A stretch of 64,000 nt of DNA from Candidatus Cloacimonadales bacterium (GTDB lineage: Bacteria > Cloacimonadota > Cloacimonadia > Cloacimonadales > JAFGVF01), in the NCBI GenBank assembly GCA_963677495.2, contig CAXXOU010000004.1, positions 672,001 through 736,000 of the forward strand, in the 5' to 3' direction. A program made the position numbers and the translations under genes. The notes under the pieces are model-generated. The model made no database searches. It worked only from the letters and a program-made list of their open reading frames with translations, and had not been told where the DNA came from. This document shows positions 1 through 64,000 of this stretch, in pieces; the first letter of the stretch is position 1, and the number at the start of each line of letters is the position of its first letter.

Positions 1-1417
1 TACGGAATCGGGTAGGTGAAGCACCGTGAGTCATTTTTCCTGCCTGCATTGGCTGTCCCTTTCCGCAATTAGTAACACCCCAAGCTTTCCAGAATCTTTC
101 ATCTGCAATGCCATCCACACTGTTCCAGAACTCAGGATTATTAGAACGATAAAGTATCTTCTTGAGAGGTTTTGTAATCTTACCATTCTCGATTCTCCAG
201 AACATGTCACCACCAAACTGGAAGTTAACACGATGTTGGTCGATAGAGAAGGAGCCTTGACCTTCAATAAACACACCATTATCAACACCGGCTATCAATT
301 CGGAAGGAGTAAGCTTCTCTTTTCCGGGCTCAAGATAGAGGTTTGGAATACGGTTGATAGGGAAGTCATAGTAGTTTGTAGCACGTGAGCAACCTCTGGA
401 CATCTGTTCACCAATAATTGGAGCAGTGTCTCTGGTTGTACCGTACTCATTCAGGATACCATCCTTCACGATATACCATTTCTGATTAGGCACACCGTCA
501 TCATCGTAACCTGCTGTTGCTAAACCATTTTTAAGAGTATTGTTAGCGCAGAAGTTAACCTCTTTAGTTCCATACTGATAATTCTTCAGTTTCTCCGGAG
601 TAGCAAACGAGATACCTGCAAAGTCAGCTTCCCAACCAAGAACTCTATCAAGCTCAGTTGGATGACCAACAGATTCATGCATGGTTAAAGCTAGGTGAGT
701 TGGGTCTAAGATAAGATCCATTCTCTCTTCACCGGGAAGTGAATCAGCGTTAAGTTTCATGATAGCTTCACGAGCTACTCTGTCCGCTTCTGTCAGACAA
801 TTAAGAGATTCAATATACTCCCAACCGGCAGAGCTTCCACCCGGTCTTAATGAACGGGATTGACTGTCATCATTGCCTACAACTGTAGCTGAGAACATGG
901 GTTCAGTTGTGTATGTCTCTGATTTTATGTATGAACCTAATGTTGAAGCAAAAATCTTATCAGTATGGTCATACATTAACCAGAAAGTAGCTCTTTTCAC
1001 TTGGTCATAACTCATCATTTTGTTGTTAACCTCAAGCATCATCTCTACTTTCTCGTTAAGAGGAATACTGAACGGGTCAGTTATAATTGGTGTTTTGAAG
1101 CTATCAATATATCCACGCTCAGTAGCGAGAGTAAGTTTACGATCTTTGTTGATTTTAGCTGAGTTCTCAGCAATCTCTTTCGCTTTACGAACTGTCTTAG
1201 CCACTTCGTCAGCGTTAAACTTGTAGTTACTGGCAAATCCCCAAGCTCCATCTTTGAAGAACCTGATTCCGTAACCGTTCAATTCGGAGTTGTTTACATT
1301 CTTGATACTCTGGTTTTGAAGAAATATTCTTTCTGATCTTGTTCGCTGAATTCGTATATCTGCGTATTCAGCACCAAGTTGTCTAGCCAGGTCAATTGCT
1401 TGTAATGCAAAATCCAT
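1..1417 (-). CDS. tldD: TldD/PmbA family metalloprotease (3' end runs off the window)
   Basis: Not in the ORF track. Manual translation from ATG 1417 (SD GGAGGT) gives MDFALQAIDLARQLGAEYADIRIQ...GYGIRVFKDGAWGF...MHESVGHPTE...NCGKGQP...HGASP, with the HExxxH and CGKGQ TldD motifs. Confidence 0.9.
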   Translation of the reverse strand, partial: MDFALQAIDLARQLGAEYADIRIQRTRSERIFLQNQSIKNVNNSELNGYGIRFFKDGAWGFASNYKFNADEVAKTVRKAKEIAENSAKINKDRKLTLATERGYIDSFKTPIITDPFSIPLNEKVEMMLEVNNKMMSYDQVKRATFWLMYDHTDKIFASTLGSYIKSETYTTEPMFSATVVGNDDSQSRSLRPGGSSAGWEYIESLNCLTEADRVAREAIMKLNADSLPGEERMDLILDPTHLALTMHESVGHPTELDRVLGWEADFAGISFATPEKLKNYQYGTKEVNFCANNTLKNGLATAGYDDDGVPNQKWYIVKDGILNEYGTTRDTAPIIGEQMSRGCSRATNYYDFPINRIPNLYLEPGKEKLTPSELIAGVDNGVFIEGQGSFSIDQHRVNFQFGGDMFWRIENGKITKPLKKILYRSNNPEFWNSVDGIADERFWKAWGVTNCGKGQPMQAGKMTHGASPTRFR

Positions 1418-1432
1418 AAGACCTCCTGTATG

Positions 1433-1465
1433 TAATTAGTAATTAGTAATTATGAATTAGTAATT
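1433..1465. repeat. Heptamer tandem repeat (TAATTAG)n
   Basis: taattagtaattagtaattatgaattagtaatt. Confidence 0.8.
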
Positions 1466-1838
1466 TGGGGAGCAATGTTCCCCGTGTTTGTCATTTATAC
1501 TATATGCTTTTTGAAGGGCAAGAAAAAGATTAATAATCTTACTTGCACCAGTCTTCACTTAAAAGCTACGCCCTGGAAGGTCGCAGTGAAACGTGGGGCG
1601 TGGAAGACCTTTATTCAGACTTGCACCGCAACGAAGCATGGGGCGAGGATGAAATCAAGCACTCTCAGAATCAATAATGATCGCTGATTACACAGAATCA
1701 CTCAGCGAAGTAATAATACGAAGTATAACAACATATTTCTCACTTGAGAGACTTAGTATTAGAATACATTCGACCCACTTCGGAGTCGGTTAAGTGTAAC
1801 TACAATAGAGTCATTGCAAATGCTGTGCTCTCTTTTAA

Positions 1839-1950
1839 TTCTCGGGAATCACACGGGACTCTCCCGGGAATCTCTCGGGAATCTCTCGGGACTTTGCCCG
1901 AGAAAGTCTCTTTTTATTCCCGACACATTCCTGCATAAGTCACGGGGATT
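1839..1950. repeat. 11-bp-period repeat (core CGGGA) that flips polarity midway
   Basis: ttctcgggaat cacacgggact ctcccgggaat ctctcgggaat ctctcgggact ttgcccgagaa ... attcccgacac. Confidence 0.75.
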
Positions 1951-2196
1951 ATGATAGGGAAATCAAACAACGATGTAATAGTCAACCGAAGGGATGGTTG
2001 TATAAGATTTTTTTGTTGCTTACAGCTTTTATTGTATGTCTATGTTATCTAGAAGAAAATGATAATTGGTAGTAAACTGTTCGAGAAGACAACTAACTCT
2101 TGGTATCTGTAGCATATGTAGCGATTTTACTTTACAAAAACAGTGTTAATATTTTCCTGCAATCAGAATAAATATAATGCTTTAAGGAGTCGTCTT

Positions 2197-3573
2197 ATGA
2201 AACAAGTCGGTTTTAAGTTTCCTACAGTTATAAGAGAAACAGCCCTCAATAGAGTTGAGGAGGAGTGGTATATCCCAATGCTTGCGAAGAAGCTTGGAAG
2301 AGAGATTACACCTACCAAAAGAAGTAATTTTGGTGAATACAATATGGCTGTGCATTACTTAACAACAGTAATGGAAGAAGCTAAAGCAGTTGAAAAAGTA
2401 GCTATTTATAATATCGATCACATGGCTCAGATTAGATTTACAGGTAAAGATGCATTAGCTCTTCTTAATCGTGTACTTCCTGCGAATGTTGAATCTATGA
2501 AGATCGGACAGTGTAAATACACACTGCTTCTCAATAAGAATGGTGGAACACAGGATGACCTGATAATTATGAGAGTCGCTGAAGCTGATTTCATTCTTGT
2601 TATCAATGCAGGTCATGATATAACAGACACTGTTGATGGTGTTGAGTATGTTGCTGATGTAGATAGAATCCTTGCTGAACTCAAAGATGGGGAAGAGGTT
2701 ATTGCTGAAGATATCTCTGACCAGCTTGTGAAGATCGACGTTCAAGGTCCATATTCCTATAAACTTCTTAAGAACCTATATGGTCAGGAAGTGCTTAGAA
2801 ACCGTAACAAGCCTGCTAAGAATATGGGATTCTTCTCATTCAATGAGTTTGATTATGAAGGACATCACTATTTCTTAAGTCGTACTGGTTACACAAACAG
2901 ATGGGGATGGGAACTCTATGTGCCTGTTGCAGTTGCTGAAGAACAGTTCAAACGTATTGTGACAGAAGCTCTTGAATTAGATGGTTTACTCGTAGGTCTC
3001 GGTGGTAGAGATGAGAATCGTCTTTCTGCTGGTAATGTTGGTTTACCTCTTATGGGTCAGGAATACACTCCTGCAACTACACCAACAAATGCACCTCTTT
3101 TTAACGCAGCTTTCGATCTGAACGGAGAGTTTGTAGGTAAAGAAGCAATTGTTAAAGATATCGAATCAGGTACAACCAAGAGAATGGTTCTTGTTATCAC
3201 AGAAGGTATCGCATCACATAGAGGTATCTACCTTGATGGTAAGAGATTAGGTGAGGTAACTTCAAGTATTAATTCACCTAATGTAAACCAGGAAAAGAGA
3301 GAATATATTGGTTCAACCAGAAAGACAGTTAACGGTGAAGCGGGAGTTGCTGCTATCGGTTTAGGCTGGCTTGATGAAAATCCTTATGATGTTGATGCAG
3401 AAGGTAAAGATGTAACAGTTGCTGATGATAAAGCTCTTAGAATCTATGTGGATTTCTATAAAGAAGATGCAGAAGGTAACCCGAAAGGTAAACCAATGAA
3501 AGGTTATATCTGTGCTGATGGAGTTACACCTGCAACAGCACCAAGACCACTTAAGAATATCGATAAATTATAA
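2197..3573 (+). CDS. gcvT: Glycine cleavage system T protein / aminomethyltransferase (divergent)
   Basis: Motifs YTLLLNKNGGTQDDL, VINAG, DVQGP, SRTGYT...GWELY. SD AAGGAG precedes ATG 2197. Confidence 0.85.
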   Translation: MKQVGFKFPTVIRETALNRVEEEWYIPMLAKKLGREITPTKRSNFGEYNMAVHYLTTVMEEAKAVEKVAIYNIDHMAQIRFTGKDALALLNRVLPANVESMKIGQCKYTLLLNKNGGTQDDLIIMRVAEADFILVINAGHDITDTVDGVEYVADVDRILAELKDGEEVIAEDISDQLVKIDVQGPYSYKLLKNLYGQEVLRNRNKPAKNMGFFSFNEFDYEGHHYFLSRTGYTNRWGWELYVPVAVAEEQFKRIVTEALELDGLLVGLGGRDENRLSAGNVGLPLMGQEYTPATTPTNAPLFNAAFDLNGEFVGKEAIVKDIESGTTKRMVLVITEGIASHRGIYLDGKRLGEVTSSINSPNVNQEKREYIGSTRKTVNGEAGVAAIGLGWLDENPYDVDAEGKDVTVADDKALRIYVDFYKEDAEGNPKGKPMKGYICADGVTPATAPRPLKNIDKL

Positions 3574-3587
3574 ACGATCAAGATATG

Positions 3588-3615
3588 AAAAGCCTGCTGA
3601 AAAGCAGGCTTTTTT
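3588..3615 (+). terminator. Intrinsic terminator after gcvT
   Basis: aaaagcctgct-gaaa-agcaggctttttt. Confidence 0.85.
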
Positions 3616-3624
3616 ACATGTGTA

Positions 3625-3781
3625 GTGTTTTGGATATCAGTCCCTTGCGGACTGAACTTGAATAGCACTGGGCGCGGCTTAGTGTTTTAGATACCAGTAC
3701 CTTGTGGACTGAACCATAATAGCTATGGGCGAAAGCCCATAGAACCCAACCCAATATACCACAGCCCACATGGGCTGAATG
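3625..3781. repeat. REP-like triple-hairpin unit, left flank of the HUH transposase
   Basis: Hairpins cagtcc..ggactg, ctatgggc-gaaa-gcccatag and cagccc..gggctg. Near-perfect inverted copy of 4298-4447. Confidence 0.85.
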
Positions 3782-4225
3782 TTATTCTAAATCATTCTGA
3801 TATGACAATCCAAACTCATCATACATCTTCTTCATCTCAGCAACAAAATCATATTTTTTATGATGCTCCTGCTGATTTTTAATATAGCTGATCAATCTAT
3901 CACGATCATTCCACGTAATTGTAAACACACCATACCCAATTTGCCAACCATAAAACATTGGGAATAGCTTTTCTTTCCTGATCATAAGATTGGTAGCATT
4001 CTTAATGATTTTTACTGTATCAGAAACAGTCTCCGACTGCTTTATTGAACACAAGATATGTACATGCTCCGGCATCATGTTTAATCGATAAACATATGAC
4101 CCCTTATTCTTAAGGATTCCAAATATATAGCCTAACAACTTATCTCGATGCGTAACATTTAATGCTTGTACACGATCCTTTGTACTAAAGACAATATGAT
4201 ATAATAATTGGGAATATGTAGCCAT
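3782..4225 (-). mobile_element. tnpA: IS200/IS605-family HUH Y1 transposase, RAYT (REP-associated tyrosine transposase)-like
   Basis: YHIVFSTKDR, HUH motif EHVHIL, WQIGYGVF, catalytic YIKNQQEHH. No tnpB; flanked by inverted REP units. Confidence 0.9.
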
Positions 4226-4297
4226 ACAAACCTTCTGTATTGTTTTACTATAATATATGCATTGTTTAGTATATGACAAGTTGTTTGTTTTTTGAAA

Positions 4298-4447
4298 TAT
4301 TCAGCCCATGAAGGGCTGATTTTCGTTGGGGTACAGGTCTATGGGCTTGCGCCCATAGCTATTATTGTTCAGTCCACAAGGGACTGGTTTATAAAACACT
4401 AAGTTGTGCCCATAGCTATTGTGGTCAGCACGCAAGGTGCTGATATC
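4298..4447. repeat. REP-like triple-hairpin unit, right flank of the HUH transposase
   Basis: ttcagccc..gggctga, ctatgggc-ttgc-gcccatag, cagtccacaagggactg. Inverted relative to 3625-3781. Confidence 0.85.
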
Positions 4448-4486
4448 GGGAACAGAATCTGGTTTATTGAAGCATATTAACCTAGA

Positions 4487-5656
4487 TTACTTCAATTTAA
4501 TAAGGTAACGGTTCTTGGAACTTTCCGGACGTCCTCTTCTATCCTGTTTAAGTAGTAATCCTGTAGTAAAGATATTGTCCTTAATTGAGAAAACTTCTCT
4601 TGTTGAAAAATCAGTGTTCTCATTGAAATCCATTGAACTAACGAGATTTAGTTTATAGCCTTTATCCATGGAGAATAAGCTGACTTTGTTCCCTTCAAAT
4701 GTAGAAACCCAGTAGAGATTGTTTCCTGTTTTATGTGTAATAAAGATATGTGGTTTCTTCAATGGTACAGGATTGAAACTTTGTACCTTACCATCTCCGA
4801 GAACAGCAGTTGCCCGTTTCATCTCTTTACCAATAGTCTGATTACAGATTAAACCACCGGTAAGGAATGCTTGTGGCTGTATAGAATCTGGCAGTTTAAA
4901 AGAATATGTATGCAAGTACTCATACTCGCCGGAAACAAGTTTGAAAGTTGATATATTGCTGGTCAAACCACCGTAAGAGATTGCAAGCATATCGTTGTCT
5001 TGGACAAATGATATACCTAGGAACCTTTTCTTAATAATCTCAATCTTGGAGAGCTGTCTTATCTCTTTTTGGGAGAAAGTACCCGTAGGATTAAGTTCCG
5101 AATCAAAAAGATGGAGTAAACGTTTTCCTCTTCGTTTAGACATTGTTGCAGTGATTCCATGTTCACTCCAGTATCCACGGTCATAATCTATAGTTCTTGT
5201 GGCTCTACCACCTGCATATAGAGAAACAACTTTGTCCTTATTATTATTTAGTAAAACTCCCTTTGGACTTATGAAGATTGGTTTTGTTTCAACAGGCATC
5301 TCTTCGAAGTTTACTTTTTCGTTTGGAGTGTAGGTGCAGAGAATGTAGGAATCATCAAACTCCTCAAGAATAAGACTTAGCCATTTGTAATCCGGTGCTC
5401 TATCTAAAGCAGAGATTGATTTTAGACTACCGGATTTATATGTTCTTAGAACTTTGCTTGAGATTAGCTTCAGTTCTGTATTGAGTGTTTCTTCGATAAG
5501 AACTTGCTTTCCATCATTAGTTTGCAGTTTATGGATATAGATGAGACCGTTCCAATCTTGAATTGCAGTTGTCTTTTTCTCTAAAGTGATGGATTCTACC
5601 GCATTAATAGATATTGCTATTACTAGAATAAGAAAAATGACCGTAAGTTTTTTCAT
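4487..5656 (-). CDS. Hypothetical secreted protein
   Basis: Long ORF with SD GGAGG and signal peptide MKKLTVIFLILVIAISINA. Confidence 0.7.
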   Translation of the reverse strand: MKKLTVIFLILVIAISINAVESITLEKKTTAIQDWNGLIYIHKLQTNDGKQVLIEETLNTELKLISSKVLRTYKSGSLKSISALDRAPDYKWLSLILEEFDDSYILCTYTPNEKVNFEEMPVETKPIFISPKGVLLNNNKDKVVSLYAGGRATRTIDYDRGYWSEHGITATMSKRRGKRLLHLFDSELNPTGTFSQKEIRQLSKIEIIKKRFLGISFVQDNDMLAISYGGLTSNISTFKLVSGEYEYLHTYSFKLPDSIQPQAFLTGGLICNQTIGKEMKRATAVLGDGKVQSFNPVPLKKPHIFITHKTGNNLYWVSTFEGNKVSLFSMDKGYKLNLVSSMDFNENTDFSTREVFSIKDNIFTTGLLLKQDRRGRPESSKNRYLIKLK

Positions 5657-5839
5657 TTGAGAACCTCCTTGATTCACGCAAAATCAGAATACATCTCAAG
5701 GAAACGGAAAAATTTGTACAGTCAAGTAAAAAGTATGCCATTAATATACCGGATTCTGTTAAGTAATGTTTAAATTAGAAGAAATGAATATTTTTGATTT
5801 GACAAATTCCCGGTTAACTTACAAATAGCACTAATTACT

Positions 5840-5887
5840 TAGCGGCGATTTTTCGCAGTTTGCTCCGCTATATAAATTTGCTAAAGT
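5840..5887 (+). ncRNA. SAM-II riboswitch aptamer upstream of metK
   Basis: tagcgg-c-GATTT-..-TTGC-t-ccgcta-tATAAAT-tt-GCTAAAg matches the SAM-II pseudoknot consensus, 80 nt upstream of metK. Confidence 0.8.
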
Positions 5888-5905
5888 GTACGTGTAAAAA
5901 ATTTT

Positions 5906-5938
5906 GCCGACTTTAGCATGCTGAAGTCGGCTTTTTTT
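5906..5938 (+). terminator. Riboswitch expression-platform terminator
   Basis: gccgactttagc-at-gctgaagtcggc-ttttttt. Its 5' arm (actttagca) is complementary to the aptamer 3' end (tgctaaagt). Confidence 0.8.
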
Positions 5939-5966
5939 ATTTAAAAATTAGAAAGGAGGTCCTGAT

Positions 5967-7136
5967 ATGAGTAAGGACATTATTAATAAACCGGGTAACT
6001 TCACATTTACTTCTGAGTCTGTGTCCGAAGGGCACCCTGATAAGGTATGTGATCAGATTTCTGATGCTATATTAGATGCATATTTAACTGAAGATCCCAA
6101 TGCACATGTTGCATGTGAGACTTTAGTAACTGAAAATCAGGTAGTGCTTGCTGGGGAGATTAGTTCTTGCTGTGAGCTTGATATTGAAACGATTGTTCGT
6201 AATGAGATAAAGAAAATTGGGTACACTGAAGAAGGAAAAGGTTTTAATCATGATTCTAAAATCCTAAACCTTCTACACTCTCAGGAGGGAGCTTTAAAAG
6301 ATAACGCAGATGTGCAGGGTGCCGGTGACCAGGGCCTTATGTTTGGATATGCTTGTCACCAGACAACAGAGCTTATGCCTGTTCCTATTCTTATGGCCCA
6401 TAAACTTGTACTTAAACTTGCTGAACTTAGAAAGAACGGAACACTCGGTTATCTGATGCCTGATGCAAAGTCACAAGTATCTTTCAGATATGAGAATAGA
6501 AGTCCAGTTCATCTTGAATCTTTGATTATCTCAACCCATCATCAACCAAAGAGTGAAGCTGAATTTGAAACAATGAAAGCTGAGATTATTAAGCTTGTTG
6601 TTAAACCAGTTATAGAAGATGTTCTAAAGAATTCACGTAAGGAGTTCACATATGATGAGAAGGAGTTCCAAATCAATCCACTTGGTATGTGGGAAGAGGG
6701 TGGACCTGCTTATGATACAGGTTTAACCGGTAGAAAGATTATTGTTGATACTTACGGTGGATGGGGAAGACACGGTGGTGGAGCTTTCTCAGGTAAAGAT
6801 GCTACTAAAGTTGATAGATCTGCTTGTTACATGGCACGCCATATTGCTAAAAGCATAGTTGCTTCCGGTATCGCAGAAGAGTGTGAAGTGCAGTTTGGCT
6901 TCATCATTGGCGACCCGCAACCTGTGTCTGTTATGGTTGATACATTCGGAACCGGTGATGTCTCTGAAGATGTTCTTGTTGAATATGTTAGAAATAACTT
7001 TGACCTTTCCGTGAAGGGTATAATAGATTACCTTGAATTAAAGAAACCTATCTTTAACCAAACAGCTGCTTATGGTCATTTCGGAAGAGATGATATTGAG
7101 CTTCCATGGGAAAGGGTTGTACCTATAAAGTTATAG
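5967..7136 (+). CDS. metK: S-adenosylmethionine synthetase
   Basis: FTSESVSEGHPDK, GAGDQG, GLTGRKIIVDTYGG, GGGAFSGKD. Confidence 0.98.
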   Translation: MSKDIINKPGNFTFTSESVSEGHPDKVCDQISDAILDAYLTEDPNAHVACETLVTENQVVLAGEISSCCELDIETIVRNEIKKIGYTEEGKGFNHDSKILNLLHSQEGALKDNADVQGAGDQGLMFGYACHQTTELMPVPILMAHKLVLKLAELRKNGTLGYLMPDAKSQVSFRYENRSPVHLESLIISTHHQPKSEAEFETMKAEIIKLVVKPVIEDVLKNSRKEFTYDEKEFQINPLGMWEEGGPAYDTGLTGRKIIVDTYGGWGRHGGGAFSGKDATKVDRSACYMARHIAKSIVASGIAEECEVQFGFIIGDPQPVSVMVDTFGTGDVSEDVLVEYVRNNFDLSVKGIIDYLELKKPIFNQTAAYGHFGRDDIELPWERVVPIKL

Positions 7137-7153
7137 TTTGTTATAACCAATTT

Positions 7154-7183
7154 AAAGACTGTGAGCATTCACAGTCTTTTTTT
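7154..7183 (+). terminator. Intrinsic terminator after metK
   Basis: aaagactgtga-gcat-tcacagtctttttt. Confidence 0.85.
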
Positions 7184-7230
7184 ATTGACTTACAATTCTA
7201 ATGCATTTGAATACTTTAAGAGGTATAGAA

Positions 7231-8141
7231 ATGAAACGTATTGAAATTGGACAAGAACCTTATGCAACTACATTATTGAGTGTCATAAAAGGTATCTCAG
7301 ATTATTACAATTTAGACTATTCCAGGGCTTTTGTTTATGGAGCATCAGCACATGCTTTCTTAATCAACATTCATAATCAACTTTGCCCAAGTGGACCCTA
7401 CTGTTGGAACGGGCCTTGGTTAGAGAAACAACTAAAACTGATGGGTCTCAATATGACTGATCTAGGTTTCTATCATAACGAAAGTAAAGCAGAAGAAAGA
7501 ACAGAACTTGAGGTGAAGATAAAGAGATTTATTGATAAGGATATTCCATGTTCAGTGCTCAACCTTGATAATCAAATAGTATGTGGTTATGATGATGATG
7601 GACTGCTATTTGTTCAACCATGGAAAGGCTTCGATGACAGTACTCCTGCACGTCTGACATATGGTACCTGGAAAGAGTTTAAAGGTGAGATTCATGTGAG
7701 TTTTCAGGCTTATGAATCCTTTGAGCCTGCTACAAAGTATGAGATTGTAAAGCAAAGTCTTATCACTGCAGTAGAAATCCTTGAGAATGGGGATAAATAT
7801 CAGTTTGATAACTATGCTCTAGGTTTAAAAGCTTACGACTATTTCCTAGAAGCATTCGAGACTCAGAGCATGGGGCATGGGTGTTGGTGGAATGCAAATG
7901 TATGGGAGAATGCAGAGAGATGGCTTCTCAGTACATTGCTGAGATTAAAGATTTGCTGCCTGAGTTAGTATATGATGAATGTGAAACGCTTGTCTCAAAC
8001 TACCATGAACTGGCTGAATGCTTAAAAAGAGTTGGTGATAAGGAAGCAGATTTCAAATTCAGAGTTGGTGAATTAGAGAAGGCCAAAGATCTTGAAGTAG
8101 ATTCTTTGACCTTAATCAAAAAGGTTGTTAAAGCTCTATAG
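7231..8141 (+). pseudogene. Hypothetical protein split by an apparent 1-nt deletion (pseudogene or sequence error)
   Basis: ORFs 7231-7968 and 7881-8141 join as ...WWNANVW-GECREMASQY... if one G is added to GGG at 7904-7906. Confidence 0.65.
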
Positions 8142-9008
8142 ACTCTCTGTTGAAAGCTTTTTTTTAGCGCTTGGTTCTATCTGAGCCAAGAAGCCTAAAG
8201 AGATAATTGTTATTCCCATGAGGAAACGGGGAATATTGATTGTTTCATGAAAGAGGATTGTAGATGCAAAGATAGCGAGAGGTATCTTCATGTTGTTCAT
8301 TATAGATAGGTTCCCAATGCTTGTTTTCCTTGCACCAAGATTCCAAAAAAAGAAGCTAAGTCCACTAGCAACTATACCTAAATTAAGAACTATGAGGATT
8401 TGAGTAGTGGTAAGAGTAAGATCTATATTACTACTATTAAATAGCATACCTAATCCTGCAACTATTAATCCACCAAGATACATATATCCGAAAAGGTTCT
8501 TATCGTTCTCAATACCTGAGGTTTCGCAAAGGTGTTTATAGCCCACCTGCCCTAAAGCAAATGAGAGATTGGAGGCCTGAACAAGGAGGAAGCCAATCAC
8601 AAAGAAATCAAACTCTCTTCCAGGCAACTTCAGGATTAAACCACCGGTAAAAGCAAGGGTTGCTGCAAAGAGGTTTCTCCATCTGAATTTATGCTTTAAC
8701 AAGTCTGCAATAAGTGAAACAAAGATAGGTGTTGTAATAGTAAACACTGCAACTTGCCAAGATGGTAAAAACTTGAATGCCTGCAGATATAAGATATACA
8801 TTAATCCATACTGTACTGCTCCCAGCAATACTAATTGAATAGAGTTTTTGAATCTAACTTTCTTAAACCTTAATAATGGTAGAAAGAATAGAAATGATAT
8901 TCCAATTCTTAATGTAGCTAGATAATAGGGATTCACTCCTCCCATATAGGTCTTAATCAAGCCAAATGAAAAAGCCCAAACAATAGATATAATCCATAAG
9001 TAAGTCAC
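8136..9008 (-). CDS. EamA/DMT family transporter (YigM/BioP-like)
   Basis: About 10 hydrophobic segments, N-terminal WAFSFGL...RIGISFLFFLP. GTG 9008 follows SD AGGAG. Confidence 0.85.
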   Translation of the reverse strand: MTYLWIISIVWAFSFGLIKTYMGGVNPYYLATLRIGISFLFFLPLLRFKKVRFKNSIQLVLLGAVQYGLMYILYLQAFKFLPSWQVAVFTITTPIFVSLIADLLKHKFRWRNLFAATLAFTGGLILKLPGREFDFFVIGFLLVQASNLSFALGQVGYKHLCETSGIENDKNLFGYMYLGGLIVAGLGMLFNSSNIDLTLTTTQILIVLNLGIVASGLSFFFWNLGARKTSIGNLSIMNNMKIPLAIFASTILFHETINIPRFLMGITIISLGFLAQIEPSAKKKLSTESL

Positions 9009-9285
9009 AAAAAATCTCCTAACACCAAAGATAAAAACCACGTAAATGACAATATTAATTAAAGCAAGCCTTTTTTGTGTGTAGTATGTTAACAGCGGTA
9101 AGTTCTTAATAGTGTAGTGATATACATATTAATCTTTGAGTAATAGCAACTGGTCAGGTCTTAAATGATGCATCACGCAAAGTTTATATTATACCAAGCA
9201 AGCATAAATATTAAAAAAGTACTTGACTTGCGTGTAAGTGAAGGATATTCAGTTATATGTTCTCTCGAACCATTAGGAGGAATTA

Positions 9286-10338
9286 ATGAAAAAAGTATTG
9301 TTAAGTGTTGTTCTATTTATCTTTGTAGGTATATCTGCTCTATTCGGATACGTATGGTATGATACAGAGAACAATGATGATTGGACAAATGCCGGTAGTG
9401 GCATTGACCCGGGAAGCGTTGACACCGCATATTTCAGTGGTAATATTAGCGCTAGTGATGATGTGGACTGGTTTGAAGTTCCATTAGATTTGGGCAATAT
9501 ATGTCAGTTCGATTTCGTAAGCTATAGTTCAACAGGTTTAAGTGTGGATTTTTACAGTGATGTCCCCCCTGTGACTGTAGATATGACAGCCGTTCCGTTA
9601 GGAGGCTCATCTACTTCAACCATCCCTGCAACAGCAACTTACTATGCAAGAGTCTATGGTGCAGCAGCTGAGTATCCTGCTACCTATATGATTAAACTAA
9701 CAAACACAGGTAATACATTCTTACCTGTAACATTGTCACATTTTACAGCTACCTTTAACAATGATGGTGTTGGAGTCACATGGACAACACAGTCCGAATC
9801 CAATCTATCCGGATATAACGTTATTCGTAGTCAGAGTTCAGAAATGAATGATGCCATTAATGTAAATGGAGCGATAATAGTAGCCGAAAACTCAACATCA
9901 GTGAATACATACACATTCAGAGATGAGGAGTTAGAAGATGTAGGTGAATACTATTATTGGTTAGAAGTTATTGAGATAGATGGTGGAATCGACTATCATG
10001 GACCGGTGCAAGTAGAAATAAGCGATGATGATCCTTGTAGTGACACTCCTGACATAATCATGCACACCGGAATTATTGGAAGTTTCCCAAATCCATTCTC
10101 AAATCAGACAGATGTAGAAGTAAGTCTTGCAAAATCACAAAGTGTTGAAGTTGCAGTATATAATATCAAAGGTGAGAAGATCAGTGTTATTCACAACGGT
10201 GAAATGGCTGAAGGGTCTCATACATTGAACTGGAATGGTAAAAATGATCACGGAAAAGACGTTGCTAACGGTATATATCTGTTTAGACTGCATAGCTCAG
10301 GCGGAACATATACGCATAAGGTGACTTTCATCAAATAA
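9286..10338 (+). CDS. Secreted protein with PPC-like domain and C-terminal FlgD-Ig/T9SS-type-A-like sorting domain
   Basis: Signal peptide, DDVDWF, LPVTLSHFTA, FPNPFS...YNIKG...WNGKNDHGKDVANGIYLFRL. Confidence 0.85.
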   Translation: MKKVLLSVVLFIFVGISALFGYVWYDTENNDDWTNAGSGIDPGSVDTAYFSGNISASDDVDWFEVPLDLGNICQFDFVSYSSTGLSVDFYSDVPPVTVDMTAVPLGGSSTSTIPATATYYARVYGAAAEYPATYMIKLTNTGNTFLPVTLSHFTATFNNDGVGVTWTTQSESNLSGYNVIRSQSSEMNDAINVNGAIIVAENSTSVNTYTFRDEELEDVGEYYYWLEVIEIDGGIDYHGPVQVEISDDDPCSDTPDIIMHTGIIGSFPNPFSNQTDVEVSLAKSQSVEVAVYNIKGEKISVIHNGEMAEGSHTLNWNGKNDHGKDVANGIYLFRLHSSGGTYTHKVTFIK

Positions 10339-10358
10339 AAACTCTAATCATTACACAA

Positions 10359-10395
10359 AGAATAAGGGATGCATCTGCATCCCTTATTCTGTTTT
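10359..10395 (+). terminator. Intrinsic terminator
   Basis: agaataagggatgca-tc-tgcatcccttattct-gtttt. Confidence 0.75.
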
Positions 10396-10510
10396 CAGCG
10401 AAATTGTGTCCTGAAAATTTAATATAACACATCGATATTGAAAAAAACTGATTTCAATTTCTTTTGCGATAATGCAAACTTTAACTAAACTCTTTACCAA
10501 AACGCAGTCA

Positions 10511-10610
10511 TCCCACTGTTTTCCCACTGTGCACGCACTGTGCACCCAGTGAAACAGTGGGTTGACAGTGCCTTCACAGTGCGTGCGCAGTGCAAACACA
10601 GTGGGTTGGT
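10511..10610. repeat. 11-bp-period repeat (CACTG then CAGTG) forming an imperfect palindrome
   Basis: tcccactgttt tcccactgtgc acgcactgtgc acccagtgaaa cagtgggttga cagtgccttca cagtgcgtgcg cagtgcaaaca cagtgggttgg. Confidence 0.8.
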
Positions 10611-10925
10611 GGATAGCTTAGTAAAAGAGAGTAAAAAGGGCAAAAAATATAGCTAAGTTATTGCAAAAGGCACTGTGTATATCTATCTCGGACTTGCTCC
10701 GCAACGAAGTGTAGGGCGAGAACGAAATCCTAGGATATGCGACTTCGAAGTGCTTTTTAGGAAGTCCGTTGCCTTATCAGGCCGACAAACTCCCTGAAAT
10801 GCCGTAAGTCATTGTTATTTGCACTGCGTACGTAGACTTGATGCATCTATATTGTGAAGAATGATTCAATAATATTAGAGAGAAATGATTTGACAATATT
10901 CCGAATATTTATAAATTCACCTTAA

Positions 10926-10956
10926 ACCTTTAATCGAGTCCAGAGAGGCTGAAAGG
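10926..10956 (+). promoter_or_regulatory. PyrR-binding RNA hairpin
   Basis: cCTTTAAtcgAGTCCAGAGAGGCTgaAAGG matches the PyrR binding-loop consensus (ARUCCNGNGAGGYU) upstream of pyrB. TTGACA lies at about 10889. Confidence 0.9.
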
Positions 10957-10964
10957 AGAAAAAT

Positions 10965-11069
10965 ATGAATCGTATAATCTTAATGCTACATAAGCATAAA
11001 TCCCCTATTTCTTTAAACACCATTACTATATCCAATTATGCAAGGAGTATTTCATGGAAAGCAATCTAA
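10965..11069 (+). CDS. Putative 34-aa leader peptide overlapping the pyrB start
   Basis: SD AAGGAG (inside the PyrR stem), ATG 10965, MNRIILMLHKHKSPISLNTITISNYARSISWKAI*. Confidence 0.4.
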   Translation: MNRIILMLHKHKSPISLNTITISNYARSISWKAI

Positions 11070-11992
11070 ACTTCCTTGGACGCTGCATGTATGACCTCGA
11101 CGACTATTCTGCCGAAGAGATTATTCATATTCTTGAAGCTTCCAAAATTATGAAGGAGATCAATCAGAGGGAATACAAAAAAGTACCAACTCTGAGAGGA
11201 AAGACCGTTTGTACTCTATTCTTCGAGAATAGTACAAGAACACTGATGTCATTTGAACTTGCTGCCAGTCGTTTAAGTGCTGACCTGGTTAGCTTCAATT
11301 CCAGTACTTCATCTCTTGCAAAAGGCGAAAGCTTGCAAGATACTGTTTATACTCTTGATGCAATGGGTATAGATTGCTATATCATTAGGCATAGTTATCC
11401 CGGAAGTCCACAGCTTGTGCATAAGTATTCAAACAAGCCAGTACTTAACGGTGGTGATGGACGTCATGCTCATCCGACTCAGGCATTATTGGATATGTAC
11501 TCAATTTATGAACAGCGTGGTTCTCTTGATGGTATGAAGATTGCTATCGTAGGCGATATTGCTCATAGTCGTGTTGTTCGATCTAACCTTATTGGAATGA
11601 AGAAACTTGGAGCAGATGTTACTATTTGTGGACCAAGAACTCTTATGCCGGGTAAAATGGAAGAAGTTTACGGTTGTAAAGTTAGCTATAACTTAGAGGA
11701 AGCTCTCAAAGATGCTGATGTTGTTATGGGTTTAAGAATGCAACTTGAACGTCAGGCAGAAGGTTTATTCCCAAATCTTGAAGAGTATACAAAACATTAT
11801 GTTCTTTCAAAAGAAACTTTAAAGTTTGCCAAGAAAGATGCTCTAATCATGCACCCCGGTCCAATGAATCGTGGTGTTGAAATTTTGCCTGAAATAGCTG
11901 ATAGTGATCGTTCATTGGTTTTACAACAGGTAGCCAACGGTGTTGCCGTAAGAATGGCCCTGTTGTATCTCATGCTCGGTGGAAAGATGTAG
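11054..11992 (+). CDS. pyrB: Aspartate carbamoyltransferase catalytic subunit
   Basis: FFENSTRT, HPTQALLD, GDIAHSRV, MHPGP. Confidence 0.97.
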   Translation: MESNLNFLGRCMYDLDDYSAEEIIHILEASKIMKEINQREYKKVPTLRGKTVCTLFFENSTRTLMSFELAASRLSADLVSFNSSTSSLAKGESLQDTVYTLDAMGIDCYIIRHSYPGSPQLVHKYSNKPVLNGGDGRHAHPTQALLDMYSIYEQRGSLDGMKIAIVGDIAHSRVVRSNLIGMKKLGADVTICGPRTLMPGKMEEVYGCKVSYNLEEALKDADVVMGLRMQLERQAEGLFPNLEEYTKHYVLSKETLKFAKKDALIMHPGPMNRGVEILPEIADSDRSLVLQQVANGVAVRMALLYLMLGGKM

Positions 11993-12001
11993 GAGGAAAC
12001 A

Positions 12002-13282
12002 ATGAAGATAGTAATACAAAATGGTAAAGTATATCAGAACGGTTCATTTGAAAGAAAAGATATCCTCGTGAACGGGGAATTGATAGAGAAGATAGATACT
12101 GCAATTATTGCAGCTGATGCAGATAAAGTTATCGATGCAGAAGGTCAGATAGTAGTACCCGGTTTTATTGATTTACATGCTCATTTAAGAGATCCGGGAC
12201 AAGTTTACAAAGAGGACATTGTTACAGGTACTAAAGCTGCAGCTAAAGGTGGATTCACTACTGTTTGTGCTATGCCTAATACAGAACCTGTAGTAGATAG
12301 TGTTGCTAATGTTGAATATATTAGTAGAAAAGCTGCTGAACTTGGCTTTGCAAGAGTAAAAGTTATTGGTGCAATGACTAAGAAATCAGAGGGTAAAGAA
12401 CTATCCTTGATGTCCACAATGAAAGATGGTGGCATTGTAGCTGTAAGCGATGACGGACGTTGTGTTCAGAATACAAAGCTTATGCAGAACTGTATGAAGT
12501 ATGCCGGTAACTATGAGTTACCTGTAATTATTCACCCTGAAGACTATGATTTAGCCGGAAAAGGTCAGATTAATGGTGGCAGATACTCTACACAACTTGG
12601 TTTAGGGGCAATACCAGGCCTTGCAGAAGACATTATCGTTTCAAGAGACATCATGTTGGCTAGAAGCACTGGTTGCCACCTTCATGTCGCTCATGTATCA
12701 ACTGCTAGAAGTATCCAGATGATAAGAGATGCTAAAGCTGAAGGTTTAAATGTTACAACCGAAGTTACTCCTCATCATCTAACATTAACACATGACAAGC
12801 TTGTGACATTTGACACAAACTATAAATGTAAACCTCCTCTTAGAGATGACAAAGATAGATTAGCATGTATTGAAGGTCTTCTTGATGGTACAATTGATTG
12901 TATTGCAACTGATCATGCTCCACATGCAGATTATGAGAAAGAGAGAGAGTTCAACCTTGCACCATTCGGAATCAATGGCTTTGAAGCCGCATTTGGTTCG
13001 ATGTATACAGATCTTATTACTAAAGATGTACTACCTTTAAACATAGTTATAGATGCTCTTACCAGGAAACCTGCTGAATTCCTTAAGTTAAATTCGGGGG
13101 AATTGAAAGAAGGACTTCTGGCTGATATTACCGTTATTGATCTTGAAAGAGAGTTTACTCTTACTGAAGATAATATGCAATCAAAATCAACAAATACACC
13201 GTATATTAATGTTCCGTTAAAGGGGACGGTTACTAATACAATATGTGGTGGCAAGGTAACCTGGGAAATAGAGAATGTATAA
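12002..13282 (+). CDS. pyrC: Dihydroorotase
   Basis: PGFIDLHAHLRDPG, MPNT, EVTPHH, ATDHAPH. Confidence 0.96.
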   Translation: MKIVIQNGKVYQNGSFERKDILVNGELIEKIDTAIIAADADKVIDAEGQIVVPGFIDLHAHLRDPGQVYKEDIVTGTKAAAKGGFTTVCAMPNTEPVVDSVANVEYISRKAAELGFARVKVIGAMTKKSEGKELSLMSTMKDGGIVAVSDDGRCVQNTKLMQNCMKYAGNYELPVIIHPEDYDLAGKGQINGGRYSTQLGLGAIPGLAEDIIVSRDIMLARSTGCHLHVAHVSTARSIQMIRDAKAEGLNVTTEVTPHHLTLTHDKLVTFDTNYKCKPPLRDDKDRLACIEGLLDGTIDCIATDHAPHADYEKEREFNLAPFGINGFEAAFGSMYTDLITKDVLPLNIVIDALTRKPAEFLKLNSGELKEGLLADITVIDLEREFTLTEDNMQSKSTNTPYINVPLKGTVTNTICGGKVTWEIENV

Positions 13283-14030
13283 AACCTGTACAATAACCGA
13301 CTACCGAGAAATGGGAGTTGATTACTTCGTACTGACTATTTGTGAAGCTGACCTGGCACAGAATGCTGTTGCCGGGCAGTTTTTCAATTTAGGCTACACT
13401 AATGGTGATGTTCCAAGACTAAAGAAACCAATAAGCATTTATGATGTAGATGGTGATAGAATCTCATTTATGATAAAGAAACTTGGGAAAGGTACTGAAG
13501 CCTTATCAAAACTAAGAGCTGGTGATGAGATGAAAGTACTGGGTCCGCTTGGTAACGGATTCCCATTATTAGTAGATAGAAATGTCCTTTTGATTAGTGG
13601 TGGAGTTGGTTATCCACCAATGGTACATTTGAAGAAAGAGCTTAAGAAGTGTACTATAACTCATCTGCATGGTGGCAGAACAGAAACAGATATCTTTCCT
13701 TGTGATATTGCATATACAGAAGATGGTTCAAAAGGAGAGACAGGTCTTGTTACAAAGGACTTGGAGAAGATAATCAATGAGAAGAACATCAATGTCATAT
13801 ACACATGTGGCCCTGATCCAATGATGCATGCTATCGGTAAAATCGCAAAAGCAATGAAAGTTGAATGTCACTTATCACTTGAAGAGTACATGGCATGTGG
13901 AATTGGAGCATGCTATGGTTGTGCTGTTCGAATAAAAGCTGATAATGAGGATGGTTTTGTGAATAAACGAGTTTGTAAAGATGGACCTGTCTTTGAGATA
14001 AACGAGTTATGGGTGGCAGAAAATGAATAG
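13275..14030 (+). CDS. pyrK: Dihydroorotate dehydrogenase electron transfer subunit
   Basis: GPLGNGF, GGVG, CGP, MACGIGACYGC...VCKDGPVF 2Fe-2S motif. Confidence 0.93.
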   Translation: MYKTCTITDYREMGVDYFVLTICEADLAQNAVAGQFFNLGYTNGDVPRLKKPISIYDVDGDRISFMIKKLGKGTEALSKLRAGDEMKVLGPLGNGFPLLVDRNVLLISGGVGYPPMVHLKKELKKCTITHLHGGRTETDIFPCDIAYTEDGSKGETGLVTKDLEKIINEKNINVIYTCGPDPMMHAIGKIAKAMKVECHLSLEEYMACGIGACYGCAVRIKADNEDGFVNKRVCKDGPVFEINELWVAENE

Positions 14031-14928
14031 ATTAGCTACAGGTCTGGGAAGACTTAAACTTAAAAATCCGGTCACTGTTGCTTCAGGTACTTTCAGTTAC
14101 GATTACTCTGATTATGTAGATTTCAATAAGCTAGGTGCAATCGTAACGAAGACTATTACAAAAGCTCCGAGAGCAGGAAATCCGACTCCTCGTTTGTTTG
14201 AAACAGAAGCCGGATTACTTAACTCGATTGGTTTGCAAAATCCCGGTCTTGAAGGTTTCGTAGTAAATGAATTACCGAAATACAATAAATGGGAAGCTCC
14301 ATTATTAGTTAGCCTTTCCGGTTCAAGTATTGAAGAGTTCTGTGAGATTGTAGAACGAATGGAAGAAGAAAACTGTGCCGGTTATGAGATAAACGTATCA
14401 TGTCCCAATGTGAAGAATGAGGGTATTGCTTTTGGTGTTGACCCGATTGTAGTAAATGAGTTAACCACAAAGTTGCGCAAGATAACTGATAGAGAACTGA
14501 TTATAAAATTATCTCCAAACGTAACCGATATAGTATCTGTAGCGAAAGCTGCCCGAGATGGTGGTGCTGATAGCTTAGCTCTTATTAACACACTTTTAGG
14601 TATGGCAATTGATTGGAAAACAGGGAAGAGTCGCATTGCAAAAGGCATTTGTGGTTATAGTGGTATCTCAATCAAACCGGTTGCACTAAGCAATGTTTAT
14701 AGAGTCGCTAAAGCTGTTGATATACCTATTCTTGCAATGGGTGGAATCTCGACCTTTGAGGATGCATTGGAATTCTTCTATGCAGGTGCAAGTGTGATAG
14801 CAGTTGGTACTGAGAACTTTATGAACCCACTTGCTACAGTTGACCTTATAGAAAATCTTGACAAACATCTTAAAGAAAAGAACCAATCACTACATGAGAT
14901 TATTGGAAAAGTATCCGGTATTGTTTAA
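14023..14928 (+). CDS. pyrD: Dihydroorotate dehydrogenase 1B catalytic subunit
   Basis: ASGT, NSIGLQNPG, EINVSCPN, KLSPNV, INT. Confidence 0.96.
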   Translation: MNRLATGLGRLKLKNPVTVASGTFSYDYSDYVDFNKLGAIVTKTITKAPRAGNPTPRLFETEAGLLNSIGLQNPGLEGFVVNELPKYNKWEAPLLVSLSGSSIEEFCEIVERMEEENCAGYEINVSCPNVKNEGIAFGVDPIVVNELTTKLRKITDRELIIKLSPNVTDIVSVAKAARDGGADSLALINTLLGMAIDWKTGKSRIAKGICGYSGISIKPVALSNVYRVAKAVDIPILAMGGISTFEDALEFFYAGASVIAVGTENFMNPLATVDLIENLDKHLKEKNQSLHEIIGKVSGIV

Positions 14929-15679
14929 TATCAAACGAAATATTGTTACATATAGATTAGGGTTAGCAATAACCCTAATTTTGCTTTTTAGTATCACAAA
15001 TACTAATGCCATTCAGCTTCCAAACTTTAACAATTATCAGGCCGGATCAGAGCGAAAAGAAGCTTTTTATCGATTCTTCATACCTATCATAACTAAAGAG
15101 AATGAAAAGATTCTTAAAGAACGTAATTTCATGCTATCATTCAAGTTTAAATATGATAATGGAATTGACATCTCTGTTACTGAGATTAGAAAGTTTCATG
15201 AGTTAGCGAAAAGGTACAAACTTAAAACCAAGAATTTTGATAAACCTGAGTTTTGGAACGAAGTGAATAAGCGTGTTGACCATATACCATTGGAGATTGC
15301 TCTGACTCAAGCTGCAGTGGAATCAGGCTGGGGAACTTCAGGCTTTGCGAGACAAGCAAACAATATCTTTGGAGTATGGACATTTAAACAGGGAACAGGG
15401 ATTGTCCCTAAAGAACGAGCTCCTGGTGCAACCCATGAAGTTAGAATTTATGATAGTGTTGAAGCTTCTATTTCAAGTTACATGCTGAACTTAAATACTA
15501 ACAAAGCCTATCGTAAGTTCAGAGATATAAGATGGGAGCTTAGATTAGAGGGTGTAGCCATGGATCCTGTGTTAATGTGTGAAGGATTAAAATACTATTC
15601 TCAAAAGAAGCTGGAATATGTTAATCTTCTCCAGAAAATGATAAGAAAAGATAGCGACTTGATATTAGAAAATAAGTAA
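14921..15679 (+). CDS. Bax-like glucosaminidase (GH73) peptidoglycan hydrolase; start uncertain
   Basis: AQAAVESGWGTS-like motif (TQAAVESGWGTS), ANNIFG, YMLNLNT, N-terminal signal peptide. Confidence 0.85.
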   Translation: MFNIKRNIVTYRLGLAITLILLFSITNTNAIQLPNFNNYQAGSERKEAFYRFFIPIITKENEKILKERNFMLSFKFKYDNGIDISVTEIRKFHELAKRYKLKTKNFDKPEFWNEVNKRVDHIPLEIALTQAAVESGWGTSGFARQANNIFGVWTFKQGTGIVPKERAPGATHEVRIYDSVEASISSYMLNLNTNKAYRKFRDIRWELRLEGVAMDPVLMCEGLKYYSQKKLEYVNLLQKMIRKDSDLILENK

Positions 15680-15691
15680 AAGAAGAGAGTT

Positions 15692-16657
15692 ATGGAAATT
15701 ATTAAAACTTTGCGTGAAGAGATGAATCTCGAAGCAGATGCGATAAAAGAAACAGCGAATAGGTTAGATGAAGAAGCAAAAAAGGCTTTTGAACTTATAA
15801 GAGATTGTAAAGGTAAAGTAGTTGTGACCGGTATGGGTAAGACCGGGCTAATAGGCAGGAAAGTTGCTGCAACTCTAGCAAGTACCGGAACTACATCAAT
15901 CTTTCTGCATGCTGCCGAAGGTATTCATGGTGATTTGGGTATGCTTACAGAAGATGATGTAATCATAGCAATCTCATATTCCGGTAACACAAAAGAAGTG
16001 TTAGACTTAATCCCTTACCTAAAGTTTTTGAAGTTGCCGATCATTGCAATTACAGGTAATATAGAGTCTCAATTAGCTATCTCTTCTGATGCTGTTATCG
16101 ATGGGTTTGTCCCACCTGAAAACGAACCTTTAGGTTTAGTTCCAACCTCTTCTACAACTGTTGCTCTGGCTATCTGTGATGCATTGGCCATAGCACTATT
16201 AAGAGCCAGAAACTTTGAAGAGAAAGATTATGCTTTATTCCATCCCGGTGGAACAATAGGTAAGAAGCTATTGCTTAGAGTAAATGATTTAATGCACAAA
16301 GGTATGGATTTACCTATAGTATCTGCAGAAACTCAGTTGTTTGAAGCAATCTCAATTATGACTGAGAAGAAGTTGGGTTGTACAACAGTCATATCAGAAA
16401 GCATTATGATTGGTATTATCACGGATGGAGACCTCAGACGAATAATGCAGAAGAGGAAAGGAGAACTTCTCGAGTTACCAGTGACAGAAGTCATGACTAA
16501 AGATCCTGTTTCTGTTACTCCAGATATTTTAGCTGTAGAGGCAATAATTATTATGGAAAAGCACAACATAACAATGCTTCCTGTTGTTGATAATGATAAA
16601 CATCCTGTTGGGCTCCTACATATGCATGATTTAATTAAAGCCGGTGTAGTAGGATAG
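15692..16657 (+). CDS. kdsD: Arabinose-5-phosphate isomerase (KpsF/GutQ, SIS + 2 CBS)
   Basis: TGMGKTG, STGT, HGDLG, PTSST, HPGG, CBS pair. Confidence 0.93.
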   Translation: MEIIKTLREEMNLEADAIKETANRLDEEAKKAFELIRDCKGKVVVTGMGKTGLIGRKVAATLASTGTTSIFLHAAEGIHGDLGMLTEDDVIIAISYSGNTKEVLDLIPYLKFLKLPIIAITGNIESQLAISSDAVIDGFVPPENEPLGLVPTSSTTVALAICDALAIALLRARNFEEKDYALFHPGGTIGKKLLLRVNDLMHKGMDLPIVSAETQLFEAISIMTEKKLGCTTVISESIMIGIITDGDLRRIMQKRKGELLELPVTEVMTKDPVSVTPDILAVEAIIIMEKHNITMLPVVDNDKHPVGLLHMHDLIKAGVVG

Positions 16658-16658
16658 A

Positions 16659-17096
16659 ATGAAGCTTATACTTCAAAGAGTAAGTAATGCATCTGTGACA
16701 GTTGATAACAAAGTGATCTCATCCATAGGGAAGGGGTTGCTAGTTCTTTGTGGTGTCGGAAAGGATGATACGAACGAAGTATTACCATGGTTAGCAAACA
16801 AGATGGTTAATCTAAGAATCTTTGAAGATGAGAACGGTAAGATGAATAAATCCTTACTTGATATTGATGGTGAGGTTATCATTGTCTCACAATTCACACT
16901 TTATGCTGATTGCTCTCGAGGAAGAAGACCTGATTTCCTCAAATCAGCCAAGCCGGAGCTAGCTGAAAAACTATATGACAGGTTCTGTGAAGAGGTTGAG
17001 TTTTTTGGTCTTAATGTAAAGAAAGGTATCTTTGGAGCAGATATGAAAGTCAGTTTGCTCAATGATGGTCCTATAACAATTACCCTTGAAAAGTAG
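16659..17096 (+). CDS. dtd: D-aminoacyl-tRNA deacylase
   Basis: LQRV, SQFTL, GRRP, FGADMKV...NDGP. Confidence 0.97.
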   Translation: MKLILQRVSNASVTVDNKVISSIGKGLLVLCGVGKDDTNEVLPWLANKMVNLRIFEDENGKMNKSLLDIDGEVIIVSQFTLYADCSRGRRPDFLKSAKPELAEKLYDRFCEEVEFFGLNVKKGIFGADMKVSLLNDGPITITLEK

Positions 17097-17202
17097 TATA
17101 CTCACTCAAAAAATGCATATACTCAAATAAACAGTAAAAGTAGTAGACAATTTGGAACAATTCTTACAAATGTAGTTACGATTAAAGACTATTGGAGTAA
17201 GG

Positions 17203-19122
17203 ATTATTAAAAAAGGTGTATTAGTATCCATAGCCATGATGATTGTGTCATTTATTTTGGCAGAAGTAAATCATTATGTGACTATTGACACATTGCGTAT
17301 TGCAGCAGATAAAGCCAAGATTGAACAACAATGGAATGTTGTTGTTCAAAAATATCTTGATATATCTTCTCTATACCAAATGACCGGTGATGTAGATAGC
17401 CTTCTTTACTACTCCGAAAGAGCTTACGAAGTTTCAGAACAGAACAAACTTGATGAACTAATGGCTCACTCTTTAAACCATATTGGTAGCTATTATAATT
17501 ACACAGGAGATTACAGTAGAGCTTTAGAGTATTTCCACAGGGCATTGCCTCTTTACATGGAAGAAAAGGATAGTCTACGTGTCTCATCAATCTATGAAAA
17601 TATTGGCAAAACGCATAAAGATTTAGGAAACTATTCGAATGCAATTACATATCTTCTCAAAGCTACTCAAATGCTTGAACGCAACGAGAACCTTGATATA
17701 CGTCCATCCATATACACAACGTTGGGTTCAATATTCTACAGGATGAAAGATTATCGTAGCATGCTACGTTATCTCATCCAATCTCAGCAGATGCTTGAAG
17801 ATGAACGCGTTTTAACAACCGAACATGCAATCCTGTTCAATGAGTTCGGAAAATATCATGATGGTACAGGAGACTTAAAATCAGCTAAGAAGAATTTCCA
17901 GAAAACTGTGGATATTAGTAACGAGATTGGTTGGAAACTAGGTGTTTCAACCGGGTTAAGTAATCTAGCTGACATCTTTTACTTAGAAGGTGATCTCGAC
18001 AAAGCTCTTAGTAATCATCTCCGAATTCTTGATATTGATCGTGAAATTGAGAACAACTATGGAATAGTGAAAGATTTTCTTTTTATCAGTGAAATCTATT
18101 TTGATATGAGTATGTTTAAAACTGCGGAAGCATACGCTGATTCTTCACTTAGCATTGCCCTTGATAAGGGTATGGCTGCCGAGATATCTGCTGTATTAAA
18201 TCTTCAAAGTAGAATCTATCAGAAACAGAACAGAATTAAGGACGCCTTCGATAAATTCTATCTCTTCTATACATACGAAGATAGTTTAGAAAATATTGAA
18301 TATAAAAAACATCTGAGTGACCTTTCAGAAAAATATCAAGTTGCTGTGAATGAACGCAGATTGCTAGAGGAGCAAACTGAGAAGAAGATGCTCAAGCAAC
18401 GTTCTTTATTGCTATTGTATGCTTTAATCACGATGATCATGATAATTCTTACTGTTATAGTGTTGAGTTTCCAGCGTAATCTTAAGAATAGATATAGGAC
18501 TCTGATGCTAAAACAACAGCTCTTCAGGGCACAGATGAATCCTCATTTTATATTCAACTCATTAAGTGCAATCCAACATTACATCTTAAAGAATAAAACA
18601 TCACTAGCAGCTGAGTTCCTTGGAGCTTATTCCAGGCTTATGAGACTTATCCTTGAAAGCTCAGATTGTAATCTGATTTCATTAGAAAAGGAACTTGATA
18701 TTGTCAGAATCCAGTTAGAACTTGAGAAGCTAAGATTTGGTGACAAGTTTGTTTATAAACTGGATATTCAGGAAGATATTGAATTTGAGGATTTATATGT
18801 TCCTCCAATGTTATTACAACCTCTAGTTGAGAACTCTATTAAACATGGTTTCAGCGACATCAATTATCAAGGAGAAATCTATGTGTCTGTATGTTATGAG
18901 GATAACAAACTTACACTTATTGAAACTGACAATGGATCCGGAACGATGTCTCAAGAGTTTTATAAGAAATCTCATGCCCTTAGTATTATGAAACAACGTC
19001 TGGAACTATTAAAGAATGTAAAAAATATTGACACAGAATTAAATGTTTGCACAAATCAATCAAAGGGAATCAAAACGGAGATTATAATCCACAATCCTGA
19101 AAAACTCATACAGGAGCTATAA
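17203..19122 (+). CDS. TPR-containing LytS-type sensor histidine kinase (start ATT 17203/17206 or ATG 17236)
   Basis: TPR repeats, one TM helix, AQMNPHFIFNSL, LQPLVENSIKHG, DNG. Confidence 0.9.
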   Translation: MIKKGVLVSIAMMIVSFILAEVNHYVTIDTLRIAADKAKIEQQWNVVVQKYLDISSLYQMTGDVDSLLYYSERAYEVSEQNKLDELMAHSLNHIGSYYNYTGDYSRALEYFHRALPLYMEEKDSLRVSSIYENIGKTHKDLGNYSNAITYLLKATQMLERNENLDIRPSIYTTLGSIFYRMKDYRSMLRYLIQSQQMLEDERVLTTEHAILFNEFGKYHDGTGDLKSAKKNFQKTVDISNEIGWKLGVSTGLSNLADIFYLEGDLDKALSNHLRILDIDREIENNYGIVKDFLFISEIYFDMSMFKTAEAYADSSLSIALDKGMAAEISAVLNLQSRIYQKQNRIKDAFDKFYLFYTYEDSLENIEYKKHLSDLSEKYQVAVNERRLLEEQTEKKMLKQRSLLLLYALITMIMIILTVIVLSFQRNLKNRYRTLMLKQQLFRAQMNPHFIFNSLSAIQHYILKNKTSLAAEFLGAYSRLMRLILESSDCNLISLEKELDIVRIQLELEKLRFGDKFVYKLDIQEDIEFEDLYVPPMLLQPLVENSIKHGFSDINYQGEIYVSVCYEDNKLTLIETDNGSGTMSQEFYKKSHALSIMKQRLELLKNVKNIDTELNVCTNQSKGIKTEIIIHNPEKLIQEL

Positions 19123-19862
19123 TGCGTGCAATAATTATTGATGATGAAAAGCTTACTCGAGAACTAATAAAAGAGATACTCACTTCTGAATTCTTAGGCA
19201 TCGAAATCATAGGTGAAGCTAATGATTACCAATCAGCTATTGATTTAATCGACTCAACAAATCCTGAGCTTATGTTACTAGATATAAATCTTGGGAACAG
19301 AACTATCTTTGAAGTGCTGGAAAAAGCCAACCAAACCAATGCTAAACTTATTTTTATTACTGCCTATTCTGATTATGCTGTTAAAGCAATCAAATACAGT
19401 GCTTTCGATTATATCCTTAAGCCAATTGTTCCTTCAGAACTTGTCAGAGCGGTCAACAAAGCTGTGCAATCAAGCAGTGATGAACAGGACCAGCAACTAT
19501 CTGTTTTAACTAAAAATATCACTAACCCTCAGAAGATAGTACTCAAGACATCAGACAAGATGCATATCGTGGATTTAAAAGATATTATATATTGTGAAGC
19601 AGATAATAATTACACTATCTTCCATCTTAAGAATGGTAAGAACCTCATTCTTTCGAAGAGTTTAAAAGTGTATGAAGAACTCTTGAACGATAGCTCATTC
19701 TTCAGAGTACACCAGTCATATCTTGTGAATCTGAACTCAATTATAACCTTCGAAAAACACGATGGGGGATACCTGGTTATGGCTAATGGTCAGAATGTCC
19801 CGGTTTCTACTACAAAGAAGAAGAAACTTATTAATCATCTGCAAACTATTTATAAGAGTTAA
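19122..19862 (+). CDS. LytTR family response regulator
   Basis: IIDDE, LLDI, FITAY, DYILKP, FFRVHQSYLVN. Confidence 0.95.
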   Translation: MRAIIIDDEKLTRELIKEILTSEFLGIEIIGEANDYQSAIDLIDSTNPELMLLDINLGNRTIFEVLEKANQTNAKLIFITAYSDYAVKAIKYSAFDYILKPIVPSELVRAVNKAVQSSSDEQDQQLSVLTKNITNPQKIVLKTSDKMHIVDLKDIIYCEADNNYTIFHLKNGKNLILSKSLKVYEELLNDSSFFRVHQSYLVNLNSIITFEKHDGGYLVMANGQNVPVSTTKKKKLINHLQTIYKS

Positions 19863-19900
19863 TACCGGGTACGCAGGCATCTTGCCTGCACCTGACAATG

Positions 19901-20358
19901 TTGTAGTGCAAGTGTCCCCACTTGCACATAGCTCGATAGAGCTATAATCGGAAATTCAATCGTGTTAATCAAGTAGTATTGATGCATTTTATCTACTTTT
20001 AGCGATTTGCAGTCAGTGGCATTTGCCGACTCTGTCGTCACAGCAATTCAGGAGAATCGCAGTACATTGTACCCCGATCACCCCTGATCGGTCTAATTTG
20101 TAGTGCAAGTGTCCCCACTTGCACATAGCTCGATAGAGCTATAATCGGAAATTCAATCGTGTTAATCAAGTAGTATTGATGCATTTTATCTACTTTTAGC
20201 GATTTGCAGTCAGTGGCATTTGCCGACTCTGTCGTCACAGCAATTCAGGAGAATCGCAGTACATTGTACCCCGATCACCCCTGATCGGTCTAGTTTGTAG
20301 TGCTTGTGTCCCCACTTGCACATAGCTCGTTTAGAGCTATGGTCGGAAATTCAATCGT
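19901..20358. repeat. 197-bp tandem repeat (about 2.3 copies) containing several hairpins
   Basis: Units start ttgtagtgc at 19901, 20098 and 20295. Hairpins tgcaagtg..cacttgca, tagctc..gagcta, ccgatca..tgatcgg. Confidence 0.9.
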
Positions 20359-20415
20359 ACTTTATCTAATCTAATGCTTAATATTTCTCGATAATCTCCT
20401 TCCTTCGTTATTCCT

Positions 20416-20500
20416 TATCCTAAAAGGATAATCCAATGTTAGCCATGGTGCTTTAGCCCATGGATAGGAATAGAAAAACAATCCGACCCTGAAGGGGTCG
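20416..20500. repeat. REP-like triple-hairpin unit, direct repeat of 23584-23668
   Basis: 85 bp with 3 mismatches to the 23584 copy. Confidence 0.9.
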
Positions 20501-20505
20501 CCCAA

Positions 20506-20958
20506 TCACACTATCAAATGACTAAATTCCTCATATCGCGGAACCATGGGGATTAATCCTGTTTCCACAGCTTCTTTAATTGTTTTAACCGGTAAATCAT
20601 TATCAAAAACCTCCTGTGGGGTGATTGTTTGCAAATCAATACCCGGTAACGCTTTCTTTAGCATATACATCAGTTTCATATTCATCGATGGACCGTTTAA
20701 TCTGGTCCCATGTCCCATTAGCATGACATTCAAACGATCTGCGTAATTGCGTAAATCGCAAAGATAATCAGGACTCAGGTCCTTGTAATACTGTGAAAGG
20801 TGACGAGTTGTGTTTCCGATGATTGTATTCTGCTCGGAATGTTTTGGAACTACATAGTCGCGTGCATAGCCTTTACCGGTAAACTTATCAACATAATAGA
20901 CAAGTTCGTCCAATTTCCCTGAAAAGGCACCAAACGGTTTCATAAGATTAACTTTCAT
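20506..20958 (-). CDS. Hypothetical protein (N-terminus FGAFSGKLDELVYY reminiscent of DUF6266-type proteins)
   Basis: 150-aa ORF with SD GGAG; family call from recollection only. Confidence 0.55.
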   Translation of the reverse strand: MKVNLMKPFGAFSGKLDELVYYVDKFTGKGYARDYVVPKHSEQNTIIGNTTRHLSQYYKDLSPDYLCDLRNYADRLNVMLMGHGTRLNGPSMNMKLMYMLKKALPGIDLQTITPQEVFDNDLPVKTIKEAVETGLIPMVPRYEEFSHLIV

Positions 20959-21259
20959 TCTGGATCTCCATCAGATTAAGTTAGTTAATTGGTTTTGAGA
21001 GAATGTGTTACACATCGTAGGGACATAGCACGCTATGTCCTTCGGAGTTTAACTCAATTCTTTAGATAGTATCACTATCCCTTACTACATTTTGTCTTCA
21101 AACGAGGATATAGCATGCTATATCTTGCATTAGAATCAATTATTTCTCTCAAGAAATATTTTCGACTACCAACATTTAATGAACGCACGTAAATAACCAT
21201 CCATGAGACAATTAACTACTAAACATGCCCCAAGTCAAGAAGAAACTTCCGACAAGCTA

Positions 21260-21288
21260 AAAGTTATCCACACAATGTGGATAACTTT
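21260..21288. promoter_or_regulatory. Inverted pair of perfect DnaA boxes forming a hairpin
   Basis: aaagTTATCCACA-caa-TGTGGATAActtt. Confidence 0.65.
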
Positions 21289-21290
21289 GG

Positions 21291-21410
21291 CCTTCGCCAA
21301 GGAGGGTCCTTGGTGGCTCCTTGGTGGTTCCAACCCGGTTCCATGTTTTTGATTGGGGGCGTGGATAGGGCAGAAAAATTGGAAAAAATTGGCGAGTAAC
21401 TGGCGACTAA
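21291..21410. repeat. 11-bp-period repeat tract
   Basis: tccttggtggc tccttggtggt tccaacccggt tcc...; aaaaattggaa aaaattggcga gtaactggcga. Confidence 0.6.
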
Positions 21411-21612
21411 TTCCGTTATGGCAGAATTAAGATTAAGTTAGATAGATAGATACTACTCCAAAAAATTACCCAATAATCGGGACAGAAAACATCTGCCACA
21501 TATAAATTGGTATATTCTCAGTCCAGAATGCTAATAAAGTACTTGACATCTATATTACTATGCAATGTTATTATGTTCTTGTTTTTTAGATGAAACAAGA
21601 AGGTGAATGTAA

Positions 21613-22836
21613 ATGAGTTATCGAAGATATAGGTACTATAATAATTACAGGTATTACAATTCTAGAAAGAAGACGTTTTATAAAGAGATTAATTTTGACT
21701 TTGAATCTGAACGAATTGTTTTGTCAGATTTTTATTTACATGAATTTATGCATGCTGGTGATGATTATTGGAAAAGAATTCAGAGTTGTTATTCAAACAT
21801 GTATGGAAATATTTCTCTGTCGTATGTTAAACGACAAAGGACTAGTTGGATGACAGGTAGCTTTCATTTAACAAGTCTTATGAAAGGTAAGATCTTGAAC
21901 GTCATGCCTCAATGTTTAAGTGACACAGCCAAGCATAAAATAAGAGTTAATAATTTTATATTCTGTATAAAGGATACTATTGAAAGATACAATAAGGGCA
22001 AGCCTAATCAATATAGTTATTTGAGAACACCTTCAAGAATAACGACAATAAATGAACTAAATGAGTACTTTTGCGACAATTATCGAAACATCGAAACTAT
22101 TTAAATTGTTAAACCAATGAATAGATTTAGTTCCGAAGAAGATCTAGAGGAAGCCTTAACGTCTTGTAAATACTTATTATCTCTTAGTGTTTCTCAGGCT
22201 TATTCGCAAATAGTTAGAGACATAACTCTTTTTAAAGGATATTTTTCTACGCTTGACGGTTTAATATCTACAGCAGTTTATACAACAAATGCTTTCAACG
22301 TTACAGTGGACTTTAGTATTTTTGATTTTGCCCTAAGTAATTTGGAATATGGATCTAAGATAGCAAAACCATCTTTTGCTAATGATAGTTTAGAGCTTGA
22401 TACAGACATTTCGAAGAAGTATTTTGCATATGAGTTATCAAACTTACATAATAAGTTGAATATTGCTAAGAGTAACTCTTTTTTAAATGAAAATGACCTT
22501 AATCTACTTGTTGAACAGGTTAGGATGCACAGAATAAACAAAAATAAAGTACATATTGATTCTAAATTTGTAGGTGAAGGCGGGGTTCTTAAAACGAGTA
22601 TTCATTTTCGACCCCTTCGCAATCTGATTACATTTATTTGTTTGGGAGTTTTATTGTTTTTACTTGTTGTAATTGCTCTATCATCAATAATTTTCTTGAC
22701 TACTATTGAAAAAGAGTTTGGAATACTCTGTGCTGAGATTGGTGTTATTGCACTTATATGTTACACTAATTTTTATCGTTTCAAAAGAACTATTTTTAAC
22801 ACATTTAAGGAGATTAAGTGGCATGCCAGACAATAA
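21613..22836 (+). pseudogene. AT-rich membrane protein gene interrupted by one in-frame TAA (22102-22104)
   Basis: ORFs 21613-22104 and 22117-22836 share a frame (act att TAA att gtt aaa cca ATG). Two C-terminal TM helices. Confidence 0.6.
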
Positions 22837-23206
22837 TCAGTTAACTAAGTTTGATAGCACAAGGATCATTGATATCATTGATAGAATCCCAAATTTGACA
22901 CAACAAGATAAACATGAACTATCTCAGAAGATTGCTTCTGAAGAAGTAGAAGTAAGGAACCGTGCTTTAGAAAAAATTGCAAAAAGTAGAATTGCTCAGC
23001 ATGATTTCTCGGTGATAATGAATGAACTGGCTGAAATGAAAAAACAAGGAATGTATGTGCACGCCACACAGCAAATGGAGACAGGATCCGGTCATTTTAG
23101 TATAAAAGTAAAAGGGGGAGATACAAAGTTGATAATACCAGTTTTGTTAATAATAGCTTTTATTATAATTGTCTCAGTAGTATTAATCATAGCTTTCAGT
23201 TCCTAA
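22823..23206 (+). CDS. Hypothetical protein, coiled-coil plus C-terminal TM helix
   Basis: SD AAGGAG, ATG 22823, overlaps the upstream gene, hydrophobic C-terminus. Confidence 0.7.
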   Translation: MPDNNQLTKFDSTRIIDIIDRIPNLTQQDKHELSQKIASEEVEVRNRALEKIAKSRIAQHDFSVIMNELAEMKKQGMYVHATQQMETGSGHFSIKVKGGDTKLIIPVLLIIAFIIIVSVVLIIAFSS

Positions 23207-23297
23207 ATGTATCCAAGTTGTTTATTGTAGATAAATAAAGCATCGTGTTATTCTCGCTTCCTTTCCGAGTATGACACAGGTTTTCGGAGTTGTATCT

Positions 23298-23832
23298 AAC
23301 CCTGGAAGGGTTACCTTTGAGTAGCCCCGAATGCAATTCGGGGTTCATAGACAGTAATCTAAATCAACCCCGAAGTGGGTTGAATATGCTTATAATAGGG
23401 TGTAATTATAGTATATTCGACCCCGTTGGGGTCGTGGATGTTCGGTAGGCTTGATACCATGCATTGCATACATGGCTACTCACATTTTATCCCTTTGGGA
23501 TAATGTCTTGCAATCCTAAAGCTTTATTAGGAAGTCCGTTCTCCCGTTGGTCGCGACAAACTCCCTAAAACGGGATTGTATTATATCCTAAAAGGATAAC
23601 CCAATGTTAGCCATGGTGCTTTAGCCCATGGATAGGAATAGAAAACCGATCCGACCCTGAAGGGGTCGACCATTCAAAATATTTCTTGTTACATTTTACA
23701 TTGGTATCTTCAAACATTTGTTGCTATCACCCAATATTGTAATGGGCAACCCTGTCAGGGTTGATTCTTAGAAGGGTATTTTCCCATAGGTTGAAACCTA
23801 TGGCTAACAATGGGTAACCCTTTTAGGGTTCA
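23298..23832. repeat. Cluster of two REPIN-like inverted doublets of triple-hairpin REP units
   Basis: 23298-23388 is inverted to 23413-23503, and 23584-23675 to 23742-23831. Same architecture as the RAYT flanks. Confidence 0.75.
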
Positions 23833-23835
23833 ATT

Positions 23836-23865
23836 AAAAAAGAGTGCCTTTTACGGCACTCTTTC
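23836..23865 (-). terminator. Intrinsic terminator after gcvPB
   Basis: aaaaaagagtgcc-tttta-cggcactcttt (U-run on the minus strand). Confidence 0.8.
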
Positions 23866-23887
23866 AATATATATACAATACTCTGAG

Positions 23888-25348
23888 TTAATCTTCAGGT
23901 ACGTATCTTACGTTAAGTTTTCTGGCAGCAAGCACATCATCAACACGTCTAACAGGGGTTGAGATTGGTGCATGGTGCAAGAGATCAGCATCAGTTTCGC
24001 ACTCTTTAGCAATCTTAATCATTACATCTACAAACTCATCGAGTGTCTCTTTACTCTCAGTTTCTGTAGGTTCAATCATCATAGCTTCTTTGATGATAAG
24101 CGGGAAGTATACTGTTGGAGCATGCATACCATTATCGAGAAGTCTCTTTGCGATATCGAGAGTAATAACGCCATACTTCTCTTTCTGCCAGGTAGCATCA
24201 GCAACAAACTCATGCATACAATATGTATCTTTATACTGGATATTGTAATATGGTGCGAGTCTTGCTTGGAGATAGTTTGCATTAAGAACAGCATTCTCAC
24301 CGGCAGCTCTGATACCTTGAGCACCAAGCATTTTGATATAGACAAAAGCTCTTACATTCACAGCAAAGTTACCAAAGAAAGTATGCACTTTACCGATAGA
24401 AGTTTCCTGATGTCTGTAATCAAGGTAATAAGTGCCATCTTCTCTTTGATCCACCATTGGAACTGGAAGGTAAGGAAGAAGTGTTTCAACCACACCAACA
24501 GGACCTGAACCGGGGCCACCACCACCGTGTGGGGTAGAGAAGGTCTTATGAAGGTTGAAATGAAGGACATCAAATCCAATCTTACCGGGTTGTACGATTC
24601 CAAGAAGAGCGTTAAGGTTAGCACCATCCATGTACATGAGACCATCAACGCTATGGATGATCTCAGCAATCTCCTCAACTCTGCCTTCGAAAAGACCGAG
24701 TGTATTTGGATTAGTAAGCATGAAACCCGCAGTATTCTCATCAACAAGCTCTCTAAGGTGCTCGATGTCAACTTTACCATGTTCATTAGAAGCTAATTCA
24801 ACAACTTTGAAACCTGCAAGACTGCAACTGGCAGGATTAGTACCATGTGCAGAATCAGGCATAATAATAGTGTCTTTATGTGTATTACCTTTTGCTTTGT
24901 GATAAGCAGCGATAAGTTTTAAACCAACGAATTCACCTTGAGCACCGGCAACAGGCTGTAATGTAACATTTGCCATACCGGAAATCTCTGCTAAATCGCT
25001 CTGAAGCTCATGCATTATCTCTAATGCACCCTGTACTGATTCTTCAGGTTGGTAAGGATGTACATTACCTAGTCCTGAGTTACGTACAGCAACTTCATTA
25101 ACTTTCGGGTTGTACTTCATAGTACATGAACCGAGTGGATAGAAACCTTTATCAACTGAGTGATTCTTATGAGCTAAGTCAAGGAAATGACGCATTGCAT
25201 CAAGTTCACTAACTTCCGGAAGCTCAGCTGACTCTTTTCTTTTAAATCTATCCGGGAGAATACTATCTAATTTTACATCAATATCATTTTTAGGAAGTGT
25301 GTATCCTTTGCGTCCTGCACGGCTATTTTCAAAGATAGTCTTAGACAT
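23888..25348 (-). CDS. gcvPB: Glycine dehydrogenase (decarboxylating) subunit 2
   Basis: PLGSCTMKYNP, SAHGTNPAS, NLHKTFSTPHGGGGPG, IEPTETESK. Confidence 0.97.
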   Translation of the reverse strand: MSKTIFENSRAGRKGYTLPKNDIDVKLDSILPDRFKRKESAELPEVSELDAMRHFLDLAHKNHSVDKGFYPLGSCTMKYNPKVNEVAVRNSGLGNVHPYQPEESVQGALEIMHELQSDLAEISGMANVTLQPVAGAQGEFVGLKLIAAYHKAKGNTHKDTIIMPDSAHGTNPASCSLAGFKVVELASNEHGKVDIEHLRELVDENTAGFMLTNPNTLGLFEGRVEEIAEIIHSVDGLMYMDGANLNALLGIVQPGKIGFDVLHFNLHKTFSTPHGGGGPGSGPVGVVETLLPYLPVPMVDQREDGTYYLDYRHQETSIGKVHTFFGNFAVNVRAFVYIKMLGAQGIRAAGENAVLNANYLQARLAPYYNIQYKDTYCMHEFVADATWQKEKYGVITLDIAKRLLDNGMHAPTVYFPLIIKEAMMIEPTETESKETLDEFVDVMIKIAKECETDADLLHHAPISTPVRRVDDVLAARKLNVRYVPED

Positions 25349-26691
25349 TATTTTACCTCCTGAATAGCTTTCACAAGGGCATCCATTTGAGCCTTTGTTT
25401 TCTTCTCAGTAACTGCAACCATCAACTGATTTGCATCACCGTATGGTGCCATATCGATACCGGCATAGATACTCTGTCTTGCCAGTGTATGAACAATCTT
25501 GTCAGCAGGTACAGGTGTGTTTATTACAAACTCTCTGAAGAATGTTGAGTTTGGATAAGCAAGACTGAATCCATCAAGCTTTGCTAACTCATCAGCAAGG
25601 TAGTGTGCCTTAGTCATGGCAAGTGTAGCAACTTCTTTAAGTCCCTCTTTACCCATTAATGTCATATATACAGTTGCAGCCAACACGCAGAGTGACTGGT
25701 TAGAGCAGATGTTCGATGTTGCTTTTTGACGCTTGATATGTTGTTCTCTAGCCTGAAGAGTTAAGCTATAAGCTTTCTTTCCATCAGCATCAAGCGTAGC
25801 ACCAACGATTCTACCCGGCATTGTTCTTGCATTTTTAATACTGTTTGTAGCGAAGAAACCAAAGAGTGGTCCACCGTAGTTTACAGCATTACCGAGAACC
25901 TGACCTTCACCAACAACGATATCAGCGTTATACTCAGCAGGTGAGTTTAGAATTGATAGACTGATTGGGTCAGCAGAAACAATGTACATTGTTTTTGGAT
26001 TTGAATGAGCAATCTCTTCAACTGCGAAAGCATCTTCAAGGTTTCCGAAGAAGTTAGGAGTTTGAAGAATGACACAAGCTGTTGCTTTATCAGTTTTAGC
26101 TTTTATATCATCAAGATCAACCAAGCCGCCTTTTGTCTCAGCGTATACTATTTCAGTTCCAATACCTTCGGTATAAACTTTTATTACTTCTTTATAGTTA
26201 GGATGGATTGTACCGGCAATAACTGCTTTATTAAGACGAGTCTTGCGAACAGCCATAAGGATAGCTTCAGCTATAGCAGTTGCTGCATCATACATAGATG
26301 CGTTGGCAACTTCCATTCCTGTAAGGTTACAAATCATTGTCTGATATTCGTAGATATACTGCAAAGTACCTTGGCTAACTTCAGCCTGATAAGGAGTATA
26401 AGCAGTAAAGAAATCAGGTTTAGATACTACAGAATCTACTGCAGCAGGGATAAAGTGATCATAAACTCCACCACCGAGGAATGAGTTTGCACCAAATGAA
26501 CAGGTGTTCTTGTTAGAAAGGACGTTAATTCGGTTGAGAATCTCAAGTTCTGAAACAGGGTCTCCCAGGTTCAGAAGCTCTTTTAATACGAACTTTTCAG
26601 GAATTGGGGAGAGCAGCTCTTCAAACTTCTCTACACCAATCGCTTTTAACATTTCCTGACGATCTTTGTCAGTATTGGAAATATACGGCAT
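25348..26691 (-). CDS. gcvPA: Glycine dehydrogenase (decarboxylating) subunit 1
   Basis: TAYTPYQAEVSQG, NASMYD, LQAREQHIKRQKATSNICSNQ. Confidence 0.97.
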   Translation of the reverse strand: MPYISNTDKDRQEMLKAIGVEKFEELLSPIPEKFVLKELLNLGDPVSELEILNRINVLSNKNTCSFGANSFLGGGVYDHFIPAAVDSVVSKPDFFTAYTPYQAEVSQGTLQYIYEYQTMICNLTGMEVANASMYDAATAIAEAILMAVRKTRLNKAVIAGTIHPNYKEVIKVYTEGIGTEIVYAETKGGLVDLDDIKAKTDKATACVILQTPNFFGNLEDAFAVEEIAHSNPKTMYIVSADPISLSILNSPAEYNADIVVGEGQVLGNAVNYGGPLFGFFATNSIKNARTMPGRIVGATLDADGKKAYSLTLQAREQHIKRQKATSNICSNQSLCVLAATVYMTLMGKEGLKEVATLAMTKAHYLADELAKLDGFSLAYPNSTFFREFVINTPVPADKIVHTLARQSIYAGIDMAPYGDANQLMVAVTEKKTKAQMDALVKAIQEVK

Positions 26692-26982
26692 ACATATCTC
26701 CTTTTAGTTTATTATTTTGCCTGCATTGATTGTAAATATATAATTTTGTCAATAATAAAGACAAAAGCTAAGTTATCAATCTTGCAACTACATGATAATC
26801 AGTTTGATATGATTTCATAATGGTTTCCACTTTTTCGACGCAAAACTTTTATATTGTGATTTATTTAACGATTCCCTGTTTTCTTTATCTTAATTTGTAA
26901 GGAATGCAGTTTTCAGTAAGTGGGTATCGCTCAAATTATTATTGACAAATTAACATATGAGAATTTCCTCATTCTCACATGC

Positions 26983-27074
26983 GGAGAAGTGTCCGAGCTG
27001 GCCGAAGGAGCACGGTTGGAAACCGTGTGTACGTCACAAGCGTACCTAGGGTTCGAATCCCTACTTCTCCGCCA
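26983..27074 (+). tRNA. tRNA-Ser(GGA)
   Basis: Acceptor stem GGAGAAG/CTTCTCC, anticodon arm cacgg-ttGGAaa-ccgtg, long variable arm, GGTTCGAATCC, 3' GCCA. Confidence 0.97.
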
Positions 27075-27271
27075 TCATTATATCTGCTTAGTTGTACTAT
27101 CCCCACGTAACTCAGCAGAAATACAGTACCTTTAGAATGGTCCCTAGACCTTCTAAATGGTACTCTTGTTATATGTCAATGGCAGTGAGAAATGGTACAC
27201 GATGGCAGTGAAAAGTGGTACAAAACTGCCAACCTTTAAAAATGACTACTTCAAGACAGTTTGGAGTAGGT

Positions 27272-28747
27272 ATGATTGGAGTAGAAGTGTATCATTCAAT
27301 AAAAACTATGCATAAGCAAGGGCATAGTCAGCGTAAGATCGCAGAGGAGTTGTCTCTATCAAAGACAACAGTAGGTAAATACATAAATATGACACTTGAT
27401 GAGTTCATGGAACTAATAAACAATAGCATTCGTGAAAGCAGTTTTGCCATATGTGAGCAATATGTCCGCGAAAGGCTTAGCAAATATCCACGATTAAGAG
27501 CTAGTGTACTATATTTAGAAGTTAAGAAAAAGTTCCCTGAGATAAAAGCAAAAGACAGAGCTTTCCGAGATTTTGTTCGTAAGCTAAAGCAGACTTATCC
27601 TGTCGATAAATACCGTAATTATGCAGTAATCGAGACGGCTCCCGGTGTTCAGGTTCAAGTTGATCCAGGTGAGATGAAAGTAGTTTTGGGTAATAAACGT
27701 CAAAGAGTTTATTTTATAGTTTTTGTGCTTTCCCACTCGCGTCAAAGCTATGTCCATTGGAGCACAACACCATATAACACATCAAGGTTTATTGAAGCTC
27801 ATCGTGAAGCTTTTATCTATTTTGAAGGTATCCCTTCAGAGTGTGTTTACGACCAGACAAAGCTTGTAGTAATACAGGAACGCTATCGGGAAGTAATCTT
27901 AAATAATCAGTTCCATCAGTTTGCAGCAAAAACGGGCTTTCATCCTCATGTATGCGAAGGCTATGATCCACAAAGCAAGGGTAAAGTAGAGCGTAATGTC
28001 TCAGAAGTAAAGCATGGCTTTATGTATGGCAAAGAGTTCAAAGACCTGGCAGACCTGCGTTCACGCGGACTTGAGTGGCTTTTACACTTTAACGGCAGAA
28101 CCCATGGCACAACCCGTAAAGTACCATCAGAAGTATGGCAAGAAGAGAGGTTAAAGCTAAAAGATATTCCAGAGTTTATCTTCACTTTAGAAGTTCGTAA
28201 TGCAGATAAAACAGGCTTAATCTCGTATGAGGGTAATAAGTACTCTGTTCCATTAGAGTATCAGCGAAAACAGGTATATGTGCAAAAAGAAAAGAGCACT
28301 TTAGTGGTGATGGATATTTATACAAGAAAGGAAATCTGCCAACATGAGCTATGCACAGAAAAAGGCAAAATCATCAAAAACACTAATCATTATCGGGATT
28401 TTACGGTAGTGCTACAAGAGCTTATTGAGCGAGTAAAGGATGAGATGAGTGAATATATCCAAGGAGAAGAACTAATCCAGAGGCTTGTTAATGATAACCC
28501 TAAAATAGCAAGGGATCAGTTGAGAGCCTTAAGCAAGTTTAAGCGTAACTATGAAACAGATGTATGGGAGTCAGTGCTTCCTGAGGTAATGACTCTTTCG
28601 CATGTAAAGGCAACAGCCATAGAGAAGCTTCTGAATGCAAAAGTAAGACAAATGAAGCTAAATGAATTATCAGAATCAGAACCACAACAAGACTCAGAGA
28701 GTTCATTAATAGAGCGCTCATTAGATGACTACATGAAGGTGTTATAA
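27272..28747 (+). CDS. istA: IS21 transposase
   Basis: N-terminal HTH, ETAPGVQVQVD, DQTK, KGKVER, NGRTHGTT, YSVP. Confidence 0.95.
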   Translation: MIGVEVYHSIKTMHKQGHSQRKIAEELSLSKTTVGKYINMTLDEFMELINNSIRESSFAICEQYVRERLSKYPRLRASVLYLEVKKKFPEIKAKDRAFRDFVRKLKQTYPVDKYRNYAVIETAPGVQVQVDPGEMKVVLGNKRQRVYFIVFVLSHSRQSYVHWSTTPYNTSRFIEAHREAFIYFEGIPSECVYDQTKLVVIQERYREVILNNQFHQFAAKTGFHPHVCEGYDPQSKGKVERNVSEVKHGFMYGKEFKDLADLRSRGLEWLLHFNGRTHGTTRKVPSEVWQEERLKLKDIPEFIFTLEVRNADKTGLISYEGNKYSVPLEYQRKQVYVQKEKSTLVVMDIYTRKEICQHELCTEKGKIIKNTNHYRDFTVVLQELIERVKDEMSEYIQGEELIQRLVNDNPKIARDQLRALSKFKRNYETDVWESVLPEVMTLSHVKATAIEKLLNAKVRQMKLNELSESEPQQDSESSLIERSLDDYMKVL

Positions 28748-28748
28748 G

Positions 28749-29480
28749 ATGATAGAGATAACTAAAACATACATCAAAAGGGCTCGTTGTACTCATATTT
28801 TGAATACTCTTGAAAGTGCAGTTTTAGAAGCAGAGAAACAGAATATGACTTATCTGGAGTTCGTACATTATCTATTTGAAAAAGAGAACTCAGGAAGGAA
28901 TCAAACCAATATCAACAGAAGACTTAAACAGGCTCACATCCCGGTAATAAAGACCTTTGATGAGTTCGACTATGCTTATCAACAAGTAATAACCAAAAGA
29001 CAAGTAAAGGAGTGGAAGAACTTTGTCTGGCTGGAGCAGAGGAGGAATATAATTTTAATGGGACCTCCGGGAGTAGGTAAGACTCATGTTGCAACAGCAC
29101 TCAGTTATGAAGCAATAAAGGCAGGATATAAGGTGGTGTTTTATAATCTGAACAACCTTATCGAAGAACTTGTACTAGCTGAAGCAGATAACAACATAGA
29201 TAAATATCTAAGCAATATAGCCAAGAATGATCTGATAGTTATAGATGAGATGGGGTATCTTCCTCTCCAGACAAAGGCAGCTAATCTGTTCTTTAGACTC
29301 ATCCATCTCTTATACGAATTTAGATCAGTAATCATAACATCGAATAGGTTGTTTAATGAATGGGGAGCTATTTTTAACGACAATGTGATAGCAACTGCTA
29401 TTCTTGATAGATTACTCCATCACTCACAACCAATTACAATGCTCGGAGACAGCTTTAGACTAAGGAATTTTCAAAAATGA
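28749..29480 (+). CDS. istB: IS21 helper ATPase
   Basis: GPPGVGKTH, IDEMGY, IITSN, AILDRLLHH. Confidence 0.96.
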   Translation: MIEITKTYIKRARCTHILNTLESAVLEAEKQNMTYLEFVHYLFEKENSGRNQTNINRRLKQAHIPVIKTFDEFDYAYQQVITKRQVKEWKNFVWLEQRRNIILMGPPGVGKTHVATALSYEAIKAGYKVVFYNLNNLIEELVLAEADNNIDKYLSNIAKNDLIVIDEMGYLPLQTKAANLFFRLIHLLYEFRSVIITSNRLFNEWGAIFNDNVIATAILDRLLHHSQPITMLGDSFRLRNFQK

Positions 29481-29533
29481 AGACTGTACCATTTTTAAAT
29501 GCCAAACTGTACCAATTTAAAATGCCATTGACA

Positions 29534-30268
29534 TGTTATATTCCCCTCTCATAGGGGGTACCGTTTTTGGTAACGGTGGGGTGCATTCGAGTTGCACTAT
29601 TTGCAAGGTCTCGCACACTCAACCATTCCAAAGGTTCAGTTACGTAACTCAGCTTCACATGTACAACGACGTTGCACGTCGTTCCCACCTAATTCAGCAA
29701 CAGTACCTTTAGAATGGTCCCAAGACCTTCTAAATGGTACTCTTGTTATATTCCCCTCTCATAGGGGGTACCGTTTTTTGTAACGATGGGGTGTTTCTTC
29801 GAGTTGCACCATTTGCAAGGTCTCGCACACTCAACCATTCCAAAGGTTCAGTTACGTAACTCAGCTTCACATGTTGTACAACGACGTTGCACGTTAACTC
29901 AGCAACAGTACCTTTAGAATGGTCCCTAGACCTTCTAAATGGTACTCTTGTTATATTCCCCTCTCATAGGGGGTACCGTTTTTGGTAACGATGGGGTGTT
30001 TCTTCGAGTTGCACCATTTGCAAGGTCTCGCACACTCAACCATTCCAAAGGTTCAGTTACGTAACTCAGCTTCACATGTACAACGACGTTGCACGTCGTT
30101 CCCACCTAATTCAGCAACAGTACCTTTAGAATGGTCCCAAGACCTTCTAAATGGTACTCTTGTTATATTCCCCTCTCATAGGGGGTACCGTTTTTGGAAA
30201 CGGTGGGGTGTTCCCCTTCGAGTTGCACCATTTGCAAGGTCTCGCACACTCAACCATTCCAAAGGTAC
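29534..30268. repeat. BIME-like tandem array of ~205-212-bp composite units (begins at about 27100, interrupted by IS21)
   Basis: cagtacctttagaatggtccc..gaccttctaaatgg recurs at about 27125, 29701, 29906, 30118 and 32813. Each unit holds several palindromes. Confidence 0.9.
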
Positions 30269-30269
30269 A

Positions 30270-32681
30270 TTACTCAAATACACTCTTTATGAAGTAAAAC
30301 TCCTTACCCTCAGTGACATTTACACTCCAGCTGGTGTTCACAGTCTCTCCATTTGGTGCTAAGATATAATCACTGTCCGGTGTGTCAGCAAAGTAAACAC
30401 GGTATCCTACAGCTCCATCAACAGCATCCCAGTTGAGTGTTAGAACATCACCTAAAACTTCAACCACCACATTCGATGGGGCTACAATCTGGTAGCTGAC
30501 AACATCCATTGTAACATTCACTGTCTCAGATGGTGTACTACCATTATGGTCAACAATAATTCTGGCAGTATAAGTGCCCACATCAAGTCCGTCAGAATCC
30601 AAATGCACATTGATTAATTCTGTTTGACTAGAGCTCAAATATCCGTTTCTATGAAAAGAACCATCCAACGTTAGCCAAGGTGTTTCCAAACCACCGGAAA
30701 CATCAATGTCATCAATTCTCCAGATCGAGTCATAATCACCCCTGTAATAGAACCCAATATAGACATCACTACTGTTATAGTCAGATAAATCAATCGTTCT
30801 CTGGGTCCAGTTAGGTGTATGAACACCGAACTCTTGCAATTCTACAAACTCACCATCATTGGGGTCTCCACTTCCTGTTGATATCCAAACCCCATGATAT
30901 GTATAGTACTGATAACTATCCACATACTGGTTCTTTTCCCAGAAATTAAGGGAGTTATCAACCCCGAGCGAAATAAGCGGAGTCACAATCCAATCTTCTG
31001 CCATACCGCTATAGTTCGAATCAGCATGATAGATTGATTTAGTAGGGGAGTGAGAAGTCGAGGAAGTCCTTTGCCATCCACTATAGTTTTGAGCACCGAC
31101 TCTATATAGATTCCATCCGTCAGAAGGGAATGATGCACCTTCGAAGTCCTCCATCAATATATCTCTTGTGGCCGGACCGGTTACAGAGGCATGGTAAATC
31201 AAGTCCATATCCCCGGTATTCTCAAGTACAAGTGGTTCGCTGTCTGTGCTCTCTTGCGCAATAGTTTTAGCTATAGTATGTGTGCTAAGCTGAATCTGGG
31301 GTGAGCTTCCTCGTTCAGCAATATTGATGTCATCAATAAACCACCCGGCTTTCTGAATCGAACTGTTAGCTGTCAGTCTAAATCGGATTGAGAAGCTTGA
31401 TTCATTCGCAAAATCGGTCAAATCAAACATCTCCTGTTGCCACCATGAATTATCTACAGTGTCATCCTGCTCCCATTGTATATAGGAGCTCTCACTAAAT
31501 CCTGTTGCGCCACTATAGTTTTCTGAAGAACCAAGATACTGTGCCGGAGCAAAACCGGTCCAACTATTCCCGTCATCAGTAGTGTATTCAATCAGACAGT
31601 TATCACCATTCGCTTCCGTTTTAGCAATATGCTTAAATGTGAGTATAGCATTGTTATGCGCAGAAAGGTCTAAACTGGAAGTCTGGAAGAGAATATTCTC
31701 ATCATTAGCTTCATACGCACAGAAAGCAGCTTGTGAGCCTTCACAGTAAAACTCACTTCCTATTTGCCAATACGTGTTGTTCTGAGAGTAGTTGTTGAAC
31801 TTAATTAACCCGGTCTCAAAGCCTTCCGAATAGGGGAGAGTAGCTGTCCCGAGTTCAGTAGTAAATGCCCATTCCATACCGTTCGTAGTGAGAGTTCCAT
31901 TACCCGAGTTAACCTTCCAGTAGTAAGTAACACCGGGCATTAATGGACCGCCAAGTTGAGCATTACTGAGTGATGCAATGCTACTGCCTGAATAGATTAC
32001 ATTAGTTGGGGGAGAGACAGTATCAAACAGCACTTCAGCTGTAGTAGAGTTTGAACCTGTCGACCAGCTCAAGTCAGTTGTCAGACTAACATCTGTTTCA
32101 TATATATCTGGAAGGGGTGAAGTTGCCATGCCGGGACCAATAGGGGTTCCTACTACCTCAATATCATCAATACAAATACCGAAACCATAATAGGCAGTAC
32201 CTGCAAATCCGATTTCAGTAGTTGATGTACAAGTCCCTAACGGTACTTCAATATATGACCAATCGTATATATCGAAGATATTGTTGTACATGTTCTGCCA
32301 GCTTCCGTTTTCGGTTGTTTTCTTTTGAACCTCAATCAAATCACTATCATTGAACCAGGCTTCTTTACATATCCAGAAGCGAAGATACAGATTATTGTAA
32401 TTAGCTAAGTCCATTTCAGGTAATACCATACGTGAAGAATTCCCGTCTGTTGAAGGATAGAAGAAGAAAGCATTTCTTGAATTGGAATGTGCAGTAGGGG
32501 GGTGATCATTATGTCCACCTTCAGCAAGAGACCAGCTACCCAGACCACTTATCCTCTGTTGTTCCCATGAGAAGTAGTAATCGAAGTTAGAATCGAAATC
32601 ATAAAAGAAGATGGTTTCAGCTTGAATAGATAGAATAATAGTAATAAAAATGCATAGAATTAATGTCTTTTTCATAGTCAT
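30270..32681 (-). CDS. Secreted multidomain protein with MAM/cleaved-adhesin (choice-of-anchor J)-like and FN3-like domains
   Basis: Signal peptide, repeated EDFE...W...IDDI modules, YYWKV, C-terminal LNWDAVDGAVGYRVY domain. Confidence 0.8.
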   Translation of the reverse strand: MTMKKTLILCIFITIILSIQAETIFFYDFDSNFDYYFSWEQQRISGLGSWSLAEGGHNDHPPTAHSNSRNAFFFYPSTDGNSSRMVLPEMDLANYNNLYLRFWICKEAWFNDSDLIEVQKKTTENGSWQNMYNNIFDIYDWSYIEVPLGTCTSTTEIGFAGTAYYGFGICIDDIEVVGTPIGPGMATSPLPDIYETDVSLTTDLSWSTGSNSTTAEVLFDTVSPPTNVIYSGSSIASLSNAQLGGPLMPGVTYYWKVNSGNGTLTTNGMEWAFTTELGTATLPYSEGFETGLIKFNNYSQNNTYWQIGSEFYCEGSQAAFCAYEANDENILFQTSSLDLSAHNNAILTFKHIAKTEANGDNCLIEYTTDDGNSWTGFAPAQYLGSSENYSGATGFSESSYIQWEQDDTVDNSWWQQEMFDLTDFANESSFSIRFRLTANSSIQKAGWFIDDINIAERGSSPQIQLSTHTIAKTIAQESTDSEPLVLENTGDMDLIYHASVTGPATRDILMEDFEGASFPSDGWNLYRVGAQNYSGWQRTSSTSHSPTKSIYHADSNYSGMAEDWIVTPLISLGVDNSLNFWEKNQYVDSYQYYTYHGVWISTGSGDPNDGEFVELQEFGVHTPNWTQRTIDLSDYNSSDVYIGFYYRGDYDSIWRIDDIDVSGGLETPWLTLDGSFHRNGYLSSSQTELINVHLDSDGLDVGTYTARIIVDHNGSTPSETVNVTMDVVSYQIVAPSNVVVEVLGDVLTLNWDAVDGAVGYRVYFADTPDSDYILAPNGETVNTSWSVNVTEGKEFYFIKSVFE

Positions 32682-32751
32682 ACCTCTTAGAATTCCTGAA
32701 CAAAGTTCAGCATATAGCTAACTAGTTGTCAATAAATTTATTTACACGCGT

Positions 32752-32950
32752 TTACGTAACTCAGCTTCACATGTACAACGACGTTGAACGTCGTTCCCAC
32801 GCAACTCAGTAACAGTACCTTTAGAATGGTCCCAAGACCTTCTAAATGGTGCTCTTGTTACATTCCCCTCTTGTAGAGGGGTGCAGTTGGAAACGGCGGA
32901 GTGTTATTCCCCTCTCGTAGAGGGGTGGCGACTTGTCGATGGGGTGGTTT
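32752..32950. repeat. Further copy of the composite repeat unit, upstream of the adhesin-like gene
   Basis: ttacgtaactcagcttcacatgtacaacgacgttg...cagtacctttagaatggtcccaagaccttctaaatgg...attcccctct. Confidence 0.85.
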
Positions 32951-33004
32951 AATTCTTCATTTTTATTCCTTTCATTTCCTGTCGCTCCGGATAATAGAAG
33001 ACGG

Positions 33005-33240
33005 ATGCATCTTGCATTCAGCATTCAGCATTTTGCATTTTGCATTTTGCATCCTCTTTCCCTCTCTACTCTCAGCAGTAATTGTTGCTTGCAAATTGAT
33101 TCTAACTTATTAACAAATTGGTCACTTCTTAGTATTTAACCCAAGGATTACCCAAGTGTTTCACAAGGGTTTCCCAAGTGTCTCACAGGAATTACTGCTG
33201 GGAGATGAGGGAGAAATGAAGGTAACTTGCGTGGTTTAAT
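33005..33240. repeat. Heptamer tract (GCATTTT/GCATTCA)n followed by an 11-bp-period tract (CCAAG core)
   Basis: gcattcagcattcagcattttgcattttgcattttgc; ccaaggattac ccaagtgtttc acaagggtttc ccaagtgtctc. Confidence 0.75.
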
Positions 33241-33327
33241 AAACTTTAGGGAAAATGTTAAAAAGTTTCTTGACTTATGAAGAACTTAAAATACATTATA
33301 CTCCATATTTTATCTGGAGGGAAAGTT

Positions 33328-34026
33328 ATGGCAACACCTTATTTGAAAAAAATGTTTGATCAAAAGGATTTTGTATTAGATGCAGTGAATTATGGGGTGA
33401 GGATTCTTTTCATACTTGAATCACCTGGAAACAATGAAGTTAAGAGTAAAAATCCTGCAGTTGGAAAATCAGGAAAGGATATGACAAGGTTATTATTACA
33501 GAAGACCAACGATAATCCAATCATAGGAATAGGTAATCTAATAAAAAATGAGAATAATGAACTTAACACATTATCCGATGAAGACAAAAATTTCGTAAAG
33601 CAACTTGGAGTAATGAATGTATGTAATTATCCTATGCAACATAGACTTAGTACCGATGTCCTAAGAAACTCAGTGATATTCAAGCGAATTAGTAAAAAAC
33701 AAGATAAATATGTTAAAGGAGAATCTTCGGAAAAACTGCAACAGTTACATGATGAAATTATCAATGACTTTAAAGCTAGATTATTAACTGCAATTGATAA
33801 TGGTGTTGAATATATTATTCCATGTGGTACATTTGCTAGAGTTGTTATTGAACAGCTTATTAGTAAAGGAGACATTGAAGAAATACCATATCCAAGTTGG
33901 GCAGAAAATATTCCTCATCCAGCTAGAAATCAATGGTTTCCTCAGGATAATGAAAAGAACAAGTCTAGATTAGGAATAATTCAGAATATGTTAAATGAGA
34001 TAAAATTGATTATTGATAATGGGTGA
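33328..34026 (+). CDS. Uracil-DNA glycosylase-superfamily protein
   Basis: ILFILESPGNNE...PAVGKSG (motif A-like), MNVC, PCGTFA, IPHPARNQW (motif B-like); SD GGAGG. Confidence 0.7.
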   Translation: MATPYLKKMFDQKDFVLDAVNYGVRILFILESPGNNEVKSKNPAVGKSGKDMTRLLLQKTNDNPIIGIGNLIKNENNELNTLSDEDKNFVKQLGVMNVCNYPMQHRLSTDVLRNSVIFKRISKKQDKYVKGESSEKLQQLHDEIINDFKARLLTAIDNGVEYIIPCGTFARVVIEQLISKGDIEEIPYPSWAENIPHPARNQWFPQDNEKNKSRLGIIQNMLNEIKLIIDNG

Positions 34027-34117
34027 TTCTTTGACGAATTTACCTTAATCTAATAAAATCTAAAGAAATGCCATGAGATACTAAAATGTAAATATATGTC
34101 ATTTAAAGGAGCAGGAT

Positions 34118-34786
34118 TTGATAGAAAGTAGAATGAATGAAAGTAAAGTTCTGTTAGAAGTACTTACATCTTTATTGGTGCCATATGACAAATTTAGAAA
34201 GACAACAATATCCAGAATTGCTACATTAGGTGGGAAATATCTTGTTGCAGGAAGTGAAGATATTTCTACTTCAATCGCGAACGATTTTGTTACAAATTAT
34301 GCATATATGACTGCTTTTAAGCTAAAGAGTGAGTTCATAGATCAGTATATTGATAACTCATTGTTACATAATCGATCTAAACCGTTAATTATCAGATTAA
34401 TGTATATTATTGAAATGGTTCGTTCTATTACTATTATATATGACAGGACGATTACGGAGAACAATCTTCATTATGTAAGTATTCACTTAAGTACAAATAT
34501 ACTTGAATTAATCTTAAGGAAGAGATCTAGATCTAGATCTACTATGAATAAATTTTTATATTCCCATCTAAAAAGTGCCACAAATTATAATACAAAGGCA
34601 ATTGAAGAACAAATCTATAATTTGTTAACATTAAATGATATTACAAATTACTTTCACAATTATCGTACAAAACCTAGAGAGTTTTCTCACGGAAGAACAA
34701 TTCAGTTTAAAGTTGAAGACTCTCTTATGTGGAGGATCGGGCAAAGGGTTATTGGATACTATAAATTTCTTGAAATTGAGAATTGA
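34118..34786 (+). CDS. Hypothetical protein (AT-rich)
   Basis: 222-aa ORF, SD AAGGAG before TTG. Confidence 0.6.
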   Translation: MIESRMNESKVLLEVLTSLLVPYDKFRKTTISRIATLGGKYLVAGSEDISTSIANDFVTNYAYMTAFKLKSEFIDQYIDNSLLHNRSKPLIIRLMYIIEMVRSITIIYDRTITENNLHYVSIHLSTNILELILRKRSRSRSTMNKFLYSHLKSATNYNTKAIEEQIYNLLTLNDITNYFHNYRTKPREFSHGRTIQFKVEDSLMWRIGQRVIGYYKFLEIEN

Positions 34787-34815
34787 TTTACAAAACAATA
34801 AAGTAAGGAGTTGAA

Positions 34816-35166
34816 ATGCCAACAAAAAAAGAGTTAGCAAAGGAATACGCACAAAGATTACGCGGGAAAAGAGATTCCAGTCTACATGACGAGTTTGCAA
34901 AGATTTTAGATGATATTGAAAAATTAGTATACGAATCTAATAATGAGCCATTAACAAAGCAATTCAAAGTTTCGCTTCTAAATGAAATAAAAAAATATCT
35001 TAGAAAAACAAGGTTAGTTAAGAAAGCTGAGATACTTGATGAAGCTCAAGAAAGTGAAAGGTTTGCACAAAGCTTGAATGCTATTGAAGAATACATTAAA
35101 CCTGCAATAGATGTAATTGAAGCTGAAGTACAAACATTAAATCAAGAGATTGAAGCTGAGGTTTAG
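34816..35166 (+). CDS. Hypothetical helical protein
   Basis: SD AAGGAG, 116 aa, charged. Confidence 0.65.
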   Translation: MPTKKELAKEYAQRLRGKRDSSLHDEFAKILDDIEKLVYESNNEPLTKQFKVSLLNEIKKYLRKTRLVKKAEILDEAQESERFAQSLNAIEEYIKPAIDVIEAEVQTLNQEIEAEV

Positions 35167-35170
35167 CAGA

Positions 35171-35617
35171 ATGGAGTTATTTATTGATTACATAATACCC
35201 TTTCTAGCTTTATTGATTTCAGTACTTAATTCTTCTTTTTATCTATTTAGTTATAGAGTTGAGTTAAAGCAACGTAAATTTGATCTTGAACATAAACTGC
35301 TAATTGATATTAGAGATGCTAGGTCAAAATTCTTAGATATCTGTGACAAACTTACAAGTATTCCTAAAAATAAAACTGAACTAACCTCAGTTGTTGCAGC
35401 TATGGTTGAAGAGAGGAAAGAAGAGTATTTAAACACTATTGACTATACTTGCGACAAGTATTTGAATGGTTTTTTAGATAAGAAGAGTTTTATCAATAAT
35501 CTGAGTCCTTTAGTTTTAACTATATCATCATCCAAGACGCTTAGAAACAGTGTGTTCAATGAAAAGAAAAATATTTATCCAAACATAAAAAGAGTCGTAT
35601 TGGAATTAGAAAAATGA
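35171..35617 (+). CDS. Hypothetical protein with N-terminal TM helix (DUF4760-like)
   Basis: TM at residues 5-27; EYLNTIDYTCDKYLNGFLDKKSF pattern; family call from recollection. Confidence 0.55.
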   Translation: MELFIDYIIPFLALLISVLNSSFYLFSYRVELKQRKFDLEHKLLIDIRDARSKFLDICDKLTSIPKNKTELTSVVAAMVEERKEEYLNTIDYTCDKYLNGFLDKKSFINNLSPLVLTISSSKTLRNSVFNEKKNIYPNIKRVVLELEK

Positions 35618-35829
35618 TTTTAATCTAAGTGCGTCTAGATTATACAGTTATTCTTGAAGTATGAATATTGTTCATTTATGTTAATTCTTATGAAAAAGTT
35701 GGATGATATACCTTCCTTATGATTATGGAGAGTTTAAAATTCCCGAAATGAAAAAATAAAAAAGTTTACCATTTTGTAAGTAAAACGGGCTTTTTGTGAG
35801 CAAGGGTAAGTGAAACGAGGTTTCACAGG

Positions 35830-36270
35830 TAATAGCCTAGAGCCAATAGCTGAATGCTGAATGCTAGATGCAAAATGCAAGATGTAAAATGCAAGATGCA
35901 AAAAGGGAATAGTTCGACCCCTTTGGGGTCGTGGTTTGTTGGTGGTTGTTGACCCCACGCTTGCGCATGGGGCTATTCAGGTTCAGCTAACTTCGTAGCT
36001 GATATATATAAGAAATAGTACAGTGGATAGCTGAGCTACGGTGTACTTAGGAGACATCTGAGGGCTCAAGATGTTGAGCCCCTACGAAAGTGTTGACCTC
36101 AGCCGAGACAGCTGAGCTACGTAAAACGGTGCTCCGGACCGTTTCAATCACCCAGGGGTGGTTGCGTTACATTGGGGAAACGACGTGCAACATCGATGTA
36201 CATTTGAAGAAAGGGACGTGCAACGTCGATGTACATTTTGAAGAAAGCGACGTGCAACGTCGTTGAACAT
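35830..36270. repeat. Mosaic of heptamer repeats and REP-like palindromes
   Basis: (AAATGCA)n tract, ttcgacccc-ttt-ggggtcg, ccccacgc..gcatgggg, gggctcaa..ttgagccc, three gacgtgcaacgtcg-type units. Confidence 0.75.
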
Positions 36271-36348
36271 ACTATTAACTGATATTCACTTGACAGCATG
36301 CCGTATGAAAAGAATTTTGGGGAAATAACAATATATTCTGGAGGATAA

Positions 36349-37266
36349 ATGGCTTTCACTAAACTATCTCAAACATTCGATTTCTTAAAGGATAAACCAA
36401 AGAAGAAACTTGTTGCTGTATATGCAAATGACTCTCACACAATCGGAGCTGTTAATATGGCAGTTGATAAAGGTATTATTGATGGTATCTTACTCGGTGA
36501 CAAGGAGACAATCGAGAAGGTTTGTAAGGAAGAGGGAATCGATGTTAATAAGTTCCAGGTTATTCATGAATCAAATCCGATGCAGTGTGCTTTGAAAGCA
36601 TGTGATATGATTAATGCCGGTGAAGGTGACCTTATTATGAAAGGTCTCTTAAGCACTGATCAATATATGAGAGCTATCCTTAATAAAGAGCGTGGCCTCA
36701 TGGAGAAGAAAGCTGTGCTTAGTCATGTAACTGTGTTTGAGATTCCAAGTTATCATAAGCTTATGATTGCCGGTGATGTTGCTATTATCCCTGCTCCGGA
36801 CTTGAATCAGAAGATTGCTATTACTAACTACCTAATAAAAACAGCTCATGCACTTGGTATCGAAAAACCTAAAGTTGGTATGCTCGCTGCTTCTGAGCAG
36901 ACTCTTCCTAAGATGCAAGCTTGTGTTGACGCGGCTATTATCTCTAAGATGGCCGAAAGAGGTCAGATTAAAGGTGCCTATGTTGACGGTCCTCTCGCTT
37001 TTGACCTTATGGTTGATGCTGAGTCAGTTAAAATTAAAAAGCTTGTTAGCCCTGTTGCCGGTGATGTTGATTGCGTTGTATTCCCTAATATTGAAAGCGG
37101 AAACGTATTCTATAAATCAATCACACGCTTCGGTGGTGCATCACTTGGTGCTCTCGTTGTTGGAGCTAAGGTTCCGGCTGTGCTCTCATCTCGTGGTGAC
37201 ACAACCGAAACTAAGATGTACTCAATTGCACTCGGTGCTACTCTTGCTTTCTTGAATAATAAATAA
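36349..37266 (+). CDS. ptb: Phosphate butyryl/acetyltransferase
   Basis: LIMKG, VLSHV, DGPLAFD, PNIESGNVFYK, VLSSRGD. Confidence 0.88.
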   Translation: MAFTKLSQTFDFLKDKPKKKLVAVYANDSHTIGAVNMAVDKGIIDGILLGDKETIEKVCKEEGIDVNKFQVIHESNPMQCALKACDMINAGEGDLIMKGLLSTDQYMRAILNKERGLMEKKAVLSHVTVFEIPSYHKLMIAGDVAIIPAPDLNQKIAITNYLIKTAHALGIEKPKVGMLAASEQTLPKMQACVDAAIISKMAERGQIKGAYVDGPLAFDLMVDAESVKIKKLVSPVAGDVDCVVFPNIESGNVFYKSITRFGGASLGALVVGAKVPAVLSSRGDTTETKMYSIALGATLAFLNNK

Positions 37267-37286
37267 GAAATAGACTATTATAAATG

Positions 37287-37316
37287 AAAAGGCTACCGGA
37301 AACGGTGGCCTTTTTT
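37287..37316 (+). terminator. Intrinsic terminator after ptb
   Basis: aaaaggctaccg-gaaa-cggtggcctttttt. Confidence 0.85.
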
Positions 37317-37464
37317 AATATCCACAGACTTATACTGACAGGCACTGACTTGCACTGACATATAGGAAGAGTTGCCACTGATTCCTCAGATTAGCTCAGA
37401 AAGTACAGAGGTGTCAATGGCATTTTAAATTGGTACAGTTTGGCATTTAAAAATGGTACAGTCT

Positions 37465-38196
37465 TCATTTTTGAAAATTCCTTAGTCTAAAGCTGTCTCC
37501 GAGCATTGTAATTGGTTGTGAGTGATGGAGTAATCTATCAAGAATAGCAGTTGCTATCACATTGTCGTTAAAAATAGCTCCCCATTCATTAAACAACCTA
37601 TTCGATGTTATGATTACTGATCTAAATTCGTATAAGAGATGGATGAGTCTAAAGAACAGATTAGCTGCCTTTGTCTGGAGAGGAAGATACCCCATCTCAT
37701 CTATAACTATCAGATCATTCTTGGCTATATTGCTTAGATATTTATCTATGTTGTTATCTGCTTCAGCTAGTACAAGTTCTTCGATAAGGTTGTTCAGATT
37801 ATAAAACACCACCTTATATCCTGCCTTTATTGCTTCATAACTGAGTGCTGTTGCAACATGAGTCTTACCTACTCCCGGAGGTCCCATTAAAATTATATTC
37901 CTCCTCTGCTCCAGCCAGACAAAGTTCTTCCACTCCTTTACTTGTCTTTTGGTTATTACTTGTTGATAAGCATAGTCGAACTCATCAAAGGTCTTTATTA
38001 CCGGGATGTGAGCCTGTTTAAGTCTTCTGTTGATATTGGTTTGATTCCTTCCTGAGTTCTCTTTTTCAAATAGATAATGTACGAACTCCAGATAAGTCAT
38101 ATTCTGTTTCTCTGCTTCTAAAACTGCACTTTCAAGAGTATTCAAAATATGAGTACAACGAGCCCTTTTGATGTATGTTTTAGTTATCTCTATCAT
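37465..38196 (-). CDS. istB: IS21 helper ATPase
   Basis: Identical translation to 28749-29480. Confidence 0.96.
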   Translation of the reverse strand: MIEITKTYIKRARCTHILNTLESAVLEAEKQNMTYLEFVHYLFEKENSGRNQTNINRRLKQAHIPVIKTFDEFDYAYQQVITKRQVKEWKNFVWLEQRRNIILMGPPGVGKTHVATALSYEAIKAGYKVVFYNLNNLIEELVLAEADNNIDKYLSNIAKNDLIVIDEMGYLPLQTKAANLFFRLIHLLYEFRSVIITSNRLFNEWGAIFNDNVIATAILDRLLHHSQPITMLGDSFRLRNFQK

Positions 38197-38197
38197 C

Positions 38198-39673
38198 TTA
38201 TAACACCTTCATGTAGTCATCTAATGAGCGCTCTATTAATGAACTCTCTGAGTCTTGTTGTGGTTCTGATTCTGATAATTCATTTAGCTTCATTTGTCTT
38301 ACTTTTGCATTCAGAAGCTTCTCTATGGCTGTTGCCTTTACATGCGAAAGAGTCATTACCTCAGGAAGCACTGACTCCCATACATCTGTTTCATAGTTAC
38401 GCTTAAACTTGCTTAAGGCTCTCAACTGATCCCTTGCTATTTTAGGGTTATCATTAACAAGCCTCTGGATTAGTTCTTCTCCTTGGATATATTCACTCAT
38501 CTCATCCTTTACTCGCTCAATAAGCTCTTGTAGCACTACCGTAAAATCCCGATAATGATTAGTGTTTTTGATGATTTTGCCTTTTTCTGTGCATAGCTCA
38601 TGTTGGCAGATTTCCTTTCTTGTATAAATATCCATCACCACTAAAGTGCTCTTTTCTTTTTGCACATATACCTGTTTTCGCTGATACTCTAATGGAACAG
38701 AGTACTTATTACCCTCATACGAGATTAAGCCTGTTTTATCTGCATTACGAACTTCTAAAGTGAAGATAAACTCTGGAATATCTTTTAGCTTTAACCTCTC
38801 TTCTTGCCATACTTCTGATGGTACTTTACGGGTTGTGCCATGGGTTCTGCCGTTAAAGTGTAAAAGCCACTCAAGTCCGCGTGAACGCAGGTCTGCCAGG
38901 TCTTTGAACTCTTTGCCATACATAAAGCCATGCTTTACTTCTGAGACATTACGCTCTACTTTACCCTTGCTTTGTGGATCATAGCCTTCGCATACATGAG
39001 GATGAAAGCCCGTTTTTGCTGCAAACTGATGGAACTGATTATTTAAGATTACTTCCCGATAGCGTTCCTGTATTACTACAAGCTTTGTCTGGTCGTAAAC
39101 ACACTCTGAAGGGATACCTTCAAAATAGATAAAAGCTTCACGATGAGCTTCAATAAACCTTGATGTGTTATATGGTGTTGTGCTCCAATGGACATAGCTT
39201 TGACGCGAGTGGGAAAGCACAAAAACTATAAAATAAACTCTTTGACGTTTATTACCCAAAACTACTTTCATCTCACCTGGATCAACTTGAACCTGAACAC
39301 CGGGAGCCGTCTCGATTACTGCATAATTACGGTATTTATCGACAGGATAAGTCTGCTTTAGCTTACGAACAAAATCTCGGAAAGCTCTGTCTTTTGCTTT
39401 TATCTCAGGGAACTTTTTCTTAACTTCTAAATATAGTACACTAGCTCTTAATCGTGGATATTTGCTAAGCCTTTCGCGGACATATTGCTCACATATGGCA
39501 AAACTGCTTTCACGAATGCTATTGTTTATTAGTTCCATGAACTCATCAAGTGTCATATTTATGTATTTACCTACTGTTGTCTTTGATAGAGACAACTCCT
39601 CTGCGATCTTACGCTGACTATGCCCTTGCTTATGCATAGTTTTTATTGAATGATACACTTCTACTCCAATCAT
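38198..39673 (-). CDS. istA: IS21 transposase
   Basis: Identical translation to copy 1. Confidence 0.95.
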   Translation of the reverse strand: MIGVEVYHSIKTMHKQGHSQRKIAEELSLSKTTVGKYINMTLDEFMELINNSIRESSFAICEQYVRERLSKYPRLRASVLYLEVKKKFPEIKAKDRAFRDFVRKLKQTYPVDKYRNYAVIETAPGVQVQVDPGEMKVVLGNKRQRVYFIVFVLSHSRQSYVHWSTTPYNTSRFIEAHREAFIYFEGIPSECVYDQTKLVVIQERYREVILNNQFHQFAAKTGFHPHVCEGYDPQSKGKVERNVSEVKHGFMYGKEFKDLADLRSRGLEWLLHFNGRTHGTTRKVPSEVWQEERLKLKDIPEFIFTLEVRNADKTGLISYEGNKYSVPLEYQRKQVYVQKEKSTLVVMDIYTRKEICQHELCTEKGKIIKNTNHYRDFTVVLQELIERVKDEMSEYIQGEELIQRLVNDNPKIARDQLRALSKFKRNYETDVWESVLPEVMTLSHVKATAIEKLLNAKVRQMKLNELSESEPQQDSESSLIERSLDDYMKVL

Positions 39674-40081
39674 ACCTACTCCAAACTGTCTTGAAGTAGT
39701 CATTTTTAAAGGTTGGCAGTTTTGTACCACTTTTCACTGCCATCGTGTACCATTTCTCACTGCCATTGACAGTACAGAGGAAGATTACAGTTAGGTGATA
39801 GCCCATTAATTAAAGAGATTCCTATTGTACATTCCACTACTTAGGTGGTTTTGCCCAAAAGTGCCCGAAACTCATAGGGGGGGACAGAATGAGAGAGAAA
39901 TAGGGGAATATATTTTAGCTTCGCTGAAAATGGGGGTTTAGGGGTTATAGGGAACAATTTTTATTGGCGAGAAATAATCATAGAGGGACAAAATAACGGA
40001 GAAATTTGGAGATGTTTGGCGAAGTTTGGCAATTTAATGGCAATTAGCAATTTACAGCACTACCGGGACTCGGTTCTTATA

Positions 40082-40537
40082 CTTTAGGTCAAAATGATAG
40101 AGAAATAATAGGCGACATAGGCAACAGTGATAAGCGACACTAACGCTAAGTAATTAGAAAATAATACTTTAGATAGGCGACAATATAGGCAACATACACG
40201 CTTTAGGTCAAAATGGTAGAGAAATAATAGGCGACATAGGCGACAGCGATAAGCGACACTAACGCTAAATAATCAGAAAATAATACTTTAGATAGGCGAC
40301 AATATAGGCAACATACACGCTTTAGGTCAAAATGGTAGAGAAATAATAGGCGACATAGGCGACAATATAGGCGACACACACGCTTTAGGTCAAAATGGTA
40401 GAGAAATAATAGGCGACATAGGCGACAGCGATAAGCGACACTAACGCTAAATAATCAGAAAATAATACTTTAGATAGGCGACAATATAGGCGACACACAC
40501 GCTTTAGGTCAAAATGATAGAGAAATAATAGGCGACA
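40082..40537. repeat. 119-bp tandem array (units at 40082, 40201, 40320 [63-bp deleted unit], 40383, 40502 partial) rich in RGCRACA
   Basis: ctttaggtcaaaatg recurs with spacings 119, 119, 63, 119; about 19 GGCGACA/GGCAACA/AGCGACA motifs. Confidence 0.95.
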
Positions 40538-40552
40538 CTATAACGGAACCTG

Positions 40553-41140
40553 CTATTCTATTCTGCCATGTCTCGCAGTTACCTCATATTGATAGCTACC
40601 TGATCCAGGTCTCCAAGAGTTGGAGTATCTATTTGCATCTATTGCCCAGACATGAACGCCAAAGTCAATCTCTTCATTTCCTCGTAGTGCTGCACCTTTG
40701 CATATTGTCTTAAAATCATTAGGGAACTGATTGAATCCAATGTATACATCATTGCCATCGACTGACACCCACTCTACTTCTTTTATGCTTTTTAAGTAGC
40801 TTATGGAACCTGATAAAGATTCCTTTCCGGTATTTGTCTTACTGGGGATGTTGATTGCACTGCTAACAAGCAGGATAAGTATTATACAGGTTGAGGATAC
40901 AGTGATAAGTTGTAGTTTTGAGTGTTTAGCACCACACTTAGAACAGGTGAATGTGAATATTGAATCATCACTATTATCGCACATCTTGCATTTGTTTTTT
41001 AGGAAGGGGAATGCAAATGAAAAACCTTTAACTTTCTTGGTTTCATCACCAGGTTCATCATATATAGAGGTTGTGTTGTCATAAGACTTATAAAGGAAAT
41101 AAAGAACACCTACTATGAGAATGATTAAAAACAGAGCCAT
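40553..41140 (-). CDS. Prophage membrane protein with Zn-ribbon (CxxC..CxxC), cotranscribed with the repressor
   Basis: Two TM segments, CKMC and CSKC, SD GGAGG. Confidence 0.7.
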   Translation of the reverse strand: MALFLIILIVGVLYFLYKSYDNTTSIYDEPGDETKKVKGFSFAFPFLKNKCKMCDNSDDSIFTFTCSKCGAKHSKLQLITVSSTCIILILLVSSAINIPSKTNTGKESLSGSISYLKSIKEVEWVSVDGNDVYIGFNQFPNDFKTICKGAALRGNEEIDFGVHVWAIDANRYSNSWRPGSGSYQYEVTARHGRIE

Positions 41141-41148
41141 GACACCTC

Positions 41149-41790
41149 CTACTTGAATGATCTAATTAAGTAATCCAACACTCCTATGATTCTGACATCC
41201 ATATTGTCATTGAGCTTGATTGGTTTGAATTTGAGGTTGAAAGGGAATAACCAGGCATTCTTACTTTCATGATCCAGGACAAACTTTTTGAGGGTGATAC
41301 CATCATCAATCCTAACTGCAACAACCCGGTTATCGTAGCAATCCTCTAAGCAATCCCGGTTGATGATCACAATATCATTATGCTGCACTACAGGTTTCAT
41401 ACTTGTACCATTAACCCGGAAAGCAACAAGACTCTCAACAGGCAAGGCACTGGAGACTTGAACAACACCAAGTTCATGGTCTATTGCTTCAAAAGGCTCC
41501 CCGGCTGAGATTTCAGCAGATATTGGGATTTCATTCATCTCGTGAGTTACCGGGAATGAAACTGTTGGCAATTCAGGAGAATTGAGAAGCATATTACCTT
41601 CTCCGGTTAGAAGCCAATGCAGGTTAACACTATATAGTTTACTGATTTTATGTAATAATGGCATATTGGGTTCTATGTTATTCTTCTCTAACCTACTGTA
41701 ATTGCCTTGATTTATCTCCAATACAGAAGAAATCTGCATTTGTGTAAGTCCTTGTGATAACCTTAGTTCCTTCAATCTTTTGCCAATCAT
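41149..41790 (-). CDS. CI/LexA-like phage repressor (XRE HTH + S24 peptidase)
   Basis: RLKELR...GLTQ...WLLTGEG, AG cleavage site (ISAG), VNGTSM, TLKK. Confidence 0.93.
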   Translation of the reverse strand: MIGKRLKELRLSQGLTQMQISSVLEINQGNYSRLEKNNIEPNMPLLHKISKLYSVNLHWLLTGEGNMLLNSPELPTVSFPVTHEMNEIPISAEISAGEPFEAIDHELGVVQVSSALPVESLVAFRVNGTSMKPVVQHNDIVIINRDCLEDCYDNRVVAVRIDDGITLKKFVLDHESKNAWLFPFNLKFKPIKLNDNMDVRIIGVLDYLIRSFK

Positions 41791-41800
41791 TAAAACACCT

Positions 41801-41870
41801 TTATGTAATTATTGCATAAAACATCTTGACTAATATGTAGTATTTACATATTTATGTAACTGTATCTACA
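41801..41870. promoter_or_regulatory. Divergent promoter/operator region with TATGTA-N5-TRCATA palindromes
   Basis: ttatgtaattattgcataa (41801), atatgtagtatttacatat (41833), half site at 41852, -35 TTGACT at 41826. Confidence 0.65.
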
Positions 41871-41921
41871 AAAGCAGAGAGTGAGAAAAAAGTCAAGAAG
41901 ATAAAATGAGGAGGAATCCGA

Positions 41922-42116
41922 ATGAAGAATGGAGAAGCGAAAATTGAGAAAGATCATCCACTTGAGAAGCTTAGTGATAAGCTTTGTGCTCTTGTTAGTC
42001 ATTGCGATGGAGACTGCGGATGTTGCCCTGTCGGGATAAGCAACCTTGAGAAGAATATAGAAGATGCTGGTTATATACATCGAAGCAAGTTACAGACGGA
42101 GGCACTTGATGACTAA
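41922..42116 (+). CDS. Small Cys-rich phage protein
   Basis: SD GAGGAGG; CDGDCGCCP. Confidence 0.6.
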   Translation: MKNGEAKIEKDHPLEKLSDKLCALVSHCDGDCGCCPVGISNLEKNIEDAGYIHRSKLQTEALDD

Positions 42117-42408
42117 AAGACAATTCAAATACACACCGGGACAGGTAAAGGCAGCTATTATGCTCCGAGAGGGAAAGTACTCACCTTCCTGGATTAGTTT
42201 TAAGCTACATGATCTCAGGATTGCCAAGGTTGGAGCACAGATGGTGAGTCAGGTGGTTAATGGTAACAGATTCAATTCTAAAGTTGTCGCTTGGATTGAG
42301 GAAGAGTTCGCAGATGAGTTAGCGGTTGTTAGTAAACAGGACGCAATTCCCCGAACTCCCGATGGTCGTAATGGTGACCGCTCCGATAGTGTTGGGGGTG
42401 CTGTATGA
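42109..42408 (+). CDS. Ner/Cro-like DNA-binding protein with repeat-derived C-terminal tail
   Basis: HTH-like IAKVGAQMVSQVVNGNR; position opposite the repressor. Confidence 0.55.
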   Translation: MTKRQFKYTPGQVKAAIMLREGKYSPSWISFKLHDLRIAKVGAQMVSQVVNGNRFNSKVVAWIEEEFADELAVVSKQDAIPRTPDGRNGDRSDSVGGAV

Positions 42409-42644
42409 TATATGCTTATGGTATCATTGCATTCTTACTGATTCTCTTAGTAAGAAGCTTACTGGTTGAGTTTAGGCTTCGAGGACGTTATCAAGATAAG
42501 ATTCTTGAGATTGAATCATATCGTCGTGAGATTTCACGAATCCAGCAGAAAGTCGAAAAGGCACATAGTGAGTTTATGGGTGGAAAACCTGTTACAAGCT
42601 TCTCTAGGTCATCGCAGATTAAGGCTAATGGTGGGGTGGAATGA
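42405..42644 (+). CDS. Hypothetical phage membrane protein
   Basis: N-terminal TM helix, ATGA overlap. Confidence 0.6.
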   Translation: MIYAYGIIAFLLILLVRSLLVEFRLRGRYQDKILEIESYRREISRIQQKVEKAHSEFMGGKPVTSFSRSSQIKANGGVE

Positions 42645-42994
42645 TGAAGAAAAGAACCACCATTCCCAACATCATGGAATTACGAGAGGGGAATAACGAG
42701 CGAGACACTCATTCTACAGGTAAGACTAAGAAAGAACTGAATGTGAAGCGTGAGAAGATGAGCCTTCCTGAGTTTGTAGCAGCTATAAAAGCAACTACTA
42801 AGCTCAATGTTAAGTTTACTCAAAGGGGATTCGTTACCGGGTTCAGAGAGGTTGTTTATATTCAAGTGCATTATAATCCCATTGAGGGCATGTACAAAGT
42901 GTTTATGGCAGCCGGAGAGCATTACATCGAATGGAATCACAACATCATTTTTACTAATCAAATCAGAACAATATATTCCGGATGGAGGGGATAA
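42641..42994 (+). CDS. Hypothetical phage protein
   Basis: ATGA/TAATG coupling with neighbours. Confidence 0.6.
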   Translation: MMKKRTTIPNIMELREGNNERDTHSTGKTKKELNVKREKMSLPEFVAAIKATTKLNVKFTQRGFVTGFREVVYIQVHYNPIEGMYKVFMAAGEHYIEWNHNIIFTNQIRTIYSGWRG

Positions 42995-43641
42995 TGGAAC
43001 AAGTAATAGTTAATAATGAACAAGCTATAGCTACAGAAGTATATAATCAGTTAAGAGAGAAAATAAGCACAACATGTTTAGCATCTGCAGATAGCTTAAG
43101 AATGCTACTCAATGGTTTAGGTTTTTATCATAAGAGTGAGTTTCCTGAAGCAAAAATTGAGTATTTCGAAGATCCAGGTTCAGGAGAATCAGTAGGTGTT
43201 CAGCTTGTTATTGATAATGGAAGACCATATACAGGGATTGGCAGTGACGTAGTGGACACAGTTGACGGTAGTGAACAAGAGAGTAATCCTTCAACTCAGA
43301 TCAGGAAGCCAATAGTTACAATTGATGATGAGGATATCTCAGATATGTTCTATCAACGACTTGCGATTTTGAAAGCCAATTTCGAAGTAAACCAATTAGA
43401 AGCTACAAGAGATCTAATCAAAAAAAAGGGGATATTCAAACCAGATTTCACTGTATTAGATTTCTATAGACTGAGCTCATCATCTGGTGGAGCTGCCTTA
43501 AACTTATTGAATATGGTCATTGGGGATTTGTTGGAAGACGCTGACTCAGTATCTACTTGCGAAGGTTACAATGAAGTGAACCTCCTTCCCGGTGAAGCAA
43601 ATAAGAAACAACCAAATAAAGATATATCGTCCCATCGATAA
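42994..43641 (+). CDS. Hypothetical phage protein
   Basis: SD GGAGG, TAATG coupling. Confidence 0.6.
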   Translation: MEQVIVNNEQAIATEVYNQLREKISTTCLASADSLRMLLNGLGFYHKSEFPEAKIEYFEDPGSGESVGVQLVIDNGRPYTGIGSDVVDTVDGSEQESNPSTQIRKPIVTIDDEDISDMFYQRLAILKANFEVNQLEATRDLIKKKGIFKPDFTVLDFYRLSSSSGGAALNLLNMVIGDLLEDADSVSTCEGYNEVNLLPGEANKKQPNKDISSHR

Positions 43642-43736
43642 TACGTAACCAACCCTCATGGTCTGAACCATTCGCAAGGTCAAGACCATTCCGAAGGTGA
43701 CCATGGGGGCTATTACGTATTACGATTGGAGAAAAT

Positions 43737-46163
43737 ATGAAGATTTGGAAAAGCACTAAGGAAGCTGCTGAACTGATGAACACAACCGAAAGGACAATTC
43801 AAAGACGAGCTAAGTCCGGGATGCTTGAAAGCCGGGATGGATTGAGTTCGAAAGGACGGAAAAGGCTTGAGGTACTTGTTGAGGTTGATGATCAACCTCA
43901 ACAGCCTAAAGCTGATAGTCTAGAGCCTAAAGCTGAAGGGAACCACCCCGCCGTAAGTTGCTCGCTTCCAGCTTGCGAGCTCCCTGCGGTCGGTTCACGG
44001 CACCCCTCCACAGAGGGGAATCAGGAGCAACAGCCTATAGCTGATAGCCTAAAGCCTATAGTTGAGAACCAGGGAGATGCAGGCAGGGATGCCTGCGTAC
44101 GTAGCTCAAGCGAAGGTGGACAGGACGCATCTACACAGTTGATGCACTCCAAAGACAAGCAAGCTGTATGCCCTACGGAATCAGAGGACTTTGTTGGACG
44201 GGACGCAATTCCCCGAACTCCCGTTGGTCGTAATGGTGACCGCTTCGAAATAGCAACACCTGCTGAGAAGGATGAGGAGAAAGCTTTTAAGGAATGCTCT
44301 CAATCCGAGAGGGAGCAAGCTTGGGCAAAGCTTCAGATTGTGAAGCTCTGGAATGATTTCAGATCAGCTAAGAAGGTTGAAGGTATGTCTAAGACAGAAA
44401 GCTCTAAGTTCTGGGATTCTCGCAGTAGCATTCTTGCCGGGAAACAGCTTCAGGTACTTGGGATTCAGGAAATCAAGTCTAAGACCATCTATAAGTGGAG
44501 TAAGGAACTGAAGGAATCCGGGCATATCAATTATCCGGTTGCTTTGATTCCTAACAGGCACTCATCCGGTCGCAAGAGCAAGGTTCCTGATGAAGTACTC
44601 TTCAGGATTAGGCAATTAGCTGCAGATCCCAGAGAGTTGAGAGCAAGCCATATCTATAAGATTCTTCTTAGTGAACACCCGGATAGTTTCTCTTTCCCAT
44701 GCTCCAGAAGAACAGTTACAAGGTTCGTGGCACAGGCTCGTGCTGATAGAGTACTTGTCTCACTTGGTAAAGGCAAGAAGGCTTATAAGAACAATGTGAG
44801 AGTTCATATTAAGCGTGTCAATGACAACATACCCGGAAAGCACTATGTTGGTGATGGTCGTCCTCATGACTTTATGGTATACTCTCCTTGGAGACATCAT
44901 GCTTCTGAGAATCTAAGACTCTTAGTAAGACCTTACGCAACAATGTGGGTTGATGCTGCAACCGGGTTGATTGTTGGTTATACAGCAAGCTATTCAGAAT
45001 CTACTCACACAGTTCTTAACTCCTTATCCAGAGCAATAAAAGCATGGGGAGTGCCTGAACGAATCACTGTTGATAACGGAAAATCTTACCAGAATTACTA
45101 CAATGATCCGTACTACTTCCTGAACAATCGAAAAGAGAATTCATCTCCATGGAAAAAGGCAAAGGGCTTTATAGATCAAGGTCAAGTGGGAGCATATAGA
45201 AAGGTTGGTATTGAGAAGATAACCTACTCCATTCCCGGTAATCCTGAATCAAAGCAGATTGAAGCCATCTGGAACTACGTATTTGAGGACTTTGAACGTT
45301 CACAGGCTATCTATTTAGGTAAATCACCAGAAAAGCGAATGGAAGCCCTTAATATGCCCACAATCAAGCTAATTGAGAAGTATGGGGATATGATACCTAA
45401 TTGGGACGAGTTTATTCAACAGATCAATGCAAGGATTCAGGAATGGAATAGCTCCAAGCGTGCAGTTCTTAAAAGTGCTGATGGTAATATGATGAGTCCA
45501 TTAGAGGTGATGGAATACTTCAAAGATGAAATCCAGATACCTAATCCGGGTTTCATTGATGAGTGGTTATCTGTTCCGGTGGAAGCTAAGGTTCAAAGGG
45601 ATGGAATCTACTGTGCCGGGAACTGGTACCAGCACAGGCAAAGTAAAGTCCATCTTAATAAAAAGTGCTTAGTGTTGTTTGATGAAATGGCACCTGAGAC
45701 TGCTCAGATTATGACTGAGAATGGTCAACTTTGGGAGGGCTTAGCAGAGCTTTATGTTCCCGGATCATACGTTGAAGAGGAGCAGATTCAAAAAGCAATT
45801 AGTACAGCTCGAAGTCTTGAAAAACAGGGCTTAGCAGTCTATGCAGGTGTTCGCTCTCGTATACCAGGTAAGCTTGATCAGAAAGAGGTCAATAAGATAG
45901 CTAAGAATACCGTCCTTGAAATTGAGGGTGATGCACATAAGAGACGAGAACGAATCAAAGATACAGGGAAAGAACGTCTATCAATTCCAAAAAGAAGCAA
46001 ATCACCTGAAGGTTCCGGTGTTGAACCAACACCTGACTGGAAGGAACTATTAAAAGAGATTGAAGTACCGGAAACAGAAGTGCAACCGGAAGAACCAAAG
46101 AATACAGAAGAGGATGCAATCCTCGCTACAATTGAAGGTAAATCAAATTATAGGGGGCTTTAA
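43737..46163 (+). CDS. Mu-like DDE transposase (MuA-type) with N-terminal HTH and a repeat-derived insert
   Basis: STKEAAELMNTTERTIQRRA HTH; YVGDG...WVDAATG...GVPERITVDNGKSY...PGNPESKQIE catalytic core; Mu-transposase C-terminal-like region. Confidence 0.9.
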   Translation: MKIWKSTKEAAELMNTTERTIQRRAKSGMLESRDGLSSKGRKRLEVLVEVDDQPQQPKADSLEPKAEGNHPAVSCSLPACELPAVGSRHPSTEGNQEQQPIADSLKPIVENQGDAGRDACVRSSSEGGQDASTQLMHSKDKQAVCPTESEDFVGRDAIPRTPVGRNGDRFEIATPAEKDEEKAFKECSQSEREQAWAKLQIVKLWNDFRSAKKVEGMSKTESSKFWDSRSSILAGKQLQVLGIQEIKSKTIYKWSKELKESGHINYPVALIPNRHSSGRKSKVPDEVLFRIRQLAADPRELRASHIYKILLSEHPDSFSFPCSRRTVTRFVAQARADRVLVSLGKGKKAYKNNVRVHIKRVNDNIPGKHYVGDGRPHDFMVYSPWRHHASENLRLLVRPYATMWVDAATGLIVGYTASYSESTHTVLNSLSRAIKAWGVPERITVDNGKSYQNYYNDPYYFLNNRKENSSPWKKAKGFIDQGQVGAYRKVGIEKITYSIPGNPESKQIEAIWNYVFEDFERSQAIYLGKSPEKRMEALNMPTIKLIEKYGDMIPNWDEFIQQINARIQEWNSSKRAVLKSADGNMMSPLEVMEYFKDEIQIPNPGFIDEWLSVPVEAKVQRDGIYCAGNWYQHRQSKVHLNKKCLVLFDEMAPETAQIMTENGQLWEGLAELYVPGSYVEEEQIQKAISTARSLEKQGLAVYAGVRSRIPGKLDQKEVNKIAKNTVLEIEGDAHKRRERIKDTGKERLSIPKRSKSPEGSGVEPTPDWKELLKEIEVPETEVQPEEPKNTEEDAILATIEGKSNYRGL

Positions 46164-46166
46164 GCA

Positions 46167-46862
46167 ATGAAGAGCAACGTAATAGTACCTATATTCAACA
46201 CAAGAGAAGCAGCAGCAAAAGTGAAAGAACTGCAAACAAGACCTAAGGCAGATGTTCCCGGGTTAGCCTGCATGTATGGTTGTCCCGGTCTTGGAAAGTC
46301 TTATTGGTCTGAGAGCTATGCATCACAGAACAATCACATTTGGATCAGAATGAAAGAAGCTGAAACAGCTAAGGGCTTTATGTCCAGATTGCTCAAACGC
46401 TTGGTGTATCGTGATGAAGGTCAAAACAGGAACATCTCAGGTTCAACAGATGAGATATACAAAGAGTGTGAGGAGATTCTTCAGCGTAATCCTGATTGGG
46501 TAGTGTTTATTGATGAAGTGGATAGAGCTCTTGGTGGTCGCAAAACTAAGGTTCTTGAGATGATTAGAGACCTTGCTGACTGTACTTATGCAAGCTATAT
46601 CCTGATTGGAATGGAGCATCTTCGCAGGTTAATCCAGAAGTACTCAGCTCATTATTTTGATAGATGTTACTTCTTCTATGAATTCAGACCTGCAACTTCT
46701 GAAGAGATGAAGGCGATTATAGAAGCAAAGATAGATTACAGTGCATCTGATAAGGTCGTTCAGGCAACGATGGAAAAGTCAGGTGGTACATTGCGAAAGA
46801 GTATCAAGCTCATGGTGGATATGGAGGAAGCTAGAAATGTCCGTAGAAACAGCCAAAAATAG
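46167..46862 (+). CDS. MuB-like AAA+ transposition ATPase
   Basis: GCPGLGKS, VFIDEVD, IRDLAD, ILIGM. Confidence 0.9.
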   Translation: MKSNVIVPIFNTREAAAKVKELQTRPKADVPGLACMYGCPGLGKSYWSESYASQNNHIWIRMKEAETAKGFMSRLLKRLVYRDEGQNRNISGSTDEIYKECEEILQRNPDWVVFIDEVDRALGGRKTKVLEMIRDLADCTYASYILIGMEHLRRLIQKYSAHYFDRCYFFYEFRPATSEEMKAIIEAKIDYSASDKVVQATMEKSGGTLRKSIKLMVDMEEARNVRRNSQK

Positions 46863-47274
46863 ACTCAGAGACTTCGCTGTGATGAATGAAACTCCCTTCA
46901 CAATCTCCAGAGCTGCATTAGTTACCGGATACAGTATGTCCTGTGTATCCAGGAACCTTGCTGTTCTTAAGAAAGAGGGGTTTGTGCGTGAAATCGAAAC
47001 CGGAACAAGATTCAAGTCCTTTGTAGTAGAGAAAGAGATTCTACCTAAGAAAATGGAGCAGTTAACGGAACGTGTGTTCACTGAGATCCAGAATCAGAAT
47101 TTTGTAAGTAAAGAGATAGCTGAAAAGCTTAAGTGCAGTGTGGATAGAGTTTATAGGTGCCTTAAAGTACTTGAGCGTAGAGGAAGGGTAGAGGTTATCG
47201 TTAAGAAGAATGGCAAGATTACTGTGGCAAGACTTCCTAAGTATGATGCCATCCCGGAGGTAAGTAATGTCTAA
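46837..47274 (+). CDS. Tandem winged-HTH DNA-binding protein
   Basis: TISRAALVTGYSMSCVSRNLAVLKKEG; SKEIAEKLKCSVDRVYRCLKVLERRG. Confidence 0.75.
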   Translation: MSVETAKNRLRDFAVMNETPFTISRAALVTGYSMSCVSRNLAVLKKEGFVREIETGTRFKSFVVEKEILPKKMEQLTERVFTEIQNQNFVSKEIAEKLKCSVDRVYRCLKVLERRGRVEVIVKKNGKITVARLPKYDAIPEVSNV

Positions 47275-47608
47275 CGTAGTTAAGGACGTACTCCAGAAGG
47301 CTATTGATACCAGGCAACGCAAGTTGGATAAGATAATTGAAGAGCAAGAGCATGATTGGTTCGAAGATATGAAGGCTGAGAGAGAGCGATATAATGAGTA
47401 TGTAAAGAAGTTCAACTCAAGCACCGTAGAGCAAAAACTGGAGCTAATAGATGAGGTCTTAAAGCAAAATCAAATCACTCAGAAAGCATATCAACTATGG
47501 ATCAAAGATAGAGGTTATCTCTGGGATAAACGTGCTGTGATTGAGAAAGAGGTTAGCAAACTAAAAAATGCTTTATATATACTTACACACAGAGGTTACC
47601 ATGAATAA
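47267..47608 (+). CDS. Hypothetical phage protein
   Basis: SD GGAGG, coupled ORF. Confidence 0.6.
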   Translation: MSNVVKDVLQKAIDTRQRKLDKIIEEQEHDWFEDMKAERERYNEYVKKFNSSTVEQKLELIDEVLKQNQITQKAYQLWIKDRGYLWDKRAVIEKEVSKLKNALYILTHRGYHE

Positions 47609-47972
47609 AGAACAATATGCTAAGAATCTCCGTAGTAGGATAGTAGCAAATATAAAGCACAATTTCAATGTAGATCACCATGAGTTACTGGAGGAGTGGG
47701 GATACGGTTCCTCACTCCGGAAAATTCGGGATATAGATGTCCTGAAGGAGATCCTCTTTGTGGCTCAAGGTGGAACAATTCAAAGTCAGAGCATAGGCTC
47801 TCTGGATGAGCAGGGACGCTATGCGTGGGCTCTTATGAAAGAAGCAGGTTGGGATACTCGCAGATTGAGATCCCTGATGATCAAGAAGTGTGGTGTTGGT
47901 ACTTGGAAGCAACTCTCTACTTCAGAGAAAAAGCAAGTGATACAGATACTGAAGAGCTATCAGCAGAGCTGA
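47601..47972 (+). CDS. GemA/gp16-like Mu protein
   Basis: AWALMKEAGWD..RLRSLM...LSTSEKKQVIQILKS resembles the GemA C-terminus. Confidence 0.6.
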   Translation: MNKEQYAKNLRSRIVANIKHNFNVDHHELLEEWGYGSSLRKIRDIDVLKEILFVAQGGTIQSQSIGSLDEQGRYAWALMKEAGWDTRRLRSLMIKKCGVGTWKQLSTSEKKQVIQILKSYQQS

Positions 47973-48069
47973 AATGTTTAATTATGAATGCAAAATGATG
48001 AATGAAAAGAACCACCCCACCGTTTCCAACGGCACCCCTCCACAGAGGGGAATTAAGATAGGAGGATAG

Positions 48070-48255
48070 ATGGAAGTTAGCGTTTGGAACATAGTTTACT
48101 CAGGAGCAGATGACAAAGATGTCACTGTCAGTGTAATAGCAGAAGATTTCGAGAAAGTAGCAGCATACATCCATACAAAGGTGTGGGCAACCACGGTGAA
48201 GGATGTGTACTATAATGGACGGATGGATTGTTTGATTAAGGATTTTAGAGGATAG
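48070..48255 (+). CDS. Hypothetical phage protein
   Basis: SD GGAGG. Confidence 0.55.
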   Translation: MEVSVWNIVYSGADDKDVTVSVIAEDFEKVAAYIHTKVWATTVKDVYYNGRMDCLIKDFRG

Positions 48256-48256
48256 T

Positions 48257-48463
48257 ATGGCAAAAGAGCAACAAGAGGACTGGATAGTTACTCAAAAGGA
48301 AGAGGACGACGCTCTGAAAGCACGGAAGGAGTCTGCATTTATGGAGATGCTATTTGCTAGTGCTGAGCCGGAACAGTATAAGAAAAGCTTAGCTGAACAG
48401 AAACAGAAGCAAACAGAGACTAATAGAGATAAACAGGGTTCGAACCCTGCTGGTAAGGAGTAA
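48257..48463 (+). CDS. Hypothetical phage protein
   Basis: SD GAGG. Confidence 0.5.
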   Translation: MAKEQQEDWIVTQKEEDDALKARKESAFMEMLFASAEPEQYKKSLAEQKQKQTETNRDKQGSNPAGKE

Positions 48464-48467
48464 AAAT

Positions 48468-49109
48468 ATGGCTAACTTAGTGAAAATCAAAGGTAAGAAT
48501 CACTGGATTAATGCTGAAGGTAATCCGGTAGAAGTATCACGTATATTCCCTGAAGAGAAAGCCAGGGAAAGAGTTGTACATAAGGTGTTTAAAAAGGTCT
48601 CTAGAACTTCTGTTGTGCTTAAGAAAGCTCATGAAGAGATCTGGAATACAGTCGATGATTATCTTCAAAAGTTAGCTGAAGAGCATGGTGAGACTTGGCA
48701 AGGTAATGCACAGATCATGTCATTTGATCAAACACAAAAGATTGATGTCAAAGTGACAAAGTACATCGGATTCAACGAGCATTTCCAGTTAGCTGAGAAG
48801 AAGATTCTTCGCTTTATCGAAGAGGTGACTGAAGGTCTTAATGGTGATGTTGTGGAGTTGATTCGTGGTGCCTTTCAACGAGATAAGAAAGGTCAAATTG
48901 ATTCCAAGAAGATCCTTGGTTTAAAGAGACTTAATATCAAATCTAAGATCTGGGCTGAAGCTATGGAGTTGATTGATAAGTCTATCTACGTGAAGAGTTC
49001 AAAGCGTTATATCAACTTCTATATCCGTGATCAGGATGGTAAGTGGGAAGTTGTTCCTCTTAACTTCAGTGCTTTGAAGGTTGTGGAGGTTGAAGATGAA
49101 AAAGAGTAA
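48468..49109 (+). CDS. DUF3164 family protein (typical of Mu-like phages)
   Basis: WINAEG..V, GN..IMSFD, AFQRDKKGQI...LGLKRL...WAEAM...SKRYINFY..PLNF. Confidence 0.85.
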   Translation: MANLVKIKGKNHWINAEGNPVEVSRIFPEEKARERVVHKVFKKVSRTSVVLKKAHEEIWNTVDDYLQKLAEEHGETWQGNAQIMSFDQTQKIDVKVTKYIGFNEHFQLAEKKILRFIEEVTEGLNGDVVELIRGAFQRDKKGQIDSKKILGLKRLNIKSKIWAEAMELIDKSIYVKSSKRYINFYIRDQDGKWEVVPLNFSALKVVEVEDEKE

Positions 49110-49509
49110 ACAGAGACCTGCAGGGACTGACAAAGACATTCAGGAGCAGAAGAAGTGGACTGCGAAGTACTTCAAGCGTGAAGAGTTTGCTTGTACTTGT
49201 TGTGGAGAAGTGAAGATAGACCAGGAAATGGTGAATATGTTAGATTATGCAAGACGCATTGCTAAGACACCATTCTCAATCAATTCCGGTTATCGTTGTC
49301 CTAAGCACAATGCTGAAGTTGGAGGAAAGGAGACTTCAAGCCATTTAAAGGGCTATGCTGTGGATATTAAAGTAACATCAATGAGAAGCAGATTCAAGAT
49401 ACTATCTGCTTTGATGGATGCAGGCTTTGAGCGTATCGGTATCGCTAAGACCTTTATTCATGTGGACAATGATCCTGATAAGGGTCCTGAAGTTATTTGG
49501 ATGTATTGA
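49096..49509 (+). CDS. Peptidase M15 (D-Ala-D-Ala carboxypeptidase fold), probable endolysin
   Basis: YFKREEFACTCCG, INSGYRCPKHNAEVGG..SSHLKGYAVDI, FIHVD. Confidence 0.9.
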   Translation: MKKSKQRPAGTDKDIQEQKKWTAKYFKREEFACTCCGEVKIDQEMVNMLDYARRIAKTPFSINSGYRCPKHNAEVGGKETSSHLKGYAVDIKVTSMRSRFKILSALMDAGFERIGIAKTFIHVDNDPDKGPEVIWMY

Positions 49510-49510
49510 T

Positions 49511-50248
49511 ATGACAAAAGAACAAGCTCAAGAGAAGATAAGTAAACTTCTGAAGCTTTCAGAATCTCCTAATCAAAATGAAGCCTTCGCAGCTCTTGCG
49601 AAGGCTCAGGAGATTGCTTTGAAGTTTGGGTTGGAGATGAAAAAACTCAAAGCTGAAGTTCTTGAAAAGACGATTCAATCACATTATAAAAACTTTCCGA
49701 AATGGTATCGACTTCTTCTTAGCGTTATTGCTCAGCACTTTAGATGTCGAGAGATGACAGTTCAAGGGTATAAACCGTGTACTGAATTTAGCGTACGAGG
49801 AAGTAAGTCCACACAAGTAAAGGTAGATGAAATCATCTTTATCGGTATGCCAAGTGATGTTGATATAGCAACTCAGTGTCTCCAATATAGCGTTAACTCA
49901 ATGAATAAGCTTTGGAGTGATTGGTATGAAGGCTATTCGAAAGGTACTAATACTGCAGTAAAAAGAACTAAAGAATGGAAAAACTATGTCTCGAAAGTTA
50001 AAAGGAATTATCGAGAAGGCTTTGGCATGGGGTTGAACGATGTTCTAACTCAGAACGAAGAACAGTATGGACTTGTAGTTGTTATCCCCTCCGAGGTTGA
50101 AGACTATTGCTCCGAAATGCATTCTGATGTTAGAATTTTAAAAGCAAGACAATCAAATGGAGAACTCATCAGCCAAGCTTATCGCAAAGGTTATAAAGAT
50201 GGATCTCAAACGAAACCTGAAACTATGCACACTATGATAGGTGGTTAG
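49511..50248 (+). CDS. DUF2786 domain protein
   Basis: EKISKLLKLSESPNQNEAFAALAKAQEIALKFGL. Confidence 0.85.
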   Translation: MTKEQAQEKISKLLKLSESPNQNEAFAALAKAQEIALKFGLEMKKLKAEVLEKTIQSHYKNFPKWYRLLLSVIAQHFRCREMTVQGYKPCTEFSVRGSKSTQVKVDEIIFIGMPSDVDIATQCLQYSVNSMNKLWSDWYEGYSKGTNTAVKRTKEWKNYVSKVKRNYREGFGMGLNDVLTQNEEQYGLVVVIPSEVEDYCSEMHSDVRILKARQSNGELISQAYRKGYKDGSQTKPETMHTMIGG

Positions 50249-50876
50249 AATGGCATTTCCTCGTGAGTTGTATGATGCATTGGCTGATTCAATCGGTAAG
50301 GATGTTGTGGATGGGAAGATCCGCAACCTTCTTACCCGGTTGAAGAAGAAAGCTGAGTCCGGTGAAGCACCTAAGCTAAATGAGCTTGAGGTTGCACGGG
50401 ATGTGATTCGTTTCTTTAATCAGGAGACCGGGGGAGCAATATCTGAGAAATCAGCTACTGCTCTCCGGTTGATTCGTTGTAGATTGAAAGATGGGTATAG
50501 TGCAGAAGATTTAAAGCACGTTGTGAGCTATAAAAACAAGCACTGGAAGGGAAACTCAGAGATGAAGGGGTTCATACGCCCTTTGACTCTGTTTGGCACG
50601 AAATTCGAGGGTTATTTGAGTGAGTATTCAAGATGGGAACAGGGACGTTCAAGGACTTGCACAGACAGGCAAGGACAACACCCCACCGTTTCCAACGGCA
50701 CCCCTCTACAAGAGGGGAATAAGCTTGATTGGAGATATGAGACAAATCTGGAACGGTTCGAAAGGATTCAAAGAGAAAGAGCTGAAGGTAAGGATCCTAA
50801 TCCTTCAGCTTTGAAGATTGATAAGAAAACAGGGAAAGTAATAAAAGAGGATATGGATGGCAGCAGAACTATTTAA
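50241..50876 (+). CDS. Phage protein with conserved phage C-terminal (Phg_2220_C, replication-organiser-like) domain
   Basis: IRCRLKDGYSAEDLKHVV...W...MKGFIRPLTLFGTKFEGYL. Confidence 0.8.
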   Translation: MVRMAFPRELYDALADSIGKDVVDGKIRNLLTRLKKKAESGEAPKLNELEVARDVIRFFNQETGGAISEKSATALRLIRCRLKDGYSAEDLKHVVSYKNKHWKGNSEMKGFIRPLTLFGTKFEGYLSEYSRWEQGRSRTCTDRQGQHPTVSNGTPLQEGNKLDWRYETNLERFERIQRERAEGKDPNPSALKIDKKTGKVIKEDMDGSRTI

Positions 50877-51063
50877 GAGAGATAGGTTGTATTCAGTTAA
50901 AGAGATTGCAGAGAAGCTTGATGTGTCAGAGAAAACTATTACCAGGGAGATTAACAACCCTGATACCGTACTTAAGAGTCACAAGATTCGTAGGACTGTG
51001 AGAGTTACAGGAGCTAGCTTAATAACTTATATGAAGAACTGTGAAATGGAGCCTTGGAAATGA
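50857..51063 (+). CDS. HTH_17 (excisionase-like) DNA-binding protein, possible late regulator
   Basis: LYSVKEIAEKLDVSEKTITREI...KIRRTVRV. Confidence 0.8.
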   Translation: MAAELFKRDRLYSVKEIAEKLDVSEKTITREINNPDTVLKSHKIRRTVRVTGASLITYMKNCEMEPWK

Positions 51064-52382
51064 GTGAGAGAATATACGATAAGTACATGAATGAGCTGTA
51101 TTTGGTTCTGAACAATACTTGGAAGAAGCAAGTCAAGAAAGCTGCACGTGATGCGATTGTTGAGCTCAGCTCTCTACCTGCAAGCCAGAAACCTGATAAT
51201 GAGTTTGTGGAAGAGATGATGCAGAATACTGTTAATCGCTTAACTACTGAGCTTGAAGGTGAGGTTGCTCCACAGGTTAGGAAGATCAATGAGAAGTGTT
51301 ATAGAATGGCTGGTGCTGACACTCAGAAGCCTTTGAATATCTCTGTTGGACTTTATGGCAACAAGCAGAAGGTGACAGTTGAGAAGGTTAATACTCAGAA
51401 CCTCTTCTGGATCAGGAAACACTTTGGAGCAGAGATTCAAGATAAACTGAAGGTCTCTTTAGCTGAAGCTCTTGATAAGGGTTACTCTGTACGTGAGTTT
51501 GGTGATGTGCTCAAAGGGCAGTTTAATAACCTGAATCAGAGCTCTCATTACTGGCGTGGTTTTGCCAATAATGCTATTGCCAGGACAAAGACGATTGGAT
51601 CTATTGAAGCAATGGAAAGGCATAAGATTGAGAAAGCTAAGATTGTGGCAAGGATGGATGATAGAACTACTGATATCTGCAGAGAGCTTAATGGCAGGAT
51701 CATTGAAGTTTCCCACATGATCGAAGCTAAGAATAAGATGCTTGATATTAAGACTGAAGGTAGATCTACTGAGGATGTTAAAGCTGAGATTCAAGCAGTA
51801 GCTCCCTTCTTCAGAAATGCAGATCAGATTAGAGGGAAGTCCACCAGAGAGATACAGTCTAAAGGAACCGGGGTTGGTATGCCACCATATCATTGGGGTT
51901 GCAGAACCAGGATCATTGCCTGGGTTGATGAGTTTGATGATCCCGGTGCTGTTACTCCCGGAAGTAACTCAGACCCTAATGACAAATATGCTAAGAACTT
52001 GACTCAAACAGAGATGCTTGAAAAGTGGAATGGAGTTAAGAGCAAGAGATATCCAACGTTCTCTGATGGTGATTTAGAGAGTGATTGGAAGAAACATGGT
52101 CAAAGAGAGTTTGGTTTCACAGATAAACGTGAGTATATCCAAAAAGCCAGGGACATATACAACAATGCAGATAGAGTGACATGCAGGACTTTTAAGGGAC
52201 AACTTCAATTCCAAGTATACAGCTTTGAGCAGAAGGGATATGTTGTTGTTGACACTAATAGCATAATCAGAGGTTGCTATGGACATTCAAAACCAGGTGG
52301 GACTGAGAATGCATATAACTATTACAAGAAACATTACTATGAGATAACACAACCGGAGGAAAAATGGCGGGACGTGAACTAA
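51060..52382 (+). CDS. MuF (SPP1 gp7-like) minor head protein with C-terminal toxin-like extension
   Basis: MDDRTTDICRELNG...PPYHWGCRT, then about 140 aa with WKKHGQREFG...YIQKA. Confidence 0.85.
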   Translation: MSERIYDKYMNELYLVLNNTWKKQVKKAARDAIVELSSLPASQKPDNEFVEEMMQNTVNRLTTELEGEVAPQVRKINEKCYRMAGADTQKPLNISVGLYGNKQKVTVEKVNTQNLFWIRKHFGAEIQDKLKVSLAEALDKGYSVREFGDVLKGQFNNLNQSSHYWRGFANNAIARTKTIGSIEAMERHKIEKAKIVARMDDRTTDICRELNGRIIEVSHMIEAKNKMLDIKTEGRSTEDVKAEIQAVAPFFRNADQIRGKSTREIQSKGTGVGMPPYHWGCRTRIIAWVDEFDDPGAVTPGSNSDPNDKYAKNLTQTEMLEKWNGVKSKRYPTFSDGDLESDWKKHGQREFGFTDKREYIQKARDIYNNADRVTCRTFKGQLQFQVYSFEQKGYVVVDTNSIIRGCYGHSKPGGTENAYNYYKKHYYEITQPEEKWRDVN

Positions 52383-52627
52383 CTTATCAAGAGATTTTTC
52401 AAGAGCTTAATGAGCCTTTAAAGATGGACAGTTACTTGAATATGTGCATGAATATGGAGCATGAAGAAGGTTTAGTTGGGAATGAAGAGTTTAGAAAGAT
52501 CCTAAAGCAAAAGAAGAAGTTGATCATGAGTGATGAGCCTAAAGAGTTAACTCGTATGCTTAAGGGTTGGCGTGAGGAACATGACACTCCGAGAGACCAC
52601 TATTGGTGGTGGATTGATCAGTTATAA
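52364..52627 (+). CDS. Small protein overlapping the MuF 3' end, candidate immunity protein
   Basis: 87 aa, SD GGAGG, ends PRDHYWWWIDQL. Confidence 0.6.
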   Translation: MAGRELTYQEIFQELNEPLKMDSYLNMCMNMEHEEGLVGNEEFRKILKQKKKLIMSDEPKELTRMLKGWREEHDTPRDHYWWWIDQL

Positions 52628-52628
52628 G

Positions 52629-52655
52629 AAAAGCCCCGGTTGACCGGGGCTTTTT
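52629..52655. terminator. Bidirectional terminator
   Basis: aaaagccccgg-ttga-ccggggcttttt between convergent genes. Confidence 0.9.
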
Positions 52656-52689
52656 AACTATAAAGACTTAGTCTTAACGAAAGCAAATA

Positions 52690-53238
52690 CTACAATGAAA
52701 CAACTTCTCTTGCTCCTAAGTGACTATCTAATTGTAACTCAATATCCCTAGGATCAACAACATTAAAAAGAAGCTTTACTTTGTTAAAGTCTGAGTCAAA
52801 AGTATATAATATTGGTTTATCATCCATGACAGGGCTATCAATTTGCTTTTGTGACATTTTCGAGTAAACAGAAGAAGCAATATATCCGTCAGCCTTTATG
52901 CAAGATCTGCATTTACTAGCTTGCCCAGAGAATGATTTCGGGATTACTCTGCTACACATCTCTGCTTGCTTTAAGCCAAACTCAACAACCGTAAACATCT
53001 TAGTCAGGATTTCTGCTAGTCTAGCCTGTTTTTCTACAGGAACAAGTATCAGAAGTTCACTATATGAAATCGTAGATATACAGAAGTTGTATTGATCTTT
53101 TGCATTTTCATCTTTCAACTTCTTAAGCAACGCTAATGCTGACTCTTTCATCTCTTGTTCACTTTCATTCTTGGGAGCATCACCTCTAATAGCCCATATA
53201 AGGAAGCATGTATCAAAAAAAATGTTATTCTTCTTCAT
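52690..53238 (-). CDS. PIN-domain (VapC-like) ribonuclease
   Basis: FFDTCFLI, ISTISYSEL, ADGYIAS, LYTFDSDF acidic tetrad. Confidence 0.85.
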   Translation of the reverse strand: MKKNNIFFDTCFLIWAIRGDAPKNESEQEMKESALALLKKLKDENAKDQYNFCISTISYSELLILVPVEKQARLAEILTKMFTVVEFGLKQAEMCSRVIPKSFSGQASKCRSCIKADGYIASSVYSKMSQKQIDSPVMDDKPILYTFDSDFNKVKLLFNVVDPRDIELQLDSHLGAREVVSL

Positions 53239-53259
53239 AAAACCCTCAGTATTAAAATA

Positions 53260-53973
53260 TTAATGTATATGAGCACCAAACTCTTTGATAAGTAAGTCAA
53301 AACCTTCATCAAGGGATATTTTATCATTCCTGTAATAATCAGTGAGTTCTAACATATTTACTTTATTGTTTTTCAATTCTCTACTATTATCTGTAACGAT
53401 ATAGGTTCCCTGAACTAATCCACTTATCACTAAGTTAGAGTATAAATGCTGAGCTAGCTCTATAGCCATATCTTTATCTATTTCTGCCTTTATCTCTAAA
53501 TTGTCGGAATTTCTAAATGTAGCTAAATGTTTAACATGACCTCCAACAGATTCTAAAACAACTTGATGTGTGGAATACTCTTTGAAATCTAGATATGAAA
53601 CTTCGCTTACTGGAGGATAATCAACTTCCGTAAGCTGCTTGAATGGTTTGTTGTAGTCTTCTAGGATGAAACAAGAAGTAGCACCATGCTTACTGTTAAT
53701 AGCCGACAATTCACTCAAGTCAGAATTTGATGTTTTTGCAATTCCATTAACGAGAAGTAAAGCAAAAGCAGTAGCCACACTAAATGTGAACCTAGCACAA
53801 CAATCTGTTAACTCACAAAGTTTAATTTCAGCTGATTGTCCCAGTTCATTGTTATGGTTAACTGAGGTAACTTGTTTGTTAATTGTTTTAAGGACTGTAA
53901 TGACTTCTTCCAGGTCTAGTTCGGAAAGCTTTGCTGGTGAATCAATAATATAATCAAATTTTGTGAAAGCCAT
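53260..53973 (-). CDS. Hypothetical protein upstream of the PIN gene (putative antitoxin/sensor)
   Basis: SD GGAGG, ATG 53973; AT-rich and antisense to the phage operons. Confidence 0.65.
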   Translation of the reverse strand: MAFTKFDYIIDSPAKLSELDLEEVITVLKTINKQVTSVNHNNELGQSAEIKLCELTDCCARFTFSVATAFALLLVNGIAKTSNSDLSELSAINSKHGATSCFILEDYNKPFKQLTEVDYPPVSEVSYLDFKEYSTHQVVLESVGGHVKHLATFRNSDNLEIKAEIDKDMAIELAQHLYSNLVISGLVQGTYIVTDNSRELKNNKVNMLELTDYYRNDKISLDEGFDLLIKEFGAHIH

Positions 53974-54197
53974 ACCTCCTCCATAATATGATTTTAACAC
54001 TAAATAGACAAAATTTCTTTTAACTTAAAAAACGACATGTCTAGTCAAACTGACAGTGACATTTATGTCAACCGTTTTGTTCTTGTACGTACAGTGACAA
54101 TAATAAAGTTTTGTGGACTGGAGGGGACTGGAGGGTTTGACGGAGTGTTGTTTTGCAAGGAAAATACCTTTAGAATAGAAACATTCGGAGGTATAGA

Positions 54198-54683
54198 ATG
54201 GCTGGAGTTATTCCATTAACAGTAGAACGGATAGTTAACCTTACAGGTTTGAACGGTTCGTTGAAGAGTAATCCGTTATGGGTACCACACCACACTGCGG
54301 CAGTCGCTGAGTTGGAAAAGTATCTGTATCCGGAATATTGCGATTACCTGGAGACCGGGGTTAGTGAGACGTATGAATCTCATGAGGCAACCTTGGGAGA
54401 AATGGCTGCTGCTATGTTTACTCTTAAACGAGTAATGCCTTTGATGAATCTGAATACAGTTGGTTCCGGGTTTGTACAGAAGACCGGGATTGATGCTGAC
54501 TCTACTGAGATCCTTTCTCATGACAGTTTAGGCAAGTATATCAAAACAATTGAATATCAAGCCCTTCTTACTATTGAACCTTATCTTAATGACTTAGGGT
54601 TACAGAGACTCAAACAGCTTAATACAACTCCAAAGCAAGCGATTAAAGCGATGCTTATTGTGAATGAGGATAACTTAGCATGA
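54198..54683 (+). CDS. Putative head-tail adaptor/virion protein
   Basis: SD GGAGG; first gene of the late cluster; size and position only. Confidence 0.45.
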   Translation: MAGVIPLTVERIVNLTGLNGSLKSNPLWVPHHTAAVAELEKYLYPEYCDYLETGVSETYESHEATLGEMAAAMFTLKRVMPLMNLNTVGSGFVQKTGIDADSTEILSHDSLGKYIKTIEYQALLTIEPYLNDLGLQRLKQLNTTPKQAIKAMLIVNEDNLA

Positions 54684-55138
54684 ACGGTGAACTCTTTGCT
54701 CGAATGATAGAAACTCAGCTCATCAACAGGTTTGATAAGTTAGGTGTGTTTTTGTCAGGACAAGTCTATGATGAAGCAACTAACCAGGGCATTGCTGCTT
54801 CAGGCAAGTTCTTGGAAAATGTGGGCTACTCGGTCGAAAGACAGGGAACATTACTTACACTACACCTTGGATCCAATGTAGAATATGAGAAGTACATATT
54901 CGGTGGTAAGGTTCCCTCCTGGACTCCAACTGATGCACTTATCCCATGGGTGAAGCAGAAGGGATTGCAGTGGGTTGATCAGAATGGGAAAGAGATGTCA
55001 GCTAAGCAGATGGCGTTCCTAATCGCAAGAAAGCATTCACGTGTAGGTATTAAGGGTCGCAATGTCGTACAGCAGGTTATGAAGAAGCGTGAGAGCTGGA
55101 TAATATCACAACTGGAAAACTTAGAGGTGGATGTATGA
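54680..55138 (+). CDS. HK97 gp10-like / virion morphogenesis protein
   Basis: SGKFLENV...GSNVEYEKYI..G...LIPWVKQKG...AFLIARK...GIKGR. Confidence 0.65.
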   Translation: MNGELFARMIETQLINRFDKLGVFLSGQVYDEATNQGIAASGKFLENVGYSVERQGTLLTLHLGSNVEYEKYIFGGKVPSWTPTDALIPWVKQKGLQWVDQNGKEMSAKQMAFLIARKHSRVGIKGRNVVQQVMKKRESWIISQLENLEVDV

Positions 55139-55548
55139 AACAAATCATAGCAATAAAAGCAGATGTATTGAAGGCTGTTGGGAGTGTTATTCCCTCTGCG
55201 AACATCTACACAAAGAGTACTATCATTCCGAAAACATATCCTACTGCGATGGTTGTTTCTACCGGGTTTAATCCTGATGGAACAAGAACCAGTCAGATGA
55301 AGGGTACCTACAGGTTCAACATCTACACAATTGTTGATGCTACTGACTACGATAAAACAGGAGACCAGTGGACTGCAGAGACTCCGGATCCTGAAGACAA
55401 TCTGTGGGATCTAATCCTCAAGATTGAAGAACAGCTATCAGATAGAGCACACAATATCACCAGTATTGATATTTATCCCGGTGTTGCTTCCGGTGGGAAA
55501 GAAACACTAATAGCTAAAGTAGGATTGGAGATAAAGGGCAAGTTATGA
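55135..55548 (+). CDS. Putative tail terminator/completion protein
   Basis: Position and YPTAMV pattern. Confidence 0.45.
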   Translation: MKQIIAIKADVLKAVGSVIPSANIYTKSTIIPKTYPTAMVVSTGFNPDGTRTSQMKGTYRFNIYTIVDATDYDKTGDQWTAETPDPEDNLWDLILKIEEQLSDRAHNITSIDIYPGVASGGKETLIAKVGLEIKGKL

Positions 55549-56732
55549 GAATAGCAAAGGTAGCAGGACATAATGTTGCGATTGTGACAACTGAGGAGAT
55601 TACAAAGGACTATCTTCAGGGACAATGTATTGTTCAGAAATCTGACAAGTGGCTTAGTTGTGCAGAAACTACTGACGATAGAGCAAAGAGGCTCGCTGAG
55701 ATAGTTAAGCAACCTGAAGTGAGACCTATAATTGATATAGCTAAGATGATGGAGTTGCTTGAGGTTGATGGCTTCCATTCCGGTTGTTGTGATGCAATCG
55801 GTAAGGGTGCAATCATGAAGGTGGAGTGTAAGGATCTTAATGTGACAAAATGGCTTGAAAGCTACCAATCACAGGACAGTTTTCAGAAGCTTCTTCAGAT
55901 CTCCATTGAGGAGCGAGAAGCATGTGGTAATGGCTTTATCATGCTTCAAAGGAATCGCAAAGGTGAGTGGGTTGGTTTAGAGAGAATGCTTCCACAAGAG
56001 ATGGGTATAACCTTACATACTGATGAGAACAACTTCCTGAGACCTAACTTCATCCAGAGGAAATCAGGGAAGATATTGCCTATCCTAAATGAGGATATGT
56101 TCCACCTGAAAAAGTACACACATCGTTCCCAAATCTGGGGTGCAAGTTCAATACCACCTGCACAGGGAATCGAAACCCTGAAGCAGATTAAAGCCCTGGA
56201 TTTCAACAACTTTAAGAACGGACTATTGATAGACTATTTCATCATTGTGAATGGTGGAACTATAAAGGATTCAGAGGAATATGACGAGAATGGAGAAAAG
56301 GTCAATTCTCTTTCAGATCTGGAAGATGCACTTAGAGCTGCTACCGGGACAAAGAGAGGACATTCAACCGTGCTACTCGAATCTGAGGATCCTAACTCCA
56401 AGATTGAGCTTATCCCACTGAGACAGGAAGCTAAGGACGGTGCATTCATTAAACTAAAAGAGGAGATCAGGAATGAGATCCTTGCATATCATCGTGTACC
56501 TAAACGGATAATTGCTCAAGCAACATCCGGGCAACTTAGTGGAGATAACAACTCAGATATGATCATGTTTTACAATTTGGTACTTAAACCCATCCAGCAG
56601 GAAGTGGCAGAGATGCTGAGTCGCAAATTCAGAGAGGAGTTTGGTTGGACTGTGACTGCAAAGGATTGGGATTTCGGTAAACTAACAGACATCTTCAAGA
56701 CACCAGAGGAACTGGCATTGGAGGTAAGTTAA
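55545..56732 (+). CDS. Phage portal protein (PBSX-family-like)
   Basis: CGNGF, FHLKKY...IWG, FKNG, EILAYHRVP. Confidence 0.85.
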   Translation: MRIAKVAGHNVAIVTTEEITKDYLQGQCIVQKSDKWLSCAETTDDRAKRLAEIVKQPEVRPIIDIAKMMELLEVDGFHSGCCDAIGKGAIMKVECKDLNVTKWLESYQSQDSFQKLLQISIEEREACGNGFIMLQRNRKGEWVGLERMLPQEMGITLHTDENNFLRPNFIQRKSGKILPILNEDMFHLKKYTHRSQIWGASSIPPAQGIETLKQIKALDFNNFKNGLLIDYFIIVNGGTIKDSEEYDENGEKVNSLSDLEDALRAATGTKRGHSTVLLESEDPNSKIELIPLRQEAKDGAFIKLKEEIRNEILAYHRVPKRIIAQATSGQLSGDNNSDMIMFYNLVLKPIQQEVAEMLSRKFREEFGWTVTAKDWDFGKLTDIFKTPEELALEVS

Positions 56733-56863
56733 TGAATGGCAGGATGTCCAAGAAGCTGCGTAAGGACGCACGCAAAGCAATTAGGGAGCTACGAGAAATG
56801 CCCTTTAAGTGGAGATTACTTGTAGCAGGATTTATTCTATTTGGAAGAAAACACTACCGATAG
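56732..56863 (+). CDS. Small basic 43-aa phage protein
   Basis: SD GGAGG, TAATG coupling; MNGRMSKKLRKDARKAIRELREMPFKWRLLVAGFILFGRKHYR. Confidence 0.5.
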   Translation: MNGRMSKKLRKDARKAIRELREMPFKWRLLVAGFILFGRKHYR

Positions 56864-56872
56864 GAGGAACAA

Positions 56873-58891
56873 GTGTTTAAGAAAATTTTTAAGAAATGGA
56901 AACGGATAGCGAAGAGCGAACTGACTGAAGTTCAGGTTGAGCTCGTATCGTTGCTGTTTGATGACAAGAAACCTGCCAATGGTAAGACTTATACTTACAA
57001 ATCAACTGATGGCAAGACTATCAAGGCTGTAAGTAAGAGTACTACTACCAAGATCAAGAAAGATGAAGCAAAGGGTCTTGTCTATGTTACTATCATGGAA
57101 CCGGGAGTTACTGATTCTCAGGGTGATTCTTATTCAGAAGAGACTGTTCGTAAAGCTATGGAAGATGCAGCAGGACGCAACATCTTCAGGAAGTTTGATC
57201 AGAATCATAACATGGATGTGGTTGATGGTGTCACCATGGTTGAGAGCTTTATCCTTACCGGAAAAGATGAGAGATTCCCAGATGCTGCAAAAGGCTCATG
57301 GGTTGGTGTTCTGAAGTTTGATCAAAGCAAAGAGTTATGGCAGAGAGTTAAGGATGGTCGCTTTAATGGTGTTTCCATCTTTGGAAAGGCTGCTTATGAT
57401 GATGAAAATTCTGCAGAAACTGTTAAAGAGCTGATTGATAATCTTAAGCAAGTGAAGAAAGCTTTAGAAGAAGCCGGAAACAAAGAAGCAGCGACTGCTG
57501 TACAGACTAAGATTAATGAAATTGAGAAGAGTAACAACTCAGACATCTCTGAGATTGTTAAGAGCATAAAGAGCCTTGAGAGTACACTTACCAAGACCCT
57601 TGAGAAGGCTTTTTCAATGTCAATCAAAACAGAGGGAGGTGCACCTGTGATAGTGAAAAAAAGCTTTGGTGGTGTGCAATATGACTACAATGAGAAGTTA
57701 GTAGAGATTTATAAGTCTTTTGCTAATATCTATTCCGGTGACAACATGAACATGCTTGCTGACAACCTTGGTAATCAGTTCATGGATGCTACTCTTGAAG
57801 ATCCTAATGATGATACTTTATCCGATATCACTGTTGCTCCTCTTGGTAGAGACAACAAGATTGATAAGGGACTCATTAACGATATTATCTTAACTAATAC
57901 AGCTGATGGCACTGCACCAGAAGATGCTCATTCTCATGGTGACTTAGAAATATCCCCACAAGTACTTAAGGCTGATATCTCACTAAGCGAAGATACTGCT
58001 GAAGAGTATAGAGATTCTATGGGTGTGAATGAGTTTGGTGCATACATGGAGAAGAAAATCACTAATGGGGTTAAGACTGCTGTTAAAAAGCTTCTCTTTA
58101 AAGGTGATAGAACCGGAGCTACTGCGGTGAAAGCTATGAATGGTGTTATCAAGCTTGCTACAGCTAACGATGACATCACTGAGATTGATGGAGCTGACGT
58201 CTTAGCTCGCATTGACAATGCTTTGAGAACCTTCTCTGAGAATATGTTAGTCAACATGGAGAACTTCGTAATCTATCTCACACCTGCAGACTGGTTAGCT
58301 TTATCTCAGCTTAGAGATAAAGATAGAACTGATCAGGGTCGTCTTGTGAAAGAGAAAGGGAAGATGTGGCTTGATGGTATTCCTGTGAAGAAACGCTACA
58401 TGACAGCCGGATACATGATCATCGGTTTAGCTAAGTTCATCTGTCTTGGTTATATCAGAGATGCTAGATTGAAGATTGAGCATAAAGGCTCAGACTCTAA
58501 GTTTCACTGGTACCCAAGAATCCGTGCTGGTGTGAACTATGTACCAGGTGGCTTTGTGAAAGTATTCAAGTTTGTTGCTAACAAGGCTCCAGTGGCTTCT
58601 AATGTTGAGATCTTACAGGATGGATTGAATACCGGAGATGAGCTTGTAGGATCCTATGATTACTCTGATAGCTATGGTGATGTTGAAGGTGCATCAACCT
58701 TTAGATGGTTGAGCTCTGCAACTGCTAACGGTACTTATGCAGCTATTGCAGGTGCAACTTCTGATAAATTCGAGATCACTGCTGATCAGGCAACTAAGTA
58801 TATCAAATTTGAAGTAACTCCTAAAGATGAAAATGGAAATGCAGGTGCTGCAGTACTTTCAAGTGCTGTTGGTGCATGCACAAATGAATAA
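56873..58891 (+). CDS. Fused XkdF-like prohead protease / scaffold / major capsid protein with C-terminal Ig-like domain
   Basis: KGLVY..MEPGVTDSQGD...DQNH...VESF...GSW...LWQRVKDGRFNGVSIFG, coiled coil, capsid-like LLFKGD...MNGVIK...LDGIPV, tail YDYSDSYGDVEGASTFRW...IKFEVTP. Confidence 0.8.
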   Translation: MFKKIFKKWKRIAKSELTEVQVELVSLLFDDKKPANGKTYTYKSTDGKTIKAVSKSTTTKIKKDEAKGLVYVTIMEPGVTDSQGDSYSEETVRKAMEDAAGRNIFRKFDQNHNMDVVDGVTMVESFILTGKDERFPDAAKGSWVGVLKFDQSKELWQRVKDGRFNGVSIFGKAAYDDENSAETVKELIDNLKQVKKALEEAGNKEAATAVQTKINEIEKSNNSDISEIVKSIKSLESTLTKTLEKAFSMSIKTEGGAPVIVKKSFGGVQYDYNEKLVEIYKSFANIYSGDNMNMLADNLGNQFMDATLEDPNDDTLSDITVAPLGRDNKIDKGLINDIILTNTADGTAPEDAHSHGDLEISPQVLKADISLSEDTAEEYRDSMGVNEFGAYMEKKITNGVKTAVKKLLFKGDRTGATAVKAMNGVIKLATANDDITEIDGADVLARIDNALRTFSENMLVNMENFVIYLTPADWLALSQLRDKDRTDQGRLVKEKGKMWLDGIPVKKRYMTAGYMIIGLAKFICLGYIRDARLKIEHKGSDSKFHWYPRIRAGVNYVPGGFVKVFKFVANKAPVASNVEILQDGLNTGDELVGSYDYSDSYGDVEGASTFRWLSSATANGTYAAIAGATSDKFEITADQATKYIKFEVTPKDENGNAGAAVLSSAVGACTNE

Positions 58892-58957
58892 CCTATAAAC
58901 TCACGGGATTAGCGAGTCACACTTCGTTGCGACTCACTTCTCCCGGTTGGAGGAATT

Positions 58958-59494
58958 ATGAAACGATTTATTAATGTGCTGTTGATAGTTATGGTTCTGG
59001 GAATGGTTGCAATGCCAGCTTTGGCTGCAGACGCATTTCCCCAAGCTCCTGATGTCGCACAGGTGACTGCTTCTGAAGAACATACAAGTGTACCTTGGGT
59101 TGCAATTTCAGGCTGGGTCATATTTGTCCTTGTAGCGGGGTTCTTCGCTTGGAAGAAATTCGTTAACAAGCAGGCTTTATCTCAATCTGAAGTTGATATG
59201 ATCTGCGATATGCTACCAGGTAAGAATGCAAGTTGGAGACCAATTGTTGAAAGGTTTGTGACTGCTATCTATGCAACTGAGGATTCCCATCGAGGGAAGA
59301 AGGGATATCAGAAAGCAGAGATAGCAACAAGAGCAGCCCTGGATATGTTGAAGTATGACGCAAAAGTCAATGACAGTAAAGTTAGCAAGCTCCTTAAAAC
59401 TGTAACCGGTGGGGCTAAAACCATCACTTCTGTGGCTTTTAATGCTTTAGTTAGTAATGGAGCCCAACAGCTTGTGAAAAGCATCAAATTTTAG
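58958..59494 (+). CDS. Phage membrane protein (holin-like)
   Basis: Signal peptide plus TM helix; KKGYQKAEIA pattern. Confidence 0.5.
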   Translation: MKRFINVLLIVMVLGMVAMPALAADAFPQAPDVAQVTASEEHTSVPWVAISGWVIFVLVAGFFAWKKFVNKQALSQSEVDMICDMLPGKNASWRPIVERFVTAIYATEDSHRGKKGYQKAEIATRAALDMLKYDAKVNDSKVSKLLKTVTGGAKTITSVAFNALVSNGAQQLVKSIKF

Positions 59495-59502
59495 GGGGAA
59501 AT

Positions 59503-60033
59503 GTGGCACCAGTATCAAAACCAACCTTACCAGCCGGAACAGATCTCAGTTTTGCAGAACTACTTGATGGCTTGGAAGGTGGACATATCTACCTTGGAGA
59601 AGGCTCCTATGCAGATATCGCTGCGGTGAAAGCAGCTTTTTCTGATCAGGATGTTGCAGCAGCAACTTTGGCAGCTGGATTCATCTCTATGGGTGAGTTG
59701 GCTGAGAACCCAGGTAAAGCTAACAGCAAGGCTGAGAAGAAGAAAACTTACCACTATATCAAAGAAGGTAAGAGAACCAACGTCGTTGAGTTGCATCTTT
59801 CCGGTGTGACTGAAGAACAGAAGAACTATCTTGAAAGTTCTCTCAATTCAACAGCTAAAACCATCGTGGTTCAGAGTGATGATCTAAGCACTATAGTGGT
59901 GTTTAATGGTCTCAAATGGACGGCTGATTGGGATGGTGAGTTTGATGACTATTGGGACTGGACTATCAATACGGAATTTAACGGAGCGACTGCAGCTAAA
60001 ATCGTACCTCTTCAGTGCGATCCTGCAGCTTAG
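59503..60033 (+). CDS. Putative major tail tube protein
   Basis: 176 aa, acidic and beta-rich, MGELAENPG; position. Confidence 0.5.
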   Translation: MAPVSKPTLPAGTDLSFAELLDGLEGGHIYLGEGSYADIAAVKAAFSDQDVAAATLAAGFISMGELAENPGKANSKAEKKKTYHYIKEGKRTNVVELHLSGVTEEQKNYLESSLNSTAKTIVVQSDDLSTIVVFNGLKWTADWDGEFDDYWDWTINTEFNGATAAKIVPLQCDPAA

Positions 60034-60161
60034 ATAATCAAGGGAGCTGTGAATCATGTATGTGCTGACTGAGGAAACAGACAACAGACACAGCTCCCTA
60101 ACTTTTGTGGTTTCAAATTGCTACTTAATAGGTAGCAGCTTAAAACTTCAAGGAGGTAAAG

Positions 60162-60470
60162 ATGCCTAAAGGTGATATGAGTTTGAAAGAAGGCAAGAAT
60201 GGTCATGGAATACCTATTGCTAAGAGATTTAGTACTAAGAAGCATATTCTTTCCGGGAGTGATGCAGAAGAGATTAATGTGCCTGATACGGTTGGAGAGT
60301 GTGAAGTTGTGAGTTCTTCAGCTTTCACAGTTTATGAAACTGCCGGAGCTGATGGGTTCCCGGTTGCAGCTAATGAGAAAGAGTACTTACCATTGCTTTC
60401 TATGGATAGCTTCTGGGTTAAGGGTGAGAATGAGCAGGAAATCTACATCAAGTTTTATGGGTTGAAGTAA
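60162..60470 (+). CDS. Small beta-rich virion protein
   Basis: SD GGAGG, 102 aa. Confidence 0.55.
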   Translation: MPKGDMSLKEGKNGHGIPIAKRFSTKKHILSGSDAEEINVPDTVGECEVVSSSAFTVYETAGADGFPVAANEKEYLPLLSMDSFWVKGENEQEIYIKFYGLK

Positions 60471-61294
60471 TGAAGTGTAGATCCGGGAGCAGAATGCAGA
60501 GACCAGGGAAGCCTAGTCTTCTACTAGCTGAGACTTCAGTCTATAAAGCAAGGGTGCAAGCTGATGGTGGAACAATAAGCACTGCCAGCTTGTTGAAAAT
60601 CAATGCAGATATAGCTAAGTTCAAAGAGATTGGTATATGGAACAAGATGTATCAATATATTGTTGCTGATGGTGGATTAAAGACGGATGGAACAAGTCCT
60701 GTTAGGGTAACAAAGGCTTATGATGTTAAGTCTACAAAAGATGTTGTCTCAACCATTGAAACCGAGCAACCTTACATTGTTAGAGGATCTGAAAATTACT
60801 TTGATTTTACACCAGCCTTATCAAACCTCCACGGATCATATGGAGAAACTATAGCTCAGCCGTACGAGACTCTTGTACTTCCGAGAACGGGTGGTGGCTA
60901 TGGTTATCTTGTAGACGGTTACGGAAGCTTAACAGGTGTGATAGGTGTTATACCTGCTGGTGATAAAATCAGAATTTATGCAGGTGCTGCAGGTGACTTT
61001 GCTTCCGGTACTTGGGCACCACCATCTCAAATTCTTGTAAGGATGAATGGTGCAGTATCGCAGGTGTGGAAAAACAATCTTAGCTTAGGTATTGTTGATC
61101 CAGGGAGCTCTAGCATTAGTGGTCTCTATTTTGGTAACAAAAATAATCCAAGCTCTACATTAGGGTATGAAGGTACTGCTTATGGTGTTATAAGATTCAA
61201 ATCAGGTACAAGTAACCTCTTAACATCTACTGAGAGAACTGAACTAGCAACTTACTTACAAAGCAGATTCAACCTTAATGCATTGGAGGAATAA
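60470..61294 (+). CDS. Putative fibre/receptor-binding protein with ConA/LamG-like C-terminus
   Basis: YKARVQADGG N-terminus, Gly/Ser-rich beta region, LTSTERTELATYLQSRF ending. Confidence 0.55.
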   Translation: MKCRSGSRMQRPGKPSLLLAETSVYKARVQADGGTISTASLLKINADIAKFKEIGIWNKMYQYIVADGGLKTDGTSPVRVTKAYDVKSTKDVVSTIETEQPYIVRGSENYFDFTPALSNLHGSYGETIAQPYETLVLPRTGGGYGYLVDGYGSLTGVIGVIPAGDKIRIYAGAAGDFASGTWAPPSQILVRMNGAVSQVWKNNLSLGIVDPGSSSISGLYFGNKNNPSSTLGYEGTAYGVIRFKSGTSNLLTSTERTELATYLQSRFNLNALEE

Positions 61295-61518
61295 TGTACG
61301 CTCTCTTTAAGAACAAAGACGATTATCTGACAAAGTTAAATGAGGTTAATCAAGCTTTAGGTTATCCCAACTTAGTCGGAACAAATACTTATGCAACTGA
61401 GGAACCTATTCTTACTATCTGTGGGCATTATGCAATGCCTGTGGTGCAGCATGTACAGCAACTATTTAACGACGAAGAATTGGTTGAATCTGTTGAATGG
61501 GATACATTGGAGGAATAA
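61294..61518 (+). CDS. Hypothetical phage protein (possible fibre chaperone)
   Basis: TAATG coupling, SD GGAGG. Confidence 0.55.
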   Translation: MYALFKNKDDYLTKLNEVNQALGYPNLVGTNTYATEEPILTICGHYAMPVVQHVQQLFNDEELVESVEWDTLEE

Positions 61519-61740
61519 ATGAGTAGAGGCAAGAATCCTAATCAAACTAACAACCAGAAAGAGACCATGCTTGAGCGTGATGTTCGTGAAGTAAGGGAAT
61601 GTGTCTTTGGTAATGGGAAACCCGGTTTAAAGTATGAAATCGTGCGTATAAAAAGCAACCTGAAGTTCAATACCTGGTTAACCGGAGCAATCGCTTTAGC
61701 TCTGATAACCGGAGTTATTAAGCTCCTCTTCTTCTTTTAG
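61519..61740 (+). CDS. Small C-terminal-TM protein (XhlA/holin-like)
   Basis: VFGNGKPGL plus C-terminal TM helix. Confidence 0.6.
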   Translation: MSRGKNPNQTNNQKETMLERDVREVRECVFGNGKPGLKYEIVRIKSNLKFNTWLTGAIALALITGVIKLLFFF

Positions 61741-61746
61741 GTGGTG

Positions 61747-62208
61747 ATGATGGCAAAAGGATCAAGAGATTATAAGAAGTTATCACGAATCGCATTCCAA
61801 ATGTGGCAAGATGGAACCAGAGATATTAAGGACATAGCCAAACTCCTTGATGTTGGTGACAGAACTGTGTCTCGGTGGAAGTCTAATGGTAAATGGGTTG
61901 AACTTGAAAATGAGGAAGCAGAACTTGAGAGAAAGACACTAATAGTTGCAAGAAGAGTAAGATTAAAAGCTCTTGAAGAGTATGAACAGAATCCTCATGA
62001 TAAGGAAGTTCAGAGCCTTGTTCTCTTGTTAAGAGACATCGAAAAGAAGGCTCAACCAGCTAAAGAACTTCTAAACTACATCATCAAGTTTTTAGATCAA
62101 ACAACAAACTATTTCATTGAAAAAGGTCTATTAGATGAACTCGCAATGATCCAAGAGCATGTTCCAGATTTGGCAGAGTATCTTAAAGCAAAAAATCAAG
62201 GTGTTTAA
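61747..62208 (+). CDS. Terminase small subunit (N-terminal HTH)
   Basis: IKDIAKLLDVGDRTVSRWKSNGKW, directly upstream of the large subunit. Confidence 0.75.
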   Translation: MMAKGSRDYKKLSRIAFQMWQDGTRDIKDIAKLLDVGDRTVSRWKSNGKWVELENEEAELERKTLIVARRVRLKALEEYEQNPHDKEVQSLVLLLRDIEKKAQPAKELLNYIIKFLDQTTNYFIEKGLLDELAMIQEHVPDLAEYLKAKNQGV

Positions 62209-63719
62209 TGGCATTAAAGTGGACTAAAGTACAAAAACTTAAACTTGAAGAAATAGCTGGTAAAACTCCAGAAGTCTTACCTTTTGAAGCAGATACACCT
62301 GCTAAGAAAAAGAGACGTAAAAAAACTTCTGCTAAGCCTAGTTGGGAAGGCTTTAGTTTCTTTTGTAAAACATACTTTAGCAACGTCTTCACTAACGAGT
62401 TTAACGGTGATCATAAAGAAGCGTTTGAATATGTTGAAGGTAATGTCCATGGTATTACAGCTATAACCGGATATAGGGGACTTGGAAAAACCACTGAGTT
62501 TGCATTTGCTTATGTCATTTGGAGACTCGCTACACAAGGTGATCAGTTCAATTTGAATATTGCTGCTGATAGGGATCTCGCTGATGCAAGAACAGCAGCT
62601 ATTCATTATGCGTTAAACAACAATGTTAGAATCAAGAATGACTATCCAGAAATGATTCCTCTTAATGATGACACTAAGAACTATTCCTTAGGGAATAAGG
62701 CACTTATAAAGGCTCAGGGTATAAAAAAGAATGCAAAGGGTGCTAAGAATTATAAGACTCAGAAAAGAGTAGATTTACTGATTTATGACGATGTGGATGA
62801 TGAAGATAACCAGGGGAACAGAACTGTAGGCTTCAAGAAAATGAATAAAATCAAGGGTGATGGGTTTGGAGCCCTAATTCCCAAAGGTGGAAGAGTAATT
62901 TGGCTTGGGAATGAAACACACCCAAACTTTGCCATTGCACAGTATGCAGCTGATATAAATAAAAAGCAAAAGACAGGGCATTTGATTAAAGGATATCAAA
63001 TTTTTCTAAGATATTCAATCGAAGATGAGAATGGTAATAGCAGATGGCAAGAACAGTATTCCAATGAGGATTTAGCAGCAATTAGAGAAATCATGGGTTA
63101 TACTGTATATTGTCGAGAGATGCTAGGAAAGCCAATCATTGAAGGCTCTGTTTTCAAGGCAGAATGGTTTACGTATTGGGAGAAGTTACCAAAGAAATTC
63201 AAGTGCGTCTGGATGTATGCTGATCCATCGTGGGGTGAGAAGGGTTGCTATAAGGCAATAGTCATTATTGGGCTTGGTTATGATGGTAAATATTATATGA
63301 TAGATTGCTGGGTTAGACAAACTAGCAACACTGTCTTCTACACTGAGTTCATTGAGTTATTCTACAAAGTTAAAAAGATGGGTGGTAGGACAGCTATGGA
63401 GACAGTCTTTGGTCAACATAGACATCTGAAAGACATGGATGATTACTGTGAAGAGATGGGTATGTTGCCTATATCACACTGGATAAAGCATATTAATACA
63501 AAAGAAGATAAGAGTATGAGGATAGAACGGCTTGAAACGTCTATTGAACGTGGAAAACTATTATTTTGTCACCATGGTGATATAACAACTTTAGAAGGGC
63601 AGTTCCTTTCTTATCCTGATGGGTATTTGGATGGACCAGATGCAACAGCAGGAGCAATGGAAAGATTCCCAAAATACACAAGAAGAAGACCAGCAAGAGT
63701 TCGAAGACTCAATTACTAG
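62208..63719 (+). CDS. terL: Terminase large subunit (Mu gp28-like)
   Basis: GYRGLGKTT, LLIYDDVDD, YADPSWG, DGPDA. Confidence 0.9.
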   Translation: MALKWTKVQKLKLEEIAGKTPEVLPFEADTPAKKKRRKKTSAKPSWEGFSFFCKTYFSNVFTNEFNGDHKEAFEYVEGNVHGITAITGYRGLGKTTEFAFAYVIWRLATQGDQFNLNIAADRDLADARTAAIHYALNNNVRIKNDYPEMIPLNDDTKNYSLGNKALIKAQGIKKNAKGAKNYKTQKRVDLLIYDDVDDEDNQGNRTVGFKKMNKIKGDGFGALIPKGGRVIWLGNETHPNFAIAQYAADINKKQKTGHLIKGYQIFLRYSIEDENGNSRWQEQYSNEDLAAIREIMGYTVYCREMLGKPIIEGSVFKAEWFTYWEKLPKKFKCVWMYADPSWGEKGCYKAIVIIGLGYDGKYYMIDCWVRQTSNTVFYTEFIELFYKVKKMGGRTAMETVFGQHRHLKDMDDYCEEMGMLPISHWIKHINTKEDKSMRIERLETSIERGKLLFCHHGDITTLEGQFLSYPDGYLDGPDATAGAMERFPKYTRRRPARVRRLNY

Positions 63720-63727
63720 GAGGAAAG

Positions 63728-64000
63728 ATGAGAGTTTATACTAACCTAAACACTTTAAAGAAGGTTAAGCACTTGTTGAAACAATTAGATTTAGGGCATC
63801 TATTAGATGGTGGAGAACCTAATCCCAATACAACAGTATCCGGGATACTCGATAAGCTACTGGATGAAGGCTTAATGGAAGAGTTCATGCAGACAATCAC
63901 AAGAGATAATCAGACAGACTTTGCAGAAATGGAGCTGGTTGAGATGAAGGAGGTGATCTCAAATTTTTTGTCAGGTATCATCGAATTCTTGCCCGAATCT
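63728..64000 (+). CDS. Phage protein, truncated by the window (possible tail assembly chaperone)
   Basis: SD GGAGG, ATG 63728, open to the window end; helical and acidic. Confidence 0.55.
   Translation, partial: MRVYTNLNTLKKVKHLLKQLDLGHLLDGGEPNPNTTVSGILDKLLDEGLMEEFMQTITRDNQTDFAEMELVEMKEVISNFLSGIIEFLPES

Follow-up and report, generated by a model that had tools for sequence, protein, structure and literature searches.

One important question raised by this locus is how repeats that elsewhere in the host genome lie between genes came to be read in frame inside the transposase gene of a Mu-like prophage, and why repeats in such prophages keep to one strand. The window analysed is the whole stretch of 64,000 nucleotides (G000:C4:672001-736000, G000 being the host genome), and its genes were called with a codon model of our own instead of a standard annotator. 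The locus is defined by two features:

39826..64000 (the part within the window), plus strand: Mu-like prophage, recognised by its gene content and a candidate TG..CA pair
43737..46163, plus strand: MuA-like DDE transposase of 808 aa, with weak Pfam matches to rve and DDE_2, below the cut-off, and a weak match to HTH_17

The likely ends of the prophage are a TG at 39826 and a CA at 70291 (window numbering; 6.3 kb beyond the window), bounded by the 5-bp duplication CCTAT; this pair was one of three candidates with identical flanks and was picked as lying just outside the outermost phage genes, and its two ends share 11/25 inverted matches. The transposase gene is followed by a gene for a MuB-like AAA protein (AAA/TniB), and its surroundings include S24 repressor, DUF3164, Mu_F and portal genes. 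The presence of a DDE transposase, an AAA ATPase and Mu-type structural genes fits the Mu-like class of transposable phages. As in phage Mu, the DDE transposase is accompanied by a MuB-like ATPase and, if the chosen pair of ends is right, by TG..CA termini with a 5-bp duplication, whereas the HTH_17-like N-terminus, the long variable linker and the S24-type repressor are unlike Mu. A search of the genome with Terminase_6N gave no match and missed this prophage's own terminase as well, so that other prophages may be present.

The transposase consists of an N-terminal HTH (aa 1-52), a hypervariable linker (aa ~53-175) and a conserved core, whose triad D373, D446 and E509 was invariant in an alignment with 25 homologues. 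The reading frame is uninterrupted through 43899-44250, as the earlier note had claimed. The same note had called this segment low-complexity, a description that did not hold: it is polar, disorder-promoting residues make up 72% of it and 57% of the core, and both its composition and the alignment suggest a disordered linker. A short-read unitig from the same sample (a single one) covers positions 42349-44233 with no differences, which shows that the linker is not a misassembly, and no linker variant was seen in four DNA runs, all of that one sample. Matches to the transposase were found in 22 of 61 genomes (its own included), and most of them start at residue 170-180 or later. One homologue bears the label Candidatus Cloacimonadota at its source, from which the phylum of the host was inferred. 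Identity to the closest homologue, P0005, was 42% in the HTH, 16% in the linker and 54% in the core; the homologues retain the HTH and the core, not the linker, and the alignment suggested by the earlier note thus found the hypervariability it had predicted. A word-index search gave three distant matches besides the query, no homologue was found among viral contigs, and annotated phages reached 21-24% identity to the core among the best 15 of 104 records.

In order to identify the modules, the linker was searched with profiles trained on host copies alone. Seven host repeat families lie in frame in it, six of them (M, B, C, E, F and G) with E-values between 7e-13 and 0.008:

43944..44021, plus strand: family B repeat, split by an M repeat nested in its first hairpin loop (host-trained profile match at 43995-44021, E 0.0015)
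43954..43992, plus strand: family M hairpin repeat (profile match at 43955-43991, E 0.0078)
44032..44063, plus strand: family A tandem heptamer array (the array 44032-44059 is one of 22 in the genome)
44077..44100, plus strand: family C hairpin, with a GTAC-type tag on the minus strand (E 0.0056)
44119..44154, plus strand: family E REP, with a GGAG tag on the minus strand (E 2e-8; cognate Y1 gene G000:C2:265320)
44156..44177, plus strand: family F hairpin, with a GTAG tag on the minus strand, taken from the host consensus (E 0.0058)
44203..44246, plus strand: family G REP (E 7e-13; cognate Y1 gene G000:C3:76655)

Together these modules span 222 of 354 nt and stand at 0 to 4 mismatches from their nearest host copies; a 43-nt identical copy of the G module exists in the host, and the C module differs from its best host copy at 3 of 23 positions. 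The nesting of M within B was read from the sequence by comparison with host copies, and the position of M inside the first loop of B gives the order of these events. Family M has 26 profile matches genome-wide, and a pattern search gave 17 host matches, all intergenic, against 2 in the control. The possibility that M is a foreign element was dropped when the looser pattern detected it in the host, although the exact pattern occurs only in this linker among 232 genomes. The other 21 heptamer A arrays are intergenic (reversed-genome control, 0), and at up to 6 mismatches the 21 matches outside the linker include none in ORFs (controls, 0).

The proposal that the segment is built of modules of host origin that are otherwise intergenic was therefore borne out by the host-trained profiles, and gccctacg, named there as a module, belongs to family F (44156-44177). 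Its heptamers were right in part, for the array at 44032-44059 but not for the first stretch at 43901-43937, which had no match even at 7 mismatches. A link of cgtagctca to positions 36030 and 36111 was unsupported; that stretch resembles family D (31 copies) below significance. The two strongest modules, E and G, as well as M, are absent from the earlier note.

The distribution of these families differs sharply between host and prophage. Among 639 host matches, 633 were intergenic, 4 lay at gene edges, 2 in the first 15 codons and none deeper in genes; the host repeats are thus multicopy, short and extragenic, as REPs are, and the multicopy intergenic matches for which the earlier note had proposed a search do exist. 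In the prophage, 10 of 13 matches lie deep in genes and are spread over four genes, if one is included that the gene caller placed near a start but that falls at about residue 25 of a longer ORF. The coding DNA compared amounts to 2.81 Mb in the host and 27 kb in the prophage. Because the families had been picked from the prophage, an unbiased 15-mer scan was also performed, and it returned 11 segments in host genes (one non-hairpin motif) against 501 intergenic segments. Outside the linker, the following copies were located in the prophage:

42341..42383, plus strand: in-frame G copy close to the C-terminal end of a small early ORF, 42109-42408 (profile match)
43664..43698, plus strand: intergenic H copy upstream of the transposase gene, same polarity
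48008..48055, plus strand: intergenic B copy, same polarity (profile match)
50676..50722, plus strand: B copy in frame in ORF 50250-50876 (Phg_2220_C), identical to a 44-nt host copy
58903..58944, plus strand: intergenic I copy, same polarity, identical to a 34-nt host copy
59031..59076, plus strand: G copy in frame in ORF 58958-59494 (E 2e-9)

By alignment, the B insert at 50676..50722 is missing from the G001 homologue. The repeat units measure 22-45 bp and are translated in several frames. Look-alikes of ORF 42109-42408 at 0.91 are XRE-like, which is a lead only.

If the host holds ready-made clusters of the same composition, a single capture of one such BIME-like mosaic could have filled the linker. 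Mixed-family clusters are indeed common in the host (87/268), but none of 301 host clusters matched the set or the order of the linker families (the best has 4/7 families), only 10/83 clusters with three or more members are confined to one strand, and the modules lie at different distances from their host copies, from 0 to 4 mismatches. A single capture is hardly credible on this evidence and is largely refuted for this host.

Related prophages carry both filled and empty alleles. The seven transposases of G007-G009, the kind of prophage comparison that the earlier note had called for, contain differing B/C/J cassettes at one site, always with the frame preserved. The G000 profiles of B or C match 9 of 37 other transposase loci, a small share that was counted against the reading favoured below and was obtained with several of the other loci lacking the N-terminus and with profiles that cover the families of G000; one module of the G013 linker has 72 matches in the genome of G013 itself. 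Among 16 clean indels, the repeat-bearing ones were multiples of three in 4/5 cases within genes and in 1/5 between genes, where the one case within genes that departs from this repeats a J event already counted, now aligned with a more distant partner, and the cases within genes go back to about three independent events. This supports, on few events, the suggestion already made for this locus that only frame-keeping insertions persist. The direct repeats at the edges of the 16 clean indels vary from 0 to 12 bp, without a duplication of set length, which is also compatible with slippage, and the terminal inverted repeats and fixed-length target duplication of a classical MITE were not present.

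Strand polarity was analysed in 13 prophage stretches with 156 matches within limits; for the related prophages these limits were the shared BLAST extents (set by hand in G001, G013 and G004a), and the 156 matches include inherited insertions of related phages, so that independent events are far fewer. Each family keeps to one strand in 155/156 matches. The left-to-right strand is used by B (47/47), C (70/70), J (20/21), G (3/3) and seven single matches, whereas D lies on the opposite strand of its own profile (8/8); the exception is one reversed J. The G004a prophage had no matches, which was counted against the reading favoured below. Outside the prophage limits the strands split 5 to 8, and in the host flanks of ten prophages the polarity was 11:10. 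This one-way polarity, the main feature of the system, is absent from the earlier note.

Transcription does not set this polarity. In six related stretches a block of genes runs on the reverse strand, its large gene being a genuine Portal_Mu/Mu_F fusion, and all the matches in this block, 16/16 within genes and 16/16 between them, keep the phage-axis strand and ignore gene direction. A polarity linked to transcription was consequently rejected. Stop codons were rejected as its cause as well, since open frames are alike on both strands for every family except I and F. In the host, one-strand clusters showed neither replichore bias (69:88) nor transcription bias (40:48); the chromosome thus gives no sign of a simple fork rule, which was counted against the reading favoured below.

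The identity of the strand was deduced from host doublets. A 5' tetranucleotide tag with a folded stem is present in C, E, F, H and I (GTAC, GGAG, GTAG, GAAG), is weak in G and is missing from B and A. Opposite-strand pairs in the host form inverted tag-out doublets in 43/44 cases, and such doublets are absent in prophages. It follows that the top strand of the prophage is the inverse (iREP) strand for C, E, G, H and I. The polarity of D agrees by eye from the order in clusters, and F and M agree by their tags; the single matches of K and L are without independent orientation. Among the observations counted against a strand-specific capture, the doublets leave the orientation of B ambiguous (2:2), and in this linker the heptamer A and the weak D-like stretch look opposite in orientation.

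The enzymes linked to the repeats belong to more than one class. There are 14 Y1 matches in the genome, and families E, G, H and I each flank particular Y1 genes: eight E copies lie within 350 bp of G000:C2:265320, and G- and G+ copies flank G000:C3:76655. No cognate Y1 was found among these 14 for A, B, C, F and M. Family B flanks a DUF559 nuclease gene (G000:C4:951119), and for D a single copy precedes a small GIY-YIG gene by 118 bp, on one side only. Since E and G are found at Y1 genes and B at DUF559, at least two classes of enzyme are represented among the repeats of the mosaic. The Y1 gene of the window (3782-4279) was rejected as the agent, given that none of the linker families lies within 600 bp of it and that its own flanking repeat is unrelated. 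The RAYT invoked by the earlier note thus survives for E and G, which flank other Y1 genes, but not as one RAYT acting on every module.

The reading that we favour, to which we give an even chance, is a serial, strand-specific capture of single-stranded repeats along the phage axis during phage replication, followed by a frame filter. The linker between HTH and core would be unconstrained as protein and would offer a safe landing place, in which short hairpins belonging to several repeat-nuclease systems of the host (E and G to Y1/RAYT, B to DUF559) would be captured one after another at short microhomologies, sometimes into or beside an earlier repeat. Because the phage cannot do without its transposase, insertions that break the frame would be lost and only the others would last. 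Either capture or retention would be specific for one strand along the left-to-right axis; directional phage replication would most likely expose one strand to enzymes acting on single-stranded hairpins. Mu replication prefers the left end, a bias that did not appear in PMC3334882 or PMC10052514 as far as these were consulted, which was counted against this reading. If replication does start at the left end here, the tagged strand would be the nascent lagging strand, and small pieces of ssDNA would be taken up at microhomologies. In the parts of the sources consulted, TnpA-REP is strand-specific and binds only the tagged strand, on ssDNA (PMC8266576), lagging-strand ssDNA is a main source for related enzymes (PMC6006769), Mu forks arise at the phage ends (PMC3334882), and REP integration is thought to be a recombination with a target already carrying a REP (PMC3333891). 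Left-to-right replication is compatible with the top-strand G excess at fourfold sites, which was +0.20 to +0.30 in the prophages of G005, G007, G008 and G009 against -0.11 to +0.16 in their flanks. In this prophage (+0.03) and in G004b (-0.03) there was hardly any such skew, which was counted against it, and the flank skews, though noisy, suggest that the prophages lie both ways with respect to the host fork.

The same data might instead reflect a founder effect with copying in the phage pool, by slippage, unequal recombination and insertion of REP beside REP, so that the polarity would simply be inherited; we hold this to be unlikely, but a serious contender. The variable microhomologies (0-12 bp) and the tandem units would suit such copying, composite cassettes are most like those at other prophage sites, and the B variant of this linker, four mismatches from any host copy, recurs exactly at prophage position 48009 and in other prophages. 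It fits poorly with the G, B and I copies that are identical to host copies over 34-44 nt, which suggest fresh arrivals, since such copies have the same polarity although they lie up to 15 kb apart, and with the agreement among at least six families whose polarity is defined by doublets or clusters.

A filter acting after arrival was considered as well. If both orientations arrived and the active strand, once exposed, was cut by single-strand nucleases of the host (RAYT, Ssn-like GIY-YIG, DUF559), the inverse orientation would survive, and the repeats would be part of a defence arms race. The polarity itself (155/156, and 32/32 in reverse blocks) suits this purging equally. SsnA cuts its hairpin on ssDNA, according to the part of PMC11893778 consulted, a bait-like role of REPIN-RAYT systems has been raised as a suggestion in the available portion of 10.1101/2024.07.17.603846, and the D copy upstream of the small GIY-YIG gene is in keeping with it. 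However, the host itself lives with copies by the hundred, on either strand, and purging alone leaves unexplained the repeat density of related prophages, where 142 matches in 319 kb stand against 21 in 400 kb of flanks, an 8.5-fold excess obtained with profiles that are partly (B, C and J) prophage-trained. We regard purging as improbable. The excess bears also on the claim that this phage is repeatedly targeted: preferential targeting is suggested in the related prophages, but not by the intergenic DNA of this genome, with 0.85 repeats per kb in the prophage and 1.12 in the host.

It is still less probable, and in our judgement very much so, that the hairpins or the new peptide were co-opted under selection to tune the expression or activity of the transposase. 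Repeats are concentrated in the transposase linker of several lineages, and linker DNA of homologues has motif arrays that co-vary with the HTH, which points to a possible cis role; yet no cassette is conserved, the peptides vary in family and frame, and an orientation that ignores the transcribed strand argues against a role in the mRNA. Under serial capture, as set out above, the peptide would be neutral.

The systems already described share parts of this picture. REP, BIME and REPIN elements with TnpA-REP (RAYT) resemble it in having tagged hairpins, tag-out doublets and clusters of mixed families, and in Y1 genes that each have their own repeats beside them, as with E, G, H and I (relevant portions of PMC3333891, PMC8266576 and PMC6006769), but here the units lie in frame in phage genes, head to tail on one strand and without doublets. 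REPINs are characterised as almost exclusively extragenic and vertically inherited in the sections consulted of 10.1101/2021.07.10.451892. In-frame palindromic inserts are known from intragenic GTAG/CGTC REPs and from Rickettsia palindromic elements, and in-frame REP clusters coding for 43-82 aa from Thauera and R. conorii (PMC3733652 and PMC10969869, each in part). According to the same portions those elements sit in host genes, whereas here host genes are free and the prophage is hit, seven families share one linker, and the polarity follows the phage. The Rickettsia elements are palindromes of about 150 bp with a conserved peptide and are frequent in host genes; the present units are of 22-45 bp, in several frames, with none deep in host genes. 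The main text of PMC3733652 and its four text supplements make no mention of phage, and its image-only tables could still list such genes.

As for enzymes other than Y1, Ssn (GIY-YIG) nucleases are flanked by a hairpin motif (PMC11893778, in part), to which B with DUF559 and perhaps D with the small GIY-YIG gene are similar, except that D occurs on one side of its gene only. We know of no DUF559 activity on such repeats, and no paper naming DUF559 was among those that a literature search listed. In Pseudomonas, integration hotspots of transposable phages are REP-like and the phages insert beside REPs (PMC5977238, in part), which is the reverse of the relation seen here, with REPs inside the phage. 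A literature search by titles and the beginnings of abstracts, with most subscription journals outside it, found no REP-colonised transposable phage. In-frame REPs are already published; what is unusual here is the strand polarity, the variety of enzyme classes and the difference from host genes. The way in which REPs disseminate is described as unresolved in the part of PMC8266576 consulted, and a phage that gathers REPs on one strand regardless of transcription provides a rule for the strand and a system that can be tested in vivo, with E. coli, phage Mu and TnpA-REP. It also shows non-coding repeats turned into new protein sequence within a gene essential to the phage.

A further question is whether the phage also moves repeats between hosts and so offers repeat families a way to spread horizontally. 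Recent local uptake is indicated by the G, B and I copies that match this host's own exactly. The C variant of the linker, which no host copy approaches more closely than 3 mismatches, occurs at one mismatch or less in G046 (10 copies), G050 (8), G003 (1) and G012 (1) among 232 genomes, and G046 and G050 belong to another family. Matches to the B pattern fall within prophages in 14/22 cases in G009 and 4/6 in G004, hand-counted against the limits. The spread of repeat families by the phage, proposed by the earlier note, is on these grounds suggestive only. Beside the G006b prophage, a type I restriction locus with a DUF559 domain carries B copies in both orientations, of which five are in frame in HsdR and one lies in HsdM, which was counted against exclusivity to phages.

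In homologues, a single motif is often repeated along the linker DNA and changes with the recognition helix of the HTH: KT[IV]RR occurs with tggaca (6/7), RT[IV]QRR with cgaca (2 others) and QA[VL]xK with caacc (3/3), counts that are uncorrected for kinship. MuA of phage Mu has an enhancer (IAS). Judged from sequence, an enhancer-like element may have been written into the gene in these homologues, which would leave the peptide unconstrained. Tentatively, and with more doubt than confidence, we propose that Mu-like phages collect REP-type repeats of several unrelated nuclease systems in one direction and carry them from host to host. The polarity of replication would fix the entering strand, so that they would provide an in vivo record of REP spread, and the linker would be a log of past hosts, free for this use as a translated DNA array of candidate binding sites for the phage's own HTH, with a motif that shifts with the recognition helix. 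The helix of this phage is RTIQRR and its linker is without an array; a candidate array lies near the left end instead:

40082..40537, plus strand: 16 direct GCGACA motifs, a candidate enhancer-like array for the transposase HTH, fitting the helix-motif pattern of the homologues

The longer motif GGCGACA occurs 58 times in the genome, and 13 of these occurrences fall within 40082-40537.

Comparison of the 5' parts of homologous MuA-like transposases (loci L002, L003, L004, L011, L014, L015, L025, L030, L068 and L072 of the compared genomes) revealed that the recognition helix of the N-terminal HTH and the tandem DNA motif of the linker co-vary, protein by protein. In the window prophage, the motif predicted from its HTH is arrayed near the left end (40082-40537) instead of in the linker, and another array, of 24 similar units, lies upstream of the transposase in genome G013. 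At the sequence level, this pairing of HTH and tandem motif may represent an enhancer-like recognition code. A stretch resembling a tRNA T-arm plus 3' end, as judged by eye, is translated in frame in the L066 linker (genome G069).

Repeats were also present inside other proteins:

L129:5010-8921 and 489-2060 (HsdR and HsdM entry, genome G006): type I HsdR with an in-frame DUF559 domain, surrounded by five copies of the host repeat family B
L046:2038-4824 and L060:231-2618, reverse strand: Portal_Mu, Mu_F and PBECR2 fusion

From its sequence, the DUF559 domain of this HsdR with its B repeats is a nuclease-plus-repeat cassette placed within a protein. The HsdM of the same locus carries one in-frame B repeat, and the interdomain linkers of the Portal_Mu fusion bear polymorphic repeat cassettes.

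Further elements were located in the window:

27215-29480 and 37465-39730: two identical copies of an IS21-like element (ORFs of 510 aa and 243 aa)
52690-54000, reverse strand: two lower-GC prophage genes (182 aa and 246 aa)
3782-4279 (region 3560-4500): Y1 (RAYT-type) gene, with copies of an inverted repeat family of its own on both sides

The likely left end of the prophage lies ~55 bp from the terminus of one IS21-like copy; this element is high-copy, since its read depth far exceeds that of the prophage. The two lower-GC genes are possibly prophage cargo, and the 182-aa product looks PIN-like by eye.

The 15-mer scan of the host genome detected 350 intergenic repeat segments outside the profiled families, which constitute further repeat families. 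An identical, non-hairpin motif of 18-24 nt is shared among the genes of 11 long host proteins, mostly secreted-looking (for example at C1:175088, C1:976074 and C4:346075).
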